Part shown: one piece after another, positions 1 to 64,000 of the stretch | Numbering within the stretch: position 1 is the stretch's first letter | How the letters are laid out: each line of letters starts with the position of its first letter | NCBI GenBank assembly: GCA_044230415.1 | Contig: JBGARE010000001.1 | Span: forward strand, 433,195 to 497,194 | Direction: 5' to 3' | DNA from: Kofleriaceae bacterium | GTDB lineage: Bacteria > Myxococcota_A > Polyangia > Haliangiales > Haliangiaceae | Length of the DNA: 64,000 nt | Notes under the pieces: model-generated | Seen by the model: the letters and a program-made list of their open reading frames with translations, nothing else | What the model was told of the DNA's origin: nothing | Databases searched by the model: none | Position numbers and translations under genes: made by a program

Positions 1-355
1 CCGCGAACAGTGACAGTGGCAACTCGAACGTGGCGTAGCCGGTGTTTGTCTCGGGATCGATCAACGCGTACAGCTCGACGTCCGACCATCGTAGCCACGC
101 GCGTTCGGGAATCATGGAGTCACCGACACGAAACCACGCGTGAAGATCGAGGGAGAGCGTGAGCGACACGATGTCGTGACTCGCATCGACGATCGCTGCG
201 AGAAGTCGCTCGCGAAATGCGGTGTAGGCGCCGTCACTCCAGACGATGGTTCGTGGGTCATCATTCGTCAGGGTCGCCTCGTTCACCCGAGTCAGAGGAC
301 TGAAATCCTCGAGCCATGCTTCGACGAACGAGCGCCACCACTGCGTACGCGACAT
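1..355 (-). CDS. Hypothetical protein, partial (runs off the window edge); possible partner/immunity gene of the upstream DUF4157 protein
   Basis: ATG at 355..353 on the minus strand. I checked every + strand triplet in this frame from position 2 to 355 and found no TTA/CTA/TCA, so there is no minus-strand stop. Translation: MSRTQWWRSFVEAWLEDFSPLTRVNEATLTNDDPRTIVWSDGAYTAFRERLLAAIVDASHDIVSLTLSLDLHAWFRVGDSMIPERAWLRWSDVELYALIDPETNTGYATFELPLSLFA..., with GC-rich third positions. It begins about 100 bp after the stop of the 457..4488 gene on the same strand. It is absent from the ORF track only because there is no stop inside the window. Confidence 0.45.
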   Translation of the reverse strand, partial: MSRTQWWRSFVEAWLEDFSPLTRVNEATLTNDDPRTIVWSDGAYTAFRERLLAAIVDASHDIVSLTLSLDLHAWFRVGDSMIPERAWLRWSDVELYALIDPETNTGYATFELPLSLFA

Positions 356-456
356 GCCCGCTGGCTGAACGAGCTCCGTGTGCCATGCCGCTCCATCCTG
401 CTCCCAGCCCCAAGTATCGGTACGCGGTTGGCGCGGCGGTGAATCGTCGTTCGTGC

Positions 457-3400
457 TCACGGGTACACTCGTGTCGTTCCGGTTGCGTCGATGGTCACGG
501 CGCCCCGGTCGACTTTCAACAGAAGGCGCTGTGATTCACCCGCAGCGTTCTTGTCCAGAACTTCGACCCAACCGACATGATCGCTTCGAGCGCCCTTCAA
601 GCTCTGCTTGAGCTGGCCCTGCACCTCGTTCGCGATCTGTTCGTTGCTCCTCGCGATTCGCCCGGTGGCGCTCGCATCGAGTCGAATGTATCCCGGAGCT
701 GTTGTCGCGTCCGCGCGCGCCGAGATCTGCGAGGCAGCCTTGCGAAGGTTGCGTTGGATGGCGTCCTTTCCGATGGTTCCTTCGGCATTCCCGAGGGCCT
801 TTACCTCGACCGGAACCTTCGGCTGACGACCGCCGGTCACGAGGAACTCGGGCGTCTTGACCCCCTGTACTTCGCCGGCTGTCAGGCCATGCAGGGACCG
901 ATCGGATCCCAAGGGCGATCTTCCCTCGAGAACGTCGACAGCGGTGCTTAGCTCGGCATTCGCCTGATCGAGCTCGGCGGTGGCTTTTGCGATCTTCTCC
1001 TTCCCACCTTTCGCTGCGAGCTTCGCGAGCTTTGCCTCCGCTTCCACGACGCTCTCGAACCGGGAGATGAAGTCGCCGCTGACGCGGCCCGCGTACTTGT
1101 CGAAGAACGCCGCCGTTCGCTGCAGCGTCTCTGCACCGACCGCGTGGCTGGTGTTCCCCAACAACTTCCGCATCGCTGCCATCAGCTCGGCGTCCCCGAG
1201 CTTCGCCAGCTTCTGGAACGCGAGCACTGCTTCTTCGCCCATGCGAGTGAGCGCGAGCGCTTCCTCGCCGGCGAGCCCTGCTTCGAGCAGCTTGAGAACA
1301 CGCGGTGCATTCTGGGTTTCGAGCAGGAGCTTCGTGAGGATCGCTTCGTCGGCGAGAGCGCGCATCTTGAGGAGCTGTCCTGGGCGCGCGACCCCGAGGA
1401 GCTCGGCGAGCTTTCCTGCGTTCTTGAATTGCCCCAGGAGCTCGACGAGCTTTTCGGCGGAGGCAGCTCCGTGCCCGGTACCGACGAGCAGATCGAGCAG
1501 GAGGTCTGCATCCTTCACCTCGGAGATCAGCTTGACCAGCGTCTCGCCGTTCTTCGCGTACGCGAGCACCTCGAGGAGCGTGGCGGTATTGCCTCCGAGC
1601 TTCGCGACCAGCGCGTCGGCGAGCTTGAGGTTTCCGCCCATCCGATCGAGGAGCTTCGCCGCGAGGATCGGATCGGCCTTCGCGAGGGCCGCGAGGTTCG
1701 GGAACCGCCAGTCCTTGAGACCCTTGATCGCGGCGGCGCCGGTGAGCACCGTGAACACGCCCGCGAGGACAGCCTCGATGACGAACGAGACCCACGCCAT
1801 CTTCAGCGCGTGCTCCGCCTGCGCGACGGTAATGCCTTGGATGTTTAGCTGCGTGTCGAGGCGCGCGAGGTCGAGGCGGCGCTCGGCTTCACCGATGTGT
1901 TTGGCCGAGCCGTAGAGGCCGATGCCGATATCGATGCCCGCGAGGATCAGGCCGCCGACGCCGGGGACGAGCAGCGCTCCTACGGTCAGCAGTCCTTTGA
2001 GGAACATGCCGACCAGCGACGACGCGATCTGATCGACGATGTGCTCGACGCGCCAGACCGCGATCGCGTAGGCCTGGAATGGATTCTCGCGGACGACGAC
2101 CTGCCGCGTGGCCTGCTGCCACAGCGACGAGTACTCGAATACGCCGATGCCGAGCCGGTGCTTCGCTTCGACGACGACGTCCTCACCGTAGCTGTGCGGC
2201 GAGTAGGTACCGTCGACGATGTTCGACTTCACGCGCGCGAAGGCTTCGATCGCATCGGCGAGCTCGGACTTCTTCTTGCTGCGGCCCGCGGGCGACTCGA
2301 GCTCGTCGGCCTTCGCGCGCATCACCTTCACGGCGTTGCGGAGGTCGGGGAGGTCCTCGAGCGTGACGATGTGTCCGTTGACCGTCGACGATTTGATCTC
2401 GCCGGACTCGATCTGATCGGCGGCGTTCTCGATCAGCCATGCAGCGATTCGATAGCGACCGGCGGTCTCCGGAATCCGCGTCTCGAAGTTGTCGTGGAAG
2501 TCTTTGATCTCGTCGTAGTTCTTGGTGACCCATTCGAGGGCCACCTCCTTCAGCATCGGGACCCACGTGTTGTCGAGGAACCACGCAGCTTCCTCGCCGC
2601 GCGCTTCGACGATGTCGCGGATGTTCTCCCAGCTCAGATCGACGCGCTCGGCGATCTCCTTCTTCGCGGCGTCTCGCTGCGTTTCGAGCTCGGTCTTGAG
2701 AGCGAGGAGCTCCGTGCCGATCGTGAGCAACGCGGTCAAGAAGCCGAGCTGTGGTGGGAGCGTGGCTTTGCCGGAAATCGCGACGGCGTTTGCGACCAGC
2801 GCTTCGTCGACGCGCCCACCGCTGTTCACGGTGTCGAAGATCGTGCGTAGCGCCTGCGCGACGTAGAACGAGCTCTCGTAGAACCCACGCGGATTCGCGA
2901 TCAGCGCAGCGAGCTCGGGCTCCGAGGTCGCCTCGGGGTCATCGATCTTCGCTACGAGATCGCGGTTGCGCCGCTCCGCATCCTTGCCGGCCGTCGCGAG
3001 CTTCTGGAGGATCGCGAACGTCGCCTTCTCGTCGGCGTTCCGCGCGATGTTCCGCATCATGTCGGGGTCCTTGCGGGCCTCCTTCATGTACTCGGCGGAG
3101 ATGTAGTCGAGGATCTGCGCGCGCTTCGAATCGAGATCGAGGTTGTCGATGTAGACCTGGAAATCGAGACGGCTCCTCGTCCAGTCGTCGAGCACCCATC
3201 CCGTCGTCAGCTGTGGACCAGCCCAGCCGATCCACGCGTCGATCTTCTCGTGGCGCTGCTCCGCGGCGCGGTCGACGCCTTTCGGTCGATAGCGTTCGAG
3301 ATCGAAGCTCCTCGGGACAAAGACGAGGTCTGCCGCACTATCGACGTAGTTGCCGAGGAACTTCTCGGATAGGACCTGATTCGTCTCCGTGCCGAAGCTC

Positions 3401-4488
3401 CGGCTCATGACGTAGTCCCAGATCGACACCGCGAGGTCGTCGGGAACCACACCGCCGTCGACCGGAGGCGCGCTCGCGACCTCGTTCTCGAGGAGAAGCA
3501 AGAACGTCTCGACGCGGTCCCGCTCGGCATTCTCGCGCATGGACGTTCCGCCCATCATGAAGACGTCGCTCCGAACCGATGGAAGCGCCGTCTGCCAGTC
3601 GACGGTGCCGGGATCGACCTCGAGGTACTCCTCGAGAGCGACACGATGCTTTTGCTGCCGGAGAAACTCGCTGCGCCAGTCGAGAAGAAACGAGACGGTC
3701 GGGAAGCCAGCTGTCGGCATGATCGACCACACCGGCAGTGCCCTCTCGATCATCGCGGTGACGCCCGGTCCCCCGAGATACGTCGTGGTCTCGAGCAATG
3801 GCCTTCCGCGCGGCGAGAACAGCTCGGTCAGCGCAGTGACGAGCTGCGCCTCGAGCGCGGGATCGGCGTCGAAGCGCGAGAGAGTGTCGTCGTCGACGTG
3901 TAGCGAGAGAAACACCCCGGCGTCGCGAAACGGCACGCCGAGTTGAAACAGCGTGACGCCGTCGTCGTCGGAGCCGCGGATCAGCGGATCCTTCTGGACC
4001 GCTTTGCGCGTCGGGCCGCCGGCGTGTTGATCGAGGAGTGCTTCTGCCGAGCCGCCCGCGACGACCGTGTCCGCGACCGCATCGGCGTGACGTTCGTAGC
4101 GATCACCGCGCTGACCGGCCCGGCTGTCGACGCCGCGGCTCTGTTGCACGACGTGAGCGGCCTCGTGCGCCGCGGTGCGGAGGTCCGGTTGTTCGCCGAA
4201 CGCGACCCGATCACCGACGGTGAATGCGCGTGCACCCATCTGCGTCGCGGCGTCGCCACCCGCGCCACCGACCGACGCTCGCGCATCACCGATGTCGTGA
4301 TGACCGAATGATTCCTGAATGCGATCGCGGTGCGGCAACGGCCCGTGGGCTTGCTCTACGCCGGCGGATGCGCGGACGTAGAGTGGGATGCCGGTCTTCG
4401 CAGGCGGCTTCGCGCGACCGCGCGTTGACGACGAGGGCGCGGCGCCCCTATCCCCCTTCGACGGCTTCTTCGTCGGAACGAACGCCAA
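457..4488 (-). CDS. Large (1343 aa) protein with an N-terminal DUF4157-like zinc-metallopeptidase-type domain (HExxH), a central hydrophobic/helical repeat region and a C-terminal domain of unknown function
   Basis: The N-terminus reads ...GARAFTVGDRVAFGEQPDLRTAAHEAAHVVQQSRG..., which matches the DUF4157 signature including the HEaaH motif. The middle contains a Gly/Ile-rich probable membrane segment (GALLVPGVGGLILAGIDIGIGLYG) and repeated LAKLG/LLEAG helical units. It is a long single ORF with good codon bias. Confidence 0.8.
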   Translation of the reverse strand: MAFVPTKKPSKGDRGAAPSSSTRGRAKPPAKTGIPLYVRASAGVEQAHGPLPHRDRIQESFGHHDIGDARASVGGAGGDAATQMGARAFTVGDRVAFGEQPDLRTAAHEAAHVVQQSRGVDSRAGQRGDRYERHADAVADTVVAGGSAEALLDQHAGGPTRKAVQKDPLIRGSDDDGVTLFQLGVPFRDAGVFLSLHVDDDTLSRFDADPALEAQLVTALTELFSPRGRPLLETTTYLGGPGVTAMIERALPVWSIMPTAGFPTVSFLLDWRSEFLRQQKHRVALEEYLEVDPGTVDWQTALPSVRSDVFMMGGTSMRENAERDRVETFLLLLENEVASAPPVDGGVVPDDLAVSIWDYVMSRSFGTETNQVLSEKFLGNYVDSAADLVFVPRSFDLERYRPKGVDRAAEQRHEKIDAWIGWAGPQLTTGWVLDDWTRSRLDFQVYIDNLDLDSKRAQILDYISAEYMKEARKDPDMMRNIARNADEKATFAILQKLATAGKDAERRNRDLVAKIDDPEATSEPELAALIANPRGFYESSFYVAQALRTIFDTVNSGGRVDEALVANAVAISGKATLPPQLGFLTALLTIGTELLALKTELETQRDAAKKEIAERVDLSWENIRDIVEARGEEAAWFLDNTWVPMLKEVALEWVTKNYDEIKDFHDNFETRIPETAGRYRIAAWLIENAADQIESGEIKSSTVNGHIVTLEDLPDLRNAVKVMRAKADELESPAGRSKKKSELADAIEAFARVKSNIVDGTYSPHSYGEDVVVEAKHRLGIGVFEYSSLWQQATRQVVVRENPFQAYAIAVWRVEHIVDQIASSLVGMFLKGLLTVGALLVPGVGGLILAGIDIGIGLYGSAKHIGEAERRLDLARLDTQLNIQGITVAQAEHALKMAWVSFVIEAVLAGVFTVLTGAAAIKGLKDWRFPNLAALAKADPILAAKLLDRMGGNLKLADALVAKLGGNTATLLEVLAYAKNGETLVKLISEVKDADLLLDLLVGTGHGAASAEKLVELLGQFKNAGKLAELLGVARPGQLLKMRALADEAILTKLLLETQNAPRVLKLLEAGLAGEEALALTRMGEEAVLAFQKLAKLGDAELMAAMRKLLGNTSHAVGAETLQRTAAFFDKYAGRVSGDFISRFESVVEAEAKLAKLAAKGGKEKIAKATAELDQANAELSTAVDVLEGRSPLGSDRSLHGLTAGEVQGVKTPEFLVTGGRQPKVPVEVKALGNAEGTIGKDAIQRNLRKAASQISARADATTAPGYIRLDASATGRIARSNEQIANEVQGQLKQSLKGARSDHVGWVEVLDKNAAGESQRLLLKVDRGAVTIDATGTTRVYP

Positions 4489-4554
4489 CGCCGCAGTCGA
4501 CGACGATCAGCCATCTCGAACAATCGGGAGCGCTGCCGCAAAACGCGGCAGGGA

Positions 4555-5319
4555 TCACAACACGTCGAGGAGCACGCGCGCGCCGATCGAGACGACCGCC
4601 GGGTTCGGCGAGCGCACGCCGAACTCGGCGCGAGCGAACACGTCGAACACCGGCGTGCGGTGCTTGCCGATCGGCGTGAGCCGGATGCCGATCTCCGGAC
4701 CGACGAGGAACTGGTTCTTCGCACCGTCGGCCGCGGGGAAGTTGCCGGACATCGACAGGCCGAGGCTCACTTTGGAGATGCCGTAGCCGACCATCGCGCG
4801 CGCGCCGAAGCCATCGGCATCGCCGAACGACTTCTGGCCCTCGACGACGATCGTCAGCGCGGGCGACGGGAAGCTCTGCGAGCCATAGGCGCCTTCGAGG
4901 ACATCACGGATCACCTTCTCGATGATGTCGTGCACGAGTTGATCGCCGTCGACCTCGCCGCGCGCGATCGCGAGACGCACCTCTTCCTTCACGCGCTCTT
5001 TGATCACCTCTTCGAGCGCGAGACCGGTGGGCACCTTGAACGTGTACAGGCCCAGGCCGAACGAGAGGCCGCCGCCCGAGACCGAGTCCTTCGCGTCGAT
5101 GATGCCGACGCCGCCGATGTGCGGGCCGATCGCGATCGCACGGCGCGCGCGGCCGACCGCGGCTCGCGCGATCGCTTTGGCGACCTTGTCGTCGATGCCG
5201 TAGCGATCGAGCTTGTCGGCGGCGCGCGACGCGAAGTCAGCGATTCGCGATGCCGTATCCGCTGACGCCGAGCGTGCGAGCGAGACCACGCACAACGAAG
5301 CCAAGAGAAGTCGTTTCAT
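4555..5319 (-). CDS. Secreted hypothetical protein (signal peptide)
   Basis: The refined start is the internal ATG giving MKRLLLASLCVVSLARSASA, a classic signal peptide. The ORF-track start at 5421 adds a 34-aa non-signal extension. The mature part is Gly/Val-rich with no recognisable catalytic motif. Confidence 0.6.
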   Translation of the reverse strand: MKRLLLASLCVVSLARSASADTASRIADFASRAADKLDRYGIDDKVAKAIARAAVGRARRAIAIGPHIGGVGIIDAKDSVSGGGLSFGLGLYTFKVPTGLALEEVIKERVKEEVRLAIARGEVDGDQLVHDIIEKVIRDVLEGAYGSQSFPSPALTIVVEGQKSFGDADGFGARAMVGYGISKVSLGLSMSGNFPAADGAKNQFLVGPEIGIRLTPIGKHRTPVFDVFARAEFGVRSPNPAVVSIGARVLLDVL

Positions 5320-5438
5320 GATTTCTAGGTAACCTCGGGCCTCGTCGCGGCTTACGGCGATCACGCGAGTTTCACGTTTTCGTGAACACCAGGATACGCA
5401 GGCGGTGCTGCGTTTTTTCACGCCGTGCGCGACGGCAA

Positions 5439-6413
5439 CTACTTCGTCAGGACGAGGTAGGCGAGGACCGCGATCGCACCGACGAGGATCGCGATCAGCA
5501 CGAACACGAGCGCGTTGGACTTCGACGGTGCGGCGATGCGCGGATCCATCGGCGCCTGCGCGGCGAAGCCGAAGCTGTTGCTCGACGGCGACGAGCTCGG
5601 TCCCGACGAGAAGCCGGGCGGACGCGATCCACTACCAGGACCCGTCGGCGGCTTCGAGCCGAGCTGCGGACGGCTCGGGGGCTTGAGGTTCGAGCCGCTG
5701 CCGGTGCTGCCCGGATTGCTGCCGGGACCGCTGCCATGCTTCGCGAGCACCGATGCGGGCTGCGTGCTCGTGCGCTGGATCGAAGGCAGCGATGGAACGC
5801 TCGGCTTGGATCCGCCGGAGAGGTTCGGCTGGCTCGCGCGCGAGCGGACCTTCTTGCCGCCGTTGTTGTCGCCGTTGGATCCGCGACCGAGGTCGCGCAT
5901 CGCACCGTTGATCTTGTCGGGCTCGGCGAGCTTCTTCTGGTTCGAGAGGAACGCGAAGTAGCTATCCGGCATGTCGTCGAAGTCCATGACGAGATCGCAC
6001 TCGTCACAGCGACACGTGGGCGGCTCGTGTGGCGGCGGACCCATGTCCGTTGCCTCGACGAGCAGGACCTTCTCCTCGTCGCACTCCGGGCAGAAGTACG
6101 GAACGTAGAAGCTCTTGACGACGCCGTTGCCGGTGAAGTTGTTGACGAGGTTGATCTGCGCGACGATCGCCGGCGAGCACTCGACGAGAACCGAGCGCGT
6201 GCCGTTCGTCTCGAGCTTCGAGAGCCAGTTCACCCAGTCGCGAACGCCGCACGAGTTGATGCGCTCGATCTCGCCGAGATCGATCACGGCTGTTCCCGTC
6301 GGAATCTTGTCGACGAGATCCGCGAGCTCGTTGTCCTCGTCGATAACACCGCCGAGCTTCACGTAGCTCACGTCACCGCGGTGTTGCACCGATGCTTGGA
6401 ACTTCTGGCTCAT
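5439..6413 (-). CDS. STAS-domain protein with a Cys-rich zinc-ribbon-like segment, a Pro/Ser-rich linker and a C-terminal transmembrane anchor
   Basis: The N-terminal 110 aa ([20 protein letters not shown]...[21 protein letters not shown]...[10 protein letters not shown]) resemble an anti-sigma-antagonist/STAS fold. This is followed by CPECD...CRCDECD, a long P/S/G-rich linker and the C-terminal hydrophobic helix [21 protein letters not shown]. Confidence 0.6.
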
Positions 6414-6526
6414 CGTTCCGCCACGTAACGACAGTAGTATTGATTACACCGCACCCGCATAAGCCGCACGCCAAACTCTACTCCGCGGGAACAGAGTGAT
6501 CCAGGATGCCTAAGTAGTTTTGGTGC

Positions 6527-9500
6527 CTACACGGTTCCCGCGAGGGCGTCACGTAGCTGCTGGTAGTCGTCGGAGAGATAAAACCGCACCAGATCAGGAC
6601 CACCGAGGACAGATCCGAGCGCGACGGTGGCGTCGTGGCTCGCGAGCTGCTCCCCGGATAGGCGGGCAACTGCCCAAATGGCCGCCGTGAAATCGTCGCA
6701 TGCGAGGAGGCCGGCCCGCTTTGCACAGGCGTGCATGCCGTCGATCCACGCCCCCGCATCGACATCGCGAATACCGGCGTGGGCCTCGAGGACCTTGTGC
6801 GCTTCGGCGCTCGCGTTGTTGATCATGTCGGCCGCGGGCCCGGTGAGATCGACATCGGCGGCGAGCAGCGCGCGCAGCAATGCGGCGAGCTCGCGGCGCT
6901 GGCGTGCACCGAGCTGGAGGATCGACGCGTAGCCACCGCGGATCGCCTCGAACGCATAGCCGAGGATGAACCGCAGCGCGAGATCGCTCTCGACGAGCAG
7001 CGTGCGATCGATGACGAGCAGGCGCGTGGGATATGCGGTGATCGCGATCAGGCCGGGCACGCGCTCGCCGACGAAGATCTCCGCCTCGACCTGATAGAGG
7101 TAGCCGAGCTCCTGCGCGAGCGCTTCGAGGCGCGGCTCGTTGCCCTGCGCGGGCATCAGGTTCTCGCCGAGCGATGGCTGCGCGAGCATCGAGGACAGCT
7201 CCTCGGCGAACGCGGAGAACACCTCGCCGAGCGGCTCGCGCGCGGCCGGCGTGATCAGCCAGCGTTCGCGATTCTCGTCGTCGATCGGGCGGCGCAGTGG
7301 TTCGCCGACGCGGTTCGCGCGCAGGCGCTGCGCAGCCGAGCGATCCGGATCCTCCGCGAAGCCGAGCAAGTCGAGCGCGGTGAGCACGCGCGTCGCGCGC
7401 TCGTGATCGCCCATGCGGCTGTAGAACGATGCGAGCAAGCGATACGCGGGCGCGTGGTGGATGTCGCGCTCGAGCACCTTGCGTAGCTCGCCGATCGCGC
7501 GGCGCGGATCGTCGACGGCGTAGATCTCCGCGAGGGCGACGCGATCGCTCGGGCTATCGGGCTCGACGTTCAAGATGCCGCGGTACGCCTCGATCGCGGC
7601 GGGGCGATCGCCGCTCGCGAGCAGGATGCGCGCGAGTCCGCGCTGCAGCGGAACCGCGGCGCGTTGACCGCCTTGCGCCATCGCGGCGTGCGCGGCGTCG
7701 AGGAGCAGCGTCTCGGCTTGACGTTGATCGCCACCGTCGGCGGCGCGGCGCGCGAGCACGAGCGCGGGCGGTGCGTAACCCGGGTCGTACTCGATCGCCC
7801 GGCGATACTGCGGCGCGGCGGCGCGGTGATCGCCCGACGCGTCGAGGATGCGGCCCTTGTAGTAGTAGTAGCGCGCGAGCGCGGCGGCGATCAGCGGCTG
7901 CCCCGGGGCGGTCGCGAGCTCGATCACGCGATCGATCGCGGCGCGCGCGTCGGCGTGGCGACCGACGAGGTAGTACTGCTGCGCGAGCATGTAGTACGCG
8001 TCTTGATGCGATGGCTCGGTCTTGATGACATCGCGAAGCACGCCGATCGCGCGGGTCGCGTCCATCTCGCCGTCCGCGTGGATCGCGGCCATGCGCATGC
8101 GCGCGCGGAGCCGATCCGCGGGCGCGGCGGCGTTGGTATTCACGAAGCGCTCGATCGCGGTGATCGCCTGCGACCAGTGGCGCGTGTCGGTGTGGAAATC
8201 GACGAGCGCGGACAGCACGACGAAGTCGCCGGGCGCGAGATCGACGGCCTCGCGGTACAGCTCGGCCGCACCGTCGAGATCGCCATCGCGCTCGATGATC
8301 GAGGCGCGACCGACGTGCACGCGCGCGAGCAGCGGGCCCGAGTCCTCGCGCTTGCGATACAGCTTGTCGAGCTCGCGATAGGTGACGTCGAAGTCCCACG
8401 CTTCGGGGCGTTCGCGCGCGAGCCCGCCGAGATCGTCGAGGGCCTCGGGGTTGATCGGCTTGATCTCGAGCGCGACGATGAAGCTCTCGGCCGCGGCGCG
8501 CGGATCGCCGGTCTTCCACGCGACGACGCCGCGCCTGCGATAGAAGTCCGAGCGCGTCGACGGATCGCCTTCGCGCATCGCCTTCTGCGCGAGCGCGTTC
8601 GCGATCGGCTGCGCCTTGTCCCACTCGCCGCGATCGAAGTAGTGCTCGAACAGCGCCTGGTTCGCGGGCAAGCAGTCGGGATCGACGGTGAGCGCGCTCT
8701 CGTAGAACTGCATCGCCCGCTCGGCGTCGCCGAGTTGCTTCTCGTAGATGCGGCCGATCTGCGCGAACACACCGGCGCGCTCCTTGTCGTCCTGCCAGAG
8801 CTTCACCTCGAGCTCGAGCGATTCGATGACGCGCGGCCACTCCTCGCGGCGGCGATACAGATCGCGAAGCCCGTGCACCGCGGGCAAGCACGCCGACGAC
8901 GTCTTGATCGCCGCGTCGTAGTAGCGAATCGCATCCTGCTCGCGACCGAACTTCGCTTCCATGACGGAACCGCAGCGGAAGTAGAGCAGAGCCTTCGTGT
9001 TGCGATCGCTCGTGACCTTGATCAGCTTGCGCGTGACATCGATGAACTCGGCCCACTGCTCGGTCGATTCGTAGATGCGACCGAGCGCGTCGAGCGCGTC
9101 GCGATTCTCGGGTTGGAGCTCGAGGATCTTGAGGTAGTGCTCGGTCGCCGAGTCGACATCGCGCGCGCCTTCCTCGGACACGCGGGCGATGCGCTTGAGC
9201 AGCTCGACGGACTCCGCTTTGTCGCGCGCGGAGACGAGCCGCATCTTGAGCACGTCGATGAGGCCGCTCTTGTCCTGTTCGTCCTCGTAGTACTGCTCGA
9301 GGCTCGACACGGCCTCGGCATCGTTGGGATCGATGGTGAGCAGCTTGCGCTGGATGCGAAGCGACTGGCGGCGATCGCCCGCGTTCTTCTGCGCGAGCTG
9401 CGCGGCGGCGCGCAACGCGTCGGCCTTGCGCTGCGGATCCTTCTGCGTTTCGGCGCGCTTCTCGTACGCGGCGATCAGCGGCTGCCAATCGCCGCGGCGC

Positions 9501-12500
9501 TCGGACAGCTCCTCGAGGACCTTGATCGCGGCCTGCGGCTGCGAGTCCACCTCGACGACCTTGAGGTACGACGCGATCGCTTCGTCGACCTGGCCGAGGA
9601 AGTTGAGCTGCACGTTGCCGCGCCGCGAGTACAGATCGCCGAGGCGATACGCGCGCGAGGCGCCGCTCTCCACATGCGCGATCGCGCTCTCGTAGAGCTG
9701 CATCGCAGCGGCCCAGCGCTCGGCCTTGTAGCAGACGCGCTCCATCGCGGTGAACACGTCGCGGTTCGTGGGATCCGCGGCGAACGCGGCGGTGTACGCG
9801 GCGAGCGCGCCCTCGATGTCGCCGCGATTCGAGCGCAGCGTCGCGACGCGTGCGAACAGCGCGGCGCGGAGCTGTGGATCGAGGGTTGCCTCGGCTTTGC
9901 CCTCGAGGATCCGCGCGAGCTCGCGATCCTTGCCGGTCTTCTCGTACAGCCCTTCGAGCGCACCGAGGGCGATCGGGTTCTCGGACTGGCGCTCGAGCAC
10001 GCTCTCGTACGCCGTGACGGCATCGGCGGCCCGATTGAGCTTGTTCGCGCGCAGGTCCGCGAGCTCGAGCAGGATGTCGAGTTGGCGCTTCGTGTCCGTC
10101 GGCTTGATGTTCGGCAGCTCGCGCTCGAGCACGACGACCACCTCGGCCCACCGCTGCGTGCGGCGCAACAGCTCGAGGAGCTTCGCGTTGCGTTTGTCGT
10201 CGGGCTGCGCCGCTTGCGCGATCAGCAGCATGCGCACGGCGCCGTCGATATCGCCGAGCTGCTCTTCGTACAGCACGGCGAGCTCGTTCGCGCGACGCGC
10301 CTTCTCTTGCGTCGTATCGGCGGCTTCGAGCTGCTTGCGACGAACCTCGACGAGCTCGGACCACTCCGCGATCTTCGCGAGCGCTTCGGCGAGCACCTCC
10401 ACGTTCCGCGGAGTCTGCGGTGCGCCGCGGAACGCACGCGCGAGCTCGTCCCACAGGTTCAACCGCCGTGCGGGCTCCTCGATCCCGGCGAGCGCTTCGG
10501 TGTGATCGGGCTCGTACTCGAGGACATCGAGGTAAGCGGCGACTACGCCCTGCGGCTCGCGACCGAGCTCCGTGAGCAGCTGCGCGATCTCGTTCTGCAG
10601 GACGATCCGCCGCTCGATCGGCGGATCCGCGGCGAGCTCGGCGCGGACGATCTCGAGCGCTTTCTCCGTCTGCCCCGACACGCGCAGCATACGGATCTGG
10701 TGCGTGCGCGCGCCGGCGTGGTTGTTCTCGGCCGCCTTCTCGAGGGCAGCGATCGCGGCCTTGTGATCGCCGCGGCGATCCTCCGAGCGCGCGATGTCCA
10801 TCCAGATCTCGCCACGCTTCTGGGGAGTCTGGGCGAGCTCCGCTGCTTTCGTGCGCAGCTCGATCGCGCGTGGCCATAGCTCGTCGCGCTCGCACAGCTT
10901 CGCGAGCGCGAGCATCGCTTCGGTATCCTCGGGCCGATCCGTGATCATGCGCTCGAGGGCCGCACGTGCACCCGCGCGATCACCCAAGTGATCGTCGAGG
11001 AGCTCCGCGTGCTCGCGAGCTGCTTGCGCGCGCCCATCGCGGCTCGTCAGCGATGTCGATAGCTCGTGCAGAACCTGGGCGAGCGCGTCGTAGCGCTTGC
11101 CGGCGCGATACACCGCCGCGAGCGCCGCGCGCGCGAACGGATCGTTCGGGCCGAGCTGCCGTGCCTTCTCGAGAGACTCTTCCGCATCGACGAAGTCACC
11201 GCGCGCGAGATCGACGATTCCGCGCGCACACCACAGCGCTGCCGCGTTGCGCGGATCCTTCTCGGCGCGCGCGCACTCGGCGTACGCTTCGGCGAGTCGA
11301 TCCTCGTCGGCGCCGCGGTACAGGCGCACCAGGTGATCGCGCGTGGTCGGCAGCTCGGCTTCACCGGCGGCGCGCGCCCAGAGCGCGAGGGACTTCGCGA
11401 GATCACCGCGGCGCTCGGCGATCGCGGCGGCCCACCGCACGAACAAGCCGCCGCGCTCCTCGAAGCGCTGCTGCGTCGCGGGCGTGGGCGAGAGCAGCTC
11501 GAGGCGATCGAGCCAGCGCTCCGCGATCACGCTGTCGACGGAATCGACGACGGTGATCGCGAGCTCGCCGAGCGATGGATCGTTCGTCAGGCTCGCGAGC
11601 TCGAGGGCGCGCCATGCGTGCGTCGCGGCGACCTCGATACACGTCGTGTCTCCGGCGAGCCAGCGATGCGCGGCGAGTGCGGTCGCGTGCTCCTTCGCGC
11701 CCGCCGCGGACCACGCGAGGCGCAGCTGCGCGATGCGCTTGGCCGCGTTGGGCGCCGCCGACATCGGATCGTCGACGAGCTGTTGCCACAGCACGGTGAC
11801 CTGTCCGTGTTCGCGGTCGCGTTCCAGCTCGGCCGCGACGGCGTGCCGCGTCGCGAGCGCTTCCACGCCACCACCGGCGAGCTCCGAGATCAGCTCGGCG
11901 CGCTTGTCGAGCAGCTCGAACCGGCGCTCGTCGTCGAGGATCGTCGCCGCGGTGATCGCGATATCGAAGCACCGCAGCCAGCCGAGCGCGCTCCCATCGG
12001 CCGTCGTCCCGGGGCGAGTTCCGGGCCCTGGATAGAACTCGAGCTTCGCCCAGCACAGACCGAGTGCTTCCGTCGCGTCGTCCGCGCGATCGAGCAGGAG
12101 CGCCGCGGTGGCCGCGACCTCCTCGGGTTCGCTGTCGACCGTCAACGACCGGCGGCGCAGCTCGACCACGCGGGACCAGTTCCCGGCGACCGCGTGCGTG
12201 AGGGAGGCGAGCTCGGTCGCGTGCTTCGCGAGCGACGGATCCGGCGATGCCGCGAGCGCGAGCTCGATCGCCTCGACCGCCCGCGCCGGCTTGCTGTGCC
12301 GCCACAGCCAGGCCTCGGCTGCTTCGATCAACAGGTGCGGGTTGCCGACGATCTTGGACATCACCGCATCGAGCGATGCTTCCTCGCTTCCGACGAGCGC
12401 CGCCGCGAACCGCAGCCGCGGCGCGAGCGGGTGCCGATCCGCGAGCTCGAGGAACCGCATTGCCTCGTCGCTCTGATGCAACGCATCCCAGCTCGCGAGC

Positions 12501-12589
12501 GCGGTGCGCACGTTCAGGTCCGCGAGCCGGCCATCCGCGTCGTCCCCCGCGAGCAACGCCTCGCCCTCGGACGCGACCATCTCGAGCAT
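6527..12589 (-). CDS. Giant tetratricopeptide (TPR) repeat protein, about 2000 aa
   Basis: Dozens of 34-aa TPR-like units run end to end, with recurring A..Y...G....A......L..DP.n..al..L patterns (for example [18 protein letters not shown] and [20 protein letters not shown]). The start is ambiguous. The track ORF runs to 13453 through low-complexity sequence. An ATG at 12772 would overlap the divergent ATG at 12771. I chose the next in-frame Met, [10 protein letters not shown]..., at 12589. Confidence 0.8.
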   Translation of the reverse strand: [2020 protein letters not shown]

Positions 12590-12833
12590 TCGCTCGACGA
12601 GGACCTCGGCATCCGCGACTTCGAGGTTGCGCGTGTCCTCCGCGAGATCCGCATCGTCGACAACGGACGCAATAGGCACGACGTCCGTACGCCCTGCTGC
12701 TGGAGCAACCGGGACGCGCGGCAACGGCGGCGGCTTGGTCCCCGGCCGTCGGATCGGTGGCGGATCCGCCATGCGACTGGCGATCGTAGCAGGGCTGACG
12801 TCAAAGGGGCCAGCTCGTGTATCCTTCTCCGCG

Positions 12834-13712
12834 ATGAGGCTCGGTCGTGCGATCTGCGTCAGCCTCGACGAAGGAGTATGTCGGGTAGTCGCCGATGCCC
12901 TGACGTCCGCGGGCCTGACAGTCGAGCACACTACTTCTATACCTGCCGACGTCACCGGCGCCGTCGCTGTCATCGTCGATCGCGCCACTCGGCTGGCCGC
13001 TCCGACCGTCCTGCGCGGCCTGTCCGTTCCGGTGGTTGTCGTCGGAGATGACCTCGACGACGACGGCCTCATCACCCTCATGCTCGAGGGTCCGGTCAGC
13101 CATCTCGTCCGCGATCCAGGTGATCCCCAGCTCCAGATCACGTCCGAAAAGCTCGCCACCGGCGACATGTTCGGTCTCGAGAAGTACGTGTCCCCGGGCG
13201 TCACCGTGGGAGAGCGGCTGATCAACACCGACTCGGACAAACGCCATGCCATCGACGAGGTCTGCGCCTGGGCCGAGGCCGTGGGCGCCCGGCGCCCCAT
13301 CGTCGCTCGCATCTCGTCGGTCGTCGACGAGCTCGTCATGAATGCACTCCGCGAGTCCGATGGAGACCTACGCCGTCGCGCCCGAGGCGCGGTCCTTCGC
13401 TGGGCCAAGGACGACGGCACGATCGCCATCTCCGTCGGCGATCGCTTCGGCACGCTGCGCCAACACGATGTCCTCGATCACGTCCGCCGGGCGCGCACCG
13501 AAAAGGGTCGTCCCCAATCTCCCGCCGAATCGCAAGGCGCGGGCCTCGGTCTCTATTTGGTGCTCGCCAACGTCGCGTCGCTGATCGTCAACGTCACGCC
13601 GGGCGAGCAGACCGAGGTCGTGTGTCTGTTCGATCTCGCCGCGCCGTCGAAGCGGGGAGCGATCGGCAGCGGAGTTCGCTCGCTGCACGTGTTCCAGATG
13701 GTCGGCACCTAG
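12834..13712 (+). CDS. GHKL-type ATPase-like protein (anti-sigma-factor/HATPase_c-like) with an N-terminal receiver-like domain
   Basis: The N-terminus (ICVSLDEG...VAVIVD...VVVVGDDLDDDGLITLMLEG) looks like a degenerate receiver. The C-terminus carries the G-rich ATP-lid motifs DELVMNAL...GTIAISVGDRFG...GAGLGLYLV typical of HATPase_c_2. I chose the start MRLGRAI... at 12834 over the ATG at 12771 to avoid overlapping divergent start codons. Confidence 0.55.
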   Translation: MRLGRAICVSLDEGVCRVVADALTSAGLTVEHTTSIPADVTGAVAVIVDRATRLAAPTVLRGLSVPVVVVGDDLDDDGLITLMLEGPVSHLVRDPGDPQLQITSEKLATGDMFGLEKYVSPGVTVGERLINTDSDKRHAIDEVCAWAEAVGARRPIVARISSVVDELVMNALRESDGDLRRRARGAVLRWAKDDGTIAISVGDRFGTLRQHDVLDHVRRARTEKGRPQSPAESQGAGLGLYLVLANVASLIVNVTPGEQTEVVCLFDLAAPSKRGAIGSGVRSLHVFQMVGT

Positions 13713-14128
13713 CTATTCGTTCGTTCGCGGCTCCCACTGTCCGTGGACTTTGCTCGCTCCTTCGCGATCTCCTCGGCGACGATGTCGGGGAACGCGCGGG
13801 TATCGATCGGCTTCGCGATGTAGGCGTTGCAGCCCGCTGCGAGCGCCGCTTCCATGTCGCCCTTCATCGCATTCGCCGTGACCGCGATGATCACGAGATC
13901 GGCGTACCGCGGGTCGCGACGCAGTTGGCGTGCGAACGAGAGCCCATCCATCCCGGGCAAGCTGATGTCGAGGAGGAGACACGCGAACGTCTTGCTCGCG
14001 AGGATCGGCGCTGCTTCTTCGGCCGAGGTCGCGCTGTCGACCTGGTAGCCACGCGCGGCGAGCACCACGGTCAAAAGCTTCACGTTCATTTCGGCGTCAT
14101 CGACAACGAGCAAGCGCTCTCTCTGCAT
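13709..14128 (-). CDS. Single-domain response regulator (CheY-like receiver)
   Basis: MQRERLLVVDDAEMNVKLLTVVLAARGYQV...LLDISLPGMDGLSFARQLR...IIAVTANAMKGD...NAYIAKPID carries the canonical receiver acidic pocket, the phosphoacceptor Asp in LLDISLPGMDG, and a conserved Lys. It converges on the previous gene with a 4-nt overlap. Confidence 0.8.
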   Translation of the reverse strand: MQRERLLVVDDAEMNVKLLTVVLAARGYQVDSATSAEEAAPILASKTFACLLLDISLPGMDGLSFARQLRRDPRYADLVIIAVTANAMKGDMEAALAAGCNAYIAKPIDTRAFPDIVAEEIAKERAKSTDSGSRERTNS

Positions 14129-14268
14129 CAGACTCGCTCCTTGCAAACTCGAAGAGAGGCGCGGGCGTTGCTGACGAACACCTCGTCAGCGCGACACGTA
14201 ACGCATCGGAGCAGAATCGCCCGTCGGAACTGAGCGTGGGAGTTAGCTCACGGGTAGTTAACGCCGAT

Positions 14269-15531
14269 TTAACGTGTCGGGTGCCGCAATACGCTGCACC
14301 CGATCACTACGAGCGTCGCTCCACCGACGAGTGCGACTCCCTCGATCGGTAATGTCTGACGGAGTGTCGCGAACAGCCCCGGTGCGAGAACGAAGATCGT
14401 CCACCATCCGACGATCCACGCGAGCTTCGCGCGACGTCGCGCAGCAGTGGAGATCGGTAGTGACTGCGAGAGTCGGATCAGCTCGATCGGTGGCCGATGC
14501 AGCCGTCCACCGACGGCGATTCCGTATGCTGTCATCGTCACGAGTGTCGCGACGAGCCACGGCATCGGATCGACGGGCTGCTTGAAGCCGATGATCGCGA
14601 GCACGAGGAACGCGAGCGCACCGAGCGCGAACGCCATCGGATAACGACGGCGCATCAGCCGCGCGTCCTTGGAGTACGCGAGCGCTGCATCGCCGATCAG
14701 CGCGGCGATCAGTCGCTCGATTCCCGTCGGGGGACGGATCTCCAACGTCGCGAGTCGCTGGCGATCGAGCGCGGACACGTCACGTAGGATCGTTCCCATC
14801 ACGCGCGGCGTGCCGCTGCGCGTCGCGACGATCGCGAGGATGGAGACCCCGACGAGGATCCCGAGCGTGATCGCGGGTGGCGCCGACGGTGTGCCGCCCG
14901 TGAGCCACGACGTCAGGAGCAGGATCGCGACGAACACACCGGTGGACGCGAAGCCGGGCAGGGCGCCGAGGAGCGCGGTGTTCGGCGTCGGTGGCTTGGC
15001 CGTCGCATCGACGCCGGTGGCCGTGCGCAGCTGCGCGACGGCTTCGGAGGCACTGAGCGCGACGAGCTGCGCGCCGAACAGCGCGACCGCGGGGATCAGC
15101 AACGCGGCGGTGACACCGAGTGCTCCGCCGAGAGCGAGGTGCCGCACCGCGAGATCCACGCTGTGATCGAACAGCGGAGCGGCTCCGATCGCGACGATCA
15201 GCGTCGTGGCGATCGCGGATCGCACGCACCGATACAGCGCCGCCGCGAGCAACGCTTCGCCTTCGATCGGAAGCTGCGCGAGGAGCGCCGCGTCCGCGCG
15301 CCAGTACAGGTGGAACGGCACGCGCATGAACGTGATCATGAATGCGACGCACGTACCCGCCAGCCACGCGTGACTACCGGCGTCGTACGACGCGTGCGCG
15401 CGCCACGCGACCCATCCGGCGAACGCGGCACCGAGGGCAGCGACGATCGCGAGTGGTCGCGTGAAGACGGAGCTACTGCGGCGCTCGTACAGATTCGACC
15501 AGCGAACGAGGTCGCGGCCCGCGATCGCCAT
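14269..15531 (-). CDS. Polytopic membrane protein, probable ABC-2-type permease partner of the upstream ABC ATPase
   Basis: About 420 aa with at least 10 hydrophobic helices. Its ATG overlaps the stop of the ABC ATPase gene at 15531, indicating an operon with translational coupling. Confidence 0.65.
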   Translation of the reverse strand: MAIAGRDLVRWSNLYERRSSSVFTRPLAIVAALGAAFAGWVAWRAHASYDAGSHAWLAGTCVAFMITFMRVPFHLYWRADAALLAQLPIEGEALLAAALYRCVRSAIATTLIVAIGAAPLFDHSVDLAVRHLALGGALGVTAALLIPAVALFGAQLVALSASEAVAQLRTATGVDATAKPPTPNTALLGALPGFASTGVFVAILLLTSWLTGGTPSAPPAITLGILVGVSILAIVATRSGTPRVMGTILRDVSALDRQRLATLEIRPPTGIERLIAALIGDAALAYSKDARLMRRRYPMAFALGALAFLVLAIIGFKQPVDPMPWLVATLVTMTAYGIAVGGRLHRPPIELIRLSQSLPISTAARRRAKLAWIVGWWTIFVLAPGLFATLRQTLPIEGVALVGGATLVVIGCSVLRHPTR

Positions 15532-16256
15532 TACGTCGGGCCCTCGTCGGCGATCAGCGAGACGTAGAGATCCTCGACGGCAGTCGGGCCTTTCGCGAGG
15601 AGCTCGCTAACCTCGGCGCCGCGCTTGTCGGCGACGAGCTTGCCCTTGTCCATGATCAAGATGCGATCGCACATGCGCTCGGCCACGCCGAGCAGGTGCG
15701 TGGACATCAGCACTGCTGCGCCGCGATCAGCCGCACCTCGCAACGCTGTGCGTGCGGAGCGCGACGCGTGGGGATCGAGACCGTTGAGCGTCTCGTCGAG
15801 GAGGATCAGCTCCACGGGACCGACGAGCGCGGCCGCGAGCCCGACACGCTGGCGCATGCCGAACGACAGCTCGCGGCAGGGGCGCTGCGTGATCTTTGCG
15901 AGCCCGAGGTCACCGAGGATCGCCGCCGCGGCCGCCTCGTCGCTGCCGCGCGCTTGCGCGACGAACGTGACGTGCTCGAGCACGGTGAAGAACTCGTACA
16001 GCGCGGGTGGCTGATCCGCGAAGCCGACTCTGGCGCGAGCGGATCGCGGCGCGGTCGCGAGATCCTGTCCACCGACGGTGATCGTGCCCGTGGTCGGGAC
16101 GATCGAGCCCGCCATCGCGGACAACGTGGTGCTCTTGCCCGCGCCGTTGGGCCCGAGCATCAGCGCGATTTGCTTTGGCTCCAGCTCGAACGAGAGGTTG
16201 TCCACCGCGACGCGCTTGCCGTAGTGAATCGTGAGCCCGGCGACCTTGGCGATCAC
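15531..16256 (-). CDS. ABC transporter ATP-binding protein
   Basis: Walker A GPNGAGKST, Q-loop, ABC signature LSFGMRQRVGLAAAL, Walker B ILLDETLNGLD and an H-loop are all present. The length of 241 aa is typical. Confidence 0.9.
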   Translation of the reverse strand: MIAKVAGLTIHYGKRVAVDNLSFELEPKQIALMLGPNGAGKSTTLSAMAGSIVPTTGTITVGGQDLATAPRSARARVGFADQPPALYEFFTVLEHVTFVAQARGSDEAAAAAILGDLGLAKITQRPCRELSFGMRQRVGLAAALVGPVELILLDETLNGLDPHASRSARTALRGAADRGAAVLMSTHLLGVAERMCDRILIMDKGKLVADKRGAEVSELLAKGPTAVEDLYVSLIADEGPT

Positions 16257-17572
16257 AGCCCCGTGTATACGACGACGTAGAGCACTTTGGCCTCACTCCG
16301 CGGCGGCGCGATCGTTCGCAGCGAGATTTGTTGCGGGCCCTCCTTGGTCGGCTCGGACGCGGTCTGATATGCGAGCGTCCAGTTCTGTCCCCGATACAGG
16401 TGCTCGCGCAGGACCACCTCGACGGCGTACGCGCGGGTGTTCTTGATCGTGAGCACGAACTCCTCGACGACGCGGCGGTTGTCCTCGTCGTACGACAGCT
16501 CCCGGCGCTCGCGTGTACCGGTGACGCCCTCCGCCGTGCCGAGGGCGATCGTATCGACGGCGGCGACGCGCGTGGCGGCATCGAACAGCCGCGATTCGCC
16601 GAGCACGGCGAGCGTGCCATCCGGGCGGCGCTCGAGGAGGCGCACGGGGCCCGCGGGCAACCCCTCGGTCGAGGCGTGCGGGCGGACCACCTCGAAGCTC
16701 TCGGTCACCCGCGGTGACGCTCGCTCCATGCCGAGGGATGCATCGATGATCGGGCGTGCGCCGCTGTTGTCGAGCTTCGTGCCGATCGGATCGTAGACGA
16801 GCACGGAGCGCATCGCGCGCGGCAGATCGCCGGGCAGGAGCTCGATGCGAGTCTCGCCATTGGTGATCACGAGATCGCCGAGGACGCGCGGAGTCGCCGT
16901 CGGTGTGGTGCTCGGTGCGCCACCGGTCAGCGTGGTGCCGACGTTCTCGGCGATCTGCCCACGCCACGCGCCGAGCTCGGAGTCCACGACCTGCGTCCGC
17001 GCGGCGGGCAGGGGCGCCGTCAGCGTGTTGCGGATCGCGATCGCCCCGCGCAGCGTGACCCGCGTGCGCGCCGGCGTCGTGGTCATCGTGTACGCCGCAT
17101 CCCACGTGAGCCGATCGGTGACGAACGCGATCGCGAGACTGTAGCGGCCGGCCTTCGGTGCACTCACGTCGAACGTGACCGTCGTCGGTCCGCTCGGAGG
17201 CGGTGCGGTCTTCTGCGGCGCTTCCGCGTCCTTCGTCGCCTCCTCGAGATCGAGTTCCTTGTCGAATTCGTCGTCGATAGACGTCTCGGGCTGGGGCACG
17301 ACGGGCACGTCGGTGATCGGTCCGCGTAGCTCGCCGACGGTGAGCACGCCGCGATCCACGATCGCGACATCGTCGAGCGAAACTCCCTCGGGCACCACGT
17401 ACGAGACGGTGGCGTGACTCGCCTCGGGGACCACGACATCGATGCGATGCTTGATCAGCGCGCGATCGCGATACAGCGTGATCTCGTCGGCGGCGACGGC
17501 CGTACCGCTCGGCAATGCGCGCGTATGACCGCCGCACGCGGCGAGCGCGACGACGATCGCGAGCAACTTCAC
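16253..17572 (-). CDS. DUF4139-like (MuiA/TIGR02231-like) lipoprotein, paralogue 2
   Basis: The refined start is a GTG giving VKLLAIVVALAACGG, a lipoprotein signal with lipobox LAAC. This GTG overlaps the upstream gene's TGA as GTGA. The body resembles the upstream paralogue, with LTWDAAY/MQWTADY W-x-A-x-Y motifs and a C-terminal ...YVVVYTGL/...YTLVYTW beta-strand tail. The 518-aa track ORF has an Arg-rich artefactual N-terminal extension. Confidence 0.7.
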   Translation of the reverse strand: MKLLAIVVALAACGGHTRALPSGTAVAADEITLYRDRALIKHRIDVVVPEASHATVSYVVPEGVSLDDVAIVDRGVLTVGELRGPITDVPVVPQPETSIDDEFDKELDLEEATKDAEAPQKTAPPPSGPTTVTFDVSAPKAGRYSLAIAFVTDRLTWDAAYTMTTTPARTRVTLRGAIAIRNTLTAPLPAARTQVVDSELGAWRGQIAENVGTTLTGGAPSTTPTATPRVLGDLVITNGETRIELLPGDLPRAMRSVLVYDPIGTKLDNSGARPIIDASLGMERASPRVTESFEVVRPHASTEGLPAGPVRLLERRPDGTLAVLGESRLFDAATRVAAVDTIALGTAEGVTGTRERRELSYDEDNRRVVEEFVLTIKNTRAYAVEVVLREHLYRGQNWTLAYQTASEPTKEGPQQISLRTIAPPRSEAKVLYVVVYTGL

Positions 17573-18924
17573 CACGTGTACACCAGCGTGTAGCCCACGG
17601 TGCGTTTGCCGCCGGGCGGAAGGGCGACGCGATACTCGAACGTCTGCGCGCCACCTTTCGCGCTCTTCTGATCTTCGGCGTCGATGTGGAACAGCGTCCA
17701 TCGCCAGGCGAACTCGCGGACGACGACATCGATCGCGCGCTTGCTCTTGTTCTCGACCTTGACCTCGATGCGCTCGGTCAGCGTGCGCGCCTTCTCGTCG
17801 TTGGTGCACGTCACTGCCTTGCGATCACCGACGACGTCCGTGCTGCGATCGAGTCGGATCCGCGCGGCCCCCGCACGCGATCGCAGCGGCTCCTCGGACA
17901 CGACCTCGACGCGATCGCCCTTGCGCTTGAACATCCGGACACGGCCCGGAGGCAATGGTTCCTTCGTCGGGACCTCGACCTCGACGGCGATCTCCGCGGT
18001 GCCCGGTCCGGTGTTCGCGTTGTACTGTGCGCAGTCCGTGTTCGCGTAGCCTTGAAAGCCGGCGGACAGATCGGGAATCGCTTCGTACAGCACGACGGTC
18101 TTCGCCGTCGCCTTTCGCTGAGCGGCGACTAGCGGCACTTGCACTTGCTGCCCGGCGAGGAGCTTCACGGGTTGCGCGATCGCGTAGCGCGCCGGGGACT
18201 TGCCGCCGTCGACGAGCGTGACGTCCGCGGACTCGAACGACGCGCCGGTCGTGTTCTTGATCGAGGCCCACGCCGAGAAATCGAGCGACGTGCCGGCCTC
18301 GTCGAGCACCGCGAGATAATCGGCGGTCCACTGCATGCCCGTCGCGCGATACGACAGCTCGAGCTGGTGCTTGCCGGGCGTCTTCGTCGCGAGGCGCAAT
18401 GCGAGGCTGCCGCGATCGGTGCCCGGCGGAAGGCGCAGGTCTTGTACGTAGTCGCGTCGCAGGACTTGCAGGCGTCGCTGTTCGCCGGCGCCGACCTCGA
18501 TGACGATCGCCTGCGCGTCGACGGATCGCAGGACGCCGCTGACGTCGCCCTTGGGCGTGATCGCGGTGACTGACTCGCCGACATGGCGCGCGATGAGCGC
18601 CGTCGGCGTCGTCGCGCCGGGCGTGAATCGCTGCTCGACGAGCGTGGTCGTCGCGTCGGTGAGATCGCGGATCTGCACGCTCGCCGGATCCAAGGTCGAC
18701 GCGACACCGGCGATTCGCACGTCTCCGGAGGCGGCAACATCGACCTCGGTCTGTTGCGTGATCATCGCTCCCGAGGGCGGTGCGAACCCACCATAGGTGA
18801 GACCGCCATAGGCCGACGCGGCGGGCGCTTGCACCGCCCACACGGTGATCTTCGTGCGCGAGGAGCCCGCCGACGCCACTGCCATGGTCGCGATGGCCAC
18901 GAGGCTTACGAAGGCGACCCGCAT
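17569..18924 (-). CDS. DUF4139-like secreted protein, paralogue 1
   Basis: ATG start with the signal peptide MRVAFVSLVAIATMAVASAG. The 451-aa body has the same domain order as the downstream paralogue: LRSVDAQAIVIEVG...QWTADYLAVLDEAG...TLVYTW. The family assignment is from memory of the DUF4139/DUF4140 architecture and has not been searched. Confidence 0.7.
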   Translation of the reverse strand: MRVAFVSLVAIATMAVASAGSSRTKITVWAVQAPAASAYGGLTYGGFAPPSGAMITQQTEVDVAASGDVRIAGVASTLDPASVQIRDLTDATTTLVEQRFTPGATTPTALIARHVGESVTAITPKGDVSGVLRSVDAQAIVIEVGAGEQRRLQVLRRDYVQDLRLPPGTDRGSLALRLATKTPGKHQLELSYRATGMQWTADYLAVLDEAGTSLDFSAWASIKNTTGASFESADVTLVDGGKSPARYAIAQPVKLLAGQQVQVPLVAAQRKATAKTVVLYEAIPDLSAGFQGYANTDCAQYNANTGPGTAEIAVEVEVPTKEPLPPGRVRMFKRKGDRVEVVSEEPLRSRAGAARIRLDRSTDVVGDRKAVTCTNDEKARTLTERIEVKVENKSKRAIDVVVREFAWRWTLFHIDAEDQKSAKGGAQTFEYRVALPPGGKRTVGYTLVYTW

Positions 18925-18994
18925 TTCTCGATCATACGCTGTCGTACTTCGATAAGCCCGCGACGACCCAAACAGGCGGGCGGACCGCTTCTCT

Positions 18995-21900
18995 GTGTAT
19001 GATTCGTCCGTGGCGGTCGCGACCTATCCGGGCACGGTGTCGCCGTTGCGGGGGCTAGATCCTTTCGGGGAGGCCGAACGCGACGTGTGGCACGGTCGCG
19101 AGACCGAGCGCGACGAGATCGCGAAGATGGTCACGGCCGATCAGTTCCGCTCGGGGCTCGTCTATGGGGAACCCGGTGTCGGCAAGACGTCGCTGGTTCG
19201 CGCGGGCCTGATCCCGTACCTGCGCGATCACGGCATCGTCGCGCTCGCGTGTGAAGATCTGACCCAGCCCGCAGCGAGCTTCGCGCAGGGGCTGTCGGCG
19301 TTCGGAATCCAGCCGAACCCGAACGAGCTGCCGGCGCTGTTCGCGCAGCGCGCGGTGACGAACGCCGTCGCGGGGCAACAGTTCGTGTTCGTCGTCGACG
19401 ATATCGATCTGCTATGCCAGGACGAGCGCGCCGTCGGCGAGCTCAGCGATCTCTATCAGCGCGTGGTCTCGCGCGGCGCGGGTCGTGCGCGATTCCTGTT
19501 CGTCTGCGCGAGCGAGCGACAGCACTTGCTCGGTGCGCTCGAGCGGCGGACGGGCTCGCTGTTCCCGCCATCGTCGCGCTACGAGCTGCAGCGCATCTCG
19601 GTCAACGCCGCGAGCGGCATCTTCGATCGCATGCTGTCGCTGTCGGGCGTCGCGGCGGATCCGGAGCTCGCCGACGCGGTCGTGCAAGGCATCTCGCACG
19701 GCCAGCCGCTCCTCGCTGCGGATCTGCAGATCGCCGGCATGGCGATGCGCGATCTGCGGATCTCGTCGAAGACCGCGCTCGAAAAAGCGGGTGGACCCGG
19801 CGAGCTCGAGTCCGAGTGGCTGCACGAAGCCTGTCGCGCGACCGGAAACGAACGCTCGGGCCTTCGCTTGTGCGCGGAGATCGCCTCGACGACGGCACCA
19901 CGCACCGCGGAGTCGATCGTTCGCAAGGTCAACCTCGATCCCGCGTACACGAGCTCCGCGCTCGTCGTGCTCGAGCAGCGCGGCGTGATCAGCCGCGCGG
20001 ACGCGACGGGAAACACGTGGATGCTGCGCCACGAGGTGCTGACGCCACGCGTGCGCGAGCTGACCGCGCCGGCGCGTGCGGCTGCGCGGCGCGGGTTCGA
20101 TCTGCTCGGCAGCAAGACGCAGGGCAACCAGCGCCTCAAGCTGCGCGAGCTGCGCGCGCTGCGCACCGAGGGCATCGCGGCGGTCACGCCCGAGGAGCAA
20201 GCGGTCGTCGATCGCAGCAAGCGCTATTACATGATGCTCGCGGGCGCGATCGCGGCGGCGCCGATCGTGATCCTGATCTTCATCTGGATCGCGATGCGCG
20301 GGAAGGTCTACTTCGACCTCGAGCCGCACGCCGGTGGTGATCGCATCGTCGTGCGCTACGGACGCGCCGGACTGTCGAGCTTCCACTGGTTGCCGGGCGG
20401 ATTCGGCGACGAGATCGCCGACACGGGGCTCACGCGCCCGATGTCCGCGGCCGAGGCGTGGAAGAAGATCGATGGCCACGACATCGGCGGCAGCGACGAC
20501 GATTGGGACACGCAGCTGCGCTCGTTGATGGCGCCGCAACTCGGTGGGCTCGTCGATTACGCGACCACGGGCAACGAGAAGGCGCTCGATGCGCTCGCGA
20601 AGGCGGCAAAGGATCCCGAGGATCTCGCCGAGCTGCTCACGTCGTTGCGGCCGATCGCGCGCGGCACCGCGAGCGAGGTCGCGCTCGTCGAGAGCGCGCT
20701 CAAGACGCAGTCACCGGCGGTGCAGCGTGCAGCGGTCGCCGTCGCCGGTGCGGCGGCGGGACGCGGCACGGACGCGTATCAAGACAAGCTCAGCGCGGCG
20801 CTGACGTCCTCGGATCCCGAGCTGCGGCGCATCGCCTTTGGTGCGGTGCGCGGACTCGGCGAGCGCGGTGCGGCGCTGTTCGCGAAGGCGCTCGAATCGG
20901 GACCGGATCCCGAGATCAAGCGCGAGCTGATGGTCGAGGTCTCGACGGCGTCGGTCCCCACCGCCGACGACGGCGAGGGCCCATCGGTCGCGACCATGAT
21001 CGGCGTACTGGGTGAACCCGACGCGACGCCCGCGATGCGCGATCGCGCGAAGACGCAGATCAAGGGTGCGCTCGCGAAGAATGCGGATGCAGTCGCCGTC
21101 GAGCTCGTGAAGCTCGTCGCATCGGACAAAGCGCCGGTCGAAGCCCGCGTGTACGCGATCGGCCTGTTGCGCGAGATGGATCCGCTGCCCAAGTCGGCGG
21201 ACCTCGTCGAGAGCGCGCGCACCGCGTTCCAGTCGCGCTCGCCCGCGGTTCGCGCAGCCGCATTGCCGCTCTACGCGAAGGCGGATCCCGAACGCGCCGG
21301 TGGTGACCTCTCGAACATGCTCGAGGACAAGAAGCTCGAGAAGCCGCTGCGCATCGCCGCCGCGCTCGCATGGGGCGAGGTCGCGGCCACGAACAAGATG
21401 GCGGCGCAGAACGCGCTCGATCGCATGCTTACCGACGAGGACTCGGACGTGCGGGCCGCCGCGGCGGAGGCCGCTGGCAAGGCGGGGCGCGCGTACCAAG
21501 AGAAGCTCGTGAAGATGGCGAAGGGCGAGAACTACAACGTCCGTATCGGCGCCGCGCGTGGGTTGGCCGTCAGCGCCGAGAGTGGTGGCAACCCGAGCGT
21601 CGCCGTCGGCGGCATCTTCCAGCTCTGGCGCGAGAAGGGTCGCCCGCGCCGCGAGGCGGCGAAGGTCTACGCGCAGCTCGCGAAGAAGAAGCCCGCGATC
21701 GTGCTCGAGTACCTGTCCGCGGCCGCGCGCACGCCCGAGGACGAGGGCCTGCATCCGATCGGTGTCGAGGGTCTGTGCAACGCGGCCCTCGCCGGAAGCG
21801 CGGGTGCGCGCGCCCAGCTCGCGAAGTCCACCGACGATCCATCCGTCGAGGTACGCAAGCTCGTCATGGCGTGCGTCGCGGACGGTCCCGATCCCGCGAA

Positions 21901-22924
21901 GAACGGCGTGGTGATCGCGGCGAAGCTCGTCGGGGATTCGAGCGCCGAGATCCGCGCCGATGCCGCGCGCGTCCTCGCGCTGTCCGCGGCGAAGGGCAAC
22001 AAGGCCGTGGGGGAGTCGCTCGTGAAGATGCTCGACGATTCGGACCGCGATGTTCGCGTGATCGCGATCCGCGCCGTCGGTGGCCTCGGCGCCGACGCCC
22101 CGAAGACCGCGCAGACCACGATGTCCAAGATGTTCGAGCGCGGCGACGAAGCCGAGAAGCTCGCGCTCCTCCGCGCGGCTCGCCAGATCGGCGCATCGGA
22201 TCTCATCGGCCTCGCGGTCGCCGACTCGTCGCCGATCGTACGCGTCGAAGCCGTCGATGCCGCGCTGTCCTCGGGCCAGCGCGCGAAAGAGACGCTCTCC
22301 GCCGCGCTCGCCGATCCCGATCCGCAGGTGCGCAAGGCCGCCCTCGAGCGCCTCGCCGCGCAGAAGGACAAGCTCGAGCCCGCGGTCATCGAGCGCACCC
22401 TCGCACTCGCCGTGCGCGATCCGAACCCGGAGCTCAGCCAGCTCGCGCTGACCACCGTCGCCCGCGTCGCGCCGAAGGAAGCCGTCGCCGCGCGCCTCAC
22501 GCGCTCGCTCGGCTCTCGCGCGGAACGCGAGCGTGCCCAAGCCGCCGCAGCAGCGATCGGTCTCGTCGAGCGCGACGCCGCGTTGACCTCGCAGCTCCTC
22601 TCGCCGCTGCTGTCGGACCCGTCGCACGACGTTCGCGTCGCCATGCTGCCCGCGCTCGCGGCTGCCTACGCGAAGACCAACGAGCCCGAGAAGCTCGCCG
22701 GTCTGCTCCGTGATTCCGAGACCAACGCGATGCGCCGCATCGTCGTCGCGGCTGCGTTCATCACGCTCGCGAAGACAGATGCCGGCCGCGCCGCCACGGA
22801 GTCGTCGCTCGGCAAGGTCGCGAAGAACGGACCGCCGATGGCGCGTCAGATCGCGAAGCTTGTCGGTGGCCTGATCGGCGGCAAAGCCGACGGGATGGCG
22901 TTCCTTCAGGAACTGATCCCGTAG
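18995..22924 (+). CDS. STAND-like P-loop NTPase with a transmembrane segment and a long C-terminal HEAT-repeat (PBS-lyase-type) array, 1309 aa
   Basis: Walker [23 protein letters not shown] lies near the N-terminus and a Walker B-like [11 protein letters not shown] follows. A hydrophobic helix ([24 protein letters not shown]) sits around residue 410. After it come at least 12 HEAT-like repeats with [12 protein letters not shown] spacing, for example [49 protein letters not shown] and [15 protein letters not shown]. The start codon is GTG. The gene is divergent from the DUF4139 operon, 70 bp away. Confidence 0.75.
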
Positions 22925-22984
22925 CGCCAACGTCTAGATCCAGTACCGCCACCCAGCGCGATTCGACGATTGGCTCCTTGGCGG

Positions 22985-25639
22985 CTATCCCGCCGTCTGC
23001 AGGCCCGCGGCGATGCCACCGATCGTCGTGAAGATAATGCGCGCGAGGCGGTCGGCATCGCCGCCCGCGCGCCGGCGACGAATCGCCTCGATCTGCGAAT
23101 GCGACAGGATATCGAGCGTCGGGTTGCGCCGTTCGATCGAGCCGGCGAGGTAGGGGCGCGTCGCGAGCGGCGTCGTGATGCCGAGCGTGTCGCTCAGCGC
23201 GGCGCGGGTGCGCGCGTGTTCGGCTTCGATCATCGCGAAGATGCGGCGCGCGTCGTCGTCGGCCAATCGCGCGTACTCGCGAGCAACATCGATATCGGAG
23301 CGCACCAACGACAGCTCGCAGTTGCGAATCAGCGCGCGGAACGCCTTCGATCGGCCGCACAGCTCGCGGACTCCGTCGGCGCCGAGCTCCTTCGCGAGCG
23401 CACCGACCGCGGTGCCGACGCCGAACCAGCCCGGGATGCCGTGCCGCGATTGCGTCCACGAGAACACCCACGGGATCGCGCGCAGCGTGTCGAGCGTGAT
23501 GCCCTTGCCGCGGGACGCGGGACGCGAGCCGAGCGGGAGGTGCGCGACGTCTTCGATCGGCGTGGCGGCCACGGTGTAGCGAACGAGGCGATCCTCGTCG
23601 CGCGTGAGCTCGAGGTACGCATCGCGTGCGGCATCGGCGGCGCGATGGAGCAGGCCCTCGTCGCGCACGTCGTCCTCGGTCGGGTGAGGATCGCTGCTCG
23701 CGGCGAGCACGGCGGACAACATCAGCTCGATGTCGCGCTCGGCGATCTCGGGCTGCGCGTACCGTGCGGTGACGGTCTCACCCTGCTCTGTCACACGCAG
23801 GCGGCCGCGAACGGCGGACGCGGGCTGCGCTCGGATCGCTTCGCTCTCGGGGCCGCCGCCGCGACCGAGGGCGCCGCCGCGGCCATGGAACACGGTAAGC
23901 GTCACACCGGCGCGCTCGGCCGCCGATGCGAGTGCGATCTGCGCGTCGCGAAGCGCGATCGTCGAAGCGACATAGCCGACCTGCTTGCCGGAATCGGAGT
24001 AGCCGACCATCACCTCGAGCTCGCCGTCGATCTCGTTGCGGAGCGTCTCCTGTGCGAGGACATCGTTCGCGATCGCACCGGCGCGCTCGAGATCCTCGAG
24101 CTGTTCGAGGAGCGGAACGGGATGCACTTCGCCGGGGGCGAGGCCTGCGGCTCGCGCGAGGAACACGACCTCGAGCAGATCGGACACTTCGCGCGTGAAG
24201 CTGACCACGTAGCGCTCGCACGCACGTGGCCCGAGCTCGCGGCGCGCACGGCCGACGACCTCGAGGGTCTCGAGCAGCTCTTGGCCCTCGGGAGAAACAC
24301 CGTCCCAGTCGCGCTCCGGCGTGATCGGACGTGCGAGCACTTCGCCGAGCATCGCGCGCCGACCGGCCTCGTCGCGCTCGAGGTAGCCGATCCGTCCGCC
24401 GCGGGCGAGTAGCTCCGCGACGACGCGATCGTGTACGCCCGAGTGCTGGCGCACGTCGAGCGAGGCGAGGTGAAAGCCGAACACGTCGACGCGGCGAAGC
24501 GAATCGCGCAGCTCTTGATCCGTGATCGCGCCGAAGCCCGCGGCGCGCAGCGTGCGATCGAGGAGCTCGAGCTCGTCCTGGTAGACCTCGGCGTCGATGT
24601 AGCCTTCGTCGCGGCGTTCGAGCGTCGCGCGGAGTCGCGCCTGGATGTACCAGAGCTTCTCGCGCCATGGCTCGTGCACCGTTCGCACGCGAGCATGCGC
24701 CGCGACCTCGGGCAGCCGCGCGCGATCGAGCTCGAGCGATGCTTCCAGCTCTTCGATCGAACCGCGCACGCGCAGCGACGACAGCGACAGCGTGCGTCCG
24801 AGGACGACGACGTCGTCGAGGTAGCGCCCGAGGATCGTCGCGCGATGCCGAGCGAACGCTCCGCGCGTGACCGCGGCGGTGACGTTCGGGTTGCCATCGC
24901 GATCGCCGCCGACCCACGTGCCCCAGCGGAAGAACGAGGGCAGCTTCCAGCTGCTGTTCGGGAACCGTGCGGACAGGCGATCCTCGAGAGTGCGATAGAT
25001 CCGCGGCGTCACGTCGAGTAGCGAGCGGCGGAACACGTCGAGCGTGTTCTCGACCTCGTCGAGCGGAGACGGCCGGCGAGCGCGTGCGTCTTCCGTCGCG
25101 TGCAGTGCGAGCACTTCGGCGGCGAGCATCGTGGTGGTGGAGCCGGTCGCGCGATCGAGCTGATCGAGGATCTGAGAGATGCGCCCGAGGTGATCGAGCG
25201 ACGAGCGCCGTCGCGCCTCCGTCGGGTGCGCCGTGATCACGGGCATGACGAGCGCGCGATCGAACAAGCCGCGCAGATCGCCCTCCGTGGCGCCCACGTC
25301 GATCAACGCATCGACCGATGCGGCGAGGCCGTCCGGTGCGTCCGTGCCGCGCTCGCGCAACACGCGTAGGCGATGCCGCTCCTCGGCGATGTTCATGAGG
25401 TGACACCACAGCGCGTACGCGCGTGCGCTCTCGTCGAGCTCGTCCTCCGTCAGGTGGCTGATCTGCTCGCCGAAGGCGCGCCTGCCGCCGGCGAGATCAC
25501 CGCCGCGAAGCTCGATCGCCGTCGCTCCGAGGCGGCGGCACAGCTCGAGCGATCCGGGACCGCCGAGCGCTTTGACCGCGTGCCACAGCGCCGACGAGAG
25601 TCGCAGGATGTCGTGATCGAGCAGGGTCGGATCATGCAC
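22985..25639 (-). CDS. ppc: Phosphoenolpyruvate carboxylase
   Basis: The 884-aa length and the hallmark motifs VFHGRGGALGRGGGP and FSWTQSRHGIPGWFGVG are present, together with the N-terminal regulatory region and the characteristic C-terminal ...TIGGIAAGLQTAG. Confidence 0.95.
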   Translation of the reverse strand: MHDPTLLDHDILRLSSALWHAVKALGGPGSLELCRRLGATAIELRGGDLAGGRRAFGEQISHLTEDELDESARAYALWCHLMNIAEERHRLRVLRERGTDAPDGLAASVDALIDVGATEGDLRGLFDRALVMPVITAHPTEARRRSSLDHLGRISQILDQLDRATGSTTTMLAAEVLALHATEDARARRPSPLDEVENTLDVFRRSLLDVTPRIYRTLEDRLSARFPNSSWKLPSFFRWGTWVGGDRDGNPNVTAAVTRGAFARHRATILGRYLDDVVVLGRTLSLSSLRVRGSIEELEASLELDRARLPEVAAHARVRTVHEPWREKLWYIQARLRATLERRDEGYIDAEVYQDELELLDRTLRAAGFGAITDQELRDSLRRVDVFGFHLASLDVRQHSGVHDRVVAELLARGGRIGYLERDEAGRRAMLGEVLARPITPERDWDGVSPEGQELLETLEVVGRARRELGPRACERYVVSFTREVSDLLEVVFLARAAGLAPGEVHPVPLLEQLEDLERAGAIANDVLAQETLRNEIDGELEVMVGYSDSGKQVGYVASTIALRDAQIALASAAERAGVTLTVFHGRGGALGRGGGPESEAIRAQPASAVRGRLRVTEQGETVTARYAQPEIAERDIELMLSAVLAASSDPHPTEDDVRDEGLLHRAADAARDAYLELTRDEDRLVRYTVAATPIEDVAHLPLGSRPASRGKGITLDTLRAIPWVFSWTQSRHGIPGWFGVGTAVGALAKELGADGVRELCGRSKAFRALIRNCELSLVRSDIDVAREYARLADDDARRIFAMIEAEHARTRAALSDTLGITTPLATRPYLAGSIERRNPTLDILSHSQIEAIRRRRAGGDADRLARIIFTTIGGIAAGLQTAG

Positions 25640-25680
25640 GAGGCACTTGTACCCTCCATCGCGGGTGGCGTCACCTCGCG

Positions 25681-28600
25681 TCAGCCAAACCGACCGCTCG
25701 GAAAGAACACTTCGGTCGCTCTCTCTGGGGCAACCATCCCCGCCGTGCGCGCGCGCTCGTCACCCGCTGCGATCAGCTGTGCGCCCTCGGTGCCTCCGAG
25801 CTCCTCGCCGAGTCTGCGCTCGAGGCTGAACATGGTCACCGCGATGCCACGCGCGTTCGACTCGGAGATCGCCGCGCGCAACGCCCTGACCCGTGCATCG
25901 CGATCGTCGCCGAGCATCGCGATCGCGGCGCGCAGCGACGTGGCGGCGGTGAGCGCGCCGGGGAAGTCGAGCTTCGCGAGCTTGTCCGCCTGTGCTGACG
26001 CCGCGCGAAGATGCGCGAGCGCCTCGCTCGGCGCGCCGCGATGGCGTGCGGCGATCGCGAGTCCCGCGAGATACGTGCCGTACGCGTGCAGCCATTCGAG
26101 GCGCAGGATCGGGATGCGACCGACGAGCGAGCGCTGCATGCGCCGGCACTCCTCGCCCAGCTCGGACTCGAGCGTCGCGAATGCATTCGTGTAGAGCGCG
26201 ATGCGAATGCGACTCCACAGTCCCCACGCACGTTGGTTGCCGAACGAGTCCTTGCCCGGCAGCCAGGACGCGAGCGCATCGAGGACATCGACGCGCGCCG
26301 TGTCCGCACGATCCGCGATCACGTGGCGCATCGCGAACCGCACGCGAAGCGTGACGTCCTGGAACAGATCGCCTTTGCGCTTCGCGAGCTGGATCTGCGC
26401 GGTCGCCCGCTCGGCCATCTCGTTGTAGCGACCGAGCATCTGGAGCGACGACAGCGCGAAGTGCAGCGCGATGTCCGTCTCCCATCCCGGACCGCGCCCC
26501 GCGCGATACCACTCGTGCTCGAGGCGCGTTGCACTCTCGAGCGCACGCACGAAGTCGTTGTCGAGGACAAACACCTTCGCCGTCTGCGCGAGCTCCGCGT
26601 ACCACGCGGACACGGGCATCGCCGCGGCGTCGGCGGCGCGTCGCGTGGCGGCCATCAAGCGATCCGCGCGATCGTGGCGACCGAGGACCGCAGCGCCGAT
26701 CGTCGCCGAGGCCAGCGCGCGCGCGATCTGCTGTGGCGACCCGTACTCGAGTGCGAGGCGCGCCGCGCGGCCCGAGAAGTACGCACCGAGGAGCGTGTCG
26801 ACCATGCCGAGGCCCGCGCCGATCGACCAGCAGATGTCGGCATGGATGGACCGCGGATCGATCTCGGTGCGCGGCTTCCAATCGAGCGCGCGCCGCATGC
26901 GCAGCTGGTTCCACACGATGCCGGCGATCGTGCGCACGCGCGTCGTCGGTAGCGACATGTCCGCGCGCGCGAGGACGGCCCGTGTGGTCTCGAGTCCGCG
27001 ATCGAGCCGCCCCGCCATCAGGAACCGCTCGGCCGCACGCCGGAGGAGATCGAGCTGCTGCGGAGAATCGGCGGACTCGAGGTTCGCGGCTTCGAGGTAG
27101 CACTCGGCAGCGTCCGCCGTACGGCCGTCGTTCGCGAGTGCATCTGCGAGCGCGACGAGCAGCGGGCCGCGACGCTCGGGCTGCGGCGTGGCCGCGAGCG
27201 CGCGCTGGTACAGCTCGGCGGCGCGGCCGAACGCGAATGCGTCGAGCGCGGCCTTCGCGGCGGCGACAACGTAGTGCGCCGCGCGCTTGAGATCGCCGGC
27301 GGACTCGAACCGCTCGAGCAGCGCCGCCGCGGACGCGCCCATCTCCTCGAGCCCCCGCGCGATCGCGCCGTGCAGCCGACGCTGATCGGCATCGGCCACG
27401 TGCGCGAGGATCGCCTGCCGGATCCGATCGTGAAACGGCTCGATCGCATCCTGTGGTCGCGAACCATGGACACGCACGAGCTGCTCGTCGACGAGAGCCG
27501 TCACGTGGCGTTCCGCGGCATCGACGATTCCCGCCGCAGCGCATGCGACGTGGCGTGGAACCGGTGAGCCCGCGACCGCGACCGCCGCGAGGAGCTCGCG
27601 CGTGGCTGGATCGAGCGCGAGCGTGCGCTCCCAGATCACGTCCTCGAGGCGCGATGCTTTCAACGCCGTCCTGCGATGCCGCACGAGCTCGCGCAGGAAC
27701 AGCGGGTGGCCGCGGCTCTCGACGACGATCTGCGCGGTCTCCACGTCCGGATCCGATGCGACGAGCCGCACGAGCTGCGCGGCCGCGGCGGCGCTCAGTC
27801 CGCTGAGAGCGATCGTCCGCGTGTGCGGTGCAGCGGCGATCCGCTCCGCGATCTGTGTTCCTTCGCGCGGGCGCTTCGTCGCGATGATGCAGATCGGCGC
27901 GCCGCTACCGGCGAGCTCCTCGAGGAGCAACGTGCTGTCCGCGTCGGCCCACTGCACGTCGTCGATCGCGATCACCACGGGGCGGCGCTCGCCGATCCGC
28001 ACGAACAGGTGTCGTAGCGCTGCGAACGCGCGTTCGCGAACATCCGATCCGAAGGCGAGGCCCTCGTCGTCCTCGCGATCGGCGAGCGCGGGCACGGCAC
28101 GCAGCGCGGTGAACACGGCGAGCAAGTCGCTGACCTGGCCCGGCACGACGCGCTCGACGGAGGCCGGTGTACGCGACATCAGATAGCGCGCGAGATCATC
28201 GACCACACCGTCGACGGCGTTGAACGGCACGCGTTCGCGCTCGTGACAGCGGCCGCGCAGCACGACGAGCCGCGGCTGCGCTGCCGACGCTTGCTCGAGA
28301 AAGCGATCGACGAGCACGCTCTTGCCGACACCCGACTCTCCCTCGACGAACACGCACGCGAGCTGTGTCCGGCTCGTGTCGAGGGCGGCAGCGAGCACCG
28401 CGAGCTCGTCTTCGCGGCCCACGAACGGCTGTCGCGGGATCTCGAGCGCGATCTCGTCCGCACCGGCGAGCATCGCGAGGATCTGCTGCTCGGTCGGACG
28501 CTGTCTCGGATCGGCGCTCAAGAGGTTCGTGCACAGCCATTCGAGATCCGCCGGGATCCCGGCGACGAGCGTGCTGGGCGAGGGAGCGGCGAGATGCTGC

Positions 28601-29400
28601 TTGAGCACCAGGAGCTCGTTGCCCGTGACGTCTCCAAACGGCGTGCGTCCGGTGAGCGCTTGGAACAACAGCACGCCGACGGCGTACCAATCGGCCGCGG
28701 GGGTGATCGCATCACCGCGCGCCTGCTCGGGGGCCATATACGTCACGGTGCCGATCACCGCTTCGTCGCGCGCAGCGGTCGCGTGCAGCTCGGCGACGGC
28801 GCCGAAATCGAGCAGCACCGCACGACCGCTCGCTTCGACGAGGATGTTCGATGGTTTCACGTCGCGATGGACGATGCCCGCCGCGTGCAGCGCCGAGAGT
28901 CCGCGCGCGAGACCGAGGAGCGCGACGCGCAGGCGATCGAGCTCGCACCGCGGAGCGGGCGCGCGGTCGGCGGCGTACACCGGTGGGGTCACCACCGTCG
29001 AGTCGGCGGGTCCGTCGAGCTTCGACGTCTCCTCCGATCGAGACTCGACGACGCGGCTCGACGTGGCGACGCTCTGGGGCGAGCTCGAGCGCACCCAATC
29101 GACGAGGTTGTCACCGTGGAGGCGATCCATGGTGAAGAACCACGTGCCCGACGACTCGAACAGCTCGCCGAGCTGCACGAGGTTGGGATGCTTCACGTCG
29201 CGCAACATGCGGAACTCGGACTTGAAGCGCAGCACTGCATCGGGTGAGAGGCCACGCAGTGTCTTGAGCGCGACCTCGACGCCCCGCTCCTTGTCGTACG
29301 CGCGATAGACGACGCCCATTCCGCCGCGACCGAGGACATCGAGGACCTCGAATCGGCCGTCGATCATCGATGGGAGTCCGCTCGGATTCCCCTCATCCAC
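25681..29400 (-). CDS. Ser/Thr protein kinase fused to an AAA/P-loop ATPase and TPR-like repeats (STAND-type signalling kinase)
   Basis: The N-terminal Hanks kinase shows [29 protein letters not shown] and APE. A P-loop ([11 protein letters not shown]) with Walker B ([12 protein letters not shown]) follows, and the C-terminal half is helical and TPR-like. This architecture is typical of myxobacteria. Confidence 0.9.
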
Positions 29401-29593
29401 ACCCCATCATAACGGGTATCGCCTCGGTATGCGTCCGGCGTGGCTGGCAGTGGTGATTCTCGGGGCTTGTGGGACGGGACTTAGCTCGCGACGTGGTCGA
29501 GTCCGGCACCCGCTGACGGTGAACGTTCACCAACGCGCAGTGGAACCATCGTGAGTTAGCGCATGGCACGTGCGTTGCGTCGTTCGCGCTCTC

Positions 29594-32056
29594 ATGTCGT
29601 CGCGATCTGTTCGGTATGTCGCCTGGCTCGCTCGCAGCACGCGCGTGATCGTCCTCGCTTCCGTCGCTGCCGTCATCGCGTCGGCACTCCTCGTACGGTT
29701 TCATCTCCCGCTCGAAGCAGACCTTTCCCACCTCTTGCCAGATGACGCACCGAGCGTGCGCGATGCTGAAAAGCTGGCAGCACGCATGCCTGCCAAGGAC
29801 ACGATGGTCGCTCTCGTCGTCGCGCCGACGCCGGAGCAGCGCGCGGTCGTCGCGGGCCAGCTGCTCGTCGGCATCCGTGGCCTCGATCGCGATCTCGTCG
29901 ACAGCGTCGACAGCGACGACGCGGAGCTACGCGCGTATATCGGCGCGAACCGCTACCTGCTCGCGCCGCTCTCGGAGCTGACCGCGGCGCGCGACGTGCT
30001 CGCGACCCACATCGCCGACGCGAAAGCGAAGGCAAACCCGCTGTTCGTGGATCTCGACGACGCCGCGGCGCCATCGACCGCCGCCGTCGACGATCTGCGC
30101 GCGAAGCAGCGCGCCGCCGATGCCAAGCTCGCGAAGTCAGCATTCATCAGCGCCGATGGGCTCACGCAGGTCATGGTGATCCGCACGTCGTTCCGTGCGA
30201 CGGACATCGATCGCGACAAGCGCATCATGGCGCCGCTGACCGCACTCGCGTCGCAGCTCGAGCGCACGCATCCAGGCGTGCAGATCGGCTTCGCGGGCGG
30301 CGCGCCGGGAACCCTCGTCGAGCAAGCGGCGCTCACGCGAGGCATCGCGATCTCGAGCGCGGTGACGCTCGTGCTCGTCGCGCTCGTGCTGCTCGTGTAT
30401 CTGCGGTCCGTGCGCATGCTCGCGATGCTCACCGCGAACATCGTGATTTCGACGCTCGTCGCGTTCGGCTTCGCCGCGGTCACCGTCGGCCACTTGAACG
30501 CGGCGACCGCGTTCCTCGGCGCGATCATCGCGGGCAACGGCGTCAACTACGGCATCCTGCTCGTCGCGCGCTTCCTCGAGGAGCGCAAGACATCGCCCGC
30601 ACCCACGGCGCTCGCCGCTGCGATCGCGGGCACGCTTCGGCCCACACTCGTCGCGTCGCTCGGCGCCGCGATCGCCTACGCCGCCCTCGGTGCAACGCGC
30701 TTCCGCGGCTTCGCGGACTTCGCGTGGATCGGTGGCATCGGCATGCTCGTGTGCTGGGTCGCGTCGTTCACGCTGTTGCCCGCACTCGTCCTTCGCTACG
30801 CACGCCAGGAAGCGCGCGAGCCGTCGCAGCTCTTCGGATCGTTCGTCGTCCGCGTGTTCGGCTTTCGCCGTCCCGCGGTCGCGTGCGCGATCGCCGGTGT
30901 GCTCACCGTCGGCGCGGGCCTCATCACGTATCGCTACGCGACGAACGATCCGTTCGAGTACGACATGACGCAGCTCCGCTCGCAGGCCGAGGACGCGCAG
31001 AAGATCCACGCGTGGCTCGAGCTGTCGGACAAGACGTTCGGGCGTGGGCTCGCCGGCATCGCGGGGCAGACGTTCGTCGCGGTCGATCGCGCAGAGGATG
31101 TCCCGCTCGCGGTCACCGAGCTCCGCGCGATCGCGCAGACGGAGCCCATCCTCGGCCCCGTGGCATCGATCGCCGATGTGATCCCTCCCGACCAAGCCGC
31201 GAAGCTCGCCATCCTCGCCGAGTTGCGTGCACAGATCGACGACGCGGCGACGGTGCTCGAAGGCTCCGCGCGCGACGAGCTGCTCGCGCTGCGTCCGTCC
31301 GACGAGCTGCGCGCGCTCACCGTCGCGGATCTCCCTCCCGCGCTCCGCGCGAAGCTGACCGAGCGCGATGGCTCGATCGGCCGCGTGATCGCGGTCAAGC
31401 CGGGCGCCACGTTCGACGAGCGTGATGGTCGCGATCTGATCGCGTTCGCGGCTGCGATCCGCGGCGTGCGCGTGGATGGCCAGCCCGTCGCGACCGCAGG
31501 CGCATCGGTCCTATTCGCCGACGTGCTCGTGCAGATCCGTCGCGATGGTCCGCTCGTCACGGTGATCGCGATCGCCGGCCTCGTCGTGATGGTGCTGCTC
31601 GTCGTGGGCCGGTCGCGCCGCGCGTACGCCGTGCTCGCCGCCACGGCCGCCGGCACGCTCGCGATGATCGCCGCCTGCGCGCTCGCGGGCCTCAAGATCA
31701 ACTTCCTCGACTTCGTCGCGCTGCCGATCACGCTCGGCCTCGGCGTCGACTACGCGATCAACCTCGCGGACCGTGCATCGCGCTCCGATCCGCGCACCGC
31801 ATTGCGCTCGACCGGCGGCACCGTGTTCGTGTGCTCGATCACCACGATGATCGGCTACGCGTCGCTGATGGTCAGCGACAACCTCGCGATCCGAGGCTTT
31901 GGCCTCGCGTCGCTACTCGGCGAGATCACCTGTGTGGTCTCGGCATTCGTGATCGTCCCCGCGTTCATTGCTCTACGGATCCGTCAGTCCGTCAGGCGTT
32001 CGACGTCGAATGAACTGCCTTTCGTCGGCGTGGATCCAGCAAGTTCGATGGGTTAG
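29594..32056 (+). CDS. MMPL/RND-superfamily membrane transporter (two 6-TM SSD-like halves with periplasmic loops)
   Basis: The roughly 820-aa protein has two hydrophobic blocks (ISSAVTLVLVALVLLVYLRS... and VTVIAIAGLVVMVLLVVG...), each followed by a large soluble loop. The refined start MSSRSVRYVAWL... lies downstream of the GTG at 29570. It may be HpnN-like given the adjacent radical-SAM gene, but that is unproven. Confidence 0.8.
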   Translation: MSSRSVRYVAWLARSTRVIVLASVAAVIASALLVRFHLPLEADLSHLLPDDAPSVRDAEKLAARMPAKDTMVALVVAPTPEQRAVVAGQLLVGIRGLDRDLVDSVDSDDAELRAYIGANRYLLAPLSELTAARDVLATHIADAKAKANPLFVDLDDAAAPSTAAVDDLRAKQRAADAKLAKSAFISADGLTQVMVIRTSFRATDIDRDKRIMAPLTALASQLERTHPGVQIGFAGGAPGTLVEQAALTRGIAISSAVTLVLVALVLLVYLRSVRMLAMLTANIVISTLVAFGFAAVTVGHLNAATAFLGAIIAGNGVNYGILLVARFLEERKTSPAPTALAAAIAGTLRPTLVASLGAAIAYAALGATRFRGFADFAWIGGIGMLVCWVASFTLLPALVLRYARQEAREPSQLFGSFVVRVFGFRRPAVACAIAGVLTVGAGLITYRYATNDPFEYDMTQLRSQAEDAQKIHAWLELSDKTFGRGLAGIAGQTFVAVDRAEDVPLAVTELRAIAQTEPILGPVASIADVIPPDQAAKLAILAELRAQIDDAATVLEGSARDELLALRPSDELRALTVADLPPALRAKLTERDGSIGRVIAVKPGATFDERDGRDLIAFAAAIRGVRVDGQPVATAGASVLFADVLVQIRRDGPLVTVIAIAGLVVMVLLVVGRSRRAYAVLAATAAGTLAMIAACALAGLKINFLDFVALPITLGLGVDYAINLADRASRSDPRTALRSTGGTVFVCSITTMIGYASLMVSDNLAIRGFGLASLLGEITCVVSAFVIVPAFIALRIRQSVRRSTSNELPFVGVDPASSMG

Positions 32057-32090
32057 CCGACTGGCATCGGGCTGGCAGAGGTCCGACCAC

Positions 32091-33179
32091 ATGACCGACG
32101 TCGCCTCGCATATCCCGCTCCAGCCAACGCTCCGACGCAAGCGCCAGCCGATCCGCGACGCGAAGATCCTGCTCAAGGTGCTCGGCGCCGCGGCCGACAC
32201 GGATCGCCCGCTCGTCACCCACGTGGTCATCACGCGCCGCTGCAATCTCTCGTGCGGTTACTGCTTCGAATACGACAAGGTCAGCCAGCCCGTTCCGCTC
32301 GCCGATCTCAAAGCGCGCATCGATCACCTCGCGAAGCTGAAGTCCGTGTTCGTCACGCTGACGGGCGGCGAGTCGCTGCTGCACCCCGACGCGATCGAGA
32401 TCGTTCGCTACGTCAACGAGAAGGGCATGGTCCCGTTCCTCAACACGAACGGATATCTGCTCACGAAGAAGATCATCGAAGGCCTCAACGATGCCGGCCT
32501 CTACGGCATGCAGCTCTCGATCGACAACGCGCGCCCCAACGACGTCAGCAAGAAGTCGCTCAAGCCGCTGATGCCCAAGCTCCGCCTCCTCGCGCTGCAC
32601 GCGAAGTTTCACGTGCGCATCAACACGGTGCTCGGTTCGTCGCCACCCGCCGAAGCGCTCGAGGTCGCGAAGGCCGTCGTCGCGTTCGGCTTCGATTCGA
32701 ACTGCTCGCTCGTACGTGACGCGACCGGCGCGCTGATCACGCCGGACCCCGAGACCCGCGCGGCGTACGAAGAGATCCGCGGCCTCGGTCGCCGACTTCC
32801 CTCGTTCCTCGACGACGACTACACGCGCGAGCTGCTCGACCACGGCACGATGGAGTGGAAGTGCCGCGCGGGTGCTCGTACGTTCCTCGTCGACGAGCAT
32901 GGCAACGTGCACCTGTGTCAGCCGCGCATGGGCACGCCGGGCACACCGCTGCTCCAGTACACCCTCGAGCACATTCGCCGCGAGTTCAACGCGCCCAAGC
33001 CGTGCGCGAAGACGTGCCCGATCGCCTACGCGCATCACGCGAGCAAGCTCGATGGTTGGCGCTCGCAAAAGGGCGTGCCGCTGCTGCTGCCCGCGCCGAC
33101 ACCGTCGACCTCGCTGCCCGCGCTACCCGCCGCGAGCAAAGGCGTGCGCAGCACGAAGCTGTCCGTGCTCGTGGGCTAG
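32091..33179 (+). CDS. Radical SAM protein
   Basis: CNLSCGYCFEY is the CxxxCxxC 4Fe-4S/SAM cluster motif and LTGGESLL is the GGE SAM motif. Extra Cys residues near the C-terminus (CQPR...CAKTCP) suggest an auxiliary cluster. The start is 35 bp after the MMPL gene stop, so the two are probably co-transcribed. Confidence 0.8.
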   Translation: MTDVASHIPLQPTLRRKRQPIRDAKILLKVLGAAADTDRPLVTHVVITRRCNLSCGYCFEYDKVSQPVPLADLKARIDHLAKLKSVFVTLTGGESLLHPDAIEIVRYVNEKGMVPFLNTNGYLLTKKIIEGLNDAGLYGMQLSIDNARPNDVSKKSLKPLMPKLRLLALHAKFHVRINTVLGSSPPAEALEVAKAVVAFGFDSNCSLVRDATGALITPDPETRAAYEEIRGLGRRLPSFLDDDYTRELLDHGTMEWKCRAGARTFLVDEHGNVHLCQPRMGTPGTPLLQYTLEHIRREFNAPKPCAKTCPIAYAHHASKLDGWRSQKGVPLLLPAPTPSTSLPALPAASKGVRSTKLSVLVG

Positions 33180-33294
33180 CCCGACTGCGCGCACAGTTCG
33201 CGCGCGCAGTTCGCGCGTTCGAGTGACGGCCACATCGCTGCGCACGCCTCGCACGCGGAAACCGCGTGGCGCGCTGCTTGCTCGAGCCGTGGCC

Positions 33295-33810
33295 ATGCTC
33301 GTCGCGCGTGGCTCTCGGTCGATCGCCGTCGCATCCCTCGTCGCGAGCGGCTGTTTGGGGACCGCGCGGTTCACGACCTCGAGCTCGGCCCCACGCTCGA
33401 TCGCGTCGTCGCCATCGTCGTCGCCGTCGCCATCGTCGTCGCCATCGTCGGAGTCGGTGGAGTCAGGATCGCTGCCTCCCTCGCACGTCACCACGCAGCT
33501 CGACGGTTGGCCCATGCCACCGCCACCTCCGGAGGGGCTCCGGCTGTGTGCGAAGCCGGGACGCCCGTTGATCTACTGCGGAGACAACGGCTACGAGAGC
33601 TTTGGTCTGCCCGCGGACTACGCGAAGCGTGCAGCAACGGCGTGGGGGTGGTCGGGTGTTCGCATCGTCGAAGAGAGCCACTTCTCCGAGGGCTGCATCA
33701 TCGGCAGGGTCTGCCGCGCCAACTACCACATCGACAGCGCCGCCAACGGCGACGTCCTCACCCTGTACATCCTCGTCCCCGCGGCGATCGCTGCGCCCCC
33801 ACCCGAATGA
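33295..33810 (+). CDS. Small lipoprotein with a Ser/Pro-rich linker
   Basis: MLVARGSRSIAVASLVASGCLG gives a signal peptide with lipobox ASGC. It is followed by the low-complexity SSPSSSPSPSSSPSSES and a Cys-containing globular C-terminus. Confidence 0.55.
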   Translation: MLVARGSRSIAVASLVASGCLGTARFTTSSSAPRSIASSPSSSPSPSSSPSSESVESGSLPPSHVTTQLDGWPMPPPPPEGLRLCAKPGRPLIYCGDNGYESFGLPADYAKRAATAWGWSGVRIVEESHFSEGCIIGRVCRANYHIDSAANGDVLTLYILVPAAIAAPPPE

Positions 33811-33836
33811 TCGTCGTCGTCCGAACAGGAGCAATC

Positions 33837-35396
33837 ATGTCGAAGCTCGTCATCGCCGTCCTCACCTTGGCAGGGCTCCAAACCGCCGACGCAGCACCCG
33901 TCCCCGCGTGGTGCAAGGATCACAGCTTCTCGGGCCCCGCAGACCTGCAGCTCCTCGCGAGCTCGGATGCGACCACCGTCGTCGTCGAGCTCGCACAAGC
34001 CATGTGTGTTCCATCGTCCGAAGTCGACGCGAACCGCGCGTCGCTCGAGCAGAGCCGGCGGGCGTGGGGCGCGCGGCTCGGCATGCAGGACGCCGACTGG
34101 GCCGACGTTGTCGCGTTCGAGAAGCACCGCTCGCCGCAGCCGGCGTTCTCGACCAAGGACGTGACCAAGTACACGGCGGTGGATCAGTACATCGCGATCG
34201 TCGAAGGGTTCGATCGCCCTGGCGGTCAAGGTCCGTTGCGAGAGCCGATCTACGCGACCGACGTCTTCGACGGAAGGCTCACGGAAGTCGGTCGATTCGG
34301 CTATCTCTCTCGCTGCATCGGCTCGGACGGCGTGAATCCTCGAGGGCCCGTCGAATGGGCGATCTGTGCGGGCGACATCGAGGCGTTCGATCTGGCGAAG
34401 TTTCACGAGCAACTTCGTCTCGATACCGTGCACGACGGTGCGTACAAGATGGGGATCCGGTTCGCCGCGCTCACGATCGCCGCTGATCTGAAGAAGCACG
34501 CGCTCGCAGTGCAGGCGGCGTGGAAGACAGATCCGGCGTACAAGAAGATGTTCGACATCGCGTCGGCCGCGCGGAGCGAATGGAGCGCGACGCTGGCGAA
34601 GGAGACGCAGCTCCTCGAGCTGGTCTTCGCGGCAGAGTCCGCGCACTTCTCGGGATCACGCTCCGCCCTCGAGGCCTGCGCCGCGAAGACACCCGCTGCG
34701 CTCGCAGAGCAGGTCGGCAAGGTGCCGGCGAAGTCGTTCGCGAAGATGTTCGACGTTCGCTTCGAGCCCGACCACGGCGCTGGATTCCAGATGGCTCCCG
34801 TCCTCGCCGGCACACCTGCCGTGAACCTCGCGGCGACGGCATACACGCTGTGCAACCGCGACGCGTGGAGCAAGTTCCTCGCGATCGCTCTTCAGGCCAC
34901 CCCCGGAACACGCGGCCCTCGCACCCTCGCGTTCACCCGGATGCTGACCGAGAAGATCCAGCTCGACGACGTGAACGAGCGGATCACGTTTCCTCCCTAC
35001 GAACGTCCCTACGATCGTGCGAACGGCGGAATCATCACGTCCGGCGGTGTCGTTGCTTCGACCGTCGCGAACGGCGAGCTCGTCACCGTGAAGTTCGAGA
35101 AGCTGGTGGTCAAACGCGAGGAGTGCGTCGCGAGCCATCAGACCAAGAAGATCTACAAGCTCCATCCCGACGGTCGTGTCGAGTACGAGCAGGTCTGCGA
35201 CAAGATGGGCATCGTGGCGCACGACGAGCAGTGGATGGACTTCCAGGTGAAGCGGAAGGCGCTTCCGTTGCTGAAGAAGGGAACGCGGATCTCCGTCGTT
35301 CACGGGGATGGGAACGAGGGAGCCGAGGTGTTCGCCACGTGGGCCTCCAGCAAGGCGGAGGTTCCGAACTGGCTCTTGGGCGCGAGCCTCCGGTAG
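33837..35396 (+). CDS. Secreted hypothetical protein (519 aa)
   Basis: A strong RBS (AGGAG) sits 6 nt upstream of the ATG. The protein starts MSKLVIAVLTLAGLQTADA, a signal peptide. No known catalytic motif was recognised. Confidence 0.65.
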   Translation: MSKLVIAVLTLAGLQTADAAPVPAWCKDHSFSGPADLQLLASSDATTVVVELAQAMCVPSSEVDANRASLEQSRRAWGARLGMQDADWADVVAFEKHRSPQPAFSTKDVTKYTAVDQYIAIVEGFDRPGGQGPLREPIYATDVFDGRLTEVGRFGYLSRCIGSDGVNPRGPVEWAICAGDIEAFDLAKFHEQLRLDTVHDGAYKMGIRFAALTIAADLKKHALAVQAAWKTDPAYKKMFDIASAARSEWSATLAKETQLLELVFAAESAHFSGSRSALEACAAKTPAALAEQVGKVPAKSFAKMFDVRFEPDHGAGFQMAPVLAGTPAVNLAATAYTLCNRDAWSKFLAIALQATPGTRGPRTLAFTRMLTEKIQLDDVNERITFPPYERPYDRANGGIITSGGVVASTVANGELVTVKFEKLVVKREECVASHQTKKIYKLHPDGRVEYEQVCDKMGIVAHDEQWMDFQVKRKALPLLKKGTRISVVHGDGNEGAEVFATWASSKAEVPNWLLGASLR

Positions 35397-35398
35397 TG

Positions 35399-35956
35399 TC
35401 ACGACCGGCGCAGCGTCGCGCGCGGCAGCGGCGCGTCCTCGACCTCGCCGAGGATCAGCTCGCCCCGCGGGTCGTGACTGATCACCACGGTGGAGTGCGG
35501 CGCGAACAGCGTCGGGATCCGCGCGAGATCCGCGCCGTGAAGACTACGCGACCACGACCGAGTGAGCCGCGCGGTGAACGTGCGCTCGCCATCGCGGATC
35601 TCGATGCGCACGTACGAAAACCCGAACCGATCGCGCTGCTCGCTGCCGAGGGCGCGGGCTTCCCCCACCTGCGCGTTCCGCGTGAACTGCTTCACCTCCG
35701 CGGATCGCCGCGCCGAGCGCACGCCGAGCCCGACGAGCCCCACGACGCTCGCCGACGCGAGCCCGATGAACAGCGGCGGGAACAGCATCGAAGGTGCGAG
35801 GAGCAACGGGCCGACGAACTTTGCCACCGTGAGCGTCGGGCTCGTTCGCGCCTCGCGCAGCCGCATCTGCACCGCGTACAGCTCGTTGGCCAGCTCGTCG
35901 GCGTGCGGCGGCGTCGAGGCGCGCACCTTCGCGAACAGCTTGGTCCCGATGTCCAC
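35399..35956 (-). CDS. Membrane protein, possibly with a bacterial PH-like (DUF304/bPH_2-like) fold
   Basis: Two N-terminal TM helices (LTVAKFVGPLLLAPSMLFPPLFIGLASASVVGLVGLG) precede a soluble domain, FGFSYVRIEIRDGERTFTARL.... It converges on the previous gene. Confidence 0.45.
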   Translation of the reverse strand: MDIGTKLFAKVRASTPPHADELANELYAVQMRLREARTSPTLTVAKFVGPLLLAPSMLFPPLFIGLASASVVGLVGLGVRSARRSAEVKQFTRNAQVGEARALGSEQRDRFGFSYVRIEIRDGERTFTARLTRSWSRSLHGADLARIPTLFAPHSTVVISHDPRGELILGEVEDAPLPRATLRRS

Positions 35957-36068
35957 GCTCTCACTGTAGCGCCGTGTCTCGATGGCACGAGTCGAGTGCG
36001 CCGCTGCCTGTCATCGCGGAGTTAGCGGGCCATCCCGCGTGGCGCGGCGCTTGGAATGCCGAGCTGCT

Positions 36069-38264
36069 ATGCGTGTTCGCCTCGCGGCTGTGATGACGGT
36101 GTCTCTGTTGGCCGGGTGGCTCGTGTCGGTCGCGAGCGCGGAGACGTCGAGCGAGCTCCCGGTCCCCGGCGAGGACGACAAGCTCTACGCGTGCAAGAAG
36201 AGCACGGGCTCGATCGAGGTCACGTTCAAGCCGGAGACCGAGGTCAAAGATCTCGTCACGTGGGTGATGGGCTTCACGTGCAAGAACTTCATCTACGCGC
36301 CGCACCTCGTGGCGCAGGGACGCAAGCTGACGATCGTCGCACCGACGAAGATGACCGCGGGCGAGGCGTATCGGTTGTTCCTCGCGTCGCTGTCGACGCT
36401 CGGCCTCACGGTCGTGCCGCAGGGAAACATCGTGAAGATCGTGGAGTCCAACACCGGCAAGCATCTCCCGGTGCCGCTCTACAAGAACGGCGCGCCCGAC
36501 AACACCGACCAGCTCGTGCGCTACGTGATGCGCCCGCAGTTCATGCAGGCCGAGGCGCTCGCGAAGGCGATCGGCAGCGTGAAGAGCGATCCGGGCGAGA
36601 TCACCGTCGCGGGCTCGCTGCTGCTGATCGTCGACTACGGCAGTCACGTGCGCGACATGTTGTCGATCGCGAAGCTCGTCGACGTGCCGAGTGGCAGTGA
36701 AGGCGTCTACACGATCCCGCTCCAGCACGCGGATGCGACGAAGCTGTTGCCGAAGCTGACGGGCATCCTCGGCATGGATGGCAGTGGTGCGCCCGCGGCC
36801 GGCAAAGCCGCGGCACCGACCGACATGGCGCAGGGCGTCGCCCCGTCGAAGATCCTCGTCGACGATCGGACGAACACGCTCGTGGTCGCGGCGAGCGTGG
36901 CCGCGTACGAACGCGTGAAGGCGCTGGTCGAGCGGCTCGATATTCCGCTCGATATCGAGGGCGGCAGCTCGATCCACGTGTATCCGCTCGGCAGCGCGAT
37001 CGCCGAGGAGGTCGCGAAGACGCTCAACGAAGCGATCCAGAAGACGCAAGCGCCCGCGGGCACGTCGAGTCCCGGGCGTCCGGGTGCGCCGCTGCCGGCA
37101 CCGGCCGCGGGCCTCGGTGAAGGGCTCGACGGTCGCGCGCAGGTCGTCGCCGACAAGCCGACGAACAAGCTGATCGTCGTGTCGAGCGGCCGCGACTTCC
37201 TCGCGATCAAGGAGGTCATCAAGGAGCTCGATCAGCCTCGACGCCAGGTCTACATCGAGGCGTTGATCCTCGAGGTCACGCTCGGAAGCGAGTCCGAGTT
37301 CGGGATCAGCGCGCACGGCGGCAAGACCCTCGGCGGACAGAACGGGACGACGCTCGGGCTCGGCGGCATCCAGCTCGGCAATGGCGTCACTTCTCTCGAT
37401 CCGACCTCGCTCGCGAGTGCGACGGGGTTGATCGGCGGGGTCATCGGAAAGGCACTCCCCGGATCCGAGGATCTGTTCGGTCAGAGCATTCCGTCGTTCG
37501 GGATCCTGCTGCAGGCGATCGCGAATCGTTCGAACACCAATGTTCTTTCGGCCCCCAGTATCATCGCGCTGGACAACGAGGAGGCGAAGTACAAGGTCGG
37601 CGTCAACATTCCCTACTCGAAGGGCGTCATTCCGACGACGACGCTGACCCAGAACGCGCCGATCTCGACGAACGTCGATCGCAAGGATCTCGTGCTCGAG
37701 CTCAAGATCAAGCCGCACATCTCGACGGGCGACCAGGTGCTCCTCGAGATCTCGCACGAAGCGAACGACTACGGCGAGGATCTCGCGCTCGGTCCGAGCT
37801 GGGCGACGCGCGGCTTCGAGACGCGCGCCGTCGTGAAGGATCAACAGACGTTCGTGCTCGGCGGGTTGATGCAGGAGAAGGACATCCAGCAAGCACGGCA
37901 AATCCCGCTCCTCGGTGACATCCCGATCCTCGGCAACCTGTTCAAGTACTCGAAGAAGATCAAGAAGAAGACCAACCTGATCATCATGCTCACGCCGTAC
38001 ATCATCAAAGACGACCTCGATCTCGAGGCGATCCGCGAGCGAAAGATGCGCGAGCACACCGAGTACACGCAGTCGAAGCGTACGTTCGAACAGCTGCGGT
38101 TCCAGCCGCGCATCGACTATCGCCGCAAGCGCGGCCTCGTCGAGGACATCAATCGCACCGTGATGCAGGTCGAGACAGACCTCGCGACGCTCGAAGCGCT
38201 GAAGCGTCCCGAGGCGATGAAGTCAGGGCCCGTGCAAACCGCGCCGGCGAGTCAGCCCGAGTAG
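36069..38264 (+). CDS. gspD: Secretin, GspD family (type II secretion / T2SS-like outer-membrane channel)
   Basis: The signal peptide is MRVRLAAVMTVSLLAGWLVSVASA. N0/N1-type domains are present (KDLVTWVMGFTCKNFIYAP..., ILVDDRTNTLVVAAS..., LIVVSSGRDFLAIKEVIKELD). The C-terminal secretin core reads VLGGLMQEKD...IPLLGDIPILGNLFKYSKKIKKKTNLIIMLTPYIIKD. Confidence 0.9.
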   Translation: MRVRLAAVMTVSLLAGWLVSVASAETSSELPVPGEDDKLYACKKSTGSIEVTFKPETEVKDLVTWVMGFTCKNFIYAPHLVAQGRKLTIVAPTKMTAGEAYRLFLASLSTLGLTVVPQGNIVKIVESNTGKHLPVPLYKNGAPDNTDQLVRYVMRPQFMQAEALAKAIGSVKSDPGEITVAGSLLLIVDYGSHVRDMLSIAKLVDVPSGSEGVYTIPLQHADATKLLPKLTGILGMDGSGAPAAGKAAAPTDMAQGVAPSKILVDDRTNTLVVAASVAAYERVKALVERLDIPLDIEGGSSIHVYPLGSAIAEEVAKTLNEAIQKTQAPAGTSSPGRPGAPLPAPAAGLGEGLDGRAQVVADKPTNKLIVVSSGRDFLAIKEVIKELDQPRRQVYIEALILEVTLGSESEFGISAHGGKTLGGQNGTTLGLGGIQLGNGVTSLDPTSLASATGLIGGVIGKALPGSEDLFGQSIPSFGILLQAIANRSNTNVLSAPSIIALDNEEAKYKVGVNIPYSKGVIPTTTLTQNAPISTNVDRKDLVLELKIKPHISTGDQVLLEISHEANDYGEDLALGPSWATRGFETRAVVKDQQTFVLGGLMQEKDIQQARQIPLLGDIPILGNLFKYSKKIKKKTNLIIMLTPYIIKDDLDLEAIRERKMREHTEYTQSKRTFEQLRFQPRIDYRRKRGLVEDINRTVMQVETDLATLEALKRPEAMKSGPVQTAPASQPE

Positions 38265-40129
38265 ACCGACCAGCGGCGCACCTTGACGACGTCGGGCAGC
38301 GCCTTCGACGTGTACTCGAGCTCCTCGACCGTCCCGTTCTGGGCCGCGATCAACTCGGGCACGCCGCTCGCGCGGTAGGTGCTCTCGCTCATCGCGATCT
38401 GGTACCCCTCGGCGAGCGCTTGCAGCTTCGCGGCGATGTTGACCGTACCGCCGAAAAAGTCGGCGTTCGCGTTGAGGCGCACGGCGATGCACGGGCCGGT
38501 GTTCAACGAGATGCGCAGGCGGATCGGCGTGTCCGCGCGCTCCGGGTGAAACGCTTGGTGGATCCGGTGCGACGCGCGCACGGCGTCGACGGGGTTTCCG
38601 AACGTCGCCATCACCGCGTCGCCGATCGTCTTCACCACCGCGCCGCGGCAGTCCGCGACGATCGCGAAGACCTCGTCGAAGTGCCTCTTGATCTCGATGA
38701 ACGCGGCGGGGTCACCGCGCGACGCGTAGAACGCCGTCGACCCGACGACATCGGTGAACAAGAGCGTCTGCTCGCCGACGCCGAGGCGAACATCCGCGCC
38801 GATGTACTCCGCGCTGAACAGATCGCGGAAGTCCTGGAACGAGAGCAGCTTGCCGGCCCGCAGCGCGTGATCGCTCCACTTCGCTTCTTCGATCTGGAAC
38901 TGCGCGGCCGCATCGCCCTGGTTGGAGAGCTCGATCGTCGAGGACGATCGCGCTTTCACGATCGTTCCTTCGGGCAGCAGCTTCCACGTCACCGTGTCCG
39001 CGCCGTCGTCGCCGATATCGAGGTACCAGCCGCCGTCGTGATCGCGCCACACGACATAGCGACCGGGCGCGAGGTTCGGCGTGATCGTCACGGTCTCGCC
39101 GGCGGGTACGTCGACCTGCACGCGAACGTGATCCTTCTTCGCGGGCTCGGCGCTGCAGTACACGACATCGGGCACGTCGCGGATCGACGAGTGGACGTGG
39201 AACGTGACCTCGACGGTCTCGACCCTGTCCGTCGTGAAGTCGACGTCGCATGCATCGCAGTGCGCGTGCGTCGTCAGCGACGACAACGTCTCGAGCTCGT
39301 CGCGCACGCCGCGGCAGTGCGGGCACACGGTGTCCCATGACATGCGCAACAGGCCCTGTCGCGTCGCATGCAGCGCGACGCGCAACAGATCGTCCTCGGG
39401 CAACTTCCACACGCGCGCGCGCTCGCGGATCTGGATGCGATGCAGCTCGGTGTCATCGCCGGTGCGGATCCACTCGATCAGCGCGTCGACGCTCTCGGCG
39501 GGCAAGCCTTCGGCGACGAGCGCCGCGCGTTGCGCATCGAGGCGGGCCCGCGCGTCCTCGGTCAGCGTCGGCGGCGGGAGCATCAGCGCTTCGGGACGCA
39601 GGCGATCGAGTTGCTGCGCGAGCGCGGGGACCACGCGGCGATACGCGCGCTCGATCGTCGGAAACCCGAGCCGGATCGCCGCCGAGCCGAACGCTCCGCG
39701 CGGCACCGCGCCGAAGTAGAGATAGAGGCGGCATCCCGTCGGCGTCGGATCGACGCGGTGGATCGCGTACATCACCTTCATGAAGCCGCGCTCGTACACG
39801 CGCGTGCACGTGAGCCACTGATTCGAGACCCAGTTCCACGGAATCTCGCACCACTCGTGGCGCACGCCGCCGGGCTTCGCGCTTCCCCAGCGCTTGCCGT
39901 CGCGCTCCTCGAACATCATCGCCGCGGTTCCGAGAGCGCGGTTCATGCGCGAGGTGTCGGCGATGTGCGGCCAGATCGCATCGGCGGTGCACGGGAGGTC
40001 GAACGTCCACAACCGCTGGATCCGCTTCTCCTTCGCGTACTGCGTCGGATACGGATGAAGCGCCAACAGCTCGTCGACGGTGAGCGCCGCGCTACCGTTC
40101 CCTGCTAAGGTCGACTTCGAGGTCGCCAT
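38252..40129 (-). CDS. Class III adenylate/guanylate cyclase with an N-terminal SRPBCC-like domain and a Cys-rich (CxxC...CxxC) middle domain
   Basis: The C-terminal catalytic domain reads TLLFTDVVGSTAFYASRGDP...VVKTIGDAVMATFG...RISLNTGPCIAV...FGGTVNIAAKL. The middle has CPHCRGV...HCDACDV. The start is uncertain. An ATG at 40129 would overlap the divergent ATG at 40128 of the next gene, so the true start may be an internal TTG or ATG downstream, for example around 40066 or 39946. Confidence 0.8.
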   Translation of the reverse strand: MATSKSTLAGNGSAALTVDELLALHPYPTQYAKEKRIQRLWTFDLPCTADAIWPHIADTSRMNRALGTAAMMFEERDGKRWGSAKPGGVRHEWCEIPWNWVSNQWLTCTRVYERGFMKVMYAIHRVDPTPTGCRLYLYFGAVPRGAFGSAAIRLGFPTIERAYRRVVPALAQQLDRLRPEALMLPPPTLTEDARARLDAQRAALVAEGLPAESVDALIEWIRTGDDTELHRIQIRERARVWKLPEDDLLRVALHATRQGLLRMSWDTVCPHCRGVRDELETLSSLTTHAHCDACDVDFTTDRVETVEVTFHVHSSIRDVPDVVYCSAEPAKKDHVRVQVDVPAGETVTITPNLAPGRYVVWRDHDGGWYLDIGDDGADTVTWKLLPEGTIVKARSSSTIELSNQGDAAAQFQIEEAKWSDHALRAGKLLSFQDFRDLFSAEYIGADVRLGVGEQTLLFTDVVGSTAFYASRGDPAAFIEIKRHFDEVFAIVADCRGAVVKTIGDAVMATFGNPVDAVRASHRIHQAFHPERADTPIRLRISLNTGPCIAVRLNANADFFGGTVNIAAKLQALAEGYQIAMSESTYRASGVPELIAAQNGTVEELEYTSKALPDVVKVRRWSVYSG

Positions 40130-42260
40130 GCCCACGACAGTGTATCGCAGCTGTCCGCTCTGCGAAGCGACCTGCGGAGTCGCCATCGAGCTCGACGGAC
40201 ACAAAGTCGTCAGCGTGCGCGGTGATGACGCCGATCCCTTCAGCAAGGGCTACATCTGCCCGAAGGGGACGGCGCTCGCCGACCTGCACGAGGACCCCGA
40301 TCGTCTTCGCCGCCCGATGCGGCGCGAGGGCTCGACGTGGATCGAGATGGAGTGGGAGGAGGCGTTCGACCTCGTCGGTACGAAGCTCGCCAACATCCGA
40401 CGCGCGTACGGCCGCGACTCGATCGCCGTCTATCAGGGCAACCCGACCGCACACAACCTCGGCCTCCTCACGTACGGCCAGCTGCTGCTGCGCTCGCTCG
40501 GGACGAAGAACATCTACTCGGCGACCTCGCTCGATCAGCTGCCGCACATGCTCGCGGCGCTGCAGATGTTCGGCAACCAGCTGCTGATGCCGGTGCCCGA
40601 TCTCGACCGCACGGATCTCATGATCTGCCTCGGCGCGAATCCGCTCGCGTCGAACGGAAGCATCATGACGGCGCCCGACATGCGCGCGCGCCTCAAGGCG
40701 ATCCGCGATCGCGGCGGTCAGGTCATCGTCCTCGATCCTCGTCGCACTGAAACCGCGGAGAAGGCCGATCGCCACCTGTTCATCCGCCCGGGGACCGACG
40801 CGGTGCTTCTCCTCGCGATGGCGAACGTGATCTTCGCCGACGGTGTCCGGCCCACGCGCGTCCCGCTCACCGGCGTCGACGAGCTGCGCACCGCCGCGTC
40901 GGCGTGGACACCCGAGCGCGCCGCCGCGATCACGGGCATCACCGCCGACGACATTCGCGAGCTCGCGCGCAAGCTCGCCTCCACACAGCGCGCGGTGCTC
41001 TACGGACGCCTCGGCGTGTGCACGCAGGAGTTCGGCGGTCTCGCCGCGTGGCTGTGTTACGCGCTGAACGCGCTGACCGGCCACCTCGACGAGCCGGGCG
41101 GCCTCATGTTCACGACGCCGGCCGTGGATCCGGTGCCGCTCGCCGCGATGCTCGGCTTCGACGGTGGCTTCGCGCGGTGGAAGTCGCGCGTCAGCGGTAA
41201 GCCCGAGTTCGGCGGAGAGCTGCCGATGACCGCGCTCGCCGAGGAGATCGAGACAGCGGGCAACGGCGAAGAGAAGATCCAGATCCGCGCGCTGATCACG
41301 AGCGCCGGCAATCCCGTGCTGTCCGCCCCCGGCGGCCCGCGTCTCGAGAAGGCGTTCCAGACGCTCGACTTCATGGTGTCGATCGATCCGTACCTCAACG
41401 AGACCACGCGCCTCGCGAACGTGATCCTCCCGCCGACCTCGGTGCTCGAGCGCTCGCACTACGATGTCGCGCTCAACGCGTTCGCCGTGCGCAACATCGC
41501 GAAATACTCGCCGCCCACGTTCGAGCGCTCGGCCGACACGCGCCACGACTGGGAGATCTGTCTCGCGCTGTGGCGTCGCGTCGGTCTGCCGAATCGCCTG
41601 GGCCCCGGCGCGAAGCTGATCGAGAAGCTCGCAAGCTCGCTCGGTCCCGAGGCCGTCATCGACGCGGGCCTGCGCACCGGCCCGTACGGCATGTTCCGCG
41701 GTGGCCTCTCGATCGCGAAGCTGCGCAAGAACCCGCACGGCATCGATCTCGGTGCACTCGAGCCGCGCTTGCCCGCGCGCCTGAACACCAAGGACAAGCG
41801 CGTCCACCTCGCGCCGGCGATCTACCTCGCCGATCTCGCGCGCCTCGAGGCGCGCATGGGCCGCGCGGCGAACGGCCTCGTCCTCATCGGTCGGCGCCAC
41901 CTGCGCAGCAACAACTCGTGGATGCACAACAGCGAGCGCCTCGTGAAAGGCCCGGATCGCTGCACCGTGATGATGCACCCCACCGACGCCGCGGCGCGCT
42001 CGCTCACCGACGGTGCGGTCGCGCGCGTCTCGACGAAGACCGGCGCGATCGAGCTGTCCGTGGAGGTCACCGACACGATGATGCCGGGCGTGGTCTCGGT
42101 GCCGCACGGCTGGGGCCACACGCGCAAAGGCTCGCGCCTCCGCGTCGCCGAGTCCGTCCCCGGCGCATCGGTGAACGACATCGTCGATCCATCGCTGATC
42201 GACGAGCTCTCGGGCACGAGCGCGCTGACCGGTCAGCCCGTCGAGGTGCGTGCCAAGTGA
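40128..42260 (+). CDS. Molybdopterin-dependent oxidoreductase (MopB family; NasA/NarB- or FdhF-like catalytic subunit)
   Basis: The N-terminal 4Fe-4S motif CPLCEATCG...C directly follows the start MPTTVYRS. The roughly 710-aa length is typical. Mo-bisPGD domain blocks are present (VIVLDPRRTETA, ICLGANP) together with a C-terminal beta-barrel domain. Confidence 0.85.
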   Translation: MPTTVYRSCPLCEATCGVAIELDGHKVVSVRGDDADPFSKGYICPKGTALADLHEDPDRLRRPMRREGSTWIEMEWEEAFDLVGTKLANIRRAYGRDSIAVYQGNPTAHNLGLLTYGQLLLRSLGTKNIYSATSLDQLPHMLAALQMFGNQLLMPVPDLDRTDLMICLGANPLASNGSIMTAPDMRARLKAIRDRGGQVIVLDPRRTETAEKADRHLFIRPGTDAVLLLAMANVIFADGVRPTRVPLTGVDELRTAASAWTPERAAAITGITADDIRELARKLASTQRAVLYGRLGVCTQEFGGLAAWLCYALNALTGHLDEPGGLMFTTPAVDPVPLAAMLGFDGGFARWKSRVSGKPEFGGELPMTALAEEIETAGNGEEKIQIRALITSAGNPVLSAPGGPRLEKAFQTLDFMVSIDPYLNETTRLANVILPPTSVLERSHYDVALNAFAVRNIAKYSPPTFERSADTRHDWEICLALWRRVGLPNRLGPGAKLIEKLASSLGPEAVIDAGLRTGPYGMFRGGLSIAKLRKNPHGIDLGALEPRLPARLNTKDKRVHLAPAIYLADLARLEARMGRAANGLVLIGRRHLRSNNSWMHNSERLVKGPDRCTVMMHPTDAAARSLTDGAVARVSTKTGAIELSVEVTDTMMPGVVSVPHGWGHTRKGSRLRVAESVPGASVNDIVDPSLIDELSGTSALTGQPVEVRAK

Positions 42261-42709
42261 CCGCGCTGTACGACAAGATCGGCGCCGACAAGCTGCGCGC
42301 CGTGATCGCCGACTTCTACGATCGCGTGTTCAAGGACGTGATGATCGGCTTCATGTTCCAGGGCAAAGACAAGCAGCACCTGATCGATCGCGAGTGGGAG
42401 TTCGCGGCGAACTTCCTCGGCGCGCCCGACGTGAAGTACACGGGCCGCCCGCTGCGCACCGCGCACGCGAACCACACGATCTTCGGCGGGCACTTCGAGC
42501 GCCGCTTGCAGATCCTGCGCGAGGCGATGCGCGACCACGATGTCGACGCCGACGTGCAGCGATCGTGGATCGATCACACGAACGCGCTGCGCGCGCAGAT
42601 CACGCGCGACAAGGGCAGCGAGTGCAAAGACACGGGCGAAGCGCGCCCGAAGCTCGCGATCGCGAAGCCCGACGAGCCCGACAAGCCGATCAAGCTCGGT
42701 CGCCGCTAA
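42257..42709 (+). CDS. Truncated haemoglobin (2/2 Hb, group I/trHbN-like)
   Basis: The GTG start overlaps the upstream TGA as GTGA. The sequence LYDKIGADKLRAVIADFYDRVFKD...FQGKDKQHLIDREWEFAANFLGAPDVKYTGRPLRTAHANHTIFGGHFERRLQILREAM matches the trHb fold, including the proximal His in the F-helix region and the Y/Q distal site. The length is 150 aa. Confidence 0.75.
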   Translation: MTALYDKIGADKLRAVIADFYDRVFKDVMIGFMFQGKDKQHLIDREWEFAANFLGAPDVKYTGRPLRTAHANHTIFGGHFERRLQILREAMRDHDVDADVQRSWIDHTNALRAQITRDKGSECKDTGEARPKLAIAKPDEPDKPIKLGRR

Positions 42710-42912
42710 GGCGCCGGCGCGGGCTTGGGCTTGTTCACTTCGTAGAGCGCGTGCATCTCTTTGGACATCGTCGCGATCTGCGCCTCGAGATTCGCGATTC
42801 GCTTCTCGAGCGCCTCGATCTTCACCGAGTTGCGTTTGCCGCGCGGACGCATCTCCGCACCTGCTGCACACCCGATCGCCATCACGCACAACACCGCAGC
42901 CACCTTCCGCAT
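42706..42912 (-). CDS. Small coiled-coil lipoprotein (68 aa)
   Basis: MRKVAAVLCVMAIGCAAG gives a signal peptide with lipobox AIGC. A heptad-like helix follows (IEALEKRIANLEAQIATMSKEMHALYE). A GAGG RBS sits about 13 nt upstream. The gene is short, so confidence is limited. Confidence 0.4.
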   Translation of the reverse strand: MRKVAAVLCVMAIGCAAGAEMRPRGKRNSVKIEALEKRIANLEAQIATMSKEMHALYEVNKPKPAPAP

Positions 42913-42985
42913 GCCCTCACGATCCTCAGTAGGGGTTCTTCACCGAACGGCGAGCCCGTCGCACGCACCGCGCCGAGATATCGAA

Positions 42986-43140
42986 CCAGATCTCTGGGCA
43001 TTGCGCCGTGCGAGCCGGGTACCGCCCGAGCGCCCAGAACCCAGATCTACACGGAGTACACGGAGCCCACAGAGGTCAGAGGAGGACCTTTTTCGCTTCG
43101 CGAAGAAACGACTCGCACAGACCTCTGGGCATTGCGCCGT
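42986..43140 (+). repeat. Two 23-nt direct repeats with one mismatch, CAGA(T/C)CTCTGGGCATTGCGCCGT, 132 bp apart in the 296-bp intergenic region; they flank a hairpin plus T-tract
   Basis: Copy 1 is at 42986..43008 and copy 2 at 43118..43140. Between them lie a stem-loop and a 10-bp palindrome, CTTCGCGAAG, at 43096..43105. Confidence 0.5.
43072..43093 (+). terminator. Rho-independent-terminator-like hairpin GAGGTC-agaggag-GACCTT followed by TTTT on the + strand
   Basis: The stem is 5–6 bp with only moderate GC, the loop is 7 nt, and the U-tract is ttttt. No annotated + strand gene ends immediately upstream, so it could terminate an unannotated small transcript. Confidence 0.3.
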
Positions 43141-43207
43141 AACGGGAGCGAACGACTGGTTGTTCAGGAAACCACACACAACGCCGCACCCAGCGCATGC
43201 CGTCACC

Positions 43208-44050
43208 TCAGTACGGGTTCGGCTTCTCGGTCGTGACCTTGTCGTACCACTCGCCGATGCGCGTGCCGCTCGCCTTCGCCTTCTTCCAAGCATCGCGCTC
43301 GTCGCGAATGATGCTGTTGAAGTTCTCGATCGGCTGCGCGCCCGACAGCGGCCGGCCGTTGATCCAGAACACGGGGACCGCACCTTGGCCGTGCGCTTGG
43401 AACATCGCGATGTCGCGTTGCTGCGCGGCTTCGCAGGTGGGGAGGTCGCGATCGTACTGCTTGAGGTTCAAGCGCAACGCGCGCGCGATCTCGCGAGCCT
43501 CGCCGTCGGGGATCTCGCGCAAGCCCATCTGCTGACCCGTGGTCGGATCGGGTTGCGACGACGCGTCGTAGAGGGCAGCCTCCATGCGATCGAGCTCGCC
43601 TTGCATGCCGGCGGCGCACGCGGCGATCGACGAGCGCGTGTGTCGGGGATGCACCACGAAGTTCTTCACGACGAGCCGCACGTCTTTGTTGTCCTTCAGG
43701 AGCTGCATCAACGTCGGCCACGCTCTGTGCGTGTACGGCTCGGGGAACTGGAGTGCGGCGACGATCGTGACCGGTGCTGGCGACGGTCCCATCGACGGGC
43801 TGTCGTCGAGCGGCACGCGGTAGTGCCGCTGTGAATCGAGCTGCGGGCGCGACGGACGCATCGGTGGCGGTGCGGTCTTCGCCAGCTTTGCCTTCGCATC
43901 GGCGAGCTCGCGCTCGAGGTCCGCGACCTTCTGTTCGAGCTCGCGGATGCGCTGGGCGTCGCTCTTCACGAGAGGAGCCGCGCGCTCCGCGATCGCGGTG
44001 GCGGGTCCGGATGCAACGAGCGCGAGTGCGATGGGTAGCAGGAATCGCAT
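43208..44050 (-). CDS. DsbA-like thioredoxin-fold periplasmic protein lacking the catalytic CxxC (pseudo-oxidoreductase), with an N-terminal signal peptide and coiled coil
   Basis: The signal peptide is MRFLLPIALALVASGPATAIA. It is followed by the coiled coil IRELEQKVADLERELADAKAKL. The thioredoxin fold has a cis-Pro loop (GAVPVFWINGRPLSG), but the active-site position reads ALQFPEPYTHRAW, where EPYT replaces the expected CPHC. Confidence 0.7.
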   Translation of the reverse strand: MRFLLPIALALVASGPATAIAERAAPLVKSDAQRIRELEQKVADLERELADAKAKLAKTAPPPMRPSRPQLDSQRHYRVPLDDSPSMGPSPAPVTIVAALQFPEPYTHRAWPTLMQLLKDNKDVRLVVKNFVVHPRHTRSSIAACAAGMQGELDRMEAALYDASSQPDPTTGQQMGLREIPDGEAREIARALRLNLKQYDRDLPTCEAAQQRDIAMFQAHGQGAVPVFWINGRPLSGAQPIENFNSIIRDERDAWKKAKASGTRIGEWYDKVTTEKPNPY

Positions 44051-44068
44051 GGTCCCGAGCATGCGCGA

Positions 44069-45772
44069 TCAGGTGCGCCGCTGCCACGCACGCGAGGCGA
44101 AGATGATGACCTCGATGGCGAGCGTGAGAGCGAACGTGACCGCGGCGCAGGCGACGGCGACTTCGACCGCGGGGATCATCACGAGCCACACGGGACCGGG
44201 CAGGGTGACGTACGGCGGCGGATAGAACGCCCACGCGAGGCCGGCGGGGAGCATCGCGAGGAGGAGACCGACCCACGCGATGCCATTCGCGCTCGCGAGG
44301 CGATCCGCGAGCGTCGGCTTGTTGCGAAGCGCCCACAGGTTCGCGAGGAGCTGGACGACGGTCGCGGCGAGACCGTAGCGAACGAGCGTGCCGGCGAGGT
44401 GACCTTGCGCGGGCAGGAGCGACGGCGAGAAGTGTTGGCCGAGGAGGCCGATCAGCGCGTAGTACACGATGAAGAACGCGGGCACCGTCACGAGCAGCAC
44501 GCGGAGATCGAAGTGCAGCACGCGACGACGGCGCAGCATGACCGCGACGATGATCGCGAGGAGCGCCGCGCCACCGACGAGGCCGAAGCGAGCCGCGCGA
44601 TGCGCGAGGACGGCGACGGCGGCGCGCGCCTCGGCGGCGGCGACGATCGCGGTGCTCGCGGTGAGGCGCGCGTTGTCCGCGGCGACGCGGCGCGCGGCAT
44701 CGTCGGGCGAGAGCGAGAGGATCTCGACCAGCGTGCGACCGAGGCCGTGACCCGGCGCGGGCATGCCGAGCAAGCTGGAGACGGTGGGCGAGACGTCGAT
44801 CAAGCGCGCGTCGCGCGGCGCCGCGCCGGGGACGATGCCGGCACCCGCCGCGATCAGCGGGACCGCGACGACCTCGGGCTCGACGCCTCCGTGACCGCCG
44901 CGCGCCGTGTGGCCGTGATCCGCGACGACGATGATCGTGTCCTGCGTCAGGTCCACGCGGCCGAGTGCGCGGGCGAGCGCGCGATCCGCGCCTTCGCTCG
45001 CGATGCGGTACTCCTCGCTCGCCGCGCCGTGCGCGTGACCCGCGGCGTCGACCGCACCGACGAGCAGGACGACGAGCTCCGCGGTGCCCGCGGCGACGGC
45101 GGCGCCCGCTTCGCTGAAGCCACCTGGCCACGGCGCGTAGCGCGCGTCGTCGAATGGAGACACGAGGTCGGCGTCGGGGGCGCGCACGCCGGCGGCCGCG
45201 TCGTCGATCTCGATCGAGCCGGCCTCCGCTTCGGCGTCGTCCATCGCCTCCGGTGGGATCGGCGCGCGCGCATCGCCGCGGCGGCGCAGGAACAGGCGCG
45301 GCAACACGTCGTAGTCCGTGGCGCTCGCGACGCCGAGCTTCGCCGCGTGCGCGCGATCCATCAGCGAATCGAGCTGCACCGGCGTCCCGTGATGGTTCGT
45401 GCGCACGCCGCTCGCCATCGGTGGCACGCCCGTCAGGATCGACACGTAGTTCGGTCGCGACCACGTCGGGTAGTGCGAGCTCGCTTCGGCATCCACGCCG
45501 CGGCGGCGAAGCTCGTCGAGAAACGGCAGCTCGTAGCTGCGATCGAGCGAGAGGCCATCGACGATCACGAGGAACACGCGACGCGCCAAGCGCGGCGTGT
45601 GCGCATCGGGGACCACCGGCTCGGTGCGTGCGAGCGCGGGCGTGACCTGCTCGAGATCGAACATGAACGAGCCACCCGCATCGGCCGCTTGGATCGCGCC
45701 GATCGTGCCGACGACGAGCAGGCCCAGCGCGGCGGCGACCACGCGTCCTGTCGATGCCGTCGTCGCCGCCAT
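44069..45772 (-). CDS. Alkaline-phosphatase-superfamily enzyme (type I phosphodiesterase/nucleotide pyrophosphatase-like) with a C-terminal polytopic membrane domain
   Basis: The N-terminal catalytic core reads VIVDGLSLDR...HYPTWSRPNYVSILTGVPPMASGVRTNHHG...VVLLVGAVDAAGHAHG...IIVVADHGHTARGGHGG, with metal-binding Asp/His clusters. It is followed by at least 6 TM helices. The refined start is MAATTASTGRVVAAALGLLVVG. Confidence 0.75.
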   Translation of the reverse strand: MAATTASTGRVVAAALGLLVVGTIGAIQAADAGGSFMFDLEQVTPALARTEPVVPDAHTPRLARRVFLVIVDGLSLDRSYELPFLDELRRRGVDAEASSHYPTWSRPNYVSILTGVPPMASGVRTNHHGTPVQLDSLMDRAHAAKLGVASATDYDVLPRLFLRRRGDARAPIPPEAMDDAEAEAGSIEIDDAAAGVRAPDADLVSPFDDARYAPWPGGFSEAGAAVAAGTAELVVLLVGAVDAAGHAHGAASEEYRIASEGADRALARALGRVDLTQDTIIVVADHGHTARGGHGGVEPEVVAVPLIAAGAGIVPGAAPRDARLIDVSPTVSSLLGMPAPGHGLGRTLVEILSLSPDDAARRVAADNARLTASTAIVAAAEARAAVAVLAHRAARFGLVGGAALLAIIVAVMLRRRRVLHFDLRVLLVTVPAFFIVYYALIGLLGQHFSPSLLPAQGHLAGTLVRYGLAATVVQLLANLWALRNKPTLADRLASANGIAWVGLLLAMLPAGLAWAFYPPPYVTLPGPVWLVMIPAVEVAVACAAVTFALTLAIEVIIFASRAWQRRT

Positions 45773-45816
45773 TCCAGAGTGTAGCGCTCGCGCGCCGAGC
45801 GGCATAAGGTGCCTTC

Positions 45817-46677
45817 ATGAGGCGAATCGCGGCGATCTCGTGCTTGCTCCTGGGCTGCGGCGACGACGGCGGCAGCACCGGGGACAATCGCCCCACGACT
45901 CTCGGCACGGCCGACCGTCCCGTGGATCTGAAGATCCCCACGAACCTCGACGAGAGTCAGACGTATCCGCTCGTCATGGTGCTGCATGGCTACGGCGCGT
46001 CCGGGTTCGTCCAGCAGGCCTACTTCGGTGCGGGGCCGCTCGCGACATCGAGCGCCGCGTTCGTCATCTCGCCCGATGGCACCGTCGACTCGAGCGGCAA
46101 GCAGTTCTGGAACGCGGATCCCGCGTGCTGCGACTTCGGCGGCACGGGCGTCGACGATGTCGGCTACTTGGGCAAGATCCTCGACGATGCACTCGCGAGC
46201 GACTGGCCGATCGATCCGGACCGCGTCTTCGTGATCGGCCACTCGAACGGCGGGTTCATGTCGTATCGGATGGCGTGCGAGCGCGCGGACATCATCGCGG
46301 CGATCGCACCGCTCGCGGGCCTCGCGTCATCGCAGCCCGCGATGTGCACGCCGGAGCGTCCGGTCAACGTGCTGCACATGCATGGAACGGCCGACGGCAC
46401 CGTTCCATTCACGAGCGGCCCCACGGGCGCCGAAGCGAGCGCCGCGCAGTGGGCGCAGAAGAACGGCTGCGGCACGACGCGCACCGCGGGCGCCGATCTC
46501 GACCTCGAGAAGAACCTCGCGGGCGCCGAGACGCACACCGCGAGCTCGGACGGGTGCCCGGCCGGCGGAGCGGTCGAGCTGTGGTCGATCGAGGGCGCCA
46601 GCCACGTCCCGGTGTGGAACCCGACGTTCACGCAGACCTGGTTCGATTGGTTCCAGGCGCACGCCCGCACTCGGTGA
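45817..46677 (+). CDS. Lipoprotein esterase of the PHB-depolymerase/LpqC-like alpha/beta-hydrolase family
   Basis: MRRIAAISCLLLGCG has the lipobox LLGC. The nucleophile elbow is VFVIGHSNGG (G-x-S-x-G). VMVLHGYGASG precedes it and a His-containing HMHGTADGTVPF block follows. Confidence 0.75.
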   Translation: MRRIAAISCLLLGCGDDGGSTGDNRPTTLGTADRPVDLKIPTNLDESQTYPLVMVLHGYGASGFVQQAYFGAGPLATSSAAFVISPDGTVDSSGKQFWNADPACCDFGGTGVDDVGYLGKILDDALASDWPIDPDRVFVIGHSNGGFMSYRMACERADIIAAIAPLAGLASSQPAMCTPERPVNVLHMHGTADGTVPFTSGPTGAEASAAQWAQKNGCGTTRTAGADLDLEKNLAGAETHTASSDGCPAGGAVELWSIEGASHVPVWNPTFTQTWFDWFQAHARTR

Positions 46678-46770
46678 CCGCCGATTCATGATTGGCCTCG
46701 TGTGCTTGGCGTGATATCGAACCAGTATGTGGTACCTGGGCTCTGTCCCTCACCAACCGGACGTCGAGTA

Positions 46771-46789
46771 GCGCGAACACGTGTCGCGT
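46771..46789. promoter_or_regulatory. Near-perfect palindrome GCGCGAA-CACGTG-TCGCG centred on an E-box-like CACGTG, about 50 bp upstream of the kamA-family gene start, in a locally lower-GC intergenic region
   Basis: The sequence gcgcgaacacgtgtcgcgt was read directly. It lies within the 156-bp intergenic region 46678..46832, which is visibly less GC-rich than its surroundings (gttttctcttccgtgttgttgagacgtgagg). Confidence 0.35.
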
Positions 46790-46832
46790 CCCGTTCGTTT
46801 TCTCTTCCGTGTTGTTGAGACGTGAGGTTCCC

Positions 46833-48257
46833 ATGGACACCCAGCTGAAGCTCCTCGGCAATCAAGCGCCCGAGCTAGCCCCGATCAAGCACATCAAGCC
46901 CAACGTCGATCCGTCGACGTTGTTCCATCGCCAGCTCCTCGATGGAGCGTTCTGGCAAAAGATTCCGGCCTATCGCCTCGTCGACGAAGCCACGTTCCTC
47001 GACCACACGTGGCAGGCGAAGAACACGATCACGAGCCCGCAGAAGCTCCTCCAGGCCGTGCAGGATCTGGTTCCTCAGAGCTTTTACGACGACGTCTCGC
47101 AAGGGTTCGCCGTCGCGCCGATGTCGATCCGCGTGTCGCCGTATCTCCTCTCGCTGATCGATTGGTCCAACGCGTACACCGATCCGCTGCGCCGTCAGTT
47201 CGTGCCGGTCGCCTCGCGCCTCCTGCCGGATCACCCGAAGTTGACGCTCGACTCGCTGCACGAGCAAGCGGATGCACCGGTCCCCGGGCTCACGCATCGC
47301 TATCCCGACAAGGCGCTGTTCCTCGCGCTCGACACGTGCCCCGTCTACTGCCGGTTCTGCACGCGCAGCTATGCGGTCGGCGTCGACACCGACGAGGTCG
47401 AGAAGGTGTCACTCAAGGCGACGGAAGAGCGGTGGGAGCGCGCGTTCCGCTACATCTCCGAGCGCCCCGAGCTCGAGGACATCGTCGTCTCCGGCGGTGA
47501 CTCGTATCAGCTCAAGGCGCGGCAGATCACGCTGATCGGCAACAAGCTCCTCGAGCTGCCGAACATCCGGCGCATCCGGTTCGCGACCAAGGGTCCGGCC
47601 GTGATGCCGATGAAGCTGATCACGGATCACGAGTGGCTCGATGCGCTGACCGCTGTCGTCGAGCGCGGACGCAAGCTGCACAAGGAAGTCGTGCTCCACA
47701 CGCACTTCAACCACCCGAACGAGATCACCGCGATCACCAAGCGCGCACTCGACAACGTGTTCGAGCGCGGCATCATCACGCGCAACCAGAGCGTGCTCCA
47801 GCGCGGCGTGAACGACGGCATCGCGACGATGCAGCTCCTCACGAAGCGCCTCGGTCACTGCCAGGTCCAGCCGTACTACGTCTACGTGCATGACCTCGTG
47901 AAGGGCGTCGAGGATCTGCGGACCACGCTGCAGACGGCGCTCGATATCGAGAAGGCCGTGCGTGGAACCACCGCGGGCTTCCACACGCCGACGTTCGTCG
48001 TCGACGCACCGGGTGGCGGCGGCAAGCGCGTCGCGCACAGCTTCGAGCACTACGATCGCGACACCGGCATCTCGGTGTTCGCAGCGCCGTCGGTGAAGCC
48101 GGGCTACTTCCTCTACTTCGATCCGGTCGACACGCTCGAGCCGGAGTACCAGGCGAAGTGGAAGGACAAGGCCGAGCAGGACAAGATGATCGCGAAGGCG
48201 GTCGAAGCGGCCAAGGCACAGATGGACGCCACCGCGCGCGCTTCGTCGGTCCGCTAA
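46833..48257 (+). CDS. kamA: KamA-family radical-SAM aminomutase (lysine 2,3-aminomutase-like)
   Basis: CPVYCRFCTRS is the KamA-type CxxxCxxC. The PLP/SAM region reads IVVSGGDSYQL, followed by FATKGPAVMP and the VHDLVKGVEDLRTT block. The refined ATG (MDTQLKLLGN...) has a GAGGT RBS. Confidence 0.9.
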   Translation: MDTQLKLLGNQAPELAPIKHIKPNVDPSTLFHRQLLDGAFWQKIPAYRLVDEATFLDHTWQAKNTITSPQKLLQAVQDLVPQSFYDDVSQGFAVAPMSIRVSPYLLSLIDWSNAYTDPLRRQFVPVASRLLPDHPKLTLDSLHEQADAPVPGLTHRYPDKALFLALDTCPVYCRFCTRSYAVGVDTDEVEKVSLKATEERWERAFRYISERPELEDIVVSGGDSYQLKARQITLIGNKLLELPNIRRIRFATKGPAVMPMKLITDHEWLDALTAVVERGRKLHKEVVLHTHFNHPNEITAITKRALDNVFERGIITRNQSVLQRGVNDGIATMQLLTKRLGHCQVQPYYVYVHDLVKGVEDLRTTLQTALDIEKAVRGTTAGFHTPTFVVDAPGGGGKRVAHSFEHYDRDTGISVFAAPSVKPGYFLYFDPVDTLEPEYQAKWKDKAEQDKMIAKAVEAAKAQMDATARASSVR

Positions 48258-48787
48258 CTGCGATACGGGTCGCTGTCCTCGGGCGCGAGGTCGGTGAAGT
48301 TCATGACGCCGCCTTGCGCCGTGCGCGGGAACACGACCATCCCCTTGATGATCGTCGTCGAGTCGTTGATGAACCCGGGCGTCATGTTCGGCGGACCGCT
48401 GTCGATCGTCACGCCGATCACACTCCCACCTGGATCGTAGCGAATGCGAAACGTGACATCGCCGCTGACGCCGTGTTTGGCGCGCGTGTGACGAAGCGGT
48501 CCTTTCACTTTGCGCAGCGTCTCGTCGAGCTCGTCGAGACGGCGCTGCTCGAGCTGCGGCGTGACGCCGGGAAGTGCGAGCAGCGTGCTCGGCGAGCGGC
48601 GATTGCCACACCGGACGCACGTCGCGAACGGATTGTTCGCGGCGATGATGATCCAGGGCAACACCCAGAGCCCGCCGGTGAACACCGACAGCACCAAGTG
48701 AAGGACGTGGTTCGGCGTCGGTTGGTTGTGGGGCGTGAGCTCGCCGCAGACTCCGGTGCACTGGAGTTGGATCTGGCGCATGCTCAT
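48254..48787 (-). CDS. Hypothetical membrane protein with a split zinc-ribbon around a hydrophobic hairpin (LITAF-like arrangement) and a C-terminal beta-rich domain
   Basis: CTGVCGE...(HVLHLVLSVFTGGLWVLPWIIIAA)...CVRCGN is CxxC, a hydrophobic segment, then CxxC. The C-terminal part reads DVTFRIRYDPGGSVIGVTIDSG. Confidence 0.45.
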   Translation of the reverse strand: MSMRQIQLQCTGVCGELTPHNQPTPNHVLHLVLSVFTGGLWVLPWIIIAANNPFATCVRCGNRRSPSTLLALPGVTPQLEQRRLDELDETLRKVKGPLRHTRAKHGVSGDVTFRIRYDPGGSVIGVTIDSGPPNMTPGFINDSTTIIKGMVVFPRTAQGGVMNFTDLAPEDSDPYRS

Positions 48788-48805
48788 GGCGAACGCAGTA
48801 TATGA

Positions 48806-49603
48806 CTAACGGCAGGACGTGATGGAGAGCTGCATGCCACCGCCTGCTTGGCTGTCCTCGCGTGCTTTCGTGTACAGCGTTCCGGTCGTGGTCGTCGGGA
48901 CGAGGAGGAGCGAGAGCTGCATTCCGTCGATCCAGTTGCGCGCCTCGGTGATCTGACTCGCCACGAGGTCGATCGGAACGAACAGCCGGTCTTGCTGTGC
49001 TTCGATGTCGATGACGGTGACGTCAGCGAGCGACACCATGCTGCGATCGGTGGCGCCGTCCGCCCCTTGTGCCATCCACATCGTTCCCGTGCCGGGACCG
49101 CCGAGCTGCTTGCGCATGCACCACGCCGCGCCGATGTTTCCGGTGTTCTGTCCCTCGTTCCAATCGTTGTTCGCGGCGAAGATGGAGAATTGCATCGCGG
49201 AGCTCGGACAAGGCGCCGCACAAGCGTCCGGCTTGAGAGGGATCGTCAGCGTGCCGCTCTCGAAGCCGCCGCCGGGCGCGAACGCCTCGACCATCTCGGA
49301 CAGGAGCGCGAACCGCACGAGGATCCGCGAGCGCGTCGACGCGGACGCCGGCTGCCCGAGGTTGACGTTGATGTAGCCGCCGAAGCGATTGCCGGGATCA
49401 CACGCGCCGGTGTTGTCGCGGATGAGCATCGTGTCCGCGACAGCGACGACCGATGCCGTGCGCCGCGTGCATGGAGGTGGTGCGTCGATGTCCGGCGGTG
49501 CATCGACCTCGGGCGGAGCATCGGGGGCAACGCGGTCGCCGAGCCCGTAGACGAGATCGCATCCGCTGATCGCGAAGAGTACCAGCGGGAGTGCGGATCT
49601 CAT
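48806..49603 (-). CDS. Lipoprotein, hypothetical (265 aa)
   Basis: The refined start MRSALPLVLFAISGCDLVYG has the lipobox AISGC. A PPEVDAPPDIDAPPP linker follows, then a Cys-containing domain. The track ORF extends to 50029 through Arg/Leu-rich artefact sequence. Confidence 0.55.
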   Translation of the reverse strand: MRSALPLVLFAISGCDLVYGLGDRVAPDAPPEVDAPPDIDAPPPCTRRTASVVAVADTMLIRDNTGACDPGNRFGGYINVNLGQPASASTRSRILVRFALLSEMVEAFAPGGGFESGTLTIPLKPDACAAPCPSSAMQFSIFAANNDWNEGQNTGNIGAAWCMRKQLGGPGTGTMWMAQGADGATDRSMVSLADVTVIDIEAQQDRLFVPIDLVASQITEARNWIDGMQLSLLLVPTTTTGTLYTKAREDSQAGGGMQLSITSCR

Positions 49604-49629
49604 CTCGATCACTCTAGTACCCTGGCGGC

Positions 49630-51874
49630 CATGGGTGGAGCGAAGAAGGGCAAGACTGCGAAGAAGGCGCCGGGCAAGACAGCTAGTAAGACAGCGAAGC
49701 CAGCCAACGCGAAAGCGAAGCCCGCGAAGACTGCCAAGGCCCCGCCTCCAACGCCGCTGCCGAGCAATGTTCCGAAGGCGCTCGCGGCGAAGGTGGAGAA
49801 GGCCGCGAAGCACATCGATGGGAAGTTCTGTTACGGGCTCCCGCACTACGACGTGTCGTCGAAGATGAAGTTCGATCTCGTCGAGCTGGGCGACATGGAG
49901 CTGTTCGAGGAGAACGAGGTCGACGCCGACGAGTGGACCGGGTGGATCCCGTTCGCGACGCTCGGCAGCGAAGCGCAGTTCCTCGCGATCCACACCGAAG
50001 CGCCGTATCGCGTCGGCATGTGGGAGCACGAGAACGGCAAGATCTACGACGTGTGGGCATCGCTCGATGACTTCACGGGGCGCGTGCTCGCGAGCAAGAA
50101 GGACAAGACGCCGTACGAGCTGCTCGACAAGGTGATGGACAAGGCGAGCAAGCTCGTCGATGACGACAAGGATGCCGAAGCGCTCGCGCTGCTCGAGCCG
50201 GCGATCGCGAAGCTACCGACGGTGTCGACGGACAAGCACGACGACCAGCTGTCGCGATTGAACAACCTGTGGGGCCTGTCGCTGAAGGGCGTGAAGCGCT
50301 ACGAGGAAGCGCTCGCGGCGTTCGAGCGCGCGGCGAAGGCGGGCGAGGACTACGCGGTCCTCAACATCTGCGACATCTTGCTCGAGACGATGAAGGAACC
50401 GAAGCGCGCTCTCGAACGCGCGGAGGCGATGCGCGAGGGGTACTTGACGCCGTACGAGCGCACGTGGTCGGCGATCTACATCGCGATGGCGTCGCTCGAT
50501 CTCGGGGATCCCGCGCGAGCGGAGAAGGAGCTGCGCGACATCGTCGAGCGCTACGCGATCAAGGACGCGAAGATGGTCGCGACAGCGCGCGAGAAGATCG
50601 AGGAGTACGTCGAGGAAGGCCGTGCGGGCAAAGCGGCGGCGGAGACGTACCTCGCGTGGCTGAAGCCGAAGTCGTACGACGACATCTCGCCCGCCGATGC
50701 GAAGGCAAATCGCGCGTGGTGGACGTCTCTCGACAAGACGATGCAGGAGAAGCTCCTCGAGGAAGTGAAGATCGAGGATGTCGAACCCGATGCCGCCACC
50801 GACGCGCACATCGCGCAGTGCCTCGATACCGAGGAGTGCGACGTGGACAATCGCGACAAGACTTCGATCGACGATGTCACGCCGTTTCTGCGGCTGACGA
50901 ACGCGCGCCGGATCAGCTTCTACGGCGATCCCGATTCGGTGGAGCCGTTTCGCGCGCTGTCGAAGCTCGAGCGACTCACGATCAACAACGTCGTGATCAA
51001 AGACTTCAAGTGGCCGAGTCGCGCGCAGCGCGATCTGTGGAACGCCGCCGCGAAGGCCGACAAGGCTGGGATGGAGAAGGCGCTCGCCGCGGGTGCGGAC
51101 ATCGACATGCACAGCCACGATTGGGGCAAGACGGCGTTCCAGCTGATTCCGTTTGGCGACGAGCATCGTCCGCTCGCGCTATGGCTCGTCGAGCAGGGCG
51201 CCGATCCGTTCGCGGGCAACCACGGCGATGGCGACAGCTATCAGGTCACGTGGTGGCCCGAGGACATGAAGAAGCGCGCGTTCGCGGCGATGAAGAAGTT
51301 CGGTCATCCGCCGATCGAGGACTCGCCGTGGCGAAAGTTCGATGTCGGTCGCGGGCAGCGCGCCGCGAGCTTCGATTCGCCCGACTTCCGGATCGAGGAC
51401 AAGGACTTCGACGATGGCGACTCGCTCGTCGACGAATGGCCGAAGGACGCGACGCTCCAGATGGAGCCGCCGAAGAAGGACGACAAGATCTACGACGTGA
51501 TGCGCGTGAAGTACGACGAGGCGGTCGTGTCCGAGAAGGTGGCCGAGGTGCTGCGAACGGATCCCAACATCGAGCTACTGCCGGTGACGCTGATCCGCCA
51601 CGACAAGAAGCCGGTGCCGGGCACGTGGTACTTCGTGAACCCGCTCGCGAAGGACTGCTTGATCCCCGAGAAGTGCAGCTTCCAGTGGAATCACATCAAC
51701 CCGGACAGCGCGTCGAACATCTGCAGCTACGCGATCGATGCGAGCAAGGTCGGCGATGCGCAGATGTTCCGTCCGACGATCCTGAACTCGCGGCCGATGA
51801 TCGTGACGAAGGCGATGGCCGACAAGCTCGCCGCGTTCGGCGATTGCGTGCGGATCACGACGCTGAAGCGCTAG
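49630..51874 (+). CDS. Multi-domain protein with a Lys/Ala-rich histone-H1-like N-terminal tail, a SUKH-1 (SMI1/KNR4-like) domain, a helical/TPR-like region, LRR-like and ankyrin repeats, and a C-terminal immunity-protein-like domain
   Basis: The start MGGAKKGKTAKKAPGKTASKTAKPANAKAKPAKTAKA is low-complexity and basic. The SUKH-1-like block is WTGWIPFATLGSEAQFLAIHTEAPYRVGMWEHENGKIYDVW. Ankyrin repeats appear as AAAKADKAGMEKALAAGADIDMHSHDWGKTAFQLIP...LVEQGADPF. The C-terminal 130 aa (WYFVNPLAKDCLIPEKCSFQWNH...) looks like an immunity-type domain (DUF1629-like), but that is a tentative recollection. Confidence 0.7.
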
Positions 51875-52859
51875 TCTCGAAGTCGATCACGCGGACCGCG
51901 CCCGTCGGCTCCGTCCACAGGACGAGCTTGGCTTGGCCGTGCACCGTGATGCCGACCTGGAGGACATCGCCCTTCTGCACGCCCGCAGCGCGCCACGGCA
52001 GCGTCACGCTGTGAGCGCCCGCGCGAACGAGCACCAGGCGCTCGCCCGCGAACAGCACCTCGGCGGCGACCATGCGCGGCGCGACGACCGGGCGCTCGAT
52101 GCGCGGGACCCACAGTCGCGTGACGAGGTTCGCGAGCTGCGCCGGTGCCGACGGCGGCAGCGCGGCATCGATGCGCTCGCGCAGCGACGTGCAGTCCTCG
52201 CCAAAGCGCTGGAGGAACGCCGCACCCGCGGCGCGCGTGATGGGATTCGCCTCGCGATCGTCGAGGATCTCGAGCGCGACCTCGACGCAGCGGCGAGGCC
52301 CCACGCCGATCTCGAGCAGCGCGAGCAACGCGAACGGCGAGATCGGCGAGGTCTCGAGCGCTTCGAGGTAGCGCGCCTGCAAGGCGGGCACGTGGATCGC
52401 GAGCGCGGCGAGCGGACGATCGAAGCGCGCGATCCATCCGAGGATCTCGTTCGTGTGATCGGCGATGATCCGGTGAAGGCGATCGCGCACCGGCGCCTCG
52501 AGGGTGTCGGCGGAGGCGACGTACTCGGCGATCAGCTCCGCGATGCGCTCGGACAGCGGCGAGCCGCGGCGAATGAAGTCGAACAGGAACGGCACGATCG
52601 TGACTGCGACCGGATACAGCACGCGATGCCGGAGTGCGTGGCGCTCGAGCACCGCGAACGCTTCTTCGATCTCTTCGGGGTGGTTCGTGTAGAGCTGCGC
52701 GTGGCGGAGGACCGAGAGCGCGCTCGGCACGTTCGCGTGCGCTCCGATGCTTCCATCCGAGGGACCGAACGCTCCGCGCAAGACGCCCCAGGGGAGCTCC
52801 GCGACGGAGTGCTCGATGTTCGCGACGTCGACGCGGCCGGTGGCACCGAACCTACTCAT
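51855..52859 (-). CDS. Hypothetical helical protein
   Basis: A 330-aa ORF with good codon bias and no recognised motif. It is convergent with the previous gene and overlaps it by 20 bp. The start was chosen at MSRFGATG. Confidence 0.45.
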   Translation of the reverse strand: MSRFGATGRVDVANIEHSVAELPWGVLRGAFGPSDGSIGAHANVPSALSVLRHAQLYTNHPEEIEEAFAVLERHALRHRVLYPVAVTIVPFLFDFIRRGSPLSERIAELIAEYVASADTLEAPVRDRLHRIIADHTNEILGWIARFDRPLAALAIHVPALQARYLEALETSPISPFALLALLEIGVGPRRCVEVALEILDDREANPITRAAGAAFLQRFGEDCTSLRERIDAALPPSAPAQLANLVTRLWVPRIERPVVAPRMVAAEVLFAGERLVLVRAGAHSVTLPWRAAGVQKGDVLQVGITVHGQAKLVLWTEPTGAVRVIDFETSASAS

Positions 52860-52980
52860 CACCCGGGAATGTAGAGCAAGCCCCCGGCCAATCAACCGGC
52901 AATGTGTGAACGGCCATTTGGATCACTCCGCAGGGGCCTACAGGCCACAGCAAGGTGGCAGGTCGGCTAGTCTTGCCGCC

Positions 52981-54057
52981 ATGAAGCGCTGGGCAACGAT
53001 CGCAGTGGTCGGGATCTTCCTCGGATGCGGCGGAAAGTCTCCACCGCCGATGGCGCCTGCACCTGCTCCCGCTCCCGCCCCGGTCGCCACCTGCGCCCCG
53101 ACCGTGGCGCCGCCGGCCGAGCTCGACGAAGCGAAGCTGTCCGAGCGCAGCAAAGCGCTCTACGACGCGATGGATGCGAACGACGTCACGCGGTTCTTGA
53201 AGCTCGCGGGGCCGGCGCTCGTGTTGTTCGAGGACGGACGCAGCTTCTCGTCGTCGATGCTCGTGCAGCAGATGTCGAGCCGCGTCGAGCGCAACCTGCC
53301 GCGGCGGACTCGCACGTGGAAAGAAGAGCGCGCGTACCTCGGACCGAACGTCGCCGTGTTCGTCGGGCTCGCCGTCGAGGTGCTGCCCACCGAAGGCGGG
53401 AAAACGACGGAGTTCGAGGGCTGGAACACCGCGGTGTGGGTCAACGATGGCACCGAGTGGAAGGCGTCACATCTGCAGTGGCAGCCCGGTGGCATCGAGG
53501 CCGAGCGCTCGATGTGGAACGAAGCCTTTCGCAAGCAGATCAGCTTCAAGACCACGCCGAATCAGCTGCTCGTCGACACGATCAAAGGCAAGAAGACCGG
53601 CGCCGCGCTGGACGTGATGATGGGGCAGGGCCGCAACGCCGTGTTCCTCGCGACGAAGGGCTGGAAGGTCACCGGCGTCGACATCTCCGACGAGGGAATC
53701 CGTCAGGCGAAGGAGGCCGCGCAGAAGAAGGGCGTGCAGCTCACCGCCGTCCAGGCCGACATCGAGAAGTTCGACTTCGGGACGAACAAGTGGGACCTCG
53801 TCACGATGATCTACGCCGGCAGCGACGCGTCGACGGTCGAGAAGATCAAAGCGAGCCTCAAGAAGAACGGCCTGTTCGTCGTCGAGTACTTCCACGCCGA
53901 AGGCACCGCGGGCTCCGGCATCGGTGGCTTCGCGACGGGCGAGCTCGCCGCGAAGCTCGAGGGCTGGAAGGTGCTCAAAGATGAAGTCGTCGAGGACGTC
54001 TCCGATTGGGGCCTGCGCAAGATGAAGCTCGTGCGCTTCGTCGCGCAGAAGCCCTGA
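52981..54057 (+). CDS. Lipoprotein with an NTF2/SnoaL-like N-terminal domain and a C-terminal class I SAM-dependent methyltransferase (TehB/TPMT-like)
   Basis: The refined start MKRWATIAVVGIFLGCGG has the lipobox FLGC. The linker APAPAPAP follows. The methyltransferase domain shows motif I ALDVMMGQGRNAVFLATKGWKVTGVDIS and motif II LVTMIYAG. Confidence 0.75.
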   Translation: MKRWATIAVVGIFLGCGGKSPPPMAPAPAPAPAPVATCAPTVAPPAELDEAKLSERSKALYDAMDANDVTRFLKLAGPALVLFEDGRSFSSSMLVQQMSSRVERNLPRRTRTWKEERAYLGPNVAVFVGLAVEVLPTEGGKTTEFEGWNTAVWVNDGTEWKASHLQWQPGGIEAERSMWNEAFRKQISFKTTPNQLLVDTIKGKKTGAALDVMMGQGRNAVFLATKGWKVTGVDISDEGIRQAKEAAQKKGVQLTAVQADIEKFDFGTNKWDLVTMIYAGSDASTVEKIKASLKKNGLFVVEYFHAEGTAGSGIGGFATGELAAKLEGWKVLKDEVVEDVSDWGLRKMKLVRFVAQKP

Positions 54058-54067
54058 ATCGCCCGGG

Positions 54068-54781
54068 CTAGGTCGACGACCAGCCCATCGCGAACTGATC
54101 CGCGTGCGTCGCGCACTGATGCACGTACGCGAGGCCCGAGTCGCCGAAGTCGACGATCTCGCCGCCTTGCAGCTGCAGCACGAAGCGCATCGGCTGATCG
54201 CACTTCTCGCAGCTCGGTGAGCTCGCGCTCTGGATCCAATCGGCCCATCCGCCGAGCTTGGTCCTGCCATACGGTCGCTGCTCGCTGTTCTGGACCGCGG
54301 ACATCTCCTTCGCATTCAGCTTGGCCGCGGCGTTCTCGCGCAGGTCCTGCCAGCCGGGCAGCTCCGGTGCCGCGTCGAAGCCGACGATCCGCTTCGCCAG
54401 CGAGAGGTGCGCGGGTGCATCACTCGCGCGTGCGGCGCCCTTCTCGTCGATCAACCGGACGAGCTTGCCGTCACCGTCGGGCGTCGACGTGTAGCCCTCG
54501 TCGCACGACGAGCGACCGCAGTGGAAGATCTGCGCGACCTTGCCCTTCGGCACGACGATGCCGCCGGCGGGTGCGTCGTCGGCGCGGAGCTGCAGCAAGA
54601 GCTGCATCGGCTTCTTGCAGCTCTTGCACTTCGGCCACTTCGATTTCGGTGCGAGCCACGCGACGCCGCCGATCTGCGACGCGATCGTCTTGCTGTCGCC
54701 GGTCTCGGTGCGGGGAACATGGCGCGTGCGAGCGAGGCCCGCGAGCTTTGTTTCGAGTCGTGCAGTGCGATCGGCGTTCAT
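54068..54781 (-). CDS. DUF1963/YwqG-like family protein
   Basis: The signature repeats twice: GGVAWLAPKSKWPKCKSCKKPMQLLLQL and GGWADWIQSASSPSCEKCDQPMRFVLQL (GG-x-W-x6-P-x-C-x2-C-x2-PM-x-F/L-Q-L). The start codon directly abuts the stop of the upstream ankyrin gene, indicating an operon. Confidence 0.75.
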   Translation of the reverse strand: MNADRTARLETKLAGLARTRHVPRTETGDSKTIASQIGGVAWLAPKSKWPKCKSCKKPMQLLLQLRADDAPAGGIVVPKGKVAQIFHCGRSSCDEGYTSTPDGDGKLVRLIDEKGAARASDAPAHLSLAKRIVGFDAAPELPGWQDLRENAAAKLNAKEMSAVQNSEQRPYGRTKLGGWADWIQSASSPSCEKCDQPMRFVLQLQGGEIVDFGDSGLAYVHQCATHADQFAMGWSST

Positions 54782-57700
54782 CTAGACCTCCAGGAGCTCG
54801 AGCAGATCGTGGTCGTAGCGGGTGTGATCGGCGGCGGTCTTGCCTTCGTTGTCGCGCAGGCCACGGTTCGCCCCGGCGGCGAGCAAGAGCTCGATCGCCT
54901 TCTTCTCGCGGAACCGCGCGGCGTGGATCAGCGCGGTGGATCCGTCCTCGTCCTGAAGATCGAGGTTCGCGCCTTCTTCGATCAGCAGCTCGACGCAGGC
55001 CGGGTTGTCGACGGCGCACATCAGCGCGGTGCGTCCGGCCGAGTCCTTCGCGTCGACGTGAGCGCCGCGCTTCAGCGCGAGCACGATGTGCGCCTTGTTG
55101 CCCGTCCACGCGGCGTTGATGGCGCACTCCGCGACGGACGCGCCGCGATCGAGGAACAGCTCGAACACCTTCTTCGACTTCGCGGCGGCTGCGTTCTGCA
55201 CCGGTGTCGATCCGGTGGAGTCCTTCTCTTCGAGCTCGCACACGTCGAGGAACTTCTCGACGAGCGCCATCTTGCCGGAGCTCGCACTCTCGGCGAGGCA
55301 GCCGGCGACGGCCGCCTTTCGCGCGAGGAAGAAGTCGACGATGTCCTCGTGACCGCGGCGTGCCGCGAAGTGGATCGCGGTCGCCTTCTTCTCCGTGGTC
55401 GCGTGGATGTCCGCGCCGTTGTCGACGAGCCACGTCACGAGCGACAGTGCATCGTCGCTGTCTTCGACGAGAGCGGCGACCATGAGCGGCGTCTTGCCGT
55501 CCTCGCTCGCTGCGTTGACGCTCGCACCGAGCTCGACGAGCAGCTTCGCGACGTCCTTGTCCGGCGTCTCGAGTGCGCGGCACAACGCGGTCTTGCCGTC
55601 GTCGCTCCGGGCATCGAGGTTGTCGCCGTTCGCGAGGCACAGCGCGGCGATCCGCTTTCGCTCCGCAGCCTTCTTCGGCAGCGCGTCGCGTTCGATCATC
55701 GCGGCGATGCACCCGTCGAGCTTCGCGCCCGCGGCGACGAGCTTGTCGAGGAGCGCGAACTGCTGCTCTCGGGCTGCGATCTGCGCGACGGTGCGATAGC
55801 TACGCGCGTTCGGATCGGCGCCCGCGGCGAGCAAGCGATCGACAATGGTCCAGTAGCTGTAGCCTGCGGCGCGCAGGATCGGCGGCTCGGCATCGGCGGA
55901 CTCCGCGAGGCTCGGATTCGCGCCTTGTGCGAGGGCGAGGTCGAGCGTGGCGAACTGATCGTCGCTGCCGGTCGCCGCGCTGGCGAGCGCCGCTTGCGGA
56001 TCGAGCAGCGTGATCGTGCGGCCCTCGCCGACCCAGGTCTCGATTCGCTCGCGTATCGAGTAGCTCGTGCCGTCGACGGGCGCGCCTTTCGCGAGCAGCT
56101 CCTCGACGAGGCCGGGAAGATCCTCGGCGTAGTCCACCGCGCGTGCCACGAGCGATGCGCCGGGCTTTCCGGTCACCTTCGTTCCGCGATCGAGCAGCAA
56201 GCGCACGAGCGCGGCGTTGCGTGACGACAACGCCGATTCGACGATCAGCGACTCGCCGTGGAGCTCGTTGGGGTCGAAGCCGGCATCGAGGAGCGCGGTC
56301 ACGATCTCGATGTCCTCGCGCCACACCGCGCGCTGGAGCGTGCCGTTCGCGCGCGGCTTCGCGCCGGCGGCGATCAGCGCCTGGACCGCGGCGAGCGTGC
56401 CCGATTCCGCGGCGCGGTACAGCGGCGTGTAGCCGTACTCGTTCAGCACGCGATCGACCTCCGCACCCGCGGCGACGAGCGCCGCGATCGACGCCGGCTT
56501 GCCCGCAGAGGCGGCGAACTCGAGCGGCTCTTTGTAACTGGGCAACGGCTTCGTGAACCCGTGCACCGGCGCGAGACGAGCGATCGTCTCGGTGTCCTCG
56601 TCCTCGATCGCGCGCTGCAGTGCGACCGCCGGATCGACATCCGCGGAGCGCTTCCGCATCAGCGCGACGACGTCGCCGCGGCGTGCTTCCTCGGCGAGCG
56701 CGAACGCGGTGAATCCCGTGCGATCGGCGAGGAACGGCGCTGCACCGCGATCGAGCAACAGCTCGACGATCGCGAGGTGGCCCATGTCCGCGGCTTCCAT
56801 CAGCGCGGTCCAGCCATCGTTGTCGGCGGCGTCGATGTCAGCACCCTTGTCGAGCAACGCGTGGACGATCGCGAGGCGGCCGTACTCCGCTGCTTCGTGC
56901 AGCGCGCGCCGTCTGTCGTCGTTCGCGACGTTTACATTGACCGGGCGCTCCAGCATCGCGAGGACCTCGGCATCCGTGCCGCGTCCCGCGAGCGCGATCA
57001 GCTCGACGAGCTGCAGCGTCGCGCCGCGTGCCTCGAGGAGCGCGGCGACGTCGCGGTGCTTGTTGTTGGTCGCGATGCGATGCGGGACGTTGCCATCCTT
57101 GTCGGCGAGGTTCGGATCCGCGCCGTGATCGAGCAGCACGCGCACGTTGTCGAGGTGCCCTCGATCCGATGCGCGATGCAGCGGCATCCAGCCGTACTCA
57201 CCGGGTGCGTTCGCATCGGGTGCGATCTCGAGCGCTCGCGTCATGCGCTCCGCGTTGTTGCTGTTCTGCGCGACGCCCATGACGATGCCGCTCGTCGTCG
57301 GATCGCCGAAGCCACGGTCCGCGAGTAGCTCGACGACCTCGATGTGACCGCCCGCGCCCGCACGGCGGATGGCGGTGTAGTCGTCGACCTCGTAGCCTTC
57401 GCGGGGGCCGGGCTCGGTCGCGCCGCGGTCGAGGAGCAGCTCTACCACCTCGCGGTGACCGCCGCGCGCCGCTTTGCGCAGCGCCGTGTCCTGATCGTAG
57501 CTGTCGTCGACCCAGTTCACGTCGGCGCCGCGGTCGAGGAGCAGCTCGACGATCTCGCGGTTGCCTTTCTCGGCAGCGGTGATCAGCGGCGGCTTGCGCG
57601 ACTTCGCGTTCATCGCGCCGCGATCGAGGAACAAGCGCACGAGCTCCACGCTCTCGCGCTCGATCGCGCGCTCGAGCGGCGAGTCGCTGTACGAGCGCGA

Positions 57701-58792
57701 ATCGACGGACAGCCGCGCGCCCGCCGCGAGCAAGCGTTTGACTACCTCGACGTGGCCGCGATTCGCCGCGGCGCCGAGCGCAGTCGTGTCGATGATGTTG
57801 CCGAGGTGAATGTCCGCACCGCGCTCGATCAACAGATCGACGACATCCGTCCAGCCATGCTCGGCGGCTTCGATCAGCGCCGTGTCGCGATTGCCTTCGT
57901 GACGCGCGTCGATATTGGCGCCGCGATCGAGCAGGAACGTCGCGATCTCGAGGAGGGCCGCGGGCCTGTCGTAGTTGTTCGCGACAAACGCCATCGCCGC
58001 GTCGAGATCTGCGCCGGCATCCGCGAGGAGCCGCACGATGTCGAGGTGGCCTTCGCGCGCTGCATGCGCGATCGCGGTGCGCCCTTCTCTGTCCGCGAGA
58101 TCCAGCGGGCTCGCCGACGCGGTCTTCGACTTCTTCGGCTTCGCTTTGGACGTCGACTTCGCGGCGGGCTTTGCCTTCGCGGGAACATCGAGCTGCTCGA
58201 CCAACCACGCGACGAGAGCGCGATGATTCCCCGCCGCGGCCAGCATCAGCGCGGACGTGCCTTGCTCGTCGACCACCGCCAGATCGTCGCCGGCCTTCAG
58301 CGCGCGCTTCGCCATCTCGAGATCGCCGGCCGCGACGGCACCGAGCAGCCAGCCGCGGACCGCTGCCTTCTTCTTCACGAGCCAGTCGACGATGTCGCCG
58401 CGCTTCGCCCGCGCCGCGTTGCCGAGGCCGCTCCAGCCGCTCTCGCGATCGTCGATCGATGCACCGTTCTCGACGAGCAGCTCGAGGAGCTCGATCGAGA
58501 CCGTCGCGCACGCGCTCGCGAACACTCCCTCGCGAGCGGCATCGCCCGGACGCTGCCCGAGGATCCACCGCGCGACCTTCTCGGCCTTGTCACCCAGCGC
58601 GCTGCCGAGGAGGTACTCGTCGACCGCTTCGCCGGCCGCGACGATCTCCTGAACGATCGCGAGGTCATCCCGCGCGATCGCTCGATACATCGCGCTCGAG
58701 CGGTCCGACTCGGTGACCGTGGCGATCAGCTTCCGGACCGTGGCGACATCGCCGCCATCGGCCGCGGCTACCCATTCCTCCTGGCTCATCAT
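54782..58792 (-). CDS. Giant ankyrin-repeat protein (about 1335 aa, at least 30 ankyrin repeats)
   Basis: The ankyrin consensus recurs continuously, with G-TPLH-AA--GH--iV-LLL--GAdvn units such as GRTAIAHAAREGHLDIVRLLADAGADLDAA and GWTALMEAADMGHLAIVELLLDRGAAP. The start was chosen at MMSQEEWVAAADGG at 58792. The track ORF runs to 59122 through non-repeat, Arg-rich sequence. Confidence 0.85.
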   Translation of the reverse strand: MMSQEEWVAAADGGDVATVRKLIATVTESDRSSAMYRAIARDDLAIVQEIVAAGEAVDEYLLGSALGDKAEKVARWILGQRPGDAAREGVFASACATVSIELLELLVENGASIDDRESGWSGLGNAARAKRGDIVDWLVKKKAAVRGWLLGAVAAGDLEMAKRALKAGDDLAVVDEQGTSALMLAAAGNHRALVAWLVEQLDVPAKAKPAAKSTSKAKPKKSKTASASPLDLADREGRTAIAHAAREGHLDIVRLLADAGADLDAAMAFVANNYDRPAALLEIATFLLDRGANIDARHEGNRDTALIEAAEHGWTDVVDLLIERGADIHLGNIIDTTALGAAANRGHVEVVKRLLAAGARLSVDSRSYSDSPLERAIERESVELVRLFLDRGAMNAKSRKPPLITAAEKGNREIVELLLDRGADVNWVDDSYDQDTALRKAARGGHREVVELLLDRGATEPGPREGYEVDDYTAIRRAGAGGHIEVVELLADRGFGDPTTSGIVMGVAQNSNNAERMTRALEIAPDANAPGEYGWMPLHRASDRGHLDNVRVLLDHGADPNLADKDGNVPHRIATNNKHRDVAALLEARGATLQLVELIALAGRGTDAEVLAMLERPVNVNVANDDRRRALHEAAEYGRLAIVHALLDKGADIDAADNDGWTALMEAADMGHLAIVELLLDRGAAPFLADRTGFTAFALAEEARRGDVVALMRKRSADVDPAVALQRAIEDEDTETIARLAPVHGFTKPLPSYKEPLEFAASAGKPASIAALVAAGAEVDRVLNEYGYTPLYRAAESGTLAAVQALIAAGAKPRANGTLQRAVWREDIEIVTALLDAGFDPNELHGESLIVESALSSRNAALVRLLLDRGTKVTGKPGASLVARAVDYAEDLPGLVEELLAKGAPVDGTSYSIRERIETWVGEGRTITLLDPQAALASAATGSDDQFATLDLALAQGANPSLAESADAEPPILRAAGYSYWTIVDRLLAAGADPNARSYRTVAQIAAREQQFALLDKLVAAGAKLDGCIAAMIERDALPKKAAERKRIAALCLANGDNLDARSDDGKTALCRALETPDKDVAKLLVELGASVNAASEDGKTPLMVAALVEDSDDALSLVTWLVDNGADIHATTEKKATAIHFAARRGHEDIVDFFLARKAAVAGCLAESASSGKMALVEKFLDVCELEEKDSTGSTPVQNAAAAKSKKVFELFLDRGASVAECAINAAWTGNKAHIVLALKRGAHVDAKDSAGRTALMCAVDNPACVELLIEEGANLDLQDEDGSTALIHAARFREKKAIELLLAAGANRGLRDNEGKTAADHTRYDHDLLELLEV

Positions 58793-58828
58793 CTCCCTTT
58801 CGGACGTAGCTCCCCGTACGATAGCCGC

Positions 58829-59143
58829 ATGAGCGAGGCGGCAAAGAAGTACAGGTCGGCCGTGGTGGAGCGAGTTCAGAGCGGTGATGGCCATGCACGC
58901 GCGGCGGATCGACGCGCCGCGTTCGCGAACGTCGACGTCCCCGCGGGAGCACGCGCGCTGATCGACAAGGTGGCGAAGACCGCGTGGAAGGTGACCGACG
59001 AGGACGTCGCCGCCGCGAAGGCCGCGGGAGTCACCGAGGACCAGGTGTTCGAGCTCGCGGTGTGCGCCGCGATCGGACAGGCTTCGCGCCAGTTCGATTC
59101 GGCCATGGCCGCACTCGACCAAGCTGCAAAGGAGACCCCGTGA
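58829..59143 (+). CDS. Small CMD (carboxymuconolactone decarboxylase/AhpD-like) helical-domain protein, 104 aa
   Basis: MSEAAKKYRS...ALIDKVAKTAWKVTDEDVAAAKAAGVTEDQVFELAVCAAIGQASRQFDSAMAAL resembles the C-terminal helical half of CMD-family proteins. Its stop overlaps the next gene's GTG start as GTGA. The upstream part of track ORF 57344..59143 is antisense to the ankyrin gene and was discarded. Confidence 0.5.
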   Translation: MSEAAKKYRSAVVERVQSGDGHARAADRRAAFANVDVPAGARALIDKVAKTAWKVTDEDVAAAKAAGVTEDQVFELAVCAAIGQASRQFDSAMAALDQAAKETP

Positions 59144-59727
59144 GGCTCTCGGTCCTCGATGGCAAGCACCACACGCTCGGCAAGCGCGCGCTGTTCGTGG
59201 TGATCCGCGCGATGTCGCGCATGCCGGTGCCCGACGTCGTCAAGACGCTGACGTATCGCCCCGACTTCTTCGGCGCGCCGATGAACGAGGTGTTCCAGGA
59301 AGTGATGCGGGGTCCGTCGGAGTGGTCGATCGGCGAGCGCGAGCTGATGGCCGCCTACGTCTCGAAGACGAACGAGTGCGAGTTTTGAACTCGCGCTCAC
59401 GGCGCGGTCGCGTCGAAGGTGCTCGGTAACACGGCGGTAGATGCAGCGCTCGCGGATCTCGCGGACGCGAAGATCAGCGACAAGCTACGCGCGACCCTCG
59501 CGATGCTGCGAAAGGTCACGCGCGATCACGCGTCGATCACCGCGGACGACATGCGCTCTCTGCTGGCGAGCGGTGTCACGCGCGCGCAGATCGAGGACGC
59601 GCTGCTCGTCGGCTGGTGCTTCAACGTGATCACGCGGCTCGCAGACACGTTCGAGTTCCACGTCGGCCCGCAGGCGGCGTTCGACTCGTCGGCGAACATG
59701 CTGCTCAAGCGCGGCTACAAGATCTAA
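59140..59727 (+). CDS. CMD/AhpD-family 'peroxidase-related enzyme' (TIGR01926-like) with an in-frame TGA at 59386..59388, precisely at the second Cys of the catalytic CxxC-xxx-H motif; candidate selenoprotein (CxxU), otherwise a pseudogene
   Basis: Track ORFs 58984..59388 and 59419..59727 are in the same frame and separated only by the TGA. Read through, the protein is ...ERELMAAYVSKTNECEF[TGA]TRAHGAVASKVLGNTAVDAALADLADAKISDKLRATLAML...VTRAQIEDALLVGWCFNVITRLADTFEFHVGPQAAF. This aligns with the family consensus ...LTASVEN-C-x-Y-C-xxx-H..., placing Cys at +0, TGA at +3 and His at +7. Both halves have CMD-like helices. A 5-bp GC hairpin, CGCGC-UCACG-GCGCG, begins 3 nt after the TGA. Confidence 0.5.
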
Positions 59728-59913
59728 GCGTCCAACGCGAACACGTCGACGTTTGCTTCGACCGGAACACAGTCATCGAGTTCATCCTCGACCGCGACAT
59801 CAACGCGGATCGTCGACGAGATCAGGCCAACCTCGAGGTTTCGAGTTGAGGTTGCGGCTGATGAGGAAGCCGACGTTCAGGTCCAACGCGATGTCTGCGT
59901 GTTCCGAACAGAC

Positions 59914-60681
59914 TCACGGCGCCACGTCGATGCCCTGCGCCCGGGCTTCGGCCTTGATGCGATCGCTCATCGCGTTCGTCTTGGCCTGCAGCTGAGGCGT
60001 CGGGTTGTTCTTCGCGACGGCCGCGCACGCGACGAGACCCTCGCTGAACTTGCCCTCCTGATAGAGGGACGTGCACAGGTTGAAGAAGTACTTGGCCTCC
60101 GGCACGCGCGCCACGGCCTCGCGGAACTTCGCGCTCGCCTCGGCATACTTCTTCGCGTACATGAGCTGCGCGCCTTCGTCGCTGAGCTTCGTCGCGATCG
60201 CTGCTTGACCACCACTCGCGGGTACGGGCGTCGAGTCCGGCGGCGTGTCGACAACGCCCTCGGGGCCCGGATCGCCACCGAACGTCATCGTCACGCCCTG
60301 CGCCTTCGCCTCCGCCTCGATGCGCGAGATCAACGCGTGCGCCTTCTCGGCGAGCGCGGGCGGGGGATCGCCCTTGTCGACCGCTTCACACGCGGTCTTC
60401 GCGTCGTAGAACTTTCCCTCCTGGAACAGCGACGTGCACAGATTGAAGAAGTACCGGGGCTCCGGCACGCGCGCGACCGCGTTGCGAAACTGCTCGCTCG
60501 CGAGCTCGTACTTGCCGGCGTACATCGCCTTCACGCCTTCCTCGTTGAAGCCCGCGGCCAACATCCCCTGCTTCCCGCTGGCCTCGGTCACGACCGGTGA
60601 CCGTTCGACATCGGGCTTCGCCGGCTCCGCCTTCCCGCCACATCCCGCGATCAACGCAACCACCACGACGAGCTTCATCAC
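59914..60681 (-). CDS. Lipoprotein built from two tandem roughly 100-aa TPR-like repeat modules
   Basis: MMKLVVVVALIAGCGG has the lipobox IAGC. The two modules share G.(K/Q)(M/L)MYA(G/K)KY(E/A)(L/E)AS.(Q/K)FR(N/E)AVARVPE.(R/K)YFFNLCTSL(F/Y)QEGKF...AC.AV.K..P.P.L..K..A...RI.AEA.AQG. The duplication is also visible at the DNA level. Confidence 0.7.
   Translation of the reverse strand: MMKLVVVVALIAGCGGKAEPAKPDVERSPVVTEASGKQGMLAAGFNEEGVKAMYAGKYELASEQFRNAVARVPEPRYFFNLCTSLFQEGKFYDAKTACEAVDKGDPPPALAEKAHALISRIEAEAKAQGVTMTFGGDPGPEGVVDTPPDSTPVPASGGQAAIATKLSDEGAQLMYAKKYAEASAKFREAVARVPEAKYFFNLCTSLYQEGKFSEGLVACAAVAKNNPTPQLQAKTNAMSDRIKAEARAQGIDVAP
60000..60600 (-). repeat. Intragenic tandem duplication of about 357 bp (two copies, roughly 80% identical)
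   Basis: The segment gttgaagaagtacttggcctccggcacgcgcgccacggcctcgcggaacttcgcgctcgc at about 60079 matches gttgaagaagtaccggggctccggcacgcgcgcgaccgcgttgcgaaactgctcgctcgc at about 60436. Both copies sit in the same frame of the lipoprotein gene. Confidence 0.6.
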
Positions 60682-60709
60682 CCGTTAGCCTAGCGTAGGC
60701 TCGTCGTGC

Positions 60710-61639
60710 GTGCCTGCACGACCGCCCATCAGGAGCCTACCGTTCGATCCGGCGAGCAAGCCGACGCTCGGCTTCGAGATGTTCAAGCTGTCGTCGCTCT
60801 ACGAGCGCGCGCATCGCAAGGTCCTCTCGCACGCGCTCGAGGTCCCGCAACGCCCCGAGTTCCACACGATCTACGTGGGCCTCCAAGGTCGCGGCGAGCT
60901 GCTCGTCGACTTCACCCCGACCCCGATCGGCGCCGACCACATCACGGTGGTCGCACGCAGCCGCGTCCAGCAATTCCACCGCGCGCCCAAGTCCGGCCTG
61001 GACGCCTGGATGCTCCTGTTCACCCCCGAGTTCATCGAGCTCCCGTCCGCGACCGACCCGCTCGCGATGCCCTCGATCCTGTGGCCGCTCGATCACGTGC
61101 CCTCGCTCACGCTCAACGCGGACGACCAGGCCGCCGTCCTCGCGATCACCGATCAACTCCACCTCGAGCGCAGCCGTCCACTCGACCGCTTCCAGCCCCT
61201 CGTGCTGTCGTCGCTCCTCCGGAGCATCCTGCTGCGCCTCGAACGCGCGGTCGCGTGGCACTCGCCGATGACGGTGCTCCGGCGGTTTTTTACCATCCTC
61301 GAGCGCGACTTCGCCCGGACGCGCGAGGTCGAGCACTACGCGCGCGAGTCCGGCATCTCGCCACGGCGTCTGAGCGAGCTTCTCCGCGAGGAGCTCGGCC
61401 GATCCACGAAGCAGGTGATCGACGAGCGCGTCATTCTCGAGCACAAGCGGCTACTTGCCCACACCGGGGTTAGTGTGAAGGAGCTCGCGGGTCTCACCGG
61501 CTTCGACGAGCCGACCAACCTGGTGAAGTTCTTTCGGCTGCATACCGGACAAACGCCCCTCGAGTTTCGGTCTGGCCACCTCACCGGGGTTACGGAAAAG
61601 CGGCCGAAGCGCCGCACCGGGGTTAGGGGAAAGCGCTAG
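60710..61639 (+). CDS. AraC-family transcriptional regulator (cupin-type N-terminal sensor plus C-terminal double HTH)
   Basis: The C-terminal region ILERDFARTREVEHYARESGISPRRLSELLREELGRSTKQVIDERVILEHKRLLAHTGVSVKELAGLTGFDEPTNLVKFFRLHTGQTPLEFR is the AraC HTH signature. A short basic tail, GHLTGVTEKRPKRRTGVRGKR, is encoded by the direct-repeat DNA. Confidence 0.85.
   Translation: MPARPPIRSLPFDPASKPTLGFEMFKLSSLYERAHRKVLSHALEVPQRPEFHTIYVGLQGRGELLVDFTPTPIGADHITVVARSRVQQFHRAPKSGLDAWMLLFTPEFIELPSATDPLAMPSILWPLDHVPSLTLNADDQAAVLAITDQLHLERSRPLDRFQPLVLSSLLRSILLRLERAVAWHSPMTVLRRFFTILERDFARTREVEHYARESGISPRRLSELLREELGRSTKQVIDERVILEHKRLLAHTGVSVKELAGLTGFDEPTNLVKFFRLHTGQTPLEFRSGHLTGVTEKRPKRRTGVRGKR
61581..61632 (+). 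promoter_or_regulatory. Two 19-nt imperfect direct repeats (CACCGGGGTTA-c/g-GG-a/g-AAAG) 33 bp apart, about 125–155 bp upstream of the MBL hydrolase start; candidate AraC-type operator half-sites
   Basis: The first copy is caccggggttacggaaaag at 61581..61599 and the second is caccggggttaggggaaag at 61614..61632. A third CACCGGGGTTA core lies at 61461..61471. AraC-family activators typically bind direct repeats spaced by whole helical turns upstream of their target promoters. Confidence 0.4.
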
Positions 61640-61736
61640 CGCCCACTGGGTGCCGAACGTCGCTCCGCCGATTTTTACCATTCGGCCGCGGGTCCTGACC
61701 TCGCGCCCCGGACACGCGCTGGCTAGCTTCGTCGCC

Positions 61737-62615
61737 ATGACCAAGCTCGCATCGATCGCGCTCCTCTCGTGTCTCGTGTCCGGCGTTGCCGTGGCCGAGA
61801 CGAAGCTGACCACGACCGTCTACACGGCGACCCCGAACGGGTTCTTGGTGACGTCCACCCTGATCGCGGGAGAGAAGGAAGCCATCCTGATCGACGCGCA
61901 GTTCACGCTGGCGGATGCGCACCGCGTGGTCGGGCAGATCCTGGACAGCAAGAAGACGCTGACCTCGGTCTACGTGACCCACGGTCATCCGGACCACTAC
62001 TTCGGTCTCGAGGTGATCAAGCAGGCGTTCCCGAAGGTGAAGATCGTGGCGCTCGACAAGCCGCTGGCCGAGATCAAGAAGACGGCCGCCGCGAAGGTGA
62101 AGCAGTGGGGCCCCGTGTACGGCGCGCAGATCACGGCGAAGCCGCTGACGCCCGCCGCGCAGAAGGCGGCGACGCTGACGCTCGAGGGACAGACGATCGA
62201 GCTGCGTGGGCCCACGCAAGGCGACAGTGGGGACAGCACGTACGTGTGGATCCCGTCGACGAAGACCGTGATCGCGGGCGACATCGTGTTCGCGGGCGTT
62301 CACGTGTGGACCGCAGAGACGAACGCGGAGCAGCGCAAGGCGTGGATCAAGACGCTCGACGAGATCGCCGCGCTCGCACCGACGACGGTGGTGCCGGGCC
62401 ATCAGGATCCGAAAGCGAAGAACGATCTGTCGGCCGTGAAGGCGACCAAGGACTACTTGATCGCGTTCGATGCGGCGGTGGCGTCGTCGAAGTCGGCGGA
62501 CGAGGCCGAGCAGAAGATGAAGGCGAAGTACAAGGACCTCCAGCTCGACGTGATCCTCCACTTCGGTGCCGGCGCGCAGTTCGCGCCGCCATCGCCGCCG
62601 CCCGCGAAGAAGTGA
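61737..62615 (+). CDS. Secreted MBL-fold metallo-hydrolase (beta-lactamase-like)
   Basis: The refined start MTKLASIALLSCLVSGVAVA is a signal peptide. VYVTHGHPDHYFG is the HxHxDH zinc-binding motif, and conserved His/Asp residues follow (VVPGHQDP). Confidence 0.85.
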   Translation: MTKLASIALLSCLVSGVAVAETKLTTTVYTATPNGFLVTSTLIAGEKEAILIDAQFTLADAHRVVGQILDSKKTLTSVYVTHGHPDHYFGLEVIKQAFPKVKIVALDKPLAEIKKTAAAKVKQWGPVYGAQITAKPLTPAAQKAATLTLEGQTIELRGPTQGDSGDSTYVWIPSTKTVIAGDIVFAGVHVWTAETNAEQRKAWIKTLDEIAALAPTTVVPGHQDPKAKNDLSAVKATKDYLIAFDAAVASSKSADEAEQKMKAKYKDLQLDVILHFGAGAQFAPPSPPPAKK

Positions 62616-63770
62616 TCACTGCGTGACCGGCGGCGAGACCGCCGTGCCGAACGCGCCGGCCTGCGACACGGGATAGATCACGATCACGCCGGCGCCGCCG
62701 CCACCGCCGCCACCGGAGGACGACACACCTTCCCCGGGAAGACCGTCGAGGCTGACCAGCGAACCTTCGCCACCGTTCGCACCGGTCCCGAGGCCTCCCT
62801 CTCCGGGGAACTGAGCGCTCGGAGATTCAGTGCCGGCGCTCCCGGGCGAGCTGTCCTGCGAACCGCCCGCGCCGCCGCCGCCGTTCGCGAACGCTTGGCC
62901 GCCCGTCGTCACGGTGAGCGAGGGCGCGTCGAAGCCGATCATTCCCCCGGATCCTCCTCCTCCTCCTCCCGTCGCGATCGCTGTCGAGCCTCCCGCGCCG
63001 GATGCGTTGATCGTCGCAGTTCCGACGGAGATTCCGGTCTCGGCGATGAAGTAGATCGCGCCGCCGCCGCGTCCACCGAGCGCTGACGGGTTGCCGTCGG
63101 TGCCCGGGCATCCGCCGCGCAGCACTTGGGGATCCACCGACGCCTGCGGGTTCACACCACTGCGACCACCTTTGCCGCCGATGCCGCCAAACGATCCGCC
63201 GTTACCGCCCGCGCCCGTCAACGGATTGCTCGTGCCCGCGCACCGCGCGTCGTTGCTGCCCGCCGCGGCCACGCCCGATCCTTCGATGCGTCGGCTCGCG
63301 ACGTCGATCACTCCGCCGAGCGTTATCCGATCCGTCGCGATCACGACGAGCGGCCGCGGTCCGATCGCGCGGACGTTCGCCAACTGGACGGTCGTCGCTG
63401 CGATCACGCACAGGTCGGGACCGTTGGTTTGCGGCACGACCGCGCACGTGGCCGACGCTGTATCGATCGACATCGACGTGATCTGGAGAGCGCCCGAAGG
63501 CTCCGCATCCAAACACACGCGAAGCAGGCCATGCCCGTAGCAGTACGCGGTGCTGTCGTCGGGGCGCATGTCGATCACGGCGCCATCGACCTCGCTACCG
63601 CCACACGTTCCGTCGGGCTCGCGACACCTGCCGTCCTCGGCGCACCGCAGCGAACCGGGACACGCGTCGGCCTGCCCGGCGGCAGCCGGATCGCATCGGG
63701 TCAGACACGCTGGATCCGCACCCGGGCGATAGCAGCCCGCGAGCAAGCCAACGATCGCGAACCAACGCAC
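62616..63770 (-). CDS. Gly-rich secreted lipoprotein with a Cys-rich N-terminal region
   Basis: MRWFAIVGLLAGCY has the lipobox LAGC. A Cys-rich stretch follows (CLTRCDPAAAGQADACPGSLRCAEDGRCREPDGTCGG). The C-terminal 200 aa are largely GGxGG low-complexity repeats. Confidence 0.6.
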   Translation of the reverse strand: MRWFAIVGLLAGCYRPGADPACLTRCDPAAAGQADACPGSLRCAEDGRCREPDGTCGGSEVDGAVIDMRPDDSTAYCYGHGLLRVCLDAEPSGALQITSMSIDTASATCAVVPQTNGPDLCVIAATTVQLANVRAIGPRPLVVIATDRITLGGVIDVASRRIEGSGVAAAGSNDARCAGTSNPLTGAGGNGGSFGGIGGKGGRSGVNPQASVDPQVLRGGCPGTDGNPSALGGRGGGAIYFIAETGISVGTATINASGAGGSTAIATGGGGGGSGGMIGFDAPSLTVTTGGQAFANGGGGAGGSQDSSPGSAGTESPSAQFPGEGGLGTGANGGEGSLVSLDGLPGEGVSSSGGGGGGGAGVIVIYPVSQAGAFGTAVSPPVTQ

Positions 63771-63869
63771 GACGGGATCGTACCTCAGAGCCGACGCGCA
63801 TCCGCGCCGAGAAACATCTGTGCGCGCGGAGGAAAAATCCGCGCCGGTCTGCGTGCTACGAACGACGCG

Positions 63870-64000
63870 ATGGCATCGCTCGACGAGCTCTCGCGTCCGA
63901 CTCCGATCACACCGGGCGCGTTCACGCTCGATGTCCCCGCGGGATGGCGACAGGGACGCGGCGCGTTCGGCGGCCTGTGCGTCGCATCGCTGGTCCGCGC
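63870..64000 (+). CDS. Partial CDS (N-terminus only), possibly a thioesterase-like protein
   Basis: The ATG at 63870 gives MASLDELSRPTPITPGAFTLDVPAGWRQGRGAFGGLCVASLVR..., and the pattern W-x-Q/G-GR-x-F-GG resembles acyl-CoA thioesterase-like folds. The ORF runs off the window. Confidence 0.35.
   Translation, partial: MASLDELSRPTPITPGAFTLDVPAGWRQGRGAFGGLCVASLVR

Follow-up and report, generated by a model that had tools for sequence, protein, structure and literature searches.

Among the closest described counterparts of the locus reported here are the eCIS-associated toxins (EATs; Geller 2021, Danov 2024), including Cgo1 and Cgo2 of AlgoCIS (Xu 2022). DUF4157 sits N-terminally in eCIS toxins, where linkers often exceed 1000 aa (PMC8213781). 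Cgo1 and Cgo2 fill the tube lumen (PMC8894135), and a recent preprint reports that loading relies on the disordered N-terminus rather than on DUF4157 (bioRxiv 10.64898/2026.05.27.728243). Further points of comparison are offered by the BaCT/BaCTic and PoNe/PoNi pairs, of which BaCT is known behind several N-terminal delivery domains, DUF4157 among them (PMC7073777), by the CdiA-CT toxins 1026b (B. pseudomallei, PDB 4g6v) and EC869 (E. coli, PDB 4g6u), and by Tme of Streptomyces davawensis (PMC11126660).

The window, by which we mean the whole 64-kb stretch of DNA analysed, encodes at one end a large protein built like an EAT: after an N-terminus that may be disordered come a DUF4157 domain with its HExxH motif, a linker of great length and a C-terminal effector that varies. 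The genes of its relatives, moreover, neighbour those for the AAA ATPase and baseplate in eCIS loci. The window toxin differs in having no eCIS gene in the window or the next 10 kb and, unlike many EATs, it has a clear dedicated partner gene. Resemblances to BaCT/BaCTic and PoNe/PoNi include a C-terminal PD-(D/E)xK-type domain with an invariant ExK and a cognate immunity gene (putative here) directly downstream; the use of multiple delivery scaffolds is common to BaCT and the window domain. BaCT, however, is almost restricted to Bacteroidetes, whereas the window family occurs on Terriglobia, Longimicrobiales and Pseudonocardia contigs as well as in Kofleriaceae, BaCT and PoNe being compared here by description only. 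The CdiA-CT domains 1026b and EC869 are only 13-16% identical to the window domain and, unlike CdiA, the window toxin has neither an FHA/TPS delivery region (in a Pfam scan of the whole protein) nor a VENN motif, and the immunity proteins are unrelated. Tme is similar in its N-terminal DUF4157, predicted membrane helices, long helical region and C-terminal nuclease (predicted in our case), but that nuclease is EndA-like (PMC11126660) rather than of PD-(D/E)xK type. The available part of the same report mentions no immunity partner for Tme, while the window toxin has a putative one. We consider it probable that three genes, for a nuclease-type effector and two tandem putative immunity proteins, make up a polymorphic toxin module at the locus. 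The toxin is of a known modular kind, but its C-terminal domain and the accompanying partner family have no entry in the libraries searched.

The toxin gene (457..4488, on the minus strand, as are all window features given below) is an uninterrupted ORF which encodes 1343 aa, begins at a TTG and ends in a stop codon at 457-459. More than 20 public contigs, from different samples, carry an identical gene and protein. Gene callers differ on its start, proposing either 1343 aa (e.g. P0227, P0229) or 1293 aa, with L51 being the start used in P0001. Since the motif PLYVR (aa 35-39) is conserved in the relatives P0002 and P0003, translation begins upstream of L51 and the 1343-aa form is the better one. 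Scans for promoters and terminators around the toxin-partner module found none, and NCBIfam and PHROGs searches returned no match for the toxin.

The N-terminal 51 aa (4336..4488) are basic (pI 11.1), consist to 57% of Pro, Gly, Ser, Ala and Thr and, by analogy with the N-terminal domains of Cgo1 and Cgo2 (bioRxiv 10.64898/2026.05.27.728243), form a candidate disordered loading signal. There follows a domain (aa 52-119; 4132..4335) which the original prediction had assigned to DUF4157 on the strength of AHEAAHVVQQ (aa 107-116) and its context. This assignment holds, as Pfam PF13699 (DUF4157, renamed eCIS_core) matches at 46.1 bits (E = 5.6e-12) against a gathering cutoff of 22 bits, and is the sole Pfam domain in a scan of the whole toxin. 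The HExxH motif spans aa 108-112 (4153-4167), and nine full-length relatives all retain its residues H108, E109 and H112. Downstream of this domain, a conserved scaffold or linker (aa 120-1060; 1309..4131) is common to P0002-P0009, P0144 and genes on Terriglobia and Pseudonocardia contigs, at 30-51% identity, with the closest relatives in Kofleriaceae (Myxococcota). A hydrophobic and helical region had been anticipated after DUF4157; alignment and sequence resolve it into two strongly hydrophobic, highly conserved segments, aa 821-859 (1912..2028), which contains an invariant VPGVGG, and aa 894-924 (1717..1809), with a helical Leu-rich stretch after them.

The remainder of the protein (aa ~1061-1343; 460..1308), delimited by similarity boundaries, is an exchangeable cassette comprising a helical pre-toxin part and a nuclease-like domain. 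Most proteins with unrelated scaffolds become similar to the query from aa 1062-1128 onwards, and three of them from aa 897-976. The resulting cassette of about 220-280 aa agrees with the C-terminal domain of roughly 250 aa first proposed. Exchange is apparent at two levels. Firstly, while 761 database proteins match the toxin, only some nine align across most of its length; the others cover 8-18% of the query, corresponding to the N-terminal domain. The expectation that DUF4157 heads diverse proteins with variable C-termini was thus well founded, as more than 700 proteins share the N-terminal domain only and their C-termini range from lipase to Fic. Among the precomputed Pfam domains of these matches are lipase, M23 peptidase, HNH-type nucleases (AHH, GH-E, LHH, WHH), colicin DNase, colicin D, Fic and calpain. 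Secondly, exchange occurs behind the toxin's own scaffold: P0002-P0006 have the same scaffold and the same C-terminus as the toxin, whereas P0007, P0008 and P0009 have the same scaffold and a different C-terminus, P0007 departing after query aa 1055. A frameshifted copy of the domain, considered as an explanation for the C-terminus of P0008, was ruled out by tblastn, which found the domain in no frame of the corresponding locus (L007).

The converse, reuse of the C-terminal domain on other scaffolds, required an exhaustive profile search to become visible; a word-indexed search with the domain alone recovered two fragments only. Searching 1.84 billion representatives, we obtained 75 clusters, 53 of them below 1e-10, and in most of the 75 the domain ends within four residues of the protein C-terminus. 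The host proteins are 190 to 3306 aa in length and feature three N-terminal kinds: DUF4157, SH3_3+DUF6861 (with or without LysM), and repeat-rich regions with no Pfam match. Members occur on contigs labelled Terriglobia, Longimicrobiales and Pseudonocardia, and also on cyanobacteria-like repeat proteins. A constant N-terminus with varying C-termini and a C-terminal domain reused on unrelated scaffolds, both criteria for polymorphic toxins (Zhang et al. 2012), are therefore found here.

The genomic setting of the window copy differs from that of several relatives. No sheath, tube, baseplate, spike, Afp15-like or T6SS genes were detected in the 64-kb window, upstream of the toxin, or in the 10 kb downstream. 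The upstream portion encodes a TPR protein, a STAND NTPase, PEP carboxylase, a Ser/Thr kinase, MMPL, radical-SAM enzymes, a secretin, a cyclase, an oxidoreductase, an ankyrin protein and others, and the downstream portion encodes hydrolase, PAS, SpoIIE and TPR genes. The proximity by which an EAT is recognised, at most about 10 genes from an eCIS operon, is accordingly not found at the window locus, while relatives in L006, L088, L090 and the P0006 contig do show it. An AAA ATPase gene precedes the orthologue in L006, L088 and the P0006 contig, with baseplate or fibre-like genes, or additional DUF4157 genes, close by. In L090, a 1532-aa protein bearing the domain is encoded, together with its partner, inside a full contractile-injection locus (T4_baseplate, Pvc16_N, AAA+WHD, CIS_tube, Phage_base_V, gp25, Baseplate_J), a short way upstream of the genes for tube, spike and baseplate. 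A check for eCIS or T6SS loci had been proposed; eCIS genes flank relatives of the toxin, but none of either type occurs in the window or the next 10 kb. Delivery by T6SS or CDI was considered and rejected, as the toxin contains no PAAR, VgrG, Rhs or TPS domains and the window no such genes. Because the window copy has no eCIS neighbours, its delivery would depend on an eCIS located in another part of the genome, a reading to which we give about even confidence.

Of the alternatives, the one which fares best is that the window copy is an orphan, lacking an injection system to deliver it and either kept as a remnant in the form of a selfish toxin-immunity addiction pair or exported by other means. 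We consider this unlikely, if not negligibly so. The lack of eCIS genes within ~74 kb is compatible with it, as are the lower GC content of the module (64.6%, against 67.9% in the remaining window) and the lack of eCIS neighbours at two further loci, L005 and L092. Against it, the toxin and both partner ORFs are intact and identical across many contigs from different samples, and the N-terminal region and DUF4157 are still in place. Moreover, approximately 12% of known eCIS toxins are located far from the operon (PMC11297309), and the ~74 kb concerned are one part of the genome.

An ORF downstream of the toxin had originally been placed about 100 bp away, starting from an ATG at 355, in the position of an immunity or partner gene. 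The position proved apt, but the start required correction. Partner gene 1 (1..460), a putative immunity gene, has its first 153 of 208 codons inside the window, and its frame is open from a GTG at 458-460 which overlaps the toxin's TGA stop by 4 nt (GTGA). Homologues share without exception the residues ahead of Met36 (D15, T16, W17, G23, A24, W26), confirming the upstream start. The GTG at 460 is called in four contigs, of which the one checked (L001) matches 4.6 kb of the window at 100% identity and reaches past window position 1. Extension along this contig recovered the full ORF of 208 aa and, directly after it, partner gene 2 (L001:14502-15155), a 217-aa tandem paralogue beyond the window with 41% identity to the first and a 4-nt ATGA overlap. 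Neither partner protein matched any entry in Pfam, NCBIfam or PHROGs.

The partner family comprises 30 clusters of about 215 aa, and its profile matches the ORF directly after every gene examined that encodes the C-terminal domain. On the toxin's own scaffold this applies to the window genome, with its two copies, as well as to L005, L006, L088 (Terriglobia) and L089 (Pseudonocardia); on other scaffolds, it applies to L090 (Longimicrobiales; a different DUF4157 type), L092 (SH3_3+DUF6861) and L091 (a repeat protein), the last with a second, fragmented partner copy. None of 80 DUF4157 loci without the domain contained a match to the profile; a search with the full-length toxin alignment, which mostly recovered loci similar in DUF4157 alone, supplied these negative controls. 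The pairing of partner and domain is thus strict, and it extends to L007 and L008, which combine the toxin's scaffold with another C-terminus and have no partner; in L008 its place is taken by an unrelated acidic ORF of 162 aa, 4 nt past the stop. The partners are acidic (pI 4.5-5.0), against a pI of 9.2-9.3 for the basic C-terminal domain. That the partner co-varies with the warhead, overlaps the toxin's stop with its start, is opposite in charge and is duplicated in tandem is a combination which most likely marks a cognate immunity protein, a role which, as read from sequence, we treat as putative. A downstream gene co-varying with the toxin domain, a further polymorphic-toxin criterion, is likewise found.

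The same features bear on whether the ~215-aa partner might instead be a chaperone, adaptor or activating cofactor which folds, stabilises or loads the C-terminal domain. Such a role has precedent, in that eCIS toxins are often without obvious immunity genes and proteins encoded beside DUF4157 have been proposed as chaperones (PMC8213781; PMC11297309); the L090 partner, furthermore, lies inside a structural operon. One would, however, expect a loading adaptor to go with the N-terminus or with the machine, whereas the partner follows the C-terminal domain over three unrelated scaffolds and is gone when that domain is replaced. Acidity against a basic domain, tandem duplication and start/stop overlap are also typical of immunity genes. 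We therefore judge a chaperone-like role improbable and favour immunity.

The C-terminal domain itself (aa 1125-1343; 460..1116) was modelled with AlphaFold2. A first model, built from seven sequences (pLDDT 60), was dropped for one built from a 44-sequence alignment, with a pLDDT of 93.9 and a pTM of 0.91. This model comprises two long helices followed by a beta-beta-beta-alpha-beta-alpha-beta-beta-beta core; its alpha-beta-beta-beta-alpha-beta arrangement is the core fold of the PD-(D/E)xK superfamily. A putative catalytic motif (799..852), derived from the alignment and the model, is formed by P1213-E1214, where beta2 starts, and E1228-x-K1230, within beta3, which in the model is the canonical PD-(D/E)xK arrangement. 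P1213, E1228 and K1230 (domain P89, E104 and K106) are invariant in the 44-sequence alignment, and the sequences inspected have either E or D at residue 1214 (domain position 90). E1179 and D1185 (domain E55 and D61), Q1254, R1269, D1271 and E1309 are conserved in more than 90% of the same alignment; an acidic residue is conserved in alpha1 of the domain, as is a Gln in the helix after the motif strands. The toxin-like fold which the original prediction had proposed to look for is thus predicted by the model, as a nuclease fold with its motif.

Searches by similarity were less uniform in outcome. In structure comparison the fold resembles CdiA-CT toxins, NucC and restriction enzymes, with CdiA-CT 1026b aligning over nearly its full length, but the top matches are to the acetyl-CoA carboxylase central domain. 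This domain ranked alone in a Foldseek search against the PDB, in which nucleases scored weakly, and all structural matches are low in sequence identity (5-16%). A profile search of PDB sequences with the domain yielded nothing meaningful, and no curated PD-(D/E)xK family or nuclease HMM exceeded its threshold. It could be argued from these results that the domain serves in binding or structure, or is an enzyme with a different substrate, and has no more than a common alpha/beta topology in common with nucleases. We find this hard to reconcile with the invariant P-[E/D] and E-x-K falling exactly at beta2 and beta3, the conserved alpha1 acidic residue and Gln, and the near-complete alignment with CdiA-CT 1026b. 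The sub-threshold Pfam matches among members of the domain family (SduA_C at 1e-3, TnsA-like, VRR_NUC, NERD, NOV_C and RE_NgoBV) also recur among PD-(D/E)xK families, and the extreme C-terminal position and dedicated partner fit a toxin. A non-nuclease is accordingly assigned a low probability, and a PD-(D/E)xK-type nuclease is the reading we retain.

Finally, that the toxin serves a contractile particle mainly as a tape-measure-like structural protein or cargo, as with Tme, and is a nuclease only secondarily, is suggested by its Tme-like layout (PMC11126660) and by the baseplate-adjacent position of the L090 protein, but it is improbable given that this position belongs to a protein with the same C-terminal domain on a different scaffold and not to the window copy, which lies outside any CIS operon, that the gene follows an AAA ATPase in L006, L088 and the P0006 contig, the usual position of a toxin, and that the toxin has no PHROGs tape-measure match at E ≤ 0.01, in a search less sensitive than the profile-HMM remote-homology analysis of the Tme authors.

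On the interpretation we prefer, gene 1 would encode a modular effector in which a basic low-complexity N-terminus, the DUF4157 HExxH domain, a helical scaffold of ~900 aa and a pre-toxin region precede a PD-(D/E)xK-type C-terminal domain. This domain may cleave nucleic acid through E/D...P[E/D]...ExK and a divalent metal, DNA being a somewhat more likely substrate than tRNA. Genes 2 and 3, apparently translationally coupled tandem paralogues encoding acidic proteins of ~215 aa, would most likely act as cognate immunity by binding and neutralising the basic nuclease domain in the producer cell. Loading via the N-terminus would bring the toxin into a contractile injection particle, itself encoded in another part of the genome, for injection into competing cells, with the hydrophobic segments perhaps helping membrane passage.

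More tentatively, and with somewhat less than even confidence, we propose that the cassette and its ~215-aa partner constitute a previously undescribed PD-(D/E)xK toxin-immunity family swapped among at least three delivery scaffolds in several phyla, that in at least one lineage (Longimicrobiales, L090) this family lies, together with its immunity gene, a little upstream of eCIS tube, spike and baseplate genes, and that orphan copies are loaded in trans or delivered by another route. The locus leaves the current understanding of these systems unchanged, and provides a clean natural case of warhead swapping, in which one scaffold is found with differing C-termini and downstream genes. Most DUF4157 proteins are still without an annotated C-terminal function (PMC11297309); if the present prediction holds, one more defined toxin domain enters the catalogue of eCIS effectors, along with its cognate immunity family. 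Engineered injection particles could also make use of such a compact nuclease-immunity pair, whose N-terminus is of known loading type. If the broader proposal is true, the large lumen cargo of some contractile particles would be a polymorphic toxin with a swappable warhead.

In the toxin relative P0007, encoded at locus L008, the scaffold of the query toxin is kept and its C-terminus is replaced by a region containing 'GSRVTG...DLDI', which may be nucleotidyltransferase-like. An ORF for an acidic 162-aa protein (L008:13562-14050) starts 4 nt past the stop of the P0007 gene and is unrelated to the partner, the putative immunity protein encoded directly downstream of the query toxin. The P0007 C-terminus and this ORF look like an alternative warhead-immunity pair. 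Among further relatives, P0005 carries a tandem pair of DUF4157 HExxH units, and in P0127 the C-terminal domain of the query type and a partner homologue are fused through frameshift read-through.

The query-type C-terminal domain also occurs, with its partner, on a 1532-aa DUF4157 protein in a Longimicrobiales contractile injection system (eCIS) locus (L090:5406-10651). Protein and partner are flanked there by an AAA ATPase on one side and by genes for tube, spike and baseplate on the other, a placement that is tape-measure-like.

The partner gene is itself duplicated: just past window position 1, on a contig that is 100% identical to the window over 4.6 kb and extends beyond it, a second paralogue of 217 aa (L001:14502-15155) overlaps the first partner gene by ATGA and is 41% identical to it at the protein level. 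A second partner copy, in fragmented form, is likewise found at L091, where the C-terminal domain sits on a repeat-protein scaffold.

Ahead of the toxin start, the inverted repeat CTGCCGC-GTTTT-GCGGCAG (about 4529-4547, minus strand) directly follows the stop codon of the 254/288-aa gene upstream; it was not scored by the terminator scan. Approximately 30 kb from the toxin gene, the window encodes a secretin of the GspD type, composed of N0, Secretin_N and Secretin domains (35982-38264, plus strand), for which we found no evidence of a connection to the toxin. Also encoded are two large proteins of signalling type, a 1309-aa nSTAND1 NTPase that carries HEAT repeats (18995-22924, plus strand) and a Ser/Thr kinase-AAA_16 fusion (1239 aa; 25681-29400, minus strand), as well as a protein consisting almost entirely of ankyrin repeats (54782-59122, minus strand; Ank_2, E = 3.9e-130), which at 1446 aa is unusually large among bacterial ankyrin proteins.

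The GC content of the toxin module (window 1-4488) is 64.6%, versus 67.9% in window 4489-64000, and scaffold relatives of approximately 50% identity occur on contigs labelled Kofleriaceae, Terriglobia and Pseudonocardia. The lower GC content and the spread of the relatives both suggest horizontal transfer.

Follow-up and report, generated by a model that had tools for sequence, protein, structure and literature searches.

A candidate ABC exporter operon carrying two exported DUF4139 paralogues beside a membrane-spanning STAND-HEAT protein in Haliangiales

In a Kofleriaceae bacterium, genes for two exported paralogues of the DUF4139 family are packed together with those of an ABC ATPase and an orphan permease in what appears, from their junctions, to be one translationally coupled operon. 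The reading that we favour, with a probability of roughly 0.45, is a type V ABC exporter operon with periplasmic and outer-membrane DUF4139 accessories, which would belong to a larger envelope-spanning export or relay unit linked to a STAND-HEAT protein. The finding with least precedent is this last protein, a transmembrane nSTAND1 NTPase that is the constant partner of the exporter across several Myxococcota lineages.

Operon layout and gene junctions

The window is the whole stretch of DNA analysed: 64,000 nt from a Kofleriaceae bacterium (Myxococcota, Haliangiales), assembly GCA_044230415.1, contig JBGARE010000001.1, positions 433,195 to 497,194. The source organism is a soil myxobacterium. 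The central features are listed below in window coordinates (NBD, nucleotide-binding domain; TM, transmembrane).

17569..18924, minus strand: P1, ATG start, 451 aa, secreted DUF4140 / Sm-like small barrel / DUF4139 protein with a type I signal peptide
16253..17572, minus strand: P2, GTG start, 439 aa, lipoprotein paralogue of P1
15531..16256, minus strand: ABC ATPase, GTG start, 241 aa, DrrA/ABCA-type NBD
14269..15531, minus strand: permease, 420 aa, orphan single chain with about 10 TM helices and a predicted type V exporter fold
18925..18994: 70-bp divergent intergenic region common to P1 and STAND-HEAT
18995..22924, plus strand: STAND-HEAT, 1309 aa, single-pass TM nSTAND1 NTPase with a C-terminal HEAT-repeat domain

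The original prediction described four tightly packed co-directional genes at 14269..18924, and the open reading frames on the minus strand bear this out, with all three junctions overlapping. The P1 stop and the GTG start of P2 share GTGA, as proposed. The junction between P2 and the ATPase, given earlier as a gap of 0-3 nt, is in fact a 4-nt GTGA overlap of the P2 stop with the GTG start of the ATPase, and the ATPase and permease genes overlap by 1 nt as TAATG rather than as ATGA. The distance of 70 bp between the divergent starts was correct, STAND-HEAT beginning at 18995 on the plus strand. An Rfam search of this intergenic region gave no match. Across orthologous loci the divergent gap is mostly 45-110 bp, and most of those aligned have a TATGAT/TATGCT element 6-8 nt before the ATG of P1.

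Conservation across lineages and order of acquisition

About 35 genomes of Kofleriaceae/Haliangiales have the same operon with its overlaps, and the STAND-HEAT gene divergent from it. Conservation of the neighbourhood had been proposed as a check on the unit; the five-gene arrangement is kept in every Kofleriaceae/Haliangiales genome locus recovered (37/37), and also in a more distant lineage, L048, where P1 and P2 are only 30% and 26% identical. Nearly all members recovered are metagenome-assembled genomes of uncultured Kofleriaceae. Among orthologous loci, the P1-P2 junction is -4 nt in 22 and -1 nt in 11, the P2-ATPase junction is -4 nt in 29 of 36, and the ATPase-permease junction is -4 nt in 20 and -1 nt in 7. 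Because they recur in this way, the overlaps are more than chance. Unrelated genes are inserted between ATPase and permease in four Kofleriaceae lineages, and strict coupling is therefore not essential.

Within 23 complete loci, median identities are 71% for STAND-HEAT, 77% for the ATPase, 57% for the permease and 52% for each of P1 and P2, consistent with P1 and P2 being a fast-evolving accessory pair. The exporter had been described as dedicated to the DUF4139 proteins, which does not hold outside this group. In L044, L046 and L047 the ATPase-permease pair is directly divergent from a STAND-HEAT orthologue without any DUF4139 gene, and in such loci of distant relatives a giant TPR protein and a tail-anchored STAS protein often follow. 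Furthermore, L042, L043 and L045 have the ATPase and permease with neither a STAND-HEAT nor a DUF4139 partner. Since the ABC pair occurs elsewhere without DUF4139 genes, the ABC pair and STAND-HEAT are the older core; the DUF4139 pair is an accessory insertion, or has been lost more than once.

The DUF4139 paralogues

P1 and P2 are paralogous, as was first proposed. BLASTP aligns them over about 317 residues with 24% identity (E = 2e-14), and hhalign aligns their families over 287 columns (99.5% probability, E = 3e-22), the P2 family falling on the DUF4139 region of the P1 family. P1 matches DUF4139 (PF13598) over profile positions 1-201 of 205 with 33.7 bits (E = 3.8e-8), which passes the Pfam gathering threshold of 31.8 bits, and 35/35 P1 orthologues match at E <= 1 (best 5.7e-14); the Pfam match of P1 to DUF4140 is sub-threshold. 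P2 alone gives a weak match to DUF4139 (13.9 bits, E = 0.044), and all 30 of its orthologues scanned match at E <= 1 (best 9.9e-7), which suggests a DUF4139 homologue, but a divergent one. Members of both families match DUF4139 and mostly DUF4140 too. The concern that the paralogues might lack detectable similarity to each other or to DUF4139 is removed, because profile search aligns the two with each other and relates both to DUF4139, to which they had been likened. Membership of TIGR02231, the mucoidy inhibitor MuiA family, fared differently: P2 has no match to this NCBIfam model and P1 scores 16.3 bits against a cutoff of 112.6, so that P1 is not a MuiA-family member.

The signal peptides predicted on both proteins and the lipobox on P2 are conserved. 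P1 orthologues carry a type I signal peptide. The N-terminus of P2 is VKLLAIVVALAAC|GG, and a lipobox is found in at least 85 of 119 P2 orthologues, with an I-G-C variant in most others. The residue after the lipobox cysteine is Gly or Ala; under the lipoprotein sorting rule of M. xanthus, which depends on the +2 residue, P2 is probably anchored in the outer membrane. The mid-region of P1 is a predicted Sm-like small barrel. A W-x-A-x-Y motif is present in both proteins, as had been noted (WTADY in P1, WDAAY in P2). The C-terminal pattern Y-x-V-x-Y-T-x-(L/W) fits only approximately, P1 having YTLVYTW and P2 YVVVYTGL; the C-terminus of each is an alternating hydrophobic strand, which in most orthologues closes with an aromatic residue (YTW). 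PDB searches returned no solved structure similar to DUF4139/DUF4140, and for P1 no confident structural match suggestive of lipid binding.

To our knowledge, no mechanism has been described for the widespread DUF4139/DUF4140 family. Its only studied relative, MuiA of P. aeruginosa, belongs to the regulon of SbrI, an ECF sigma factor of envelope stress (PMC10418997). P1 and P2 resemble MuiA and other members (PF13598, PF13600) in being exported envelope proteins, but differ from the MuiA family in the mid-protein Sm-like barrel of P1 and in forming a soluble and lipoprotein pair within an ABC operon, an arrangement that was not found in the literature searched.

The ABC ATPase and its permease

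All the expected motifs of the ATPase are intact: Walker A (GPNGAGKST), signature (LSFGMRQR), Walker B (LILLDE) and H-loop (STH). It belongs to the ABC_tran family (PF00005, 100.6 bits), and the closest solved NBDs are those of the lipid transporters ABCA4/7/1/3 (E 1e-59 to 1e-47) and of Rv1218c. Its best NCBIfam matches, DrrA, GldA and NodI, all fall under their equivalog cutoffs, and because no such cutoff is reached no named transporter can be assigned.

The predicted model of the permease has the type V (ABC-2 type) fold, matching the transmembrane domains (TMDs) of CcmB, ABCG2, Rv1217c, PmtD, NosY, Wzm and KpsM. Searches of the permease against Pfam and NCBIfam, ABC-2 membrane models included, gave no match even at E <= 10, and a precomputed Pfam domain is present in 0 of 120 orthologues of this tiny, lineage-restricted family. 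Two invariant L-P-I motifs precede TM3 and TM9 on what is predicted to be the cytoplasmic face, where coupling helices would be expected if one chain serves two NBDs. In the favoured reading the exporter consists of two copies of the DrrA/ABCA-type ATPase on a single permease chain. The two halves of the permease look asymmetric in the model, with about 6 + 4 TM helices, and no internal sequence repeat is detectable. The model has short periplasmic loops and no large docking domain, and for this reason no obvious docking site for P1 or P2 is seen.

The exporter thus shares its NBD subfamily and predicted TMD fold with type V systems such as CcmAB, Rv1217c-Rv1218c, PmtCD, NosFY, Wzm-Wzt and KpsMT; as in Rv1217c, one polypeptide appears to give the whole TMD. 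It differs from them in the missing ABC-2 Pfam/NCBIfam match, the asymmetric halves and the small, lineage-restricted family. The CcmAB haem exporter was considered and rejected as an identity, since the CcmA model gives the ATPase 98.7 bits where 131.6 are required, there is no CcmB sequence match, and CcmC/D/E are missing from the loci.

STAND-HEAT and the extended neighbourhood

STAND-HEAT matches nSTAND1 (PF20703, E = 1.4e-15) and HEAT_2 (E = 8.9e-23). It adjoins the operon divergently in all full-length loci, and likewise in L044, L046, L047 and L048. One strongly hydrophobic helix at about 414-440 is kept in all orthologues, including that of L046 at 42% identity. Because there is a single conserved TM helix, the HEAT domain is probably periplasmic; the nSTAND1 NTPase would then lie in the cytoplasm, and the roughly 870 residues of HEAT repeats beyond the TM helix in the periplasm. 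As a rule, STAND NTPases are soluble switches in the cytoplasm that act in immunity or transcription. A conserved member that spans the membrane and is tied to transport would widen the known roles of the class. STAND-HEAT shares with the nSTAND1 conflict NTPases the N-terminal NTPase domain and C-terminal repeats that are a putative sensor; it differs in having no effector, in the TM helix between NTPase and HEAT repeats, and in being syntenic and paired with an ABC exporter. Membership of an nSTAND1 defence system was rejected: there is no effector domain, and PADLOC gave no specific match for any component.

The ABC pair is more loosely linked to the giant TPR protein, an RsbW-like kinase and the tail-anchored STAS protein. 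These genes lie downstream of the permease:

12800..13712, plus strand: HATPase_c_2-like (RsbW/SpoIIAB-type kinase-like) protein, start approximate, weak Pfam match to HATPase_c_2 (E = 1.2e-3)
6527..12700, minus strand: giant TPR protein, about 2050 aa, start approximate, matched by many TPR families
5439..6413, minus strand: tail-anchored STAS-like protein, 324 aa

The HATPase_c_2-like gene follows the permease in 24 related loci (56-88% identity). The giant TPR protein does so in Kofleriaceae loci and, beyond them, in L046 (48% identity over 1661 aa) and L042 (26% over 1278 aa). The STAS-like protein has a Cys-rich zinc ribbon, an S/P/G-rich linker and a C-terminal TM helix, and its match to TIGR00377 (anti-sigma factor antagonist) is below cutoff (E = 1e-4). 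It is very highly conserved: Kofleriaceae loci keep it at 88-95% identity, L046 at 67% and the GC-38% locus L042 at 48%. In having a STAS-like gene near an ABC pump with periplasmic and lipoprotein partners, the region resembles MlaFEDB, where the STAS protein MlaB sits on the ABC ATPase; it differs in that no MCE protein is present, and the STAS-like protein is tail-anchored, has a zinc ribbon, lies several genes away and matches below threshold. The window also contains an eCIS_core-domain protein, at 457..4488.

A possible relay across the envelope and its alternatives

A role in cell-envelope assembly or export, as the original prediction had it, is a reasonable suggestion. Type V exporters generally extract or flip hydrophobic or lipid-linked components, and the exporter may do so here for an envelope component of the inner membrane, a cargo class that is presumed. 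The soluble P1 and the lipoprotein P2 might then receive the cargo or pass it on, or scaffold a route to the outer membrane, and STAND-HEAT could act at the membrane as an NTP-dependent regulator or scaffold. P1, P2, the exporter and STAND-HEAT may also be in physical contact. Although the folds are unrelated, the logic would resemble LolA/LolB or the Lpt bridge: by analogy, Lol (LolCDE-LolA-LolB) and Lpt (LptB2FGC-LptA-LptDE) combine an inner-membrane ABC motor, a soluble periplasmic protein and an outer-membrane lipoprotein. LolA and LolB share one fold, and here too a soluble protein and a lipoprotein of the same fold, the latter probably sorted to the outer membrane, are encoded with an ABC motor. 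The overlaps in the window and in orthologous loci, the signal peptide of P1, the lipobox of P2, the intact NBD motifs, the type V match of the permease model, its L-P-I motifs and the envelope-stress link of MuiA all favour such a reading. Against it stand the lineages with the ABC pair and no DUF4139 genes, the genes inserted between ATPase and permease in four lineages, the lack of a confident PDB match of P1 pointing to lipid binding, and the short permease loops, unlike those of LolC/E, LptF/G and MacB; LolC/E and LptF/G have a large periplasmic docking domain that is missing here.

A more specific version, which we hold to be rather improbable, is an envelope-spanning, Haliangiales-type trafficking machine in which a single-chain type V ABC motor passes a lipidic envelope component first to a soluble DUF4139 protein as carrier and from there to the outer-membrane lipoprotein paralogue, the whole being gated by a TM STAND protein with a periplasmic HEAT sensor. 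If true, such a Lol/Lpt-like relay, undescribed until now, would have arisen from an unrelated fold. DUF4139 would gain its first mechanistic role, and a STAND switch would for the first time be seen to serve as housekeeping machinery across the inner membrane, outside immunity. The coupled DUF4139 pair and ABC motor provide a testable hypothesis of a periplasmic carrier and an outer-membrane acceptor.

The alternative that weighs most, although we consider it unlikely, is co-expression without a relay. On this view P1 and P2 would have a structural or envelope-stress role in the periplasm, as has been proposed for MuiA, would share a promoter with the ABC genes and would never come near the cargo of the exporter, whose real partner would be the STAND-HEAT/TPR/STAS signalling set. 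The place of MuiA in an envelope-stress regulon fits this, as do the DUF4139-free loci with ABC pair and STAND-HEAT (L044, L046, L047), the giant TPR and STAS genes that follow the permease even in L042, and a permease with no large periplasmic domain. However, the stop-start overlap of P2 and ATPase is kept in most loci, and the DUF4139 pair lies between STAND and ABC genes wherever it occurs, including in L048 at 26-30% identity; such persistence over that divergence usually means stoichiometric co-production of interacting products. Still less probable is a conflict or immunity system, in which nSTAND1 senses invasion or kin, the ABC-2-type pump exports a toxin or bacteriocin or gives immunity, and the DUF4139 pair serves surface recognition or immunity. 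In its favour, most descriptions of nSTAND1 domains concern predicted conflict systems in multicellular bacteria, the ATPase is similar to DrrA-type and lantibiotic-protection pumps, P1 and P2 change faster than the rest of the components, and the window holds the eCIS_core-domain protein. Yet PADLOC finds only generic ATPase similarity, and the STAND protein has no effector domain, is highly conserved (63-93% identity) and in different lineages keeps the same chromosomal position beside housekeeping genes such as those for PEP carboxylase, HemF and QueF, whereas defence islands are mobile and patchy.

Two further readings seem very improbable. Haem or porphyrin handling related to CcmAB, with a tetrapyrrole released or delivered to periplasmic acceptors, would draw on the CcmA score of the ATPase and on coproporphyrinogen oxidase, a recurrent neighbour in the distant L042, L043, L047 and P0379 contig. 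That score is under the cutoff and exceeded by those of DrrA, GldA and NodI, however, HemF is missing from Kofleriaceae loci, no CcmC-like WWD domain, CcmC, CcmD or CcmE lies nearby in the loci, no CcmB match is seen in sequence, and other type V exporters fit the permease model almost as well as CcmB. We would put it no higher that P1, P2 or both are themselves the cargo, which, once exported by Sec, the ABC system would release at the cell surface or into outer-membrane vesicles. The C-terminal hydrophobic strand with its YTW end in most orthologues could fit this, and a DUF4139 protein is reportedly mentioned in a Tannerella vesicle proteomics paper; but other lineages have the ABC pair and lack P1 and P2, and we know of no type V exporter with about 10 TM helices and short loops that moves folded 45-kDa proteins.

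Other genes and homologues

One further gene lies downstream of the permease:

13709..14146, minus strand: stand-alone response regulator receiver (PF00072, E = 1.5e-24)

Only L005 has it adjacent; in L001 it is 4.4 kb off, and most loci lack it. Because it is present only in the closest relatives, it is not part of the core. Among the homologues of the permease, one carries the label Haliangium sp.

Operon structure and translational coupling

Within the window, which has a GC content of ~68%, the region 14269..18924 holds four minus-strand ORFs, two of which encode the exported DUF4139-type paralogues termed P1 and P2:

17569..18924, minus strand: P1, 451 aa, ATG start
16253..17572, minus strand: P2, 439 aa, GTG start within a GTGA that overlaps the P1 stop
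15531..16256, minus strand: ABC ATPase, 241 aa, GTG start within a GTGA that overlaps the P2 stop
14269..15531, minus strand: permease, 420 aa, ATG start within TAATG, with a 1-nt overlap with the ATPase gene

The start of the divergent gene for STAND-HEAT, a membrane-anchored NTPase with C-terminal HEAT repeats (18995..22924, plus strand), lies 70 bp from the P1 ATG. Two junctions differ from the original prediction, which had placed the ATPase gene 0–3 nt after P2 and had given the ATPase–permease junction as ATGA; the rest of its gene description is correct, including the GTGA overlap of P1 with P2 and the divergent gap.

The operon is conserved and translationally coupled. In orthologous loci, the P1–P2 junction is −4 nt in 22 and −1 nt in 11, the P2–ABC junction is −4 nt in 29 of 36, and the ABC–permease junction is −4 nt in 20 and −1 nt in seven. 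This last overlap, otherwise conserved, is broken in four Kofleriaceae lineages by 0.5–2.3 kb of extra DNA between the ABC and permease genes:

L019, 13373..15690
L020, 13412..14913
L021, 7554..8090
L022, 13470..14970

In three of the four, the inserted ORFs are seemingly unrelated, encoding a HipA-like toxin and its antitoxin, what may be an FHA-domain protein, and an aminopeptidase resembling M18 (translations judged by eye).

A promoter and terminator scan gave no signal above shuffled expectation and found no minus-strand terminator inside the operon, which is weak evidence in agreement with a single transcript. An Rfam search of 13000..19500 returned no riboswitch or leader RNA match. In most aligned orthologous intergenic regions (18925..18994 in the window), a TATGAT/TATGCT element lies 6–8 nt upstream of the P1 ATG; as a −10 box it could give a leaderless or near-leaderless P1 mRNA.

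Conservation and history of the cluster

Near-identical proteins are encoded in metagenome-assembled genomes (MAGs) of the Kofleriaceae (Myxococcota, Polyangia, Haliangiales). Scanning a single genome for each species gave 37 loci. Almost all carry labels of Kofleriaceae, Haliangiales, Myxococcales, Myxococcota or Deltaproteobacteria MAGs, and one is labelled Acidobacteriota. The linkage of DUF4139 and ABC genes put forward by the original prediction is kept in every locus long enough to show it, with a constant order of STAND-HEAT and, divergently, P1, P2, ABC and permease. In the 23 complete loci, identity to the window proteins has a median of 71% for STAND, 77% for ABC, 57% for the permease and 52% for both P1 and P2; by this measure the DUF4139 pair evolves fastest. 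The idea that a sixth gene is conserved after the permease was rejected; the genes there vary between lineages, and a response regulator (13709..14146) is restricted to the closest relatives.

On its other side, STAND-HEAT is flanked by two minus-strand genes, for a PEP carboxylase (22985..25639) and a Ser/Thr kinase–AAA_16 ATPase fusion (25681..29400). The PEP carboxylase holds the same position in six related loci (L001, L009, L016, L017, L022 and L025); this points to a stable place on the chromosome.

More distant loci, looked up from matches to the permease profile, show simpler arrangements as well as the full one.

Arrangement of the cluster in distant loci and one contig
L048 (GC 60%): STAND (54% identity) divergent from P1-like (30% identity, signal peptide), P2-like (26% identity, lipobox), ABC, permease
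L047 (GC 64%): STAND (48% identity) divergent from ABC, permease; DUF4139 absent
L046 (GC 58%): STAND (42% identity) divergent from ABC, permease; DUF4139 absent
L044 (GC 67%): STAND divergent from ABC, permease; DUF4139 absent
P0379 contig: STAND, one 374-aa gene, ABC, permease
L042 (GC 38%): only ABC, permease
L043 (GC 72%): only ABC, permease
L045 (Haliangium sp., GC 71%): only ABC, permease

By these arrangements, the ABC pair is the oldest element, with STAND-HEAT as its most constant partner, and the link between the exporter and a membrane-spanning STAND NTPase is the older one. Relative to them the DUF4139 pair is accessory: either it was inserted between STAND-HEAT and ABC, or it was lost several times.

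In distant lineages, the surroundings of the ABC pair form a recurrent housekeeping neighbourhood. With or without STAND-HEAT, the pair is adjoined by coproporphyrinogen oxidase and QueF in L042, L043, L047 and the P0379 contig, all of these except L043 also having an ABC1/UbiB kinase. NrdR adjoins it on the P0472 contig and also in L043 and L044, where a radical SAM gene is present as well.

The exported paralogues

P1 and P2 had been proposed as secreted DUF4139-like paralogues. Their homology is found by BLASTP (E = 2e-14, 24% identity over ~317 residues) and by profile–profile comparison of the two families (99.5% probability, E = 3e-22, 287 columns), the N-terminal 130–170 residues being unaligned in both. 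The assignment to DUF4139 stands for P1, which exceeds the Pfam threshold (33.7 versus 31.8 bits), and at family level, with matches at E ≤ 1 in all 35 P1-family and all 30 P2-family members; P2 on its own is sub-threshold, at 13.9 bits. The match of P1 to DUF4140 is sub-threshold in Pfam, and this domain is matched by 30/35 and 17/30 members, respectively. Membership of the MuiA family TIGR02231, considered at the outset, does not hold for either protein; the score of P1 is 16 bits, where the cutoff is 112.6. No DUF4139 paralogues beyond these two were found in the window.

The export signals that had been read from the window are seen across orthologues, with a type I signal peptide in P1 and a conserved lipobox in P2, and the pair thus combines a soluble protein with a lipoprotein. 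In Myxococcus xanthus, Lys at +2 keeps a lipoprotein in the inner membrane; since Gly or Ala follows the P2 lipobox, P2 would be placed in the outer membrane by this rule. P1 contains two invariant cysteines, C298 and C373, which fit the expectation for an exported protein.

The AF2 model of P1 is all-beta (pLDDT 82), and in some family members Pfam independently flags its barrel as DUF2642 or RimP-SH3-like. Structure searches found no solved structure resembling the whole of P1, and Foldseek against the PDB gave no match at E ≤ 1e-3. Full-length 3Di matches to Ost1/ribophorin I of the eukaryotic oligosaccharyltransferase were set aside as too weak (E 3e-3, TM ~0.12). As the sole full-length PDB matches of P1, they are a lead for a remote DUF4139 relationship that is too faint to interpret. 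Directly after the signal peptide (residues 33–47) lies an invariant Gly/Tyr-rich motif, YGGLxYGG, strictly conserved yet predicted to be disordered (pLDDT < 50), which may serve in interaction or strand insertion.

The exporter and its STAND-HEAT partner

In the ATPase, Walker A, the signature (LSFGMRQR), Walker B and the H-loop are all intact. It matches DrrA, GldA and NodI-type models while missing every equivalog cutoff, and its nearest solved relatives are the nucleotide-binding domains (NBDs) of ABCA lipid transporters, and Rv1218c. The exporter is type V-like and, by its ATPase motifs, catalytically intact.

The permease has no family match in Pfam or NCBIfam, even at E = 10, and its family is very small, with 183 clusters at 50% identity among 1.84 billion representatives. 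It is modelled with ~10 TM helices (6 + 4) and an amphipathic helix before each half (residues 5–19 and 270–296). Both halves have an invariant L-P-(I) motif predicted to face the cytoplasm (residues 87–89, before TM3, and 358–360, before TM9). An internal duplication was rejected, as alignment of the N and C halves by hhalign gave a probability of 0.2% and no detectable sequence repeat; the only basis for the putative pseudo-symmetry is the model together with the pair of L-P-I motifs. As in Rv1217c, where a single chain supplies the whole membrane domain, we infer that one permease chain would do so here, contacting two ATPase copies.

In STAND-HEAT, residues 17–206 form the nSTAND1 NTPase (Walker A GEPGVGKT), and many HEAT repeats lie within the C-terminal 870 residues. 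Between them, a single strongly hydrophobic helix (~414–440) is kept in every orthologue, including that of L046; no second TM-helix candidate was found in the orthologues. Because the NTPase must be cytoplasmic and there is one TM helix, the HEAT domain would most simply be periplasmic, and would thus share a compartment with P1 and P2. Among STAND NTPases, such a periplasmic HEAT array would be out of the ordinary.

Possible functions

Taken singly, the parts fall into known classes, namely nSTAND1, type V ABC exporters and the DUF4139 superfamily. A literature search found no description of this cluster and only sparse mention of DUF4139, once in each of four papers; what is undescribed is the combination of a paralogue pair with ABC genes, the single-chain permease as an orphan family, and a STAND-HEAT partner that spans the membrane. 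Hydrophobic or lipid-linked cargo is usual for type V exporters and the ABCA-like NBD subfamily, which suggests that this exporter may move such a component of the envelope. P1 might then be a periplasmic carrier and P2 an outer-membrane acceptor, following the same logic as LolA/LolB and the Lpt bridge, or both might serve as a scaffold, with STAND-HEAT regulating or scaffolding the system. The sole functional lead for the family is MuiA, part of an envelope-stress regulon of P. aeruginosa (PMC10418997).

Such a carrier or scaffold role is the favoured reading, at a little under even odds. The short periplasmic loops of the permease count against a relay, as does the dispensability of the DUF4139 pair in other lineages, and any cargo-binding cavity is hypothetical. 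To its boldest form, in which a transmembrane STAND switch gates a Lol/Lpt-like relay made from DUF4139 proteins, we give a tentative probability of about 15%. Less likely than the favoured reading is that the P1/P2 and ABC genes are merely co-expressed. A conflict system is improbable, weakened by the stable housekeeping synteny and by PADLOC, which gave no specific defence-system match. It seems very unlikely that the exporter takes part in CcmAB-like haem handling, and equally so that P1 and P2 are themselves its cargo.

Wider gene neighbourhood

After the variable stretch downstream of the permease lie three further genes:

about 12800..13712, plus strand: RsbW/SpoIIAB-like HATPase_c_2 gene
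6527..about 12700, minus strand: giant TPR gene, ~2050 aa
5439..6413, minus strand: tail-anchored STAS/zinc-ribbon protein, 324 aa

The giant TPR gene is divergent from the HATPase_c_2 gene, and most related loci keep both of them downstream of the permease. The STAS gene always comes after the giant TPR gene in Kofleriaceae loci, L046 and L042, and the two follow the permease in L046 and the GC-38% locus L042 as well. The STAS protein is extremely conserved, with identities of 88–95% among Kofleriaceae, 67% for L046 and 48% for L042. Together, the three proteins resemble a partner-switching set linked with the ABC/STAND cluster. In the STAS protein itself, a Cys-rich zinc ribbon (CPECDEE...CRCDECD) accompanies the STAS-like domain, and there is a long linker rich in S, P and G as well as a TM helix at the C terminus. 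Further along, a 1343-aa ORF (457..4488, minus strand) has an N-terminal eCIS_core domain (PF13699, DUF4157-type, E = 5.6e-12), and its product may be toxin-like or contractile-injection-associated.

Follow-up and report, generated by a model that had tools for sequence, protein, structure and literature searches.

A conserved nSTAND1 NTPase with a predicted transmembrane helix and HEAT solenoid, encoded beside an ABC operon in Kofleriaceae

The window, the whole 64,000-nucleotide stretch of Kofleriaceae DNA analyzed here, encodes an nSTAND1–TM–HEAT protein (hereafter the STAND-HEAT protein) whose open reading frame has exactly the extent and length given in an earlier note on this DNA (Table 1). 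The gene probably starts at an internal GTG, yielding a 1304-aa protein, because a conserved, non-coding −10-like hexamer sits inside the first codons of the maximal ORF. This hexamer is kept in 36 of 38 loci (TATAGT in most orthologs) and is considered non-coding since it lies out of the ORF frame in 13 of those 36. An in-frame GTG or ATG follows it after 6–8 nt in 36 of the 38 orthologous loci compared, and source-annotated homologs are 1299–1304 aa long. Starting at this GTG, the spacer to the divergent gene is therefore 85 bp (18925–19009); the 70-bp distance reported earlier, measured to the divergent ATG, is right for the maximal ORF. The STAND gene and the divergent gene bear back-to-back −10-like hexamers, and across orthologs the spacer conserves nothing beyond these two elements and differs in length. 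The distance between hexamer and start codon suggests that the STAND gene mRNA may be leaderless or near-leaderless.

Table 1 Features of the STAND-HEAT gene and its divergent neighbors, in window coordinates
Feature	Coordinates	Strand	Details
Polytopic membrane protein	14269..15531	−	420 aa; conserved partner; no Pfam or NCBIfam family
ABC ATPase	15531..16256	−	ABC-2/DrrA-GldA-like; conserved partner
Second, weakly DUF4139-like protein	16253..17572	−	Lipoprotein-type signal VKLLAIVVALAAC; optional
DUF4140/DUF4139 protein	17569..18924	−	First gene of divergent operon; signal-peptide-like N-terminal segment; optional
Mirror −10-like hexamer	18931..18936	−	TATGAT on − strand; 6 nt upstream of divergent ATG (18924)
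Maximal ORF, nSTAND1–TM–HEAT protein	18995..22924	+	1309 aa plus stop
−10-like hexamer	18998..19003	+	TATGAT; 6 nt upstream of GTG 19010
Probable true start codon	19010..19012	+	GTG, codon 6 of maximal ORF; protein opens VAVATYPG
nSTAND1 P-loop core with N-terminal motif	19043..19612	+	Residues 17–206; Pfam PF20703, AF2 α/β core
Walker A	19166..19189	+	GEPGVGKT, residues 58–65; followed by SLVRAGLIP
Walker B	19382..19405	+	FVFVVDDI, residues 130–137
Helical and winged-helix domains	19613..20032	+	Residues 207–346; AF2 secondary structure, Foldseek
Cytoplasmic linker helices (predicted)	20033..20224	+	Residues 347–410; end in invariant basic motif R-S-K/R-R
Single transmembrane helix (predicted)	20225..20296	+	Residues 411–434; invariant Pro423
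Juxtamembrane β-rich domain	20297..20503	+	Residues 435–503; predicted extracytoplasmic; AF2 pLDDT about 90
HEAT solenoid	20504..22921	+	Residues 504–1309; about 23–24 two-helix units; predicted periplasmic
Invariant Cys928	21776..21778	+	Inside HEAT solenoid
Invariant Cys960	21872..21874	+	Inside HEAT solenoid

The N-terminal module is an nSTAND1-class STAND NTPase. Pfam nSTAND1 (PF20703) matches at 58.3 bits (cut-off 27.1; E 1.4e-15), with an alignment spanning only profile positions 1–192 of 379, and all listed relatives also carry this domain. The Walker A/B NTPase proposed in the earlier note was borne out by GEPGVGKT at residues 58–65 and FVFVVDD at 130–136; among 59 sequences, G58, G61, G63, F132 and D135 never vary and K64 hardly does. 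The "FGRE" motif cited earlier holds as the family consensus, although this protein itself reads HGRE. In the AF2 model of residues 1–560 (mean pLDDT 85.8), helices at residues 203–297 are followed by a winged helix at 305–344; the winged-helix domain closes at His346, in the motif MLRHE, and this residue is invariant in the 59 sequences. The motif is comparable to the MHD of NLRs, and by analogy His346 may contact and sense the bound nucleotide. The top Foldseek matches of the NTPase model are ORC/Cdc6, PAB2304 and the ZAR1, NRC2 and WRR4A resistosomes, whereas a sequence search against solved structures returned no similarity (best PDB E-value 0.39). Together with the profile match and His346, this ORC/Cdc6 and NLR fold upholds the earlier STAND placement. 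The protein shows three of the features by which Leipe, Koonin and Aravind (2004) define the class: an ASCE-type P-loop core with Walker A and B, helical and winged-helix domains with a conserved His, and a C-terminal superstructure-forming repeat array.

Residues 411–434 reach a Kyte-Doolittle value of 2.61 over 19 residues, the next best window of the whole protein reaching 1.21, and this hydrophobicity is kept in all 37 full-length orthologs (2.5–3.3). The uncharged core measures 21–24 residues in 80 representatives. Only 2 of the 24 columns are invariant across the 37 full-length orthologs; the residues drift among hydrophobic ones and thus fit a lipid-facing helix. In the AF2 model, the segment belongs to one continuous 36-residue helix (residues 399–434), isolated between two separately folded modules, and its distance from Walker A is 350–382 aa in almost every long representative of four architecture classes of the nSTAND1 subclade. 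In the 80 representatives, which are related and phylogenetically non-independent, the N-terminal flank carries on average 4.00 K+R and the C-terminal flank 1.74; the N-terminal flank is the richer in 71 and the poorer in 2, with 7 ties, and it is higher in every class, with net charges of +2.3 and −0.5, respectively. This combination of a conserved hydrophobic stretch with a positive-inside charge bias is that of a single-pass bitopic protein, and the helix singled out in the earlier note behaves as a true TM segment. Per 100 aa, the cytoplasmic module has 1.10 cysteines and the part past the helix 0.25, and in 102 of 123 family members exactly two cysteines, an invariant pair, lie C-terminal to it.

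By the positive-inside rule, the NTPase of this predicted inner-membrane protein is most likely cytoplasmic and the HEAT array outside the cytoplasm (N-in/C-out), which answers the earlier question of which side of the membrane the array faces. In relatives with extra N-terminal TM segments, these form a hairpin where resolved (some members show one or none at threshold), so that kinase and NTPase stay on the same side. We hold this architecture and topology with high confidence. That the hydrophobic helix is instead buried or peripheral and the whole protein cytoplasmic is exceedingly improbable: HEAT solenoids are usually cytoplasmic and AF2 cannot show membrane insertion, but the length and hydrophobicity of the uncharged core, the drift of its residues, the strong charge asymmetry in all classes, the continuous isolated helix joining two folded modules and the sharp fall in cysteine usage all argue against it.

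Past the helix, the juxtamembrane β domain is kept in the HEAT-type classes and missing from the WD40 class, as judged from phmmer match extents. The array that follows is a HEAT α-solenoid, with tandem two-helix units and a Pfam HEAT_2 match of 80.8 bits over six stretches (cut-off 27.7); Pfam HEAT also scores above its cut-off. At least 12 units over about 800 aa had been claimed, in agreement with the 12 canonical units counted by a simple sequence signature and with the about 48 helices, or about 23–24 units (residues ~504–1306), in the AF2 model of residues 435–1309 (mean pLDDT 90.5). Foldseek matched this model to CAND1, importin-β/karyopherins, SF3B1 and PP2A-A, with E-values of 2e-10 to 3e-8. 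To our knowledge, there is no characterized precedent for a HEAT solenoid of ~800 aa in the periplasm, and this would be the first very large one to work in the bacterial periplasm.

Homologs sharing 63–93% identity occur in about 50 Kofleriaceae/Haliangiales MAGs, 37 of them full-length, apparently with one copy per MAG (50 loci from about 49 MAGs) and with synteny kept. Values of dN/dS are 0.087–0.090 for the HEAT array, 0.065–0.105 for the cytoplasmic module and 0.10–0.13 for PEP carboxylase (PEPC), and the identity of the STAND-HEAT protein tracks that of PEPC (r = 0.95). Conservation by region within the HEAT array is 0.74–0.85 in the 37 full-length orthologs. These comparisons mark it as a conserved gene of the lineage, apparently present once per genome and subject to strong purifying selection.

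A survey of the gene context of homologs, proposed earlier as a check, revealed a stable neighborhood: in 29 of 30 loci the ABC ATPase and the uncharacterized polytopic membrane protein are found upstream in divergent orientation, and one locus (L017) is without the ABC gene. The DUF4139 genes vary from 0 to 1 or 2 copies per locus; the weakly DUF4139-like gene of the window probably starts at GTG 17572, which forms GTGA together with the overlapping stop codon of the gene before it. Of the tie to a DUF4139/ABC operon drawn in the earlier note, the linkage thus stands, but DUF4139 is not a fixed partner. Even in family members whose STAND-HEAT protein is only 47% identical, the ABC ATPase is still there (60% identical), while the DUF4139 genes are absent. 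A far subfamily with the same architecture (about 27% identity) is not adjacent to an ABC transporter, and the ABC link may therefore be family-specific, or only a co-regulatory or positional association.

Proteins of the STAND/NLR class act through ADP/ATP exchange and oligomerization under ligand control. The STAND-HEAT protein shares with Apaf-1, plant NLRs (ZAR1), MalT and Avs/bNACHT the order of P-loop, helical and winged-helix domains with a conserved His, followed by a C-terminal repeat sensor. These soluble switches are all intracellular, whereas here the membrane divides the predicted sensor from the switch; unlike the classical members, the STAND-HEAT protein also bears no effector domain. 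Mycobacterium tuberculosis PknD (kinase–TM–β-propeller) and ToxR-like regulators also cross the membrane once, N-in/C-out, and place a repeat or sensor domain outside the cytoplasm. The predicted design resembles theirs, with a STAND NTPase as the cytoplasmic module in place of a kinase or DNA-binding domain.

Closer relatives are the nSTAND1+TM architectures, of which the supplement of Kaur et al. 2021 (eLife 10:e70394) lists 412, including 278 with β-propellers, 22 with TPR and 4 with FGS, but none with HEAT/ARM repeats in its supplementary table. With this number of tabulated cases, and with the helix position fixed across the nSTAND1 subclade, the TM helix is not unusual, contrary to the first impression. 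The STAND-HEAT protein shares with the nSTAND1+TM+repeat proteins the NTPase clade, the N-terminal motif FRGLxPFxExD..FFGR, the motif GKTSLxRAGLxP and, past the winged-helix domain, a TM helix at the same place that leads into a repeat array. It differs from the tabulated proteins in its sensor, a HEAT solenoid of ~800 aa, and from nSTAND1+TM conflict proteins in lacking an N-terminal effector, EAD or Death-like domain and in being a stable ortholog with a housekeeping-like evolution rate and conserved ABC ATPase and membrane-protein partners. The Acidobacteriota kinase–(TM hairpin)–nSTAND1–TM–WD40 proteins (e.g., HYV06033.1, annotated as a protein kinase of a Blastocatellia bacterium) have a homologous NTPase–linker–TM region (25–31% identity, through query residues ~420–433), with a Walker A–TM distance of about 370 aa and the same helix charge asymmetry. 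In these proteins, however, a fused cytoplasmic Ser/Thr kinase provides an obvious output and the outside domain is a β-propeller, with neither a juxtamembrane β domain nor an ABC neighbor. KAP NTPases (Aravind et al. 2004) are likewise membrane-embedded, STAND/AAA+-related and implicated in signaling or conflict. A KAP P-loop NTPase was considered and rejected: KAP proteins have TM helices inserted in the P-loop domain, whereas residues 1–410 here contain no hydrophobic segment and the sole TM helix follows a complete NTPase and winged-helix module.

Our best reading, to which we give about even odds, makes the protein a nucleotide switch or scaffold that spans the membrane and is tied to the ABC system, with an output mechanism that we infer. 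The periplasmic solenoid would bind an envelope partner or ligand, the candidates being the DUF4139 proteins and, in the ABC system, its substrate or its periplasmic face. The resulting change would travel along the TM and linker helix and reach the STAND module, which would swap ADP for ATP and oligomerize beneath the membrane; the target of the oligomer would then be the co-conserved ABC transporter or some other cytoplasmic partner. Ligand binding, oligomerization, signaling direction and output are thus all putative, and the output step is a guess because the protein has no effector or output domain. Both this mechanism and its connection with the ABC system are tentative, somewhat short of an even chance. 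A little more doubtful still, though possible, is the specific form in which the protein is a non-immune, housekeeping "trans-membrane NLR" whose nucleotide-driven oligomerization under the membrane directly gates or assembles a dedicated ABC transporter.

Information might instead run outward, with ATP-driven STAND oligomerization gathering many HEAT solenoids in the periplasm as a platform on which the envelope machine of the adjacent genes, composed of the ABC system, the DUF4139 lipoprotein and the secreted protein, is placed or assembled. A very large, strongly conserved and non-diversifying solenoid of the CAND1/importin/PP2A-A scaffold type would suit such a role, as would a cytoplasmic side without an output domain and co-conserved envelope partners that include lipoprotein-type and signal-peptide-type DUF4139 proteins. 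This inside-out scaffold is nonetheless unlikely, given that the DUF4139 genes are optional and missing in distant family members and that related classes carry a fused cytoplasmic Ser/Thr kinase, which points to ancestral outside-in signaling.

The earlier note had seen a likeness to defense proteins, and an NLR-like immune sensor could detect periplasmic phage or competitor molecules and trigger a separately encoded effector for defense or suicide. The host is a myxobacterium, the nSTAND1 clade to which the NTPase belongs was defined within predicted conflict systems from multicellular bacteria (PMC8195603), and other nSTAND1+TM proteins have caspase, TIR or EAD N-termini. Against this, profile searches found no N-terminal effector, adaptor or effector-associated domain: the nSTAND1 match starts at residue 17, and conservation begins right at the start codon in 37 orthologs. 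PADLOC-DB 2.0 returned nothing significant, the best matches being HEAT-ARM_XIII (E 0.008, 12.7 bits, repeats only) and OloA (E 0.089). The neighboring genes (ABC, DUF4139, PEPC and kinase) are not effector-like. Of the marks of conflict systems given by Kaur et al. (2021), we found neither a fused or nearby effector or EAD (caspase, TIR, trypsin, EAD, bDLD3) nor a variable, expanded or patchy sensor; the array shows no hypervariability, is constrained by purifying selection as strictly as a central metabolic enzyme, and belongs to an apparently single-copy gene in a stable, conserved chromosomal neighborhood. The defense reading is therefore improbable, and the STAND-HEAT protein looks like a housekeeping partner of the adjacent ABC transporter rather than an immune sensor.

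Less probable again is a membrane-tethered transcription regulator of the ToxR/CadC type, whose winged helix would bind the divergent promoter and control the ABC operon on a periplasmic signal. The conserved arrangement of a divergent regulator and target operon, weak MarR/HTH matches in the winged-helix region (E 0.12) and MarR-like auto-annotation of some homologs speak for it, but the MarR match falls short of significance, the winged helix is the one typical of STAND proteins, with its candidate nucleotide-sensing His346, and the spacer is variable in length and conserves only the two −10-like hexamers.

STAND/NLR proteins are textbook intracellular receptors, whereas the STAND-HEAT family and the hundreds of tabulated, unstudied nSTAND1+TM proteins put the sensor across the membrane. 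The nSTAND1+TM design itself is known; its HEAT-sensor, effector-less, ABC-linked form is new. This member may be the most tractable way into the design, because it is a stable ortholog without a toxic effector, with confident models of both halves and a fixed ABC partner, and the ABC system as a fixed genetic partner gives an obvious epistasis test. Were it a passive scaffold, the STAND-HEAT protein would be an ordinary lineage-specific envelope protein. If the more specific reading is true, a trans-membrane NLR gating or assembling an ABC transporter, itself pairing an ATPase of known type with a membrane subunit of a new family, would be an undescribed coupling of envelope state to transport. 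The linkage would tie an unannotated membrane protein family to a function, and the nSTAND1+TM architecture would be a general outside-in receptor design and not a defense device alone.

The reading frame proposed in the earlier note (18995-22924, +; 1309 aa), which encodes the nSTAND1-TM-HEAT protein, is real, and residue numbers refer to this maximal frame. Pfam assigned nSTAND1 (PF20703) to residues 17–206 (E 1.4e-15; 58.3 bits versus a gathering score of 27.1) and also matched the generic AAA_16, AAA_22 and AAA families; an NCBIfam scan of the protein gave no significant match. The region thus aligns with STAND and AAA NTPases, as the note's NTPase assignment required; its motif string was likewise correct except for the opening FGRE, which is HGRE in this protein, F being the family consensus. 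Walker A corresponds to GEPGVGKT (residues 58–65) and Walker B to FVFVVDD (residues 130–136). An AlphaFold2 model of residues 1–560, run on a 59-sequence alignment (mean pLDDT 85.8), predicted an alpha/beta P-loop core, a helical domain (203–297), a winged helix (305–344) and long linker helices; one continuous helix (399–434) contains the hydrophobic segment and is followed by a beta-rich domain (437–500). Foldseek matched this model to ORC/Cdc6 initiators, the archaeal PAB2304 ATPase and the plant NLR resistosomes ZAR1, NRC2 and WRR4A in the PDB (E 2e-8 to 1e-6), and a PDB sequence search with the NTPase module returned no detectably related solved structure (best E 0.39). In the 59-sequence alignment the motor residues are invariant or nearly so, and the histidine that ends the winged helix, His346 (MLRHE), is invariant; we take this residue to be the positional counterpart of the MHD histidine of NLRs, and it presumably contacts the nucleotide. 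The protein carries a complete STAND switch on the predicted cytoplasmic side.

The sole hydrophobic segment spans residues 411–434 (19-residue Kyte-Doolittle score 2.61; next-best window in the protein, 1.21). Hydrophobicity is retained in 37/37 full-length orthologues (2.5–3.3), with 2 of the 24 columns invariant; an invariant R-S-K/R-R motif immediately precedes the segment in these orthologues, and Pro423 within the helix does not vary across the 59 aligned sequences. The segment lies 350–382 residues after Walker A in nearly all long representatives of the four architecture classes (A–D) found among its relatives. Lys plus Arg per 15 residues flanking the uncharged core (21–24 aa) amounted to 4.00 on the N side versus 1.74 on the C side in 80 representatives, the N side holding more in 71, the same number in 7 and fewer in 2; the pattern occurs in every class, and the p-value of 1e-13 (Wilcoxon) is exaggerated, as the sequences are related and not independent. 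Extra N-terminal TM segments in classes C and D form a hairpin where resolved (at the threshold applied, some members show a single one or lack them), which places the kinase and NTPase on one side of the membrane. Cysteine density drops from 1.10 per 100 aa before the TM helix to 0.25 after it, and exactly two cysteines, the invariant Cys928 and Cys960, follow the helix in 102 of 123 family A members. Taken together, TM conservation, fixed TM position, charge bias, hairpins and cysteine drop make N-in/C-out a well-supported prediction, with the NTPase cytoplasmic and the HEAT array periplasmic.

Pfam detected HEAT_2 (80.8 bits, six stretches) and HEAT in the C-terminal part. A model of residues 435–1309 from 54 sequences (mean pLDDT 90.5) comprises a small beta domain followed by ~48 helices, equivalent to ~23–24 HEAT units over residues ~504–1306, and the solenoid matches CAND1, importin-beta/karyopherins, SF3B1 and PP2A-A (E 2e-10 to 3e-8). 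Cys928 and Cys960, invariant in 54 family members, occupy the same position in equivalent helices of consecutive HEAT units and may form a periplasmic disulfide. The juxtamembrane beta domain (consensus YYLD...RVVVRxGRPxLSxFxWLP...FGxVxADTG) is common to all HEAT-type classes, in which matches reach query residues ~470–520; the WD40 class lacks it, and its matches end at ~420–433. A conserved single TM helix with an invariant proline is joined to a large conserved HEAT solenoid predicted to lie beyond the membrane.

Coordinates of features in and around the nSTAND1-TM-HEAT gene
Feature	Position	Strand	Remark
-10-like hexamer TATGAT, nSTAND1 gene side	18998-19003	+	6 nt from GTG 19010
Mirror -10-like hexamer TATGAT, divergent gene side	18931-18936	-	6 nt from ATG 18924
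Juxtamembrane beta-rich domain	20297-20503 (residues 435-503)		Small, confidently predicted
Cys928	21776-21778	+	HEAT array; one of only two Cys among the 875 residues C-terminal to the TM helix
Cys960	21872-21874	+	HEAT array; the other of only two Cys after the TM helix
Membrane protein, 420 aa	14269-15531	-	~8-9 hydrophobic segments; always paired with an ABC ATPase of DrrA/GldA type
Response-regulator receiver protein	13709-14146	-	Stand-alone; just downstream of the ABC operon
Large STAND-like protein, 1239 aa	25681-29400	-	2.7 kb downstream of the nSTAND1 gene

The gene is stably paired with a novel 420-aa membrane protein and an exporter-type ABC ATPase (DrrA/GldA/NodI). Among the 30 loci whose upstream flank covers at least 4.2 kb, the ABC ATPase was encoded on the other strand, no more than 6 kb away, in 29 and the membrane protein was present in 27, while the number of intervening DUF4139-type genes was two in 20 loci, one in 9 and zero in 1. 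One locus, L017 (JABFXX010000497.1), has ample upstream flank and no adjoining ABC ATPase, only a DUF4139 gene, an exception that may reflect rearrangement or faulty assembly. In family A members 47–48% identical to our protein, the ABC ATPase (60%) and membrane protein (33–36%) are still divergently adjacent, and these loci contain no DUF4139 genes. The downstream side varies among loci. The ABC linkage is absent from class B (the 27%-identity subfamily), the kinase-WD40 class C and the TM-hairpin class D, and the contexts of their members are not defence-island-like.

The membrane protein belongs to no Pfam (even at E <= 10) or NCBIfam family, and its homologues are all unnamed and from the same lineage; it may constitute a new family of ABC membrane subunits restricted to Kofleriaceae and related Myxococcota. 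The N-terminus of the first DUF4139 protein resembles a signal peptide. The second DUF4139-like gene probably starts at GTG 17572 and opens with a lipoprotein-type signal, VKLLAIVVALAAC; this codon overlaps the upstream stop as GTGA (17569-17572, -), the maximal ORF 16253-17809 being an overcall. Because stops and starts overlap or abut along all four genes from 18924 to 14269, translational coupling of the divergent operon is suggested. Our literature search found no information on the function of DUF4139. Conservation of the response-regulator receiver protein at its position is confined to the closest relatives (L001, L003). The large downstream STAND-like protein combines a Ser/Thr kinase with AAA_16 and a long, helical C-terminal part, and is kept beside PEP carboxylase in the same two loci only.

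Orthologue comparison also revised the gene start. Protein conservation begins at VAVATYPG and does not extend to the in-frame sequence 5' of it. A TATGAT/TATAGT hexamer lies 6–8 nt 5' of the in-frame first codon (GTG or ATG) of (V/M)AVATYPG in 36 of 38 loci; being out of frame with the ORF in 13 of these 36, it is a DNA element rather than coding sequence. This conserved spacing and the non-coding nature of the hexamer make GTG 19010 the likely start, so that the annotated start should shift from 18995 to 19010, giving 1304 aa, in agreement with source-annotated homologues of 1299–1304 aa. The two -10-like elements stand back to back, 61 bp apart, and their spacing suggests that the gene and its divergent neighbour yield leaderless, or nearly leaderless, back-to-back transcripts. 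They emerged only through orthologue comparison; scanning 18700-19200 for sigma-70 and terminator consensus sequences gave no hit.

A scan for relatives, with one genome per species, gave 50 loci (~49 MAGs), labelled nearly all as Kofleriaceae, Haliangiales, Myxococcales or Myxococcota, a few only as Proteobacteria and one as Acidobacteriota; 37 of the 50 contain a full-length orthologue, and identity ranges from 63 to 93%. These relatives identify the source of the window as a Kofleriaceae bacterium. Exhaustive phmmer with residues 1–526 recovered 1835 relatives (E below 1e-10 for 213), which fall into four architecture classes: A, the protein's own family (NTPase-TM-HEAT, ~1310 aa); B, the same architecture at 24–31% identity; C, Ser/Thr kinase-TM hairpin-nSTAND1-TM-WD40, in Acidobacteriota; and D, N-terminal TM hairpin-nSTAND1-TM-HEAT/ARM-like. 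Class C, found in Blastocatellia (P0104, P0108, P0114 and others; locus L056, 8001-12215), ends in a WD40 propeller that would lie outside, with kinase and NTPase cytoplasmic. nSTAND1 was named by Kaur et al (2021; PMC8195603), whose supplement tabulates nSTAND1+TM 412 times, so the single TM helix is not unusual, contrary to the earlier note. That table lists 278 nSTAND1+TM+BetaPropeller, 22 +TPR, 4 +FGS and 20 Pkinase+nSTAND1+TM instances, and no +HEAT or +ARM entry. Their main text treats nSTAND1 solely as the central NTPase of effector-NTPase-sensor conflict proteins, and we found no discussion of topology there; nor do the published tables that list Pkinase+nSTAND1+TM discuss it.

The observation in the earlier note is confirmed and its interpretation partly supported. 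In the reading we favour, the solenoid would bind a partner or ligand in the envelope, the TM helix would carry the signal across, the STAND module would swap nucleotide and oligomerise, and the ABC system would be its output or client. The main rival uses the same parts in the reversed direction, the protein using ATP to organise a periplasmic scaffold. An immune sensor, the defence role suggested earlier, is disfavoured, and a defence-island reading is rejected for the same reasons: neither Pfam nor orthologue conservation reveals an effector or adaptor domain at the N-terminus, a PADLOC scan of the protein gave no significant match, and purifying selection is strong over the whole length, sensor array included. 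Nei-Gojobori dN/dS against the three closest orthologues was 0.065–0.105 for the cytoplasmic module and 0.087–0.090 for the HEAT array, compared with 0.10–0.13 for PEP carboxylase, 0.04–0.08 for the ABC ATPase, 0.15–0.18 for the membrane partner and 0.19–0.20 for the first DUF4139 gene. Identity across loci tracks that of PEP carboxylase (r = 0.95, mean difference +1.4 points); this is not an arms-race gene. ToxR-like DNA binding is also disfavoured, since the spacer to the divergent gene holds no element conserved across orthologues beyond the two -10-like hexamers. A buried helix in a protein that is not really transmembrane is likewise rejected, as it fits poorly with the retained hydrophobicity, charge bias and cysteine drop.

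The protein is therefore of a known kind, nSTAND1+TM+repeat, and differs from its published members in its HEAT sensor, absence of an effector, ABC linkage and housekeeping-like evolution. This architecture has been tabulated yet never studied, and the protein offers a clean test of how a STAND switch can sense what lies beyond a membrane.

Follow-up and report, generated by a model that had tools for sequence, protein, structure and literature searches.

The locus analysed here comprises two genes on the forward strand of the 64-kb window (the whole stretch of DNA under study, 64,000 nucleotides) and a third gene that diverges from them. The first forward gene (positions 40128-42260, with its ATG at 40128 and its TGA at 42258-42260) encodes a molybdopterin oxidoreductase of 710 residues, hereafter MopB, and the second (42257-42709, running from a GTG at 42257 to a TAA at 42707-42709) encodes a globin of 150 residues. 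At their junction the sequence reads GTGA (42257-42260, forward strand), placing the globin start codon over the MopB stop codon with bases 42258-42259 common to both. Within the 3′ end of the MopB gene, roughly 10 nt ahead of the globin start codon, a Shine-Dalgarno-like GAGGTG (42243-42248, forward strand) constitutes a putative globin ribosome-binding site, and GAGGT is found again at the same spot in the MopB-globin junctions of relatives; the hexamer doubles as codons for a conserved V-E-V of MopB. The putative ribosome-binding site of MopB itself, GAGG at 40119-40122 on the forward strand, lies 5 nt upstream of its ATG and within the coding sequence of the divergent gene.

That divergent gene (38252-40129, reverse strand) encodes a nucleotide cyclase of 625 residues that combines an N-terminal domain, a DUF5939 domain bearing the motif CxxC...CxxC and a cyclase domain of class III (Pfam). 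Its start codon and that of MopB overlap head to head as CATG (40127-40130). This cyclase start is backed by N-terminal conservation, and the same overlap is present in several relatives, including one (L131) in which independent gene calls for the two genes likewise overlap by 2 nt. A sequence-only reading of this DNA had placed both ATGs in a shared GCCATGGC-like site; the start codons do overlap, but the sequence at the site is GCCATGCC. Such a head-to-head arrangement implies a common control region for two transcription units. An Rfam scan returned no Moco riboswitch and no other RNA, and a scan for promoters and terminators returned nothing above chance.

Conservation of the gene pair

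The junction was compared across 44 loci carrying both genes, with globin identities of 57-99%. A four-nucleotide NTGA overlap is found in 43 of them (33 ATGA, nine GTGA and one TTGA), the remaining locus having a 2-kb insert instead, and retention at this frequency exceeds chance. The overlap noted in the sequence-only reading is hence real, and its corollary, co-expression or translational coupling of the two genes, is supported. MopB lies directly upstream of the globin in 35/40 metagenome loci with enough upstream DNA, and where the flanks vary, as between L129 and L131, the MopB-globin pair is the sole constant element. In a neighbour-joining tree, the globin-linked MopBs form one clade, within which a single MopB (L003) nevertheless has no globin. 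The two-gene operon is lineage-specific to Kofleriaceae-type Myxococcota. The cyclase is the conserved divergent neighbour in most MopB-globin relatives; it directly adjoins the globin gene in three loci where MopB is absent (L120, L121, L135) and is missing from six MopB-globin loci (L092, L095, L098, L102, L104, L129).

The truncated haemoglobin

The product of the globin gene (GC3 0.94) matches PF01152 (Bac_globin) with E = 2e-15 and 57.5 bits against a cut-off of 21. Its core, residues 1-116, is modelled by AF2 with pLDDT above 90 and is followed by a disordered, basic tail (residues 117-150). Foldseek aligns the protein to group I truncated haemoglobins with TMt 0.8-0.89 and rmsd 1.4-1.8 Å, in the 2-on-2 fold, and its nearest PDB sequences are those of Mycobacterium tuberculosis HbN (about 30% identity; 1idr), an NO dioxygenase with which it has in common PheB9 (F20), TyrB10 (Y21), PheCD1 (F34), LeuE7 and the proximal HisF8 (H70). 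The codon for His70 (42464-42466, forward strand) aligns to HbN His81, and the residue is kept in 118/119 representatives. The earlier assignment of the second gene as a 2/2 globin is borne out, and as a group I globin it keeps the proximal His.

The haem pocket, which keeps these ligand-side and B-helix landmarks, departs from that of HbN at other positions. Glu46 at E11 (codon at 42392-42394, forward strand) aligns to HbN Gln58, which forms a hydrogen-bond pair with TyrB10 in HbN, Glu being present in 101/119 subfamily representatives and invariant in alignment A3; Ala50 occupies E15, the position of the Phe tunnel gate in HbN; and G8, a Val in HbN, is probably Arg here, helix G carrying an invariant Arg-Arg. 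Given GluE11, AlaE15 and the probable ArgG8, NO-dioxygenase activity is not simply transferable from HbN. A literature search returned no functional data on GluE11. Unlike HbN, the globin has no N-terminal extension (pre-A motif), and its AB and EF hinges read G9-A10 and G55-A56, keeping only the first Gly of each Gly-Gly. Absent from HbN is the 34-residue tail, with its conserved GSEC and KLGRR motifs; Cys123 of the GSEC motif, just after helix H (codon at 42623-42625, forward strand), is kept in 95/119 representatives and is invariant among close homologues.

These globins constitute a distinct group I subfamily, some members of which are fusion proteins with rhodanese or GloB-like domains (three of 150 representatives), the rhodanese partner being a tandem with a CGSGVTAC loop. 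In other phyla the same globin type occurs without MopB, its neighbour being MTHFR or GlnRS, and one MAG has relatives of the globin next to Suf genes for Fe-S assembly. A candidate MopB-globin fusion (P0262) proved to be a frameshift artefact, and no genuine fusion was found.

The molybdopterin oxidoreductase

MopB matches the Pfam families Molybdop_Fe4S4 (PF04879), Molybdopterin (E = 2e-33) and Molydop_binding (E = 1e-22), and these domains, a four-domain fold and an N-terminal FS0 motif make it a member of the Mo-bisPGD (DMSO reductase) superfamily. It carries no Tat signal and is predicted to be cytoplasmic. Its AF2 model has a pTM of 0.88, and the model matches Fdh, Arr, Nap, Psr and DMSOR structures in the PDB alike (Foldseek TM ~0.75, TMq 0.73-0.78), an equidistance that makes structural placement uninformative. 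Among PDB sequences, MopB comes closest to the polysulfide/thiosulfate reductase PsrA. Its top NCBIfam hits, which include PhsA and QrcB, all stay below their cut-offs.

Across 81 members of the MopB family from many phyla, 119 residues are invariant. The [4Fe-4S] ligands of FS0, Cys9, Cys12, Cys16 and Cys44 (CxxCxxxC...C, PF04879; codons within 40152-40259, forward strand), are invariant in 81/81 sequences, and no other cysteine is. With the complete FS0 motif and Lys46, electron exchange by MopB is possible. A second invariant motif, S131-A-T-S134-x-D136-Q137-L-P (40518-40544, forward strand), contains Asp136 (codon GAT, 40533-40535, forward strand), which three phmmer alignments place at the Mo-ligating Cys/Sec position of PsrA, HDCR FdhF and FdhH. 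Ser131 and Ser134 are likewise invariant, and the local alignment with DMSOR begins after the ligand position. Asp136 is the predicted Mo ligand, with Ser131 or Ser134 less likely, and a carboxylate or hydroxyl side chain, not a thiolate, is expected at the metal.

MopB resembles FdhH/FdhF, NapA, NasA/NarB and PsrA in domain order, size, the FS0 Cys motif and the Lys between FS0 and the pterin, but it is only ~20% identical to them, has the predicted Asp ligand in place of Cys/Sec, and lacks equivalents of His141 and Arg333, a Tat signal and a partner subunit. In alignment, U140-H141 of formate dehydrogenase falls on D136-Q137 and R333 on T330, so that the catalytic Sec/Cys140-His141 and Arg333 of an FdhF are absent, and the formate dehydrogenase alpha model (TIGR01591) scores 245.9 bits against a cut-off of 666. 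A carboxylate Mo ligand, predicted here, is a feature of type II DMSO reductases (NarG, PcrA, EbdA); these, however, are enzymes of ~900-1200 aa whose FS0 is of the His/Cys3 type and whose beta subunit is NarH-like. MopB reaches 115.6 bits with the type II alpha model (TIGR03479, DMSO_red_II_alp; cut-off 984.75), and no gene for a NarH-like beta subunit lies in the 64-kb window or within 10 kb on either side of the pair in L129 and L131.

The sequence-only reading had considered that MopB might be an assimilatory nitrate reductase of the NasA/NarB kind, guarded against NO by the globin, which would return NO to nitrate. The architecture, cytoplasmic, ~700 aa long and with an N-terminal 4Fe-4S cluster, is indeed NasA/NarB-like, and an Asp-ligated Mo site does reduce nitrate in NarG. 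MopB nevertheless scores far under the cut-offs of the NasC (NF047855, 174.7 bits against 1100) and NasA (NF041323, 104.8 bits against 1000) models, has Asp136 where Nas enzymes have a Cys for Mo, and is missing the arginine motif RGQxNVQG of Fdh, Nap and Nas. Nor does the genomic context suggest nitrogen metabolism. The window contains no nas, nir (nirBD, nasDE), nar, narK or NO-regulator genes; the 10 kb on either side of the pair in relatives L129 and L131 are free of nitrate, nitrite and NO genes; and genes for nitrate transport, nitrite reduction or an electron-donor subunit do not recur near MopB in 80 loci. MopB groups with neither Nas nor Fdh but with a family of its own, whose orthologues in 74 other genomes lack nitrogen context, and with MopB very probably not a nitrate reductase, the proposed role of the locus as an NO guard of nitrate assimilation is not supported.

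The MopB family is widespread and without a name, being annotated only as 'molybdopterin oxidoreductase family protein', and members ~50% identical to MopB are found in Pseudomonas, Marinobacter, Acidobacteriota and Actinobacteria. They stand alone: the globin is absent from 74/80 sampled genomes and limited to one Kofleriaceae-type clade of the family, all-against-all ORF clustering of 80 genome loci revealed no operon partner conserved across phyla, and no redox-partner gene other than the globin is conserved next to MopB across the 80 genomes.

Discussion

For two genes so identified and placed, joined by a conserved overlap and set in no nitrogen-assimilation context, the best explanation we can offer, tentatively and as possible rather than probable, is a co-translated redox pair in which electrons are exchanged between an Fe-S cluster and a haem. 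The first gene encodes a monomeric Mo-bisPGD enzyme of the cytoplasm that carries a single [4Fe-4S] cluster, the second a divergent group I truncated haemoglobin (HisF8, TyrB10, GluE11 and, in helix G, Arg-Arg), and the NTGA overlap implies translation of both from one mRNA at coupled rates. Electrons might move between FS0, which lies near the surface of MopB, and the haem of the globin, in the way that the haems of NapB dock on NapA. MopB would then maintain ferrous haem for O2/NO (or sulfide) chemistry, or else the haem would act as the electron sink of MopB. The likeness to NapA-NapB, in which the haem partner sits against the FS0 face of a monomeric MopB enzyme, is by analogy only: NapB is a periplasmic di-haem cytochrome c, whereas the haem protein here is a cytoplasmic globin whose docking is hypothetical. 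The DUF5939 cyclase, which adjoins the globin even without MopB, would probably belong to the same gas or redox response.

Lacking a reductase domain, truncated haemoglobins depend on an outside source of electrons. Pairing of Mo enzymes with globins has precedents in NR-THB1 of Chlamydomonas, in the raphidophyte fusion NR2-2/2HbN and in the Bradyrhizobium haemoglobin Bjgb (PMC6321594, PMC9837059, PMC6965051). Like the MopB-globin pair, these systems join a Mo enzyme, by expression or by construction, to a haemoglobin that has no reductase domain. Their Mo enzyme, however, is a proven nitrate reductase, accompanied by a flavin reductase and a nitrate transporter, whereas MopB fails all Nas tests, has neither flavoprotein nor transporter beside it and is coupled to a globin with a different pocket. 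Bjgb, a single-domain haemoglobin, is encoded in a narK-bjgb-flp-nasC operon.

Several observations argue for the redox pair. The globin has kept its haem ligand and fold, the overlap has been retained in all but one of the loci across the full range of globin identities, globin-linked MopBs form one clade and adjoin the globin in most metagenome loci, and MopB, able to exchange electrons through FS0 and Lys46, has no other conserved redox-partner gene. Four-nucleotide overlaps are, on the other hand, common in high-GC operons and no proof of physical interaction, and the occurrence of MopB without globin in most sampled genomes and in L003, of globin without MopB elsewhere, and the lack of a genuine fusion all speak against it. 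A stronger version, in which the truncated haemoglobin is the dedicated haem redox subunit of an Asp-ligated cytoplasmic MopB, exchanges electrons with FS0 and forms with the cyclase a three-part module for sensing and clearing a gas or redox stress, strikes us as improbable; if true, it would supply a native electron donor for a truncated haemoglobin and a first functional handle on the MopB family, from Pseudomonas to Actinobacteria.

Alternatively, the globin may be a protective or detoxifying accessory that scavenges O2, NO, peroxide or sulfide harmful to the Mo/Fe-S enzyme, or a reactive by-product of MopB, exchanging no electrons with it, an account we consider doubtful yet worth retaining. 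Mo-bisPGD/Fe-S enzymes are commonly sensitive to oxidants, and the hosts are soil bacteria with an aerobic life. The MopB-globin coupling is conserved, the Suf neighbourhood of some globin relatives is in keeping with protection, and group I truncated haemoglobins are NO/O2 scavengers (PMC3820574, PMC6277429). Against this account, orthologous MopBs of aerobes, among them Pseudomonas, Marinobacter and actinobacteria, do without a globin, GluE11 and AlaE15 are unlike the residues of proven NO dioxygenases, and a free scavenger needs a reductase, of which none is encoded nearby.

The position of the cyclase raises a different reading, which we regard as unlikely, in which the globin is primarily a gas or redox sensor acting with the DUF5939 cyclase, and MopB is co-regulated as an output or a passenger. 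Regulation of cyclases by haem has precedents elsewhere, and the divergent cyclase accompanies most MopB-globin loci as well as the three globin loci without MopB. The six MopB-globin loci devoid of a cyclase are at odds with such a module, as are the housekeeping neighbours of distant subfamily globins, which include no cyclase, and truncated haemoglobins have, to our knowledge, no established role as sensors acting in trans.

A sulfur redox pair, with MopB acting on an inorganic sulfur compound, for instance polysulfide, thiosulfate or sulfite, and the globin binding or oxidising sulfide or persulfide, would fit the PsrA, PhsA and QrcB matches of MopB, the fusions of the globin subfamily to tandem rhodanese (CGSGVTAC) and GloB-like thioesterase domains, and the conserved Cys. 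PsrA, PhsA and their kin, however, have a Cys ligand, Tat export and FeS and membrane subunits, all absent here; the Fdh-alpha model outscores that of PhsA on MopB; the fusions are confined to the few representatives mentioned, and no sulfur genes lie nearby, all of which leaves this explanation with a slim chance. That the two genes are unrelated and share an operon through genome compaction only is slimmer still: in high-GC bacteria no gene junction is commoner than an ATGA or GTGA overlap, and each gene also occurs alone in other lineages, but dozens of diverged lineages have kept the genes adjacent and the junction exact as the flanks changed. The least probable reading is the nitrate reductase with an NO-recycling globin, for which the nitrate reductase-globin partnerships cited above offer a precedent and which the sequence already largely refutes, the gene content of the window and of relatives' flanks speaking against it as well.

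A conserved, translationally coupled Fe-S/Mo partner provides a concrete candidate for the protein that reduces group I truncated haemoglobins in vivo. The association with globin and cyclase in Kofleriaceae is the only genomic clue so far to the MopB family. Our search of the literature returned no functional data on the pairing of a truncated haemoglobin with a molybdopterin oxidoreductase, nor on PA3534, grxD or Rv0197, the last a candidate orthologue only. Among the members that stand without a globin, those of Pseudomonas display a genus-specific synteny, OTCase / MopB / glutaredoxin / ferritin-like, which may correspond to the locus of PA3534.

Conservation of the MopB-globin gene pair

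The molybdopterin oxidoreductase gene of the window (MopB; plus strand, ATG at 40128 to TGA at 42258-42260) encodes 710 residues, with the Pfam domains Molybdop_Fe4S4, Molybdopterin and Molydop_binding and an N-terminus reading MPTTVYRSCPLCEATCG. As the sequence-only reading had described, its stop codon overlaps, as GTGA, the start of a 150-residue truncated haemoglobin gene (globin; plus strand, GTG at 42257 to TAA at 42707-42709; PF01152, Bac_globin, E = 2e-15; GC3 = 0.94). Querying species-representative genomes with MopB and metagenome contigs with the globin yielded 80 and 48 loci, respectively. The globin start overlaps the MopB TGA in 43 of the 44 loci holding both genes (33 ATGA, 9 GTGA with the window counted in, and 1 TTGA), the exception being L122, where a 2-kb insert separates the two, and MopB lies directly upstream of the globin in 35 of the 40 metagenome loci that provide ~150 bp or more of upstream DNA. 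Flanking genes vary by lineage: locus L131 is syntenic with the window and L129 carries an SSF transporter and DUF2911 upstream, without the cyclase, and the pair is intact in both. The junction is therefore a conserved feature over globin identities of 57 to 99%. GAGGT precedes the conserved overlap, and MopB and globin constitute one transcription unit. Converging with the globin gene, a 68-residue ORF on the minus strand (42706-42912) combines a coiled-coil segment with a lipoprotein-type signal (…AIGC), and the two stop codons overlap.

MopB identity and active site

No NCBIfam model reached its cut-off for MopB, the scores being 246 bits against 666 for Fdh-alpha, 189 against 694 for PhsA, 116 against 985 for type II DMSOR, 175 against 1100 for NasC and 105 against 1000 for NasA. 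An alignment of 81 family members from Myxococcota, Pseudomonadota, Acidobacteriota, Actinomycetota, Bacteroidota, Chloroflexota, Gemmatimonadota and other phyla contains 119 invariant residues, including S131, S134, D136, Q137 and the blocks RSNNSWMHN and PHGxGH. No cysteine is invariant except C9, C12, C16 and C44, the ligands of the N-terminal [4Fe-4S] cluster (FS0), which excludes a thiolate-ligated Mo site of the Nas, Nap, Fdh, Psr or Arr type. In phmmer alignments Asp136 fell each time on the Mo-ligating Cys/Sec of PsrA, HDCR FdhF and FdhH, and would most probably be the Mo ligand; Ser131 and Ser134 stand as alternatives, because the DMSOR alignment stops short of the ligand position. 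FdhH His141 and Arg333 (RGQNNVQG motif) are replaced by Gln137 and Thr330. The nitrate reductase scores and the lack of an invariant cysteine for Mo contradict the NasA/NarB-like identity first considered, and the Fdh-alpha score and the two replacements likewise speak against formate dehydrogenases.

The AF2 model (pLDDT 82, pTM 0.88) is about equally near Fdh, Arr, Nap, FdhH, acetylene hydratase, Psr and DMSOR (TM ~0.75, ~20% identity), and public databases label the family just 'molybdopterin oxidoreductase family protein'. MopB has no Tat signal and is thus cytoplasmic: a cytoplasmic Mo/Fe-S enzyme, neither Nas nor Fdh. Low model confidence is confined to residues 106-109, 170-181, 295-298 and 592-609 (window ~40443-41954), which coincide with the family-invariant motifs NPTAHN, NPLASNGS, GRLG and RSNNSWMHN; probably these loops bind the cofactors and stay undefined when modelled without them.

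An atypical group I truncated haemoglobin

The closest solved sequences to the globin are Mycobacterium tuberculosis HbN and other group I truncated haemoglobins (trHbs), on which its AF2 core superposes with TMt 0.8-0.89 and rmsd 1.4-1.8 Å; residues 117-150 are disordered. In HbN register it retains PheB9 (F20), TyrB10 (Y21), PheCD1 (F34), LeuE7 (L42) and HisF8 (H70). In contrast to HbN, Glu46 stands in for GlnE11, Ala50 takes the place of the PheE15 gate, the Gly-Gly hinges are Gly-Ala and the pre-A motif is absent; HbN ValG8 would correspond to Arg83 in an invariant F-E-R-R motif, located in helix G. The alignments thus point to a haem-competent but atypical trHb. Its assignment to group I holds, but its distal site is unlike that of the proven NO dioxygenase HbN, so the NO-dioxygenase activity originally suggested for it is a lead, not a conclusion.

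An exhaustive homologue search (50%-identity cluster representatives, E < 1e-10) returned 264 clusters. Among 119 single-domain representatives, Glu-E11 is found in 101, His-F8 in 118, Phe-CD1 in 116 and a Cys soon after helix H (GSEC motif; C123 in the window globin) in 95, with B10 being Tyr in 57 and Val in 43. A 51-sequence alignment shows no variation at E46, H70, F80, R82 and R83. As judged from these sequences, the globin belongs to a distinct trHb1 subfamily. A basic C-terminal [IV][KR]LG[RK][RK] tail is a further feature of close relatives.

The divergent cyclase

The divergent gene (38252-40129, minus strand) encodes a 625-residue protein with DUF5939 and a class III nucleotide cyclase domain, and its ATG overlaps that of MopB head to head in a CATG at 40127-40130. 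The shared start site noticed earlier is real, its surrounding sequence being GCCATGCC, not GCCATGGC. Conservation across five homologues begins ~16 residues past the cyclase ATG, supporting it as the start, and the 2-nt overlap recurs in independent gene calls of a Kofleriaceae MAG. With no gap left between the two genes, the promoter and leader of each must fall within the other. The same CATG overlap occurs in L001, L004, L083, L093, L128 and L131; in the window, GAGG lies 5 nt ahead of the MopB ATG, within the cyclase coding sequence.

The cyclase divergently adjoins MopB-globin in 9 of the 15 metagenome loci covering the MopB N-terminus, is likewise the divergent neighbour in L001, L002, L004, L005, L006 and L131, and is missing from six loci. 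In L120, L121 and L135 it is directly divergent to a globin of the same type with no MopB (L135: globin 5001-5468, 68% identical to the window's; cyclase 3082-4962, minus strand, 65% identical). The association of cyclase and globin thus does not depend on MopB, and the conserved unit is cyclase / (MopB) globin, whose common element is the globin.

Distribution and genomic context

Only five of the 80 genome loci (L001, L002, L004, L005, L006) have the globin beside MopB; all are Kofleriaceae or Myxococcota MAGs save L004, whose bin is assigned to Acidobacteriota. With 63% identity or more to the window's MopB, the MopBs of these five form one clade with it in a neighbour-joining tree, with an actinobacterium as sister branch. 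L003, a Kofleriaceae MAG within this clade (MopB at 6001-8103, 72% identity), has no downstream globin; a minus-strand gene abuts its MopB, which suggests secondary loss or relocation of the globin.

The other 74 loci show ~50% identity, and all-against-all clustering of their neighbouring ORFs revealed no MopB partner common to several phyla. The only shared local order is that of the Pseudomonas loci (L029-L080), which we take to be the PA3534 region: MopB always has ornithine carbamoyltransferase on one side and a CGFS monothiol glutaredoxin on the other, with a ferritin-like (bacterioferritin-like) gene next after the glutaredoxin. In L027 and L070, both unclassified gammaproteobacterial MAGs, a glutaredoxin gene also lies 3′ of MopB.

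The window encodes eCIS-core, TPR, ABC, STAND, PEP carboxylase, kinase, MMPL, radical-SAM, secretin, DsbA-like, phosphodiesterase, esterase, methyltransferase, ankyrin, AraC and MBL proteins. Large genes unrelated to the pair encode an eCIS_core-domain protein (457-4506, minus strand), an nSTAND1-HEAT NTPase (18956-22924, plus strand) and a 1485-residue ankyrin-repeat protein (54782-59239, minus strand). Rfam gave no match, and hence no Moco riboswitch.

Functional interpretation

We tentatively propose that MopB and globin act as redox partners, with electrons passing between FS0 and haem; this would supply the globin with the reductase it needs or provide MopB with an electron sink. That the globin is instead a purely protective scavenger appears rather unlikely. 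We consider it still less likely that the globin is a sensor working with the cyclase, which adjoins it with or without MopB and is missing from six loci.

A sulfur-compound system seems improbable, even with PsrA as the top MopB sequence match and with the fusions of the globin subfamily to tandem rhodanese domains (P0264, active-site loop CGSGVTAC) and to a GloB-like MBL with HAGH_C (P0293, P0370). Together with a DUF480 fusion (P0320), these hint at thiol or sulfane-sulfur chemistry for Glu-E11 trHbs. Very doubtful is that MopB and globin, joined at the same overlap in 43 loci, merely share an operon.

Least probable of all is a Nas-type MopB with the globin as NO guard: no nitrate, nitrite or NO genes lie within the 64-kb window or within ±10 kb of L129 or L131. 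Known Mo-enzyme/globin partnerships comprise Bradyrhizobium Bjgb, Chlamydomonas NR-THB1 and raphidophyte NR2-2/2HbN (PMC6965051, PMC6321594, PMC9837059), and mycobacterial trHbN belongs to the nitrogen regulon (PMC6277429). The MopB-globin pair resembles these partnerships in logic, but tests of its membership in nitrate assimilation came out negative. It is a well-conserved, testable module whose proposed nitrate/NO-guard role is not supported. Our literature searches found nothing on the pairing, the MopB family, Glu-E11 trHbs, the globin F-E-R-R, GSEC Cys and basic tail, or the function of Pseudomonas MopB/PA3534.

An apparent fusion of the MopB C-terminus to globin (P0262) was rejected as a frameshift artefact. 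In three MAGs more distant globin members adjoin MTHFR and LysRS, one of them lying downstream of suf genes; in two others they lie between GlnRS and an MFS transporter. Globin-related proteins with 5-12 tandem truncated-haemoglobin domains include P0242 (1882 aa), P0265 (1386 aa), P0270, P0311 and P0333, among others.
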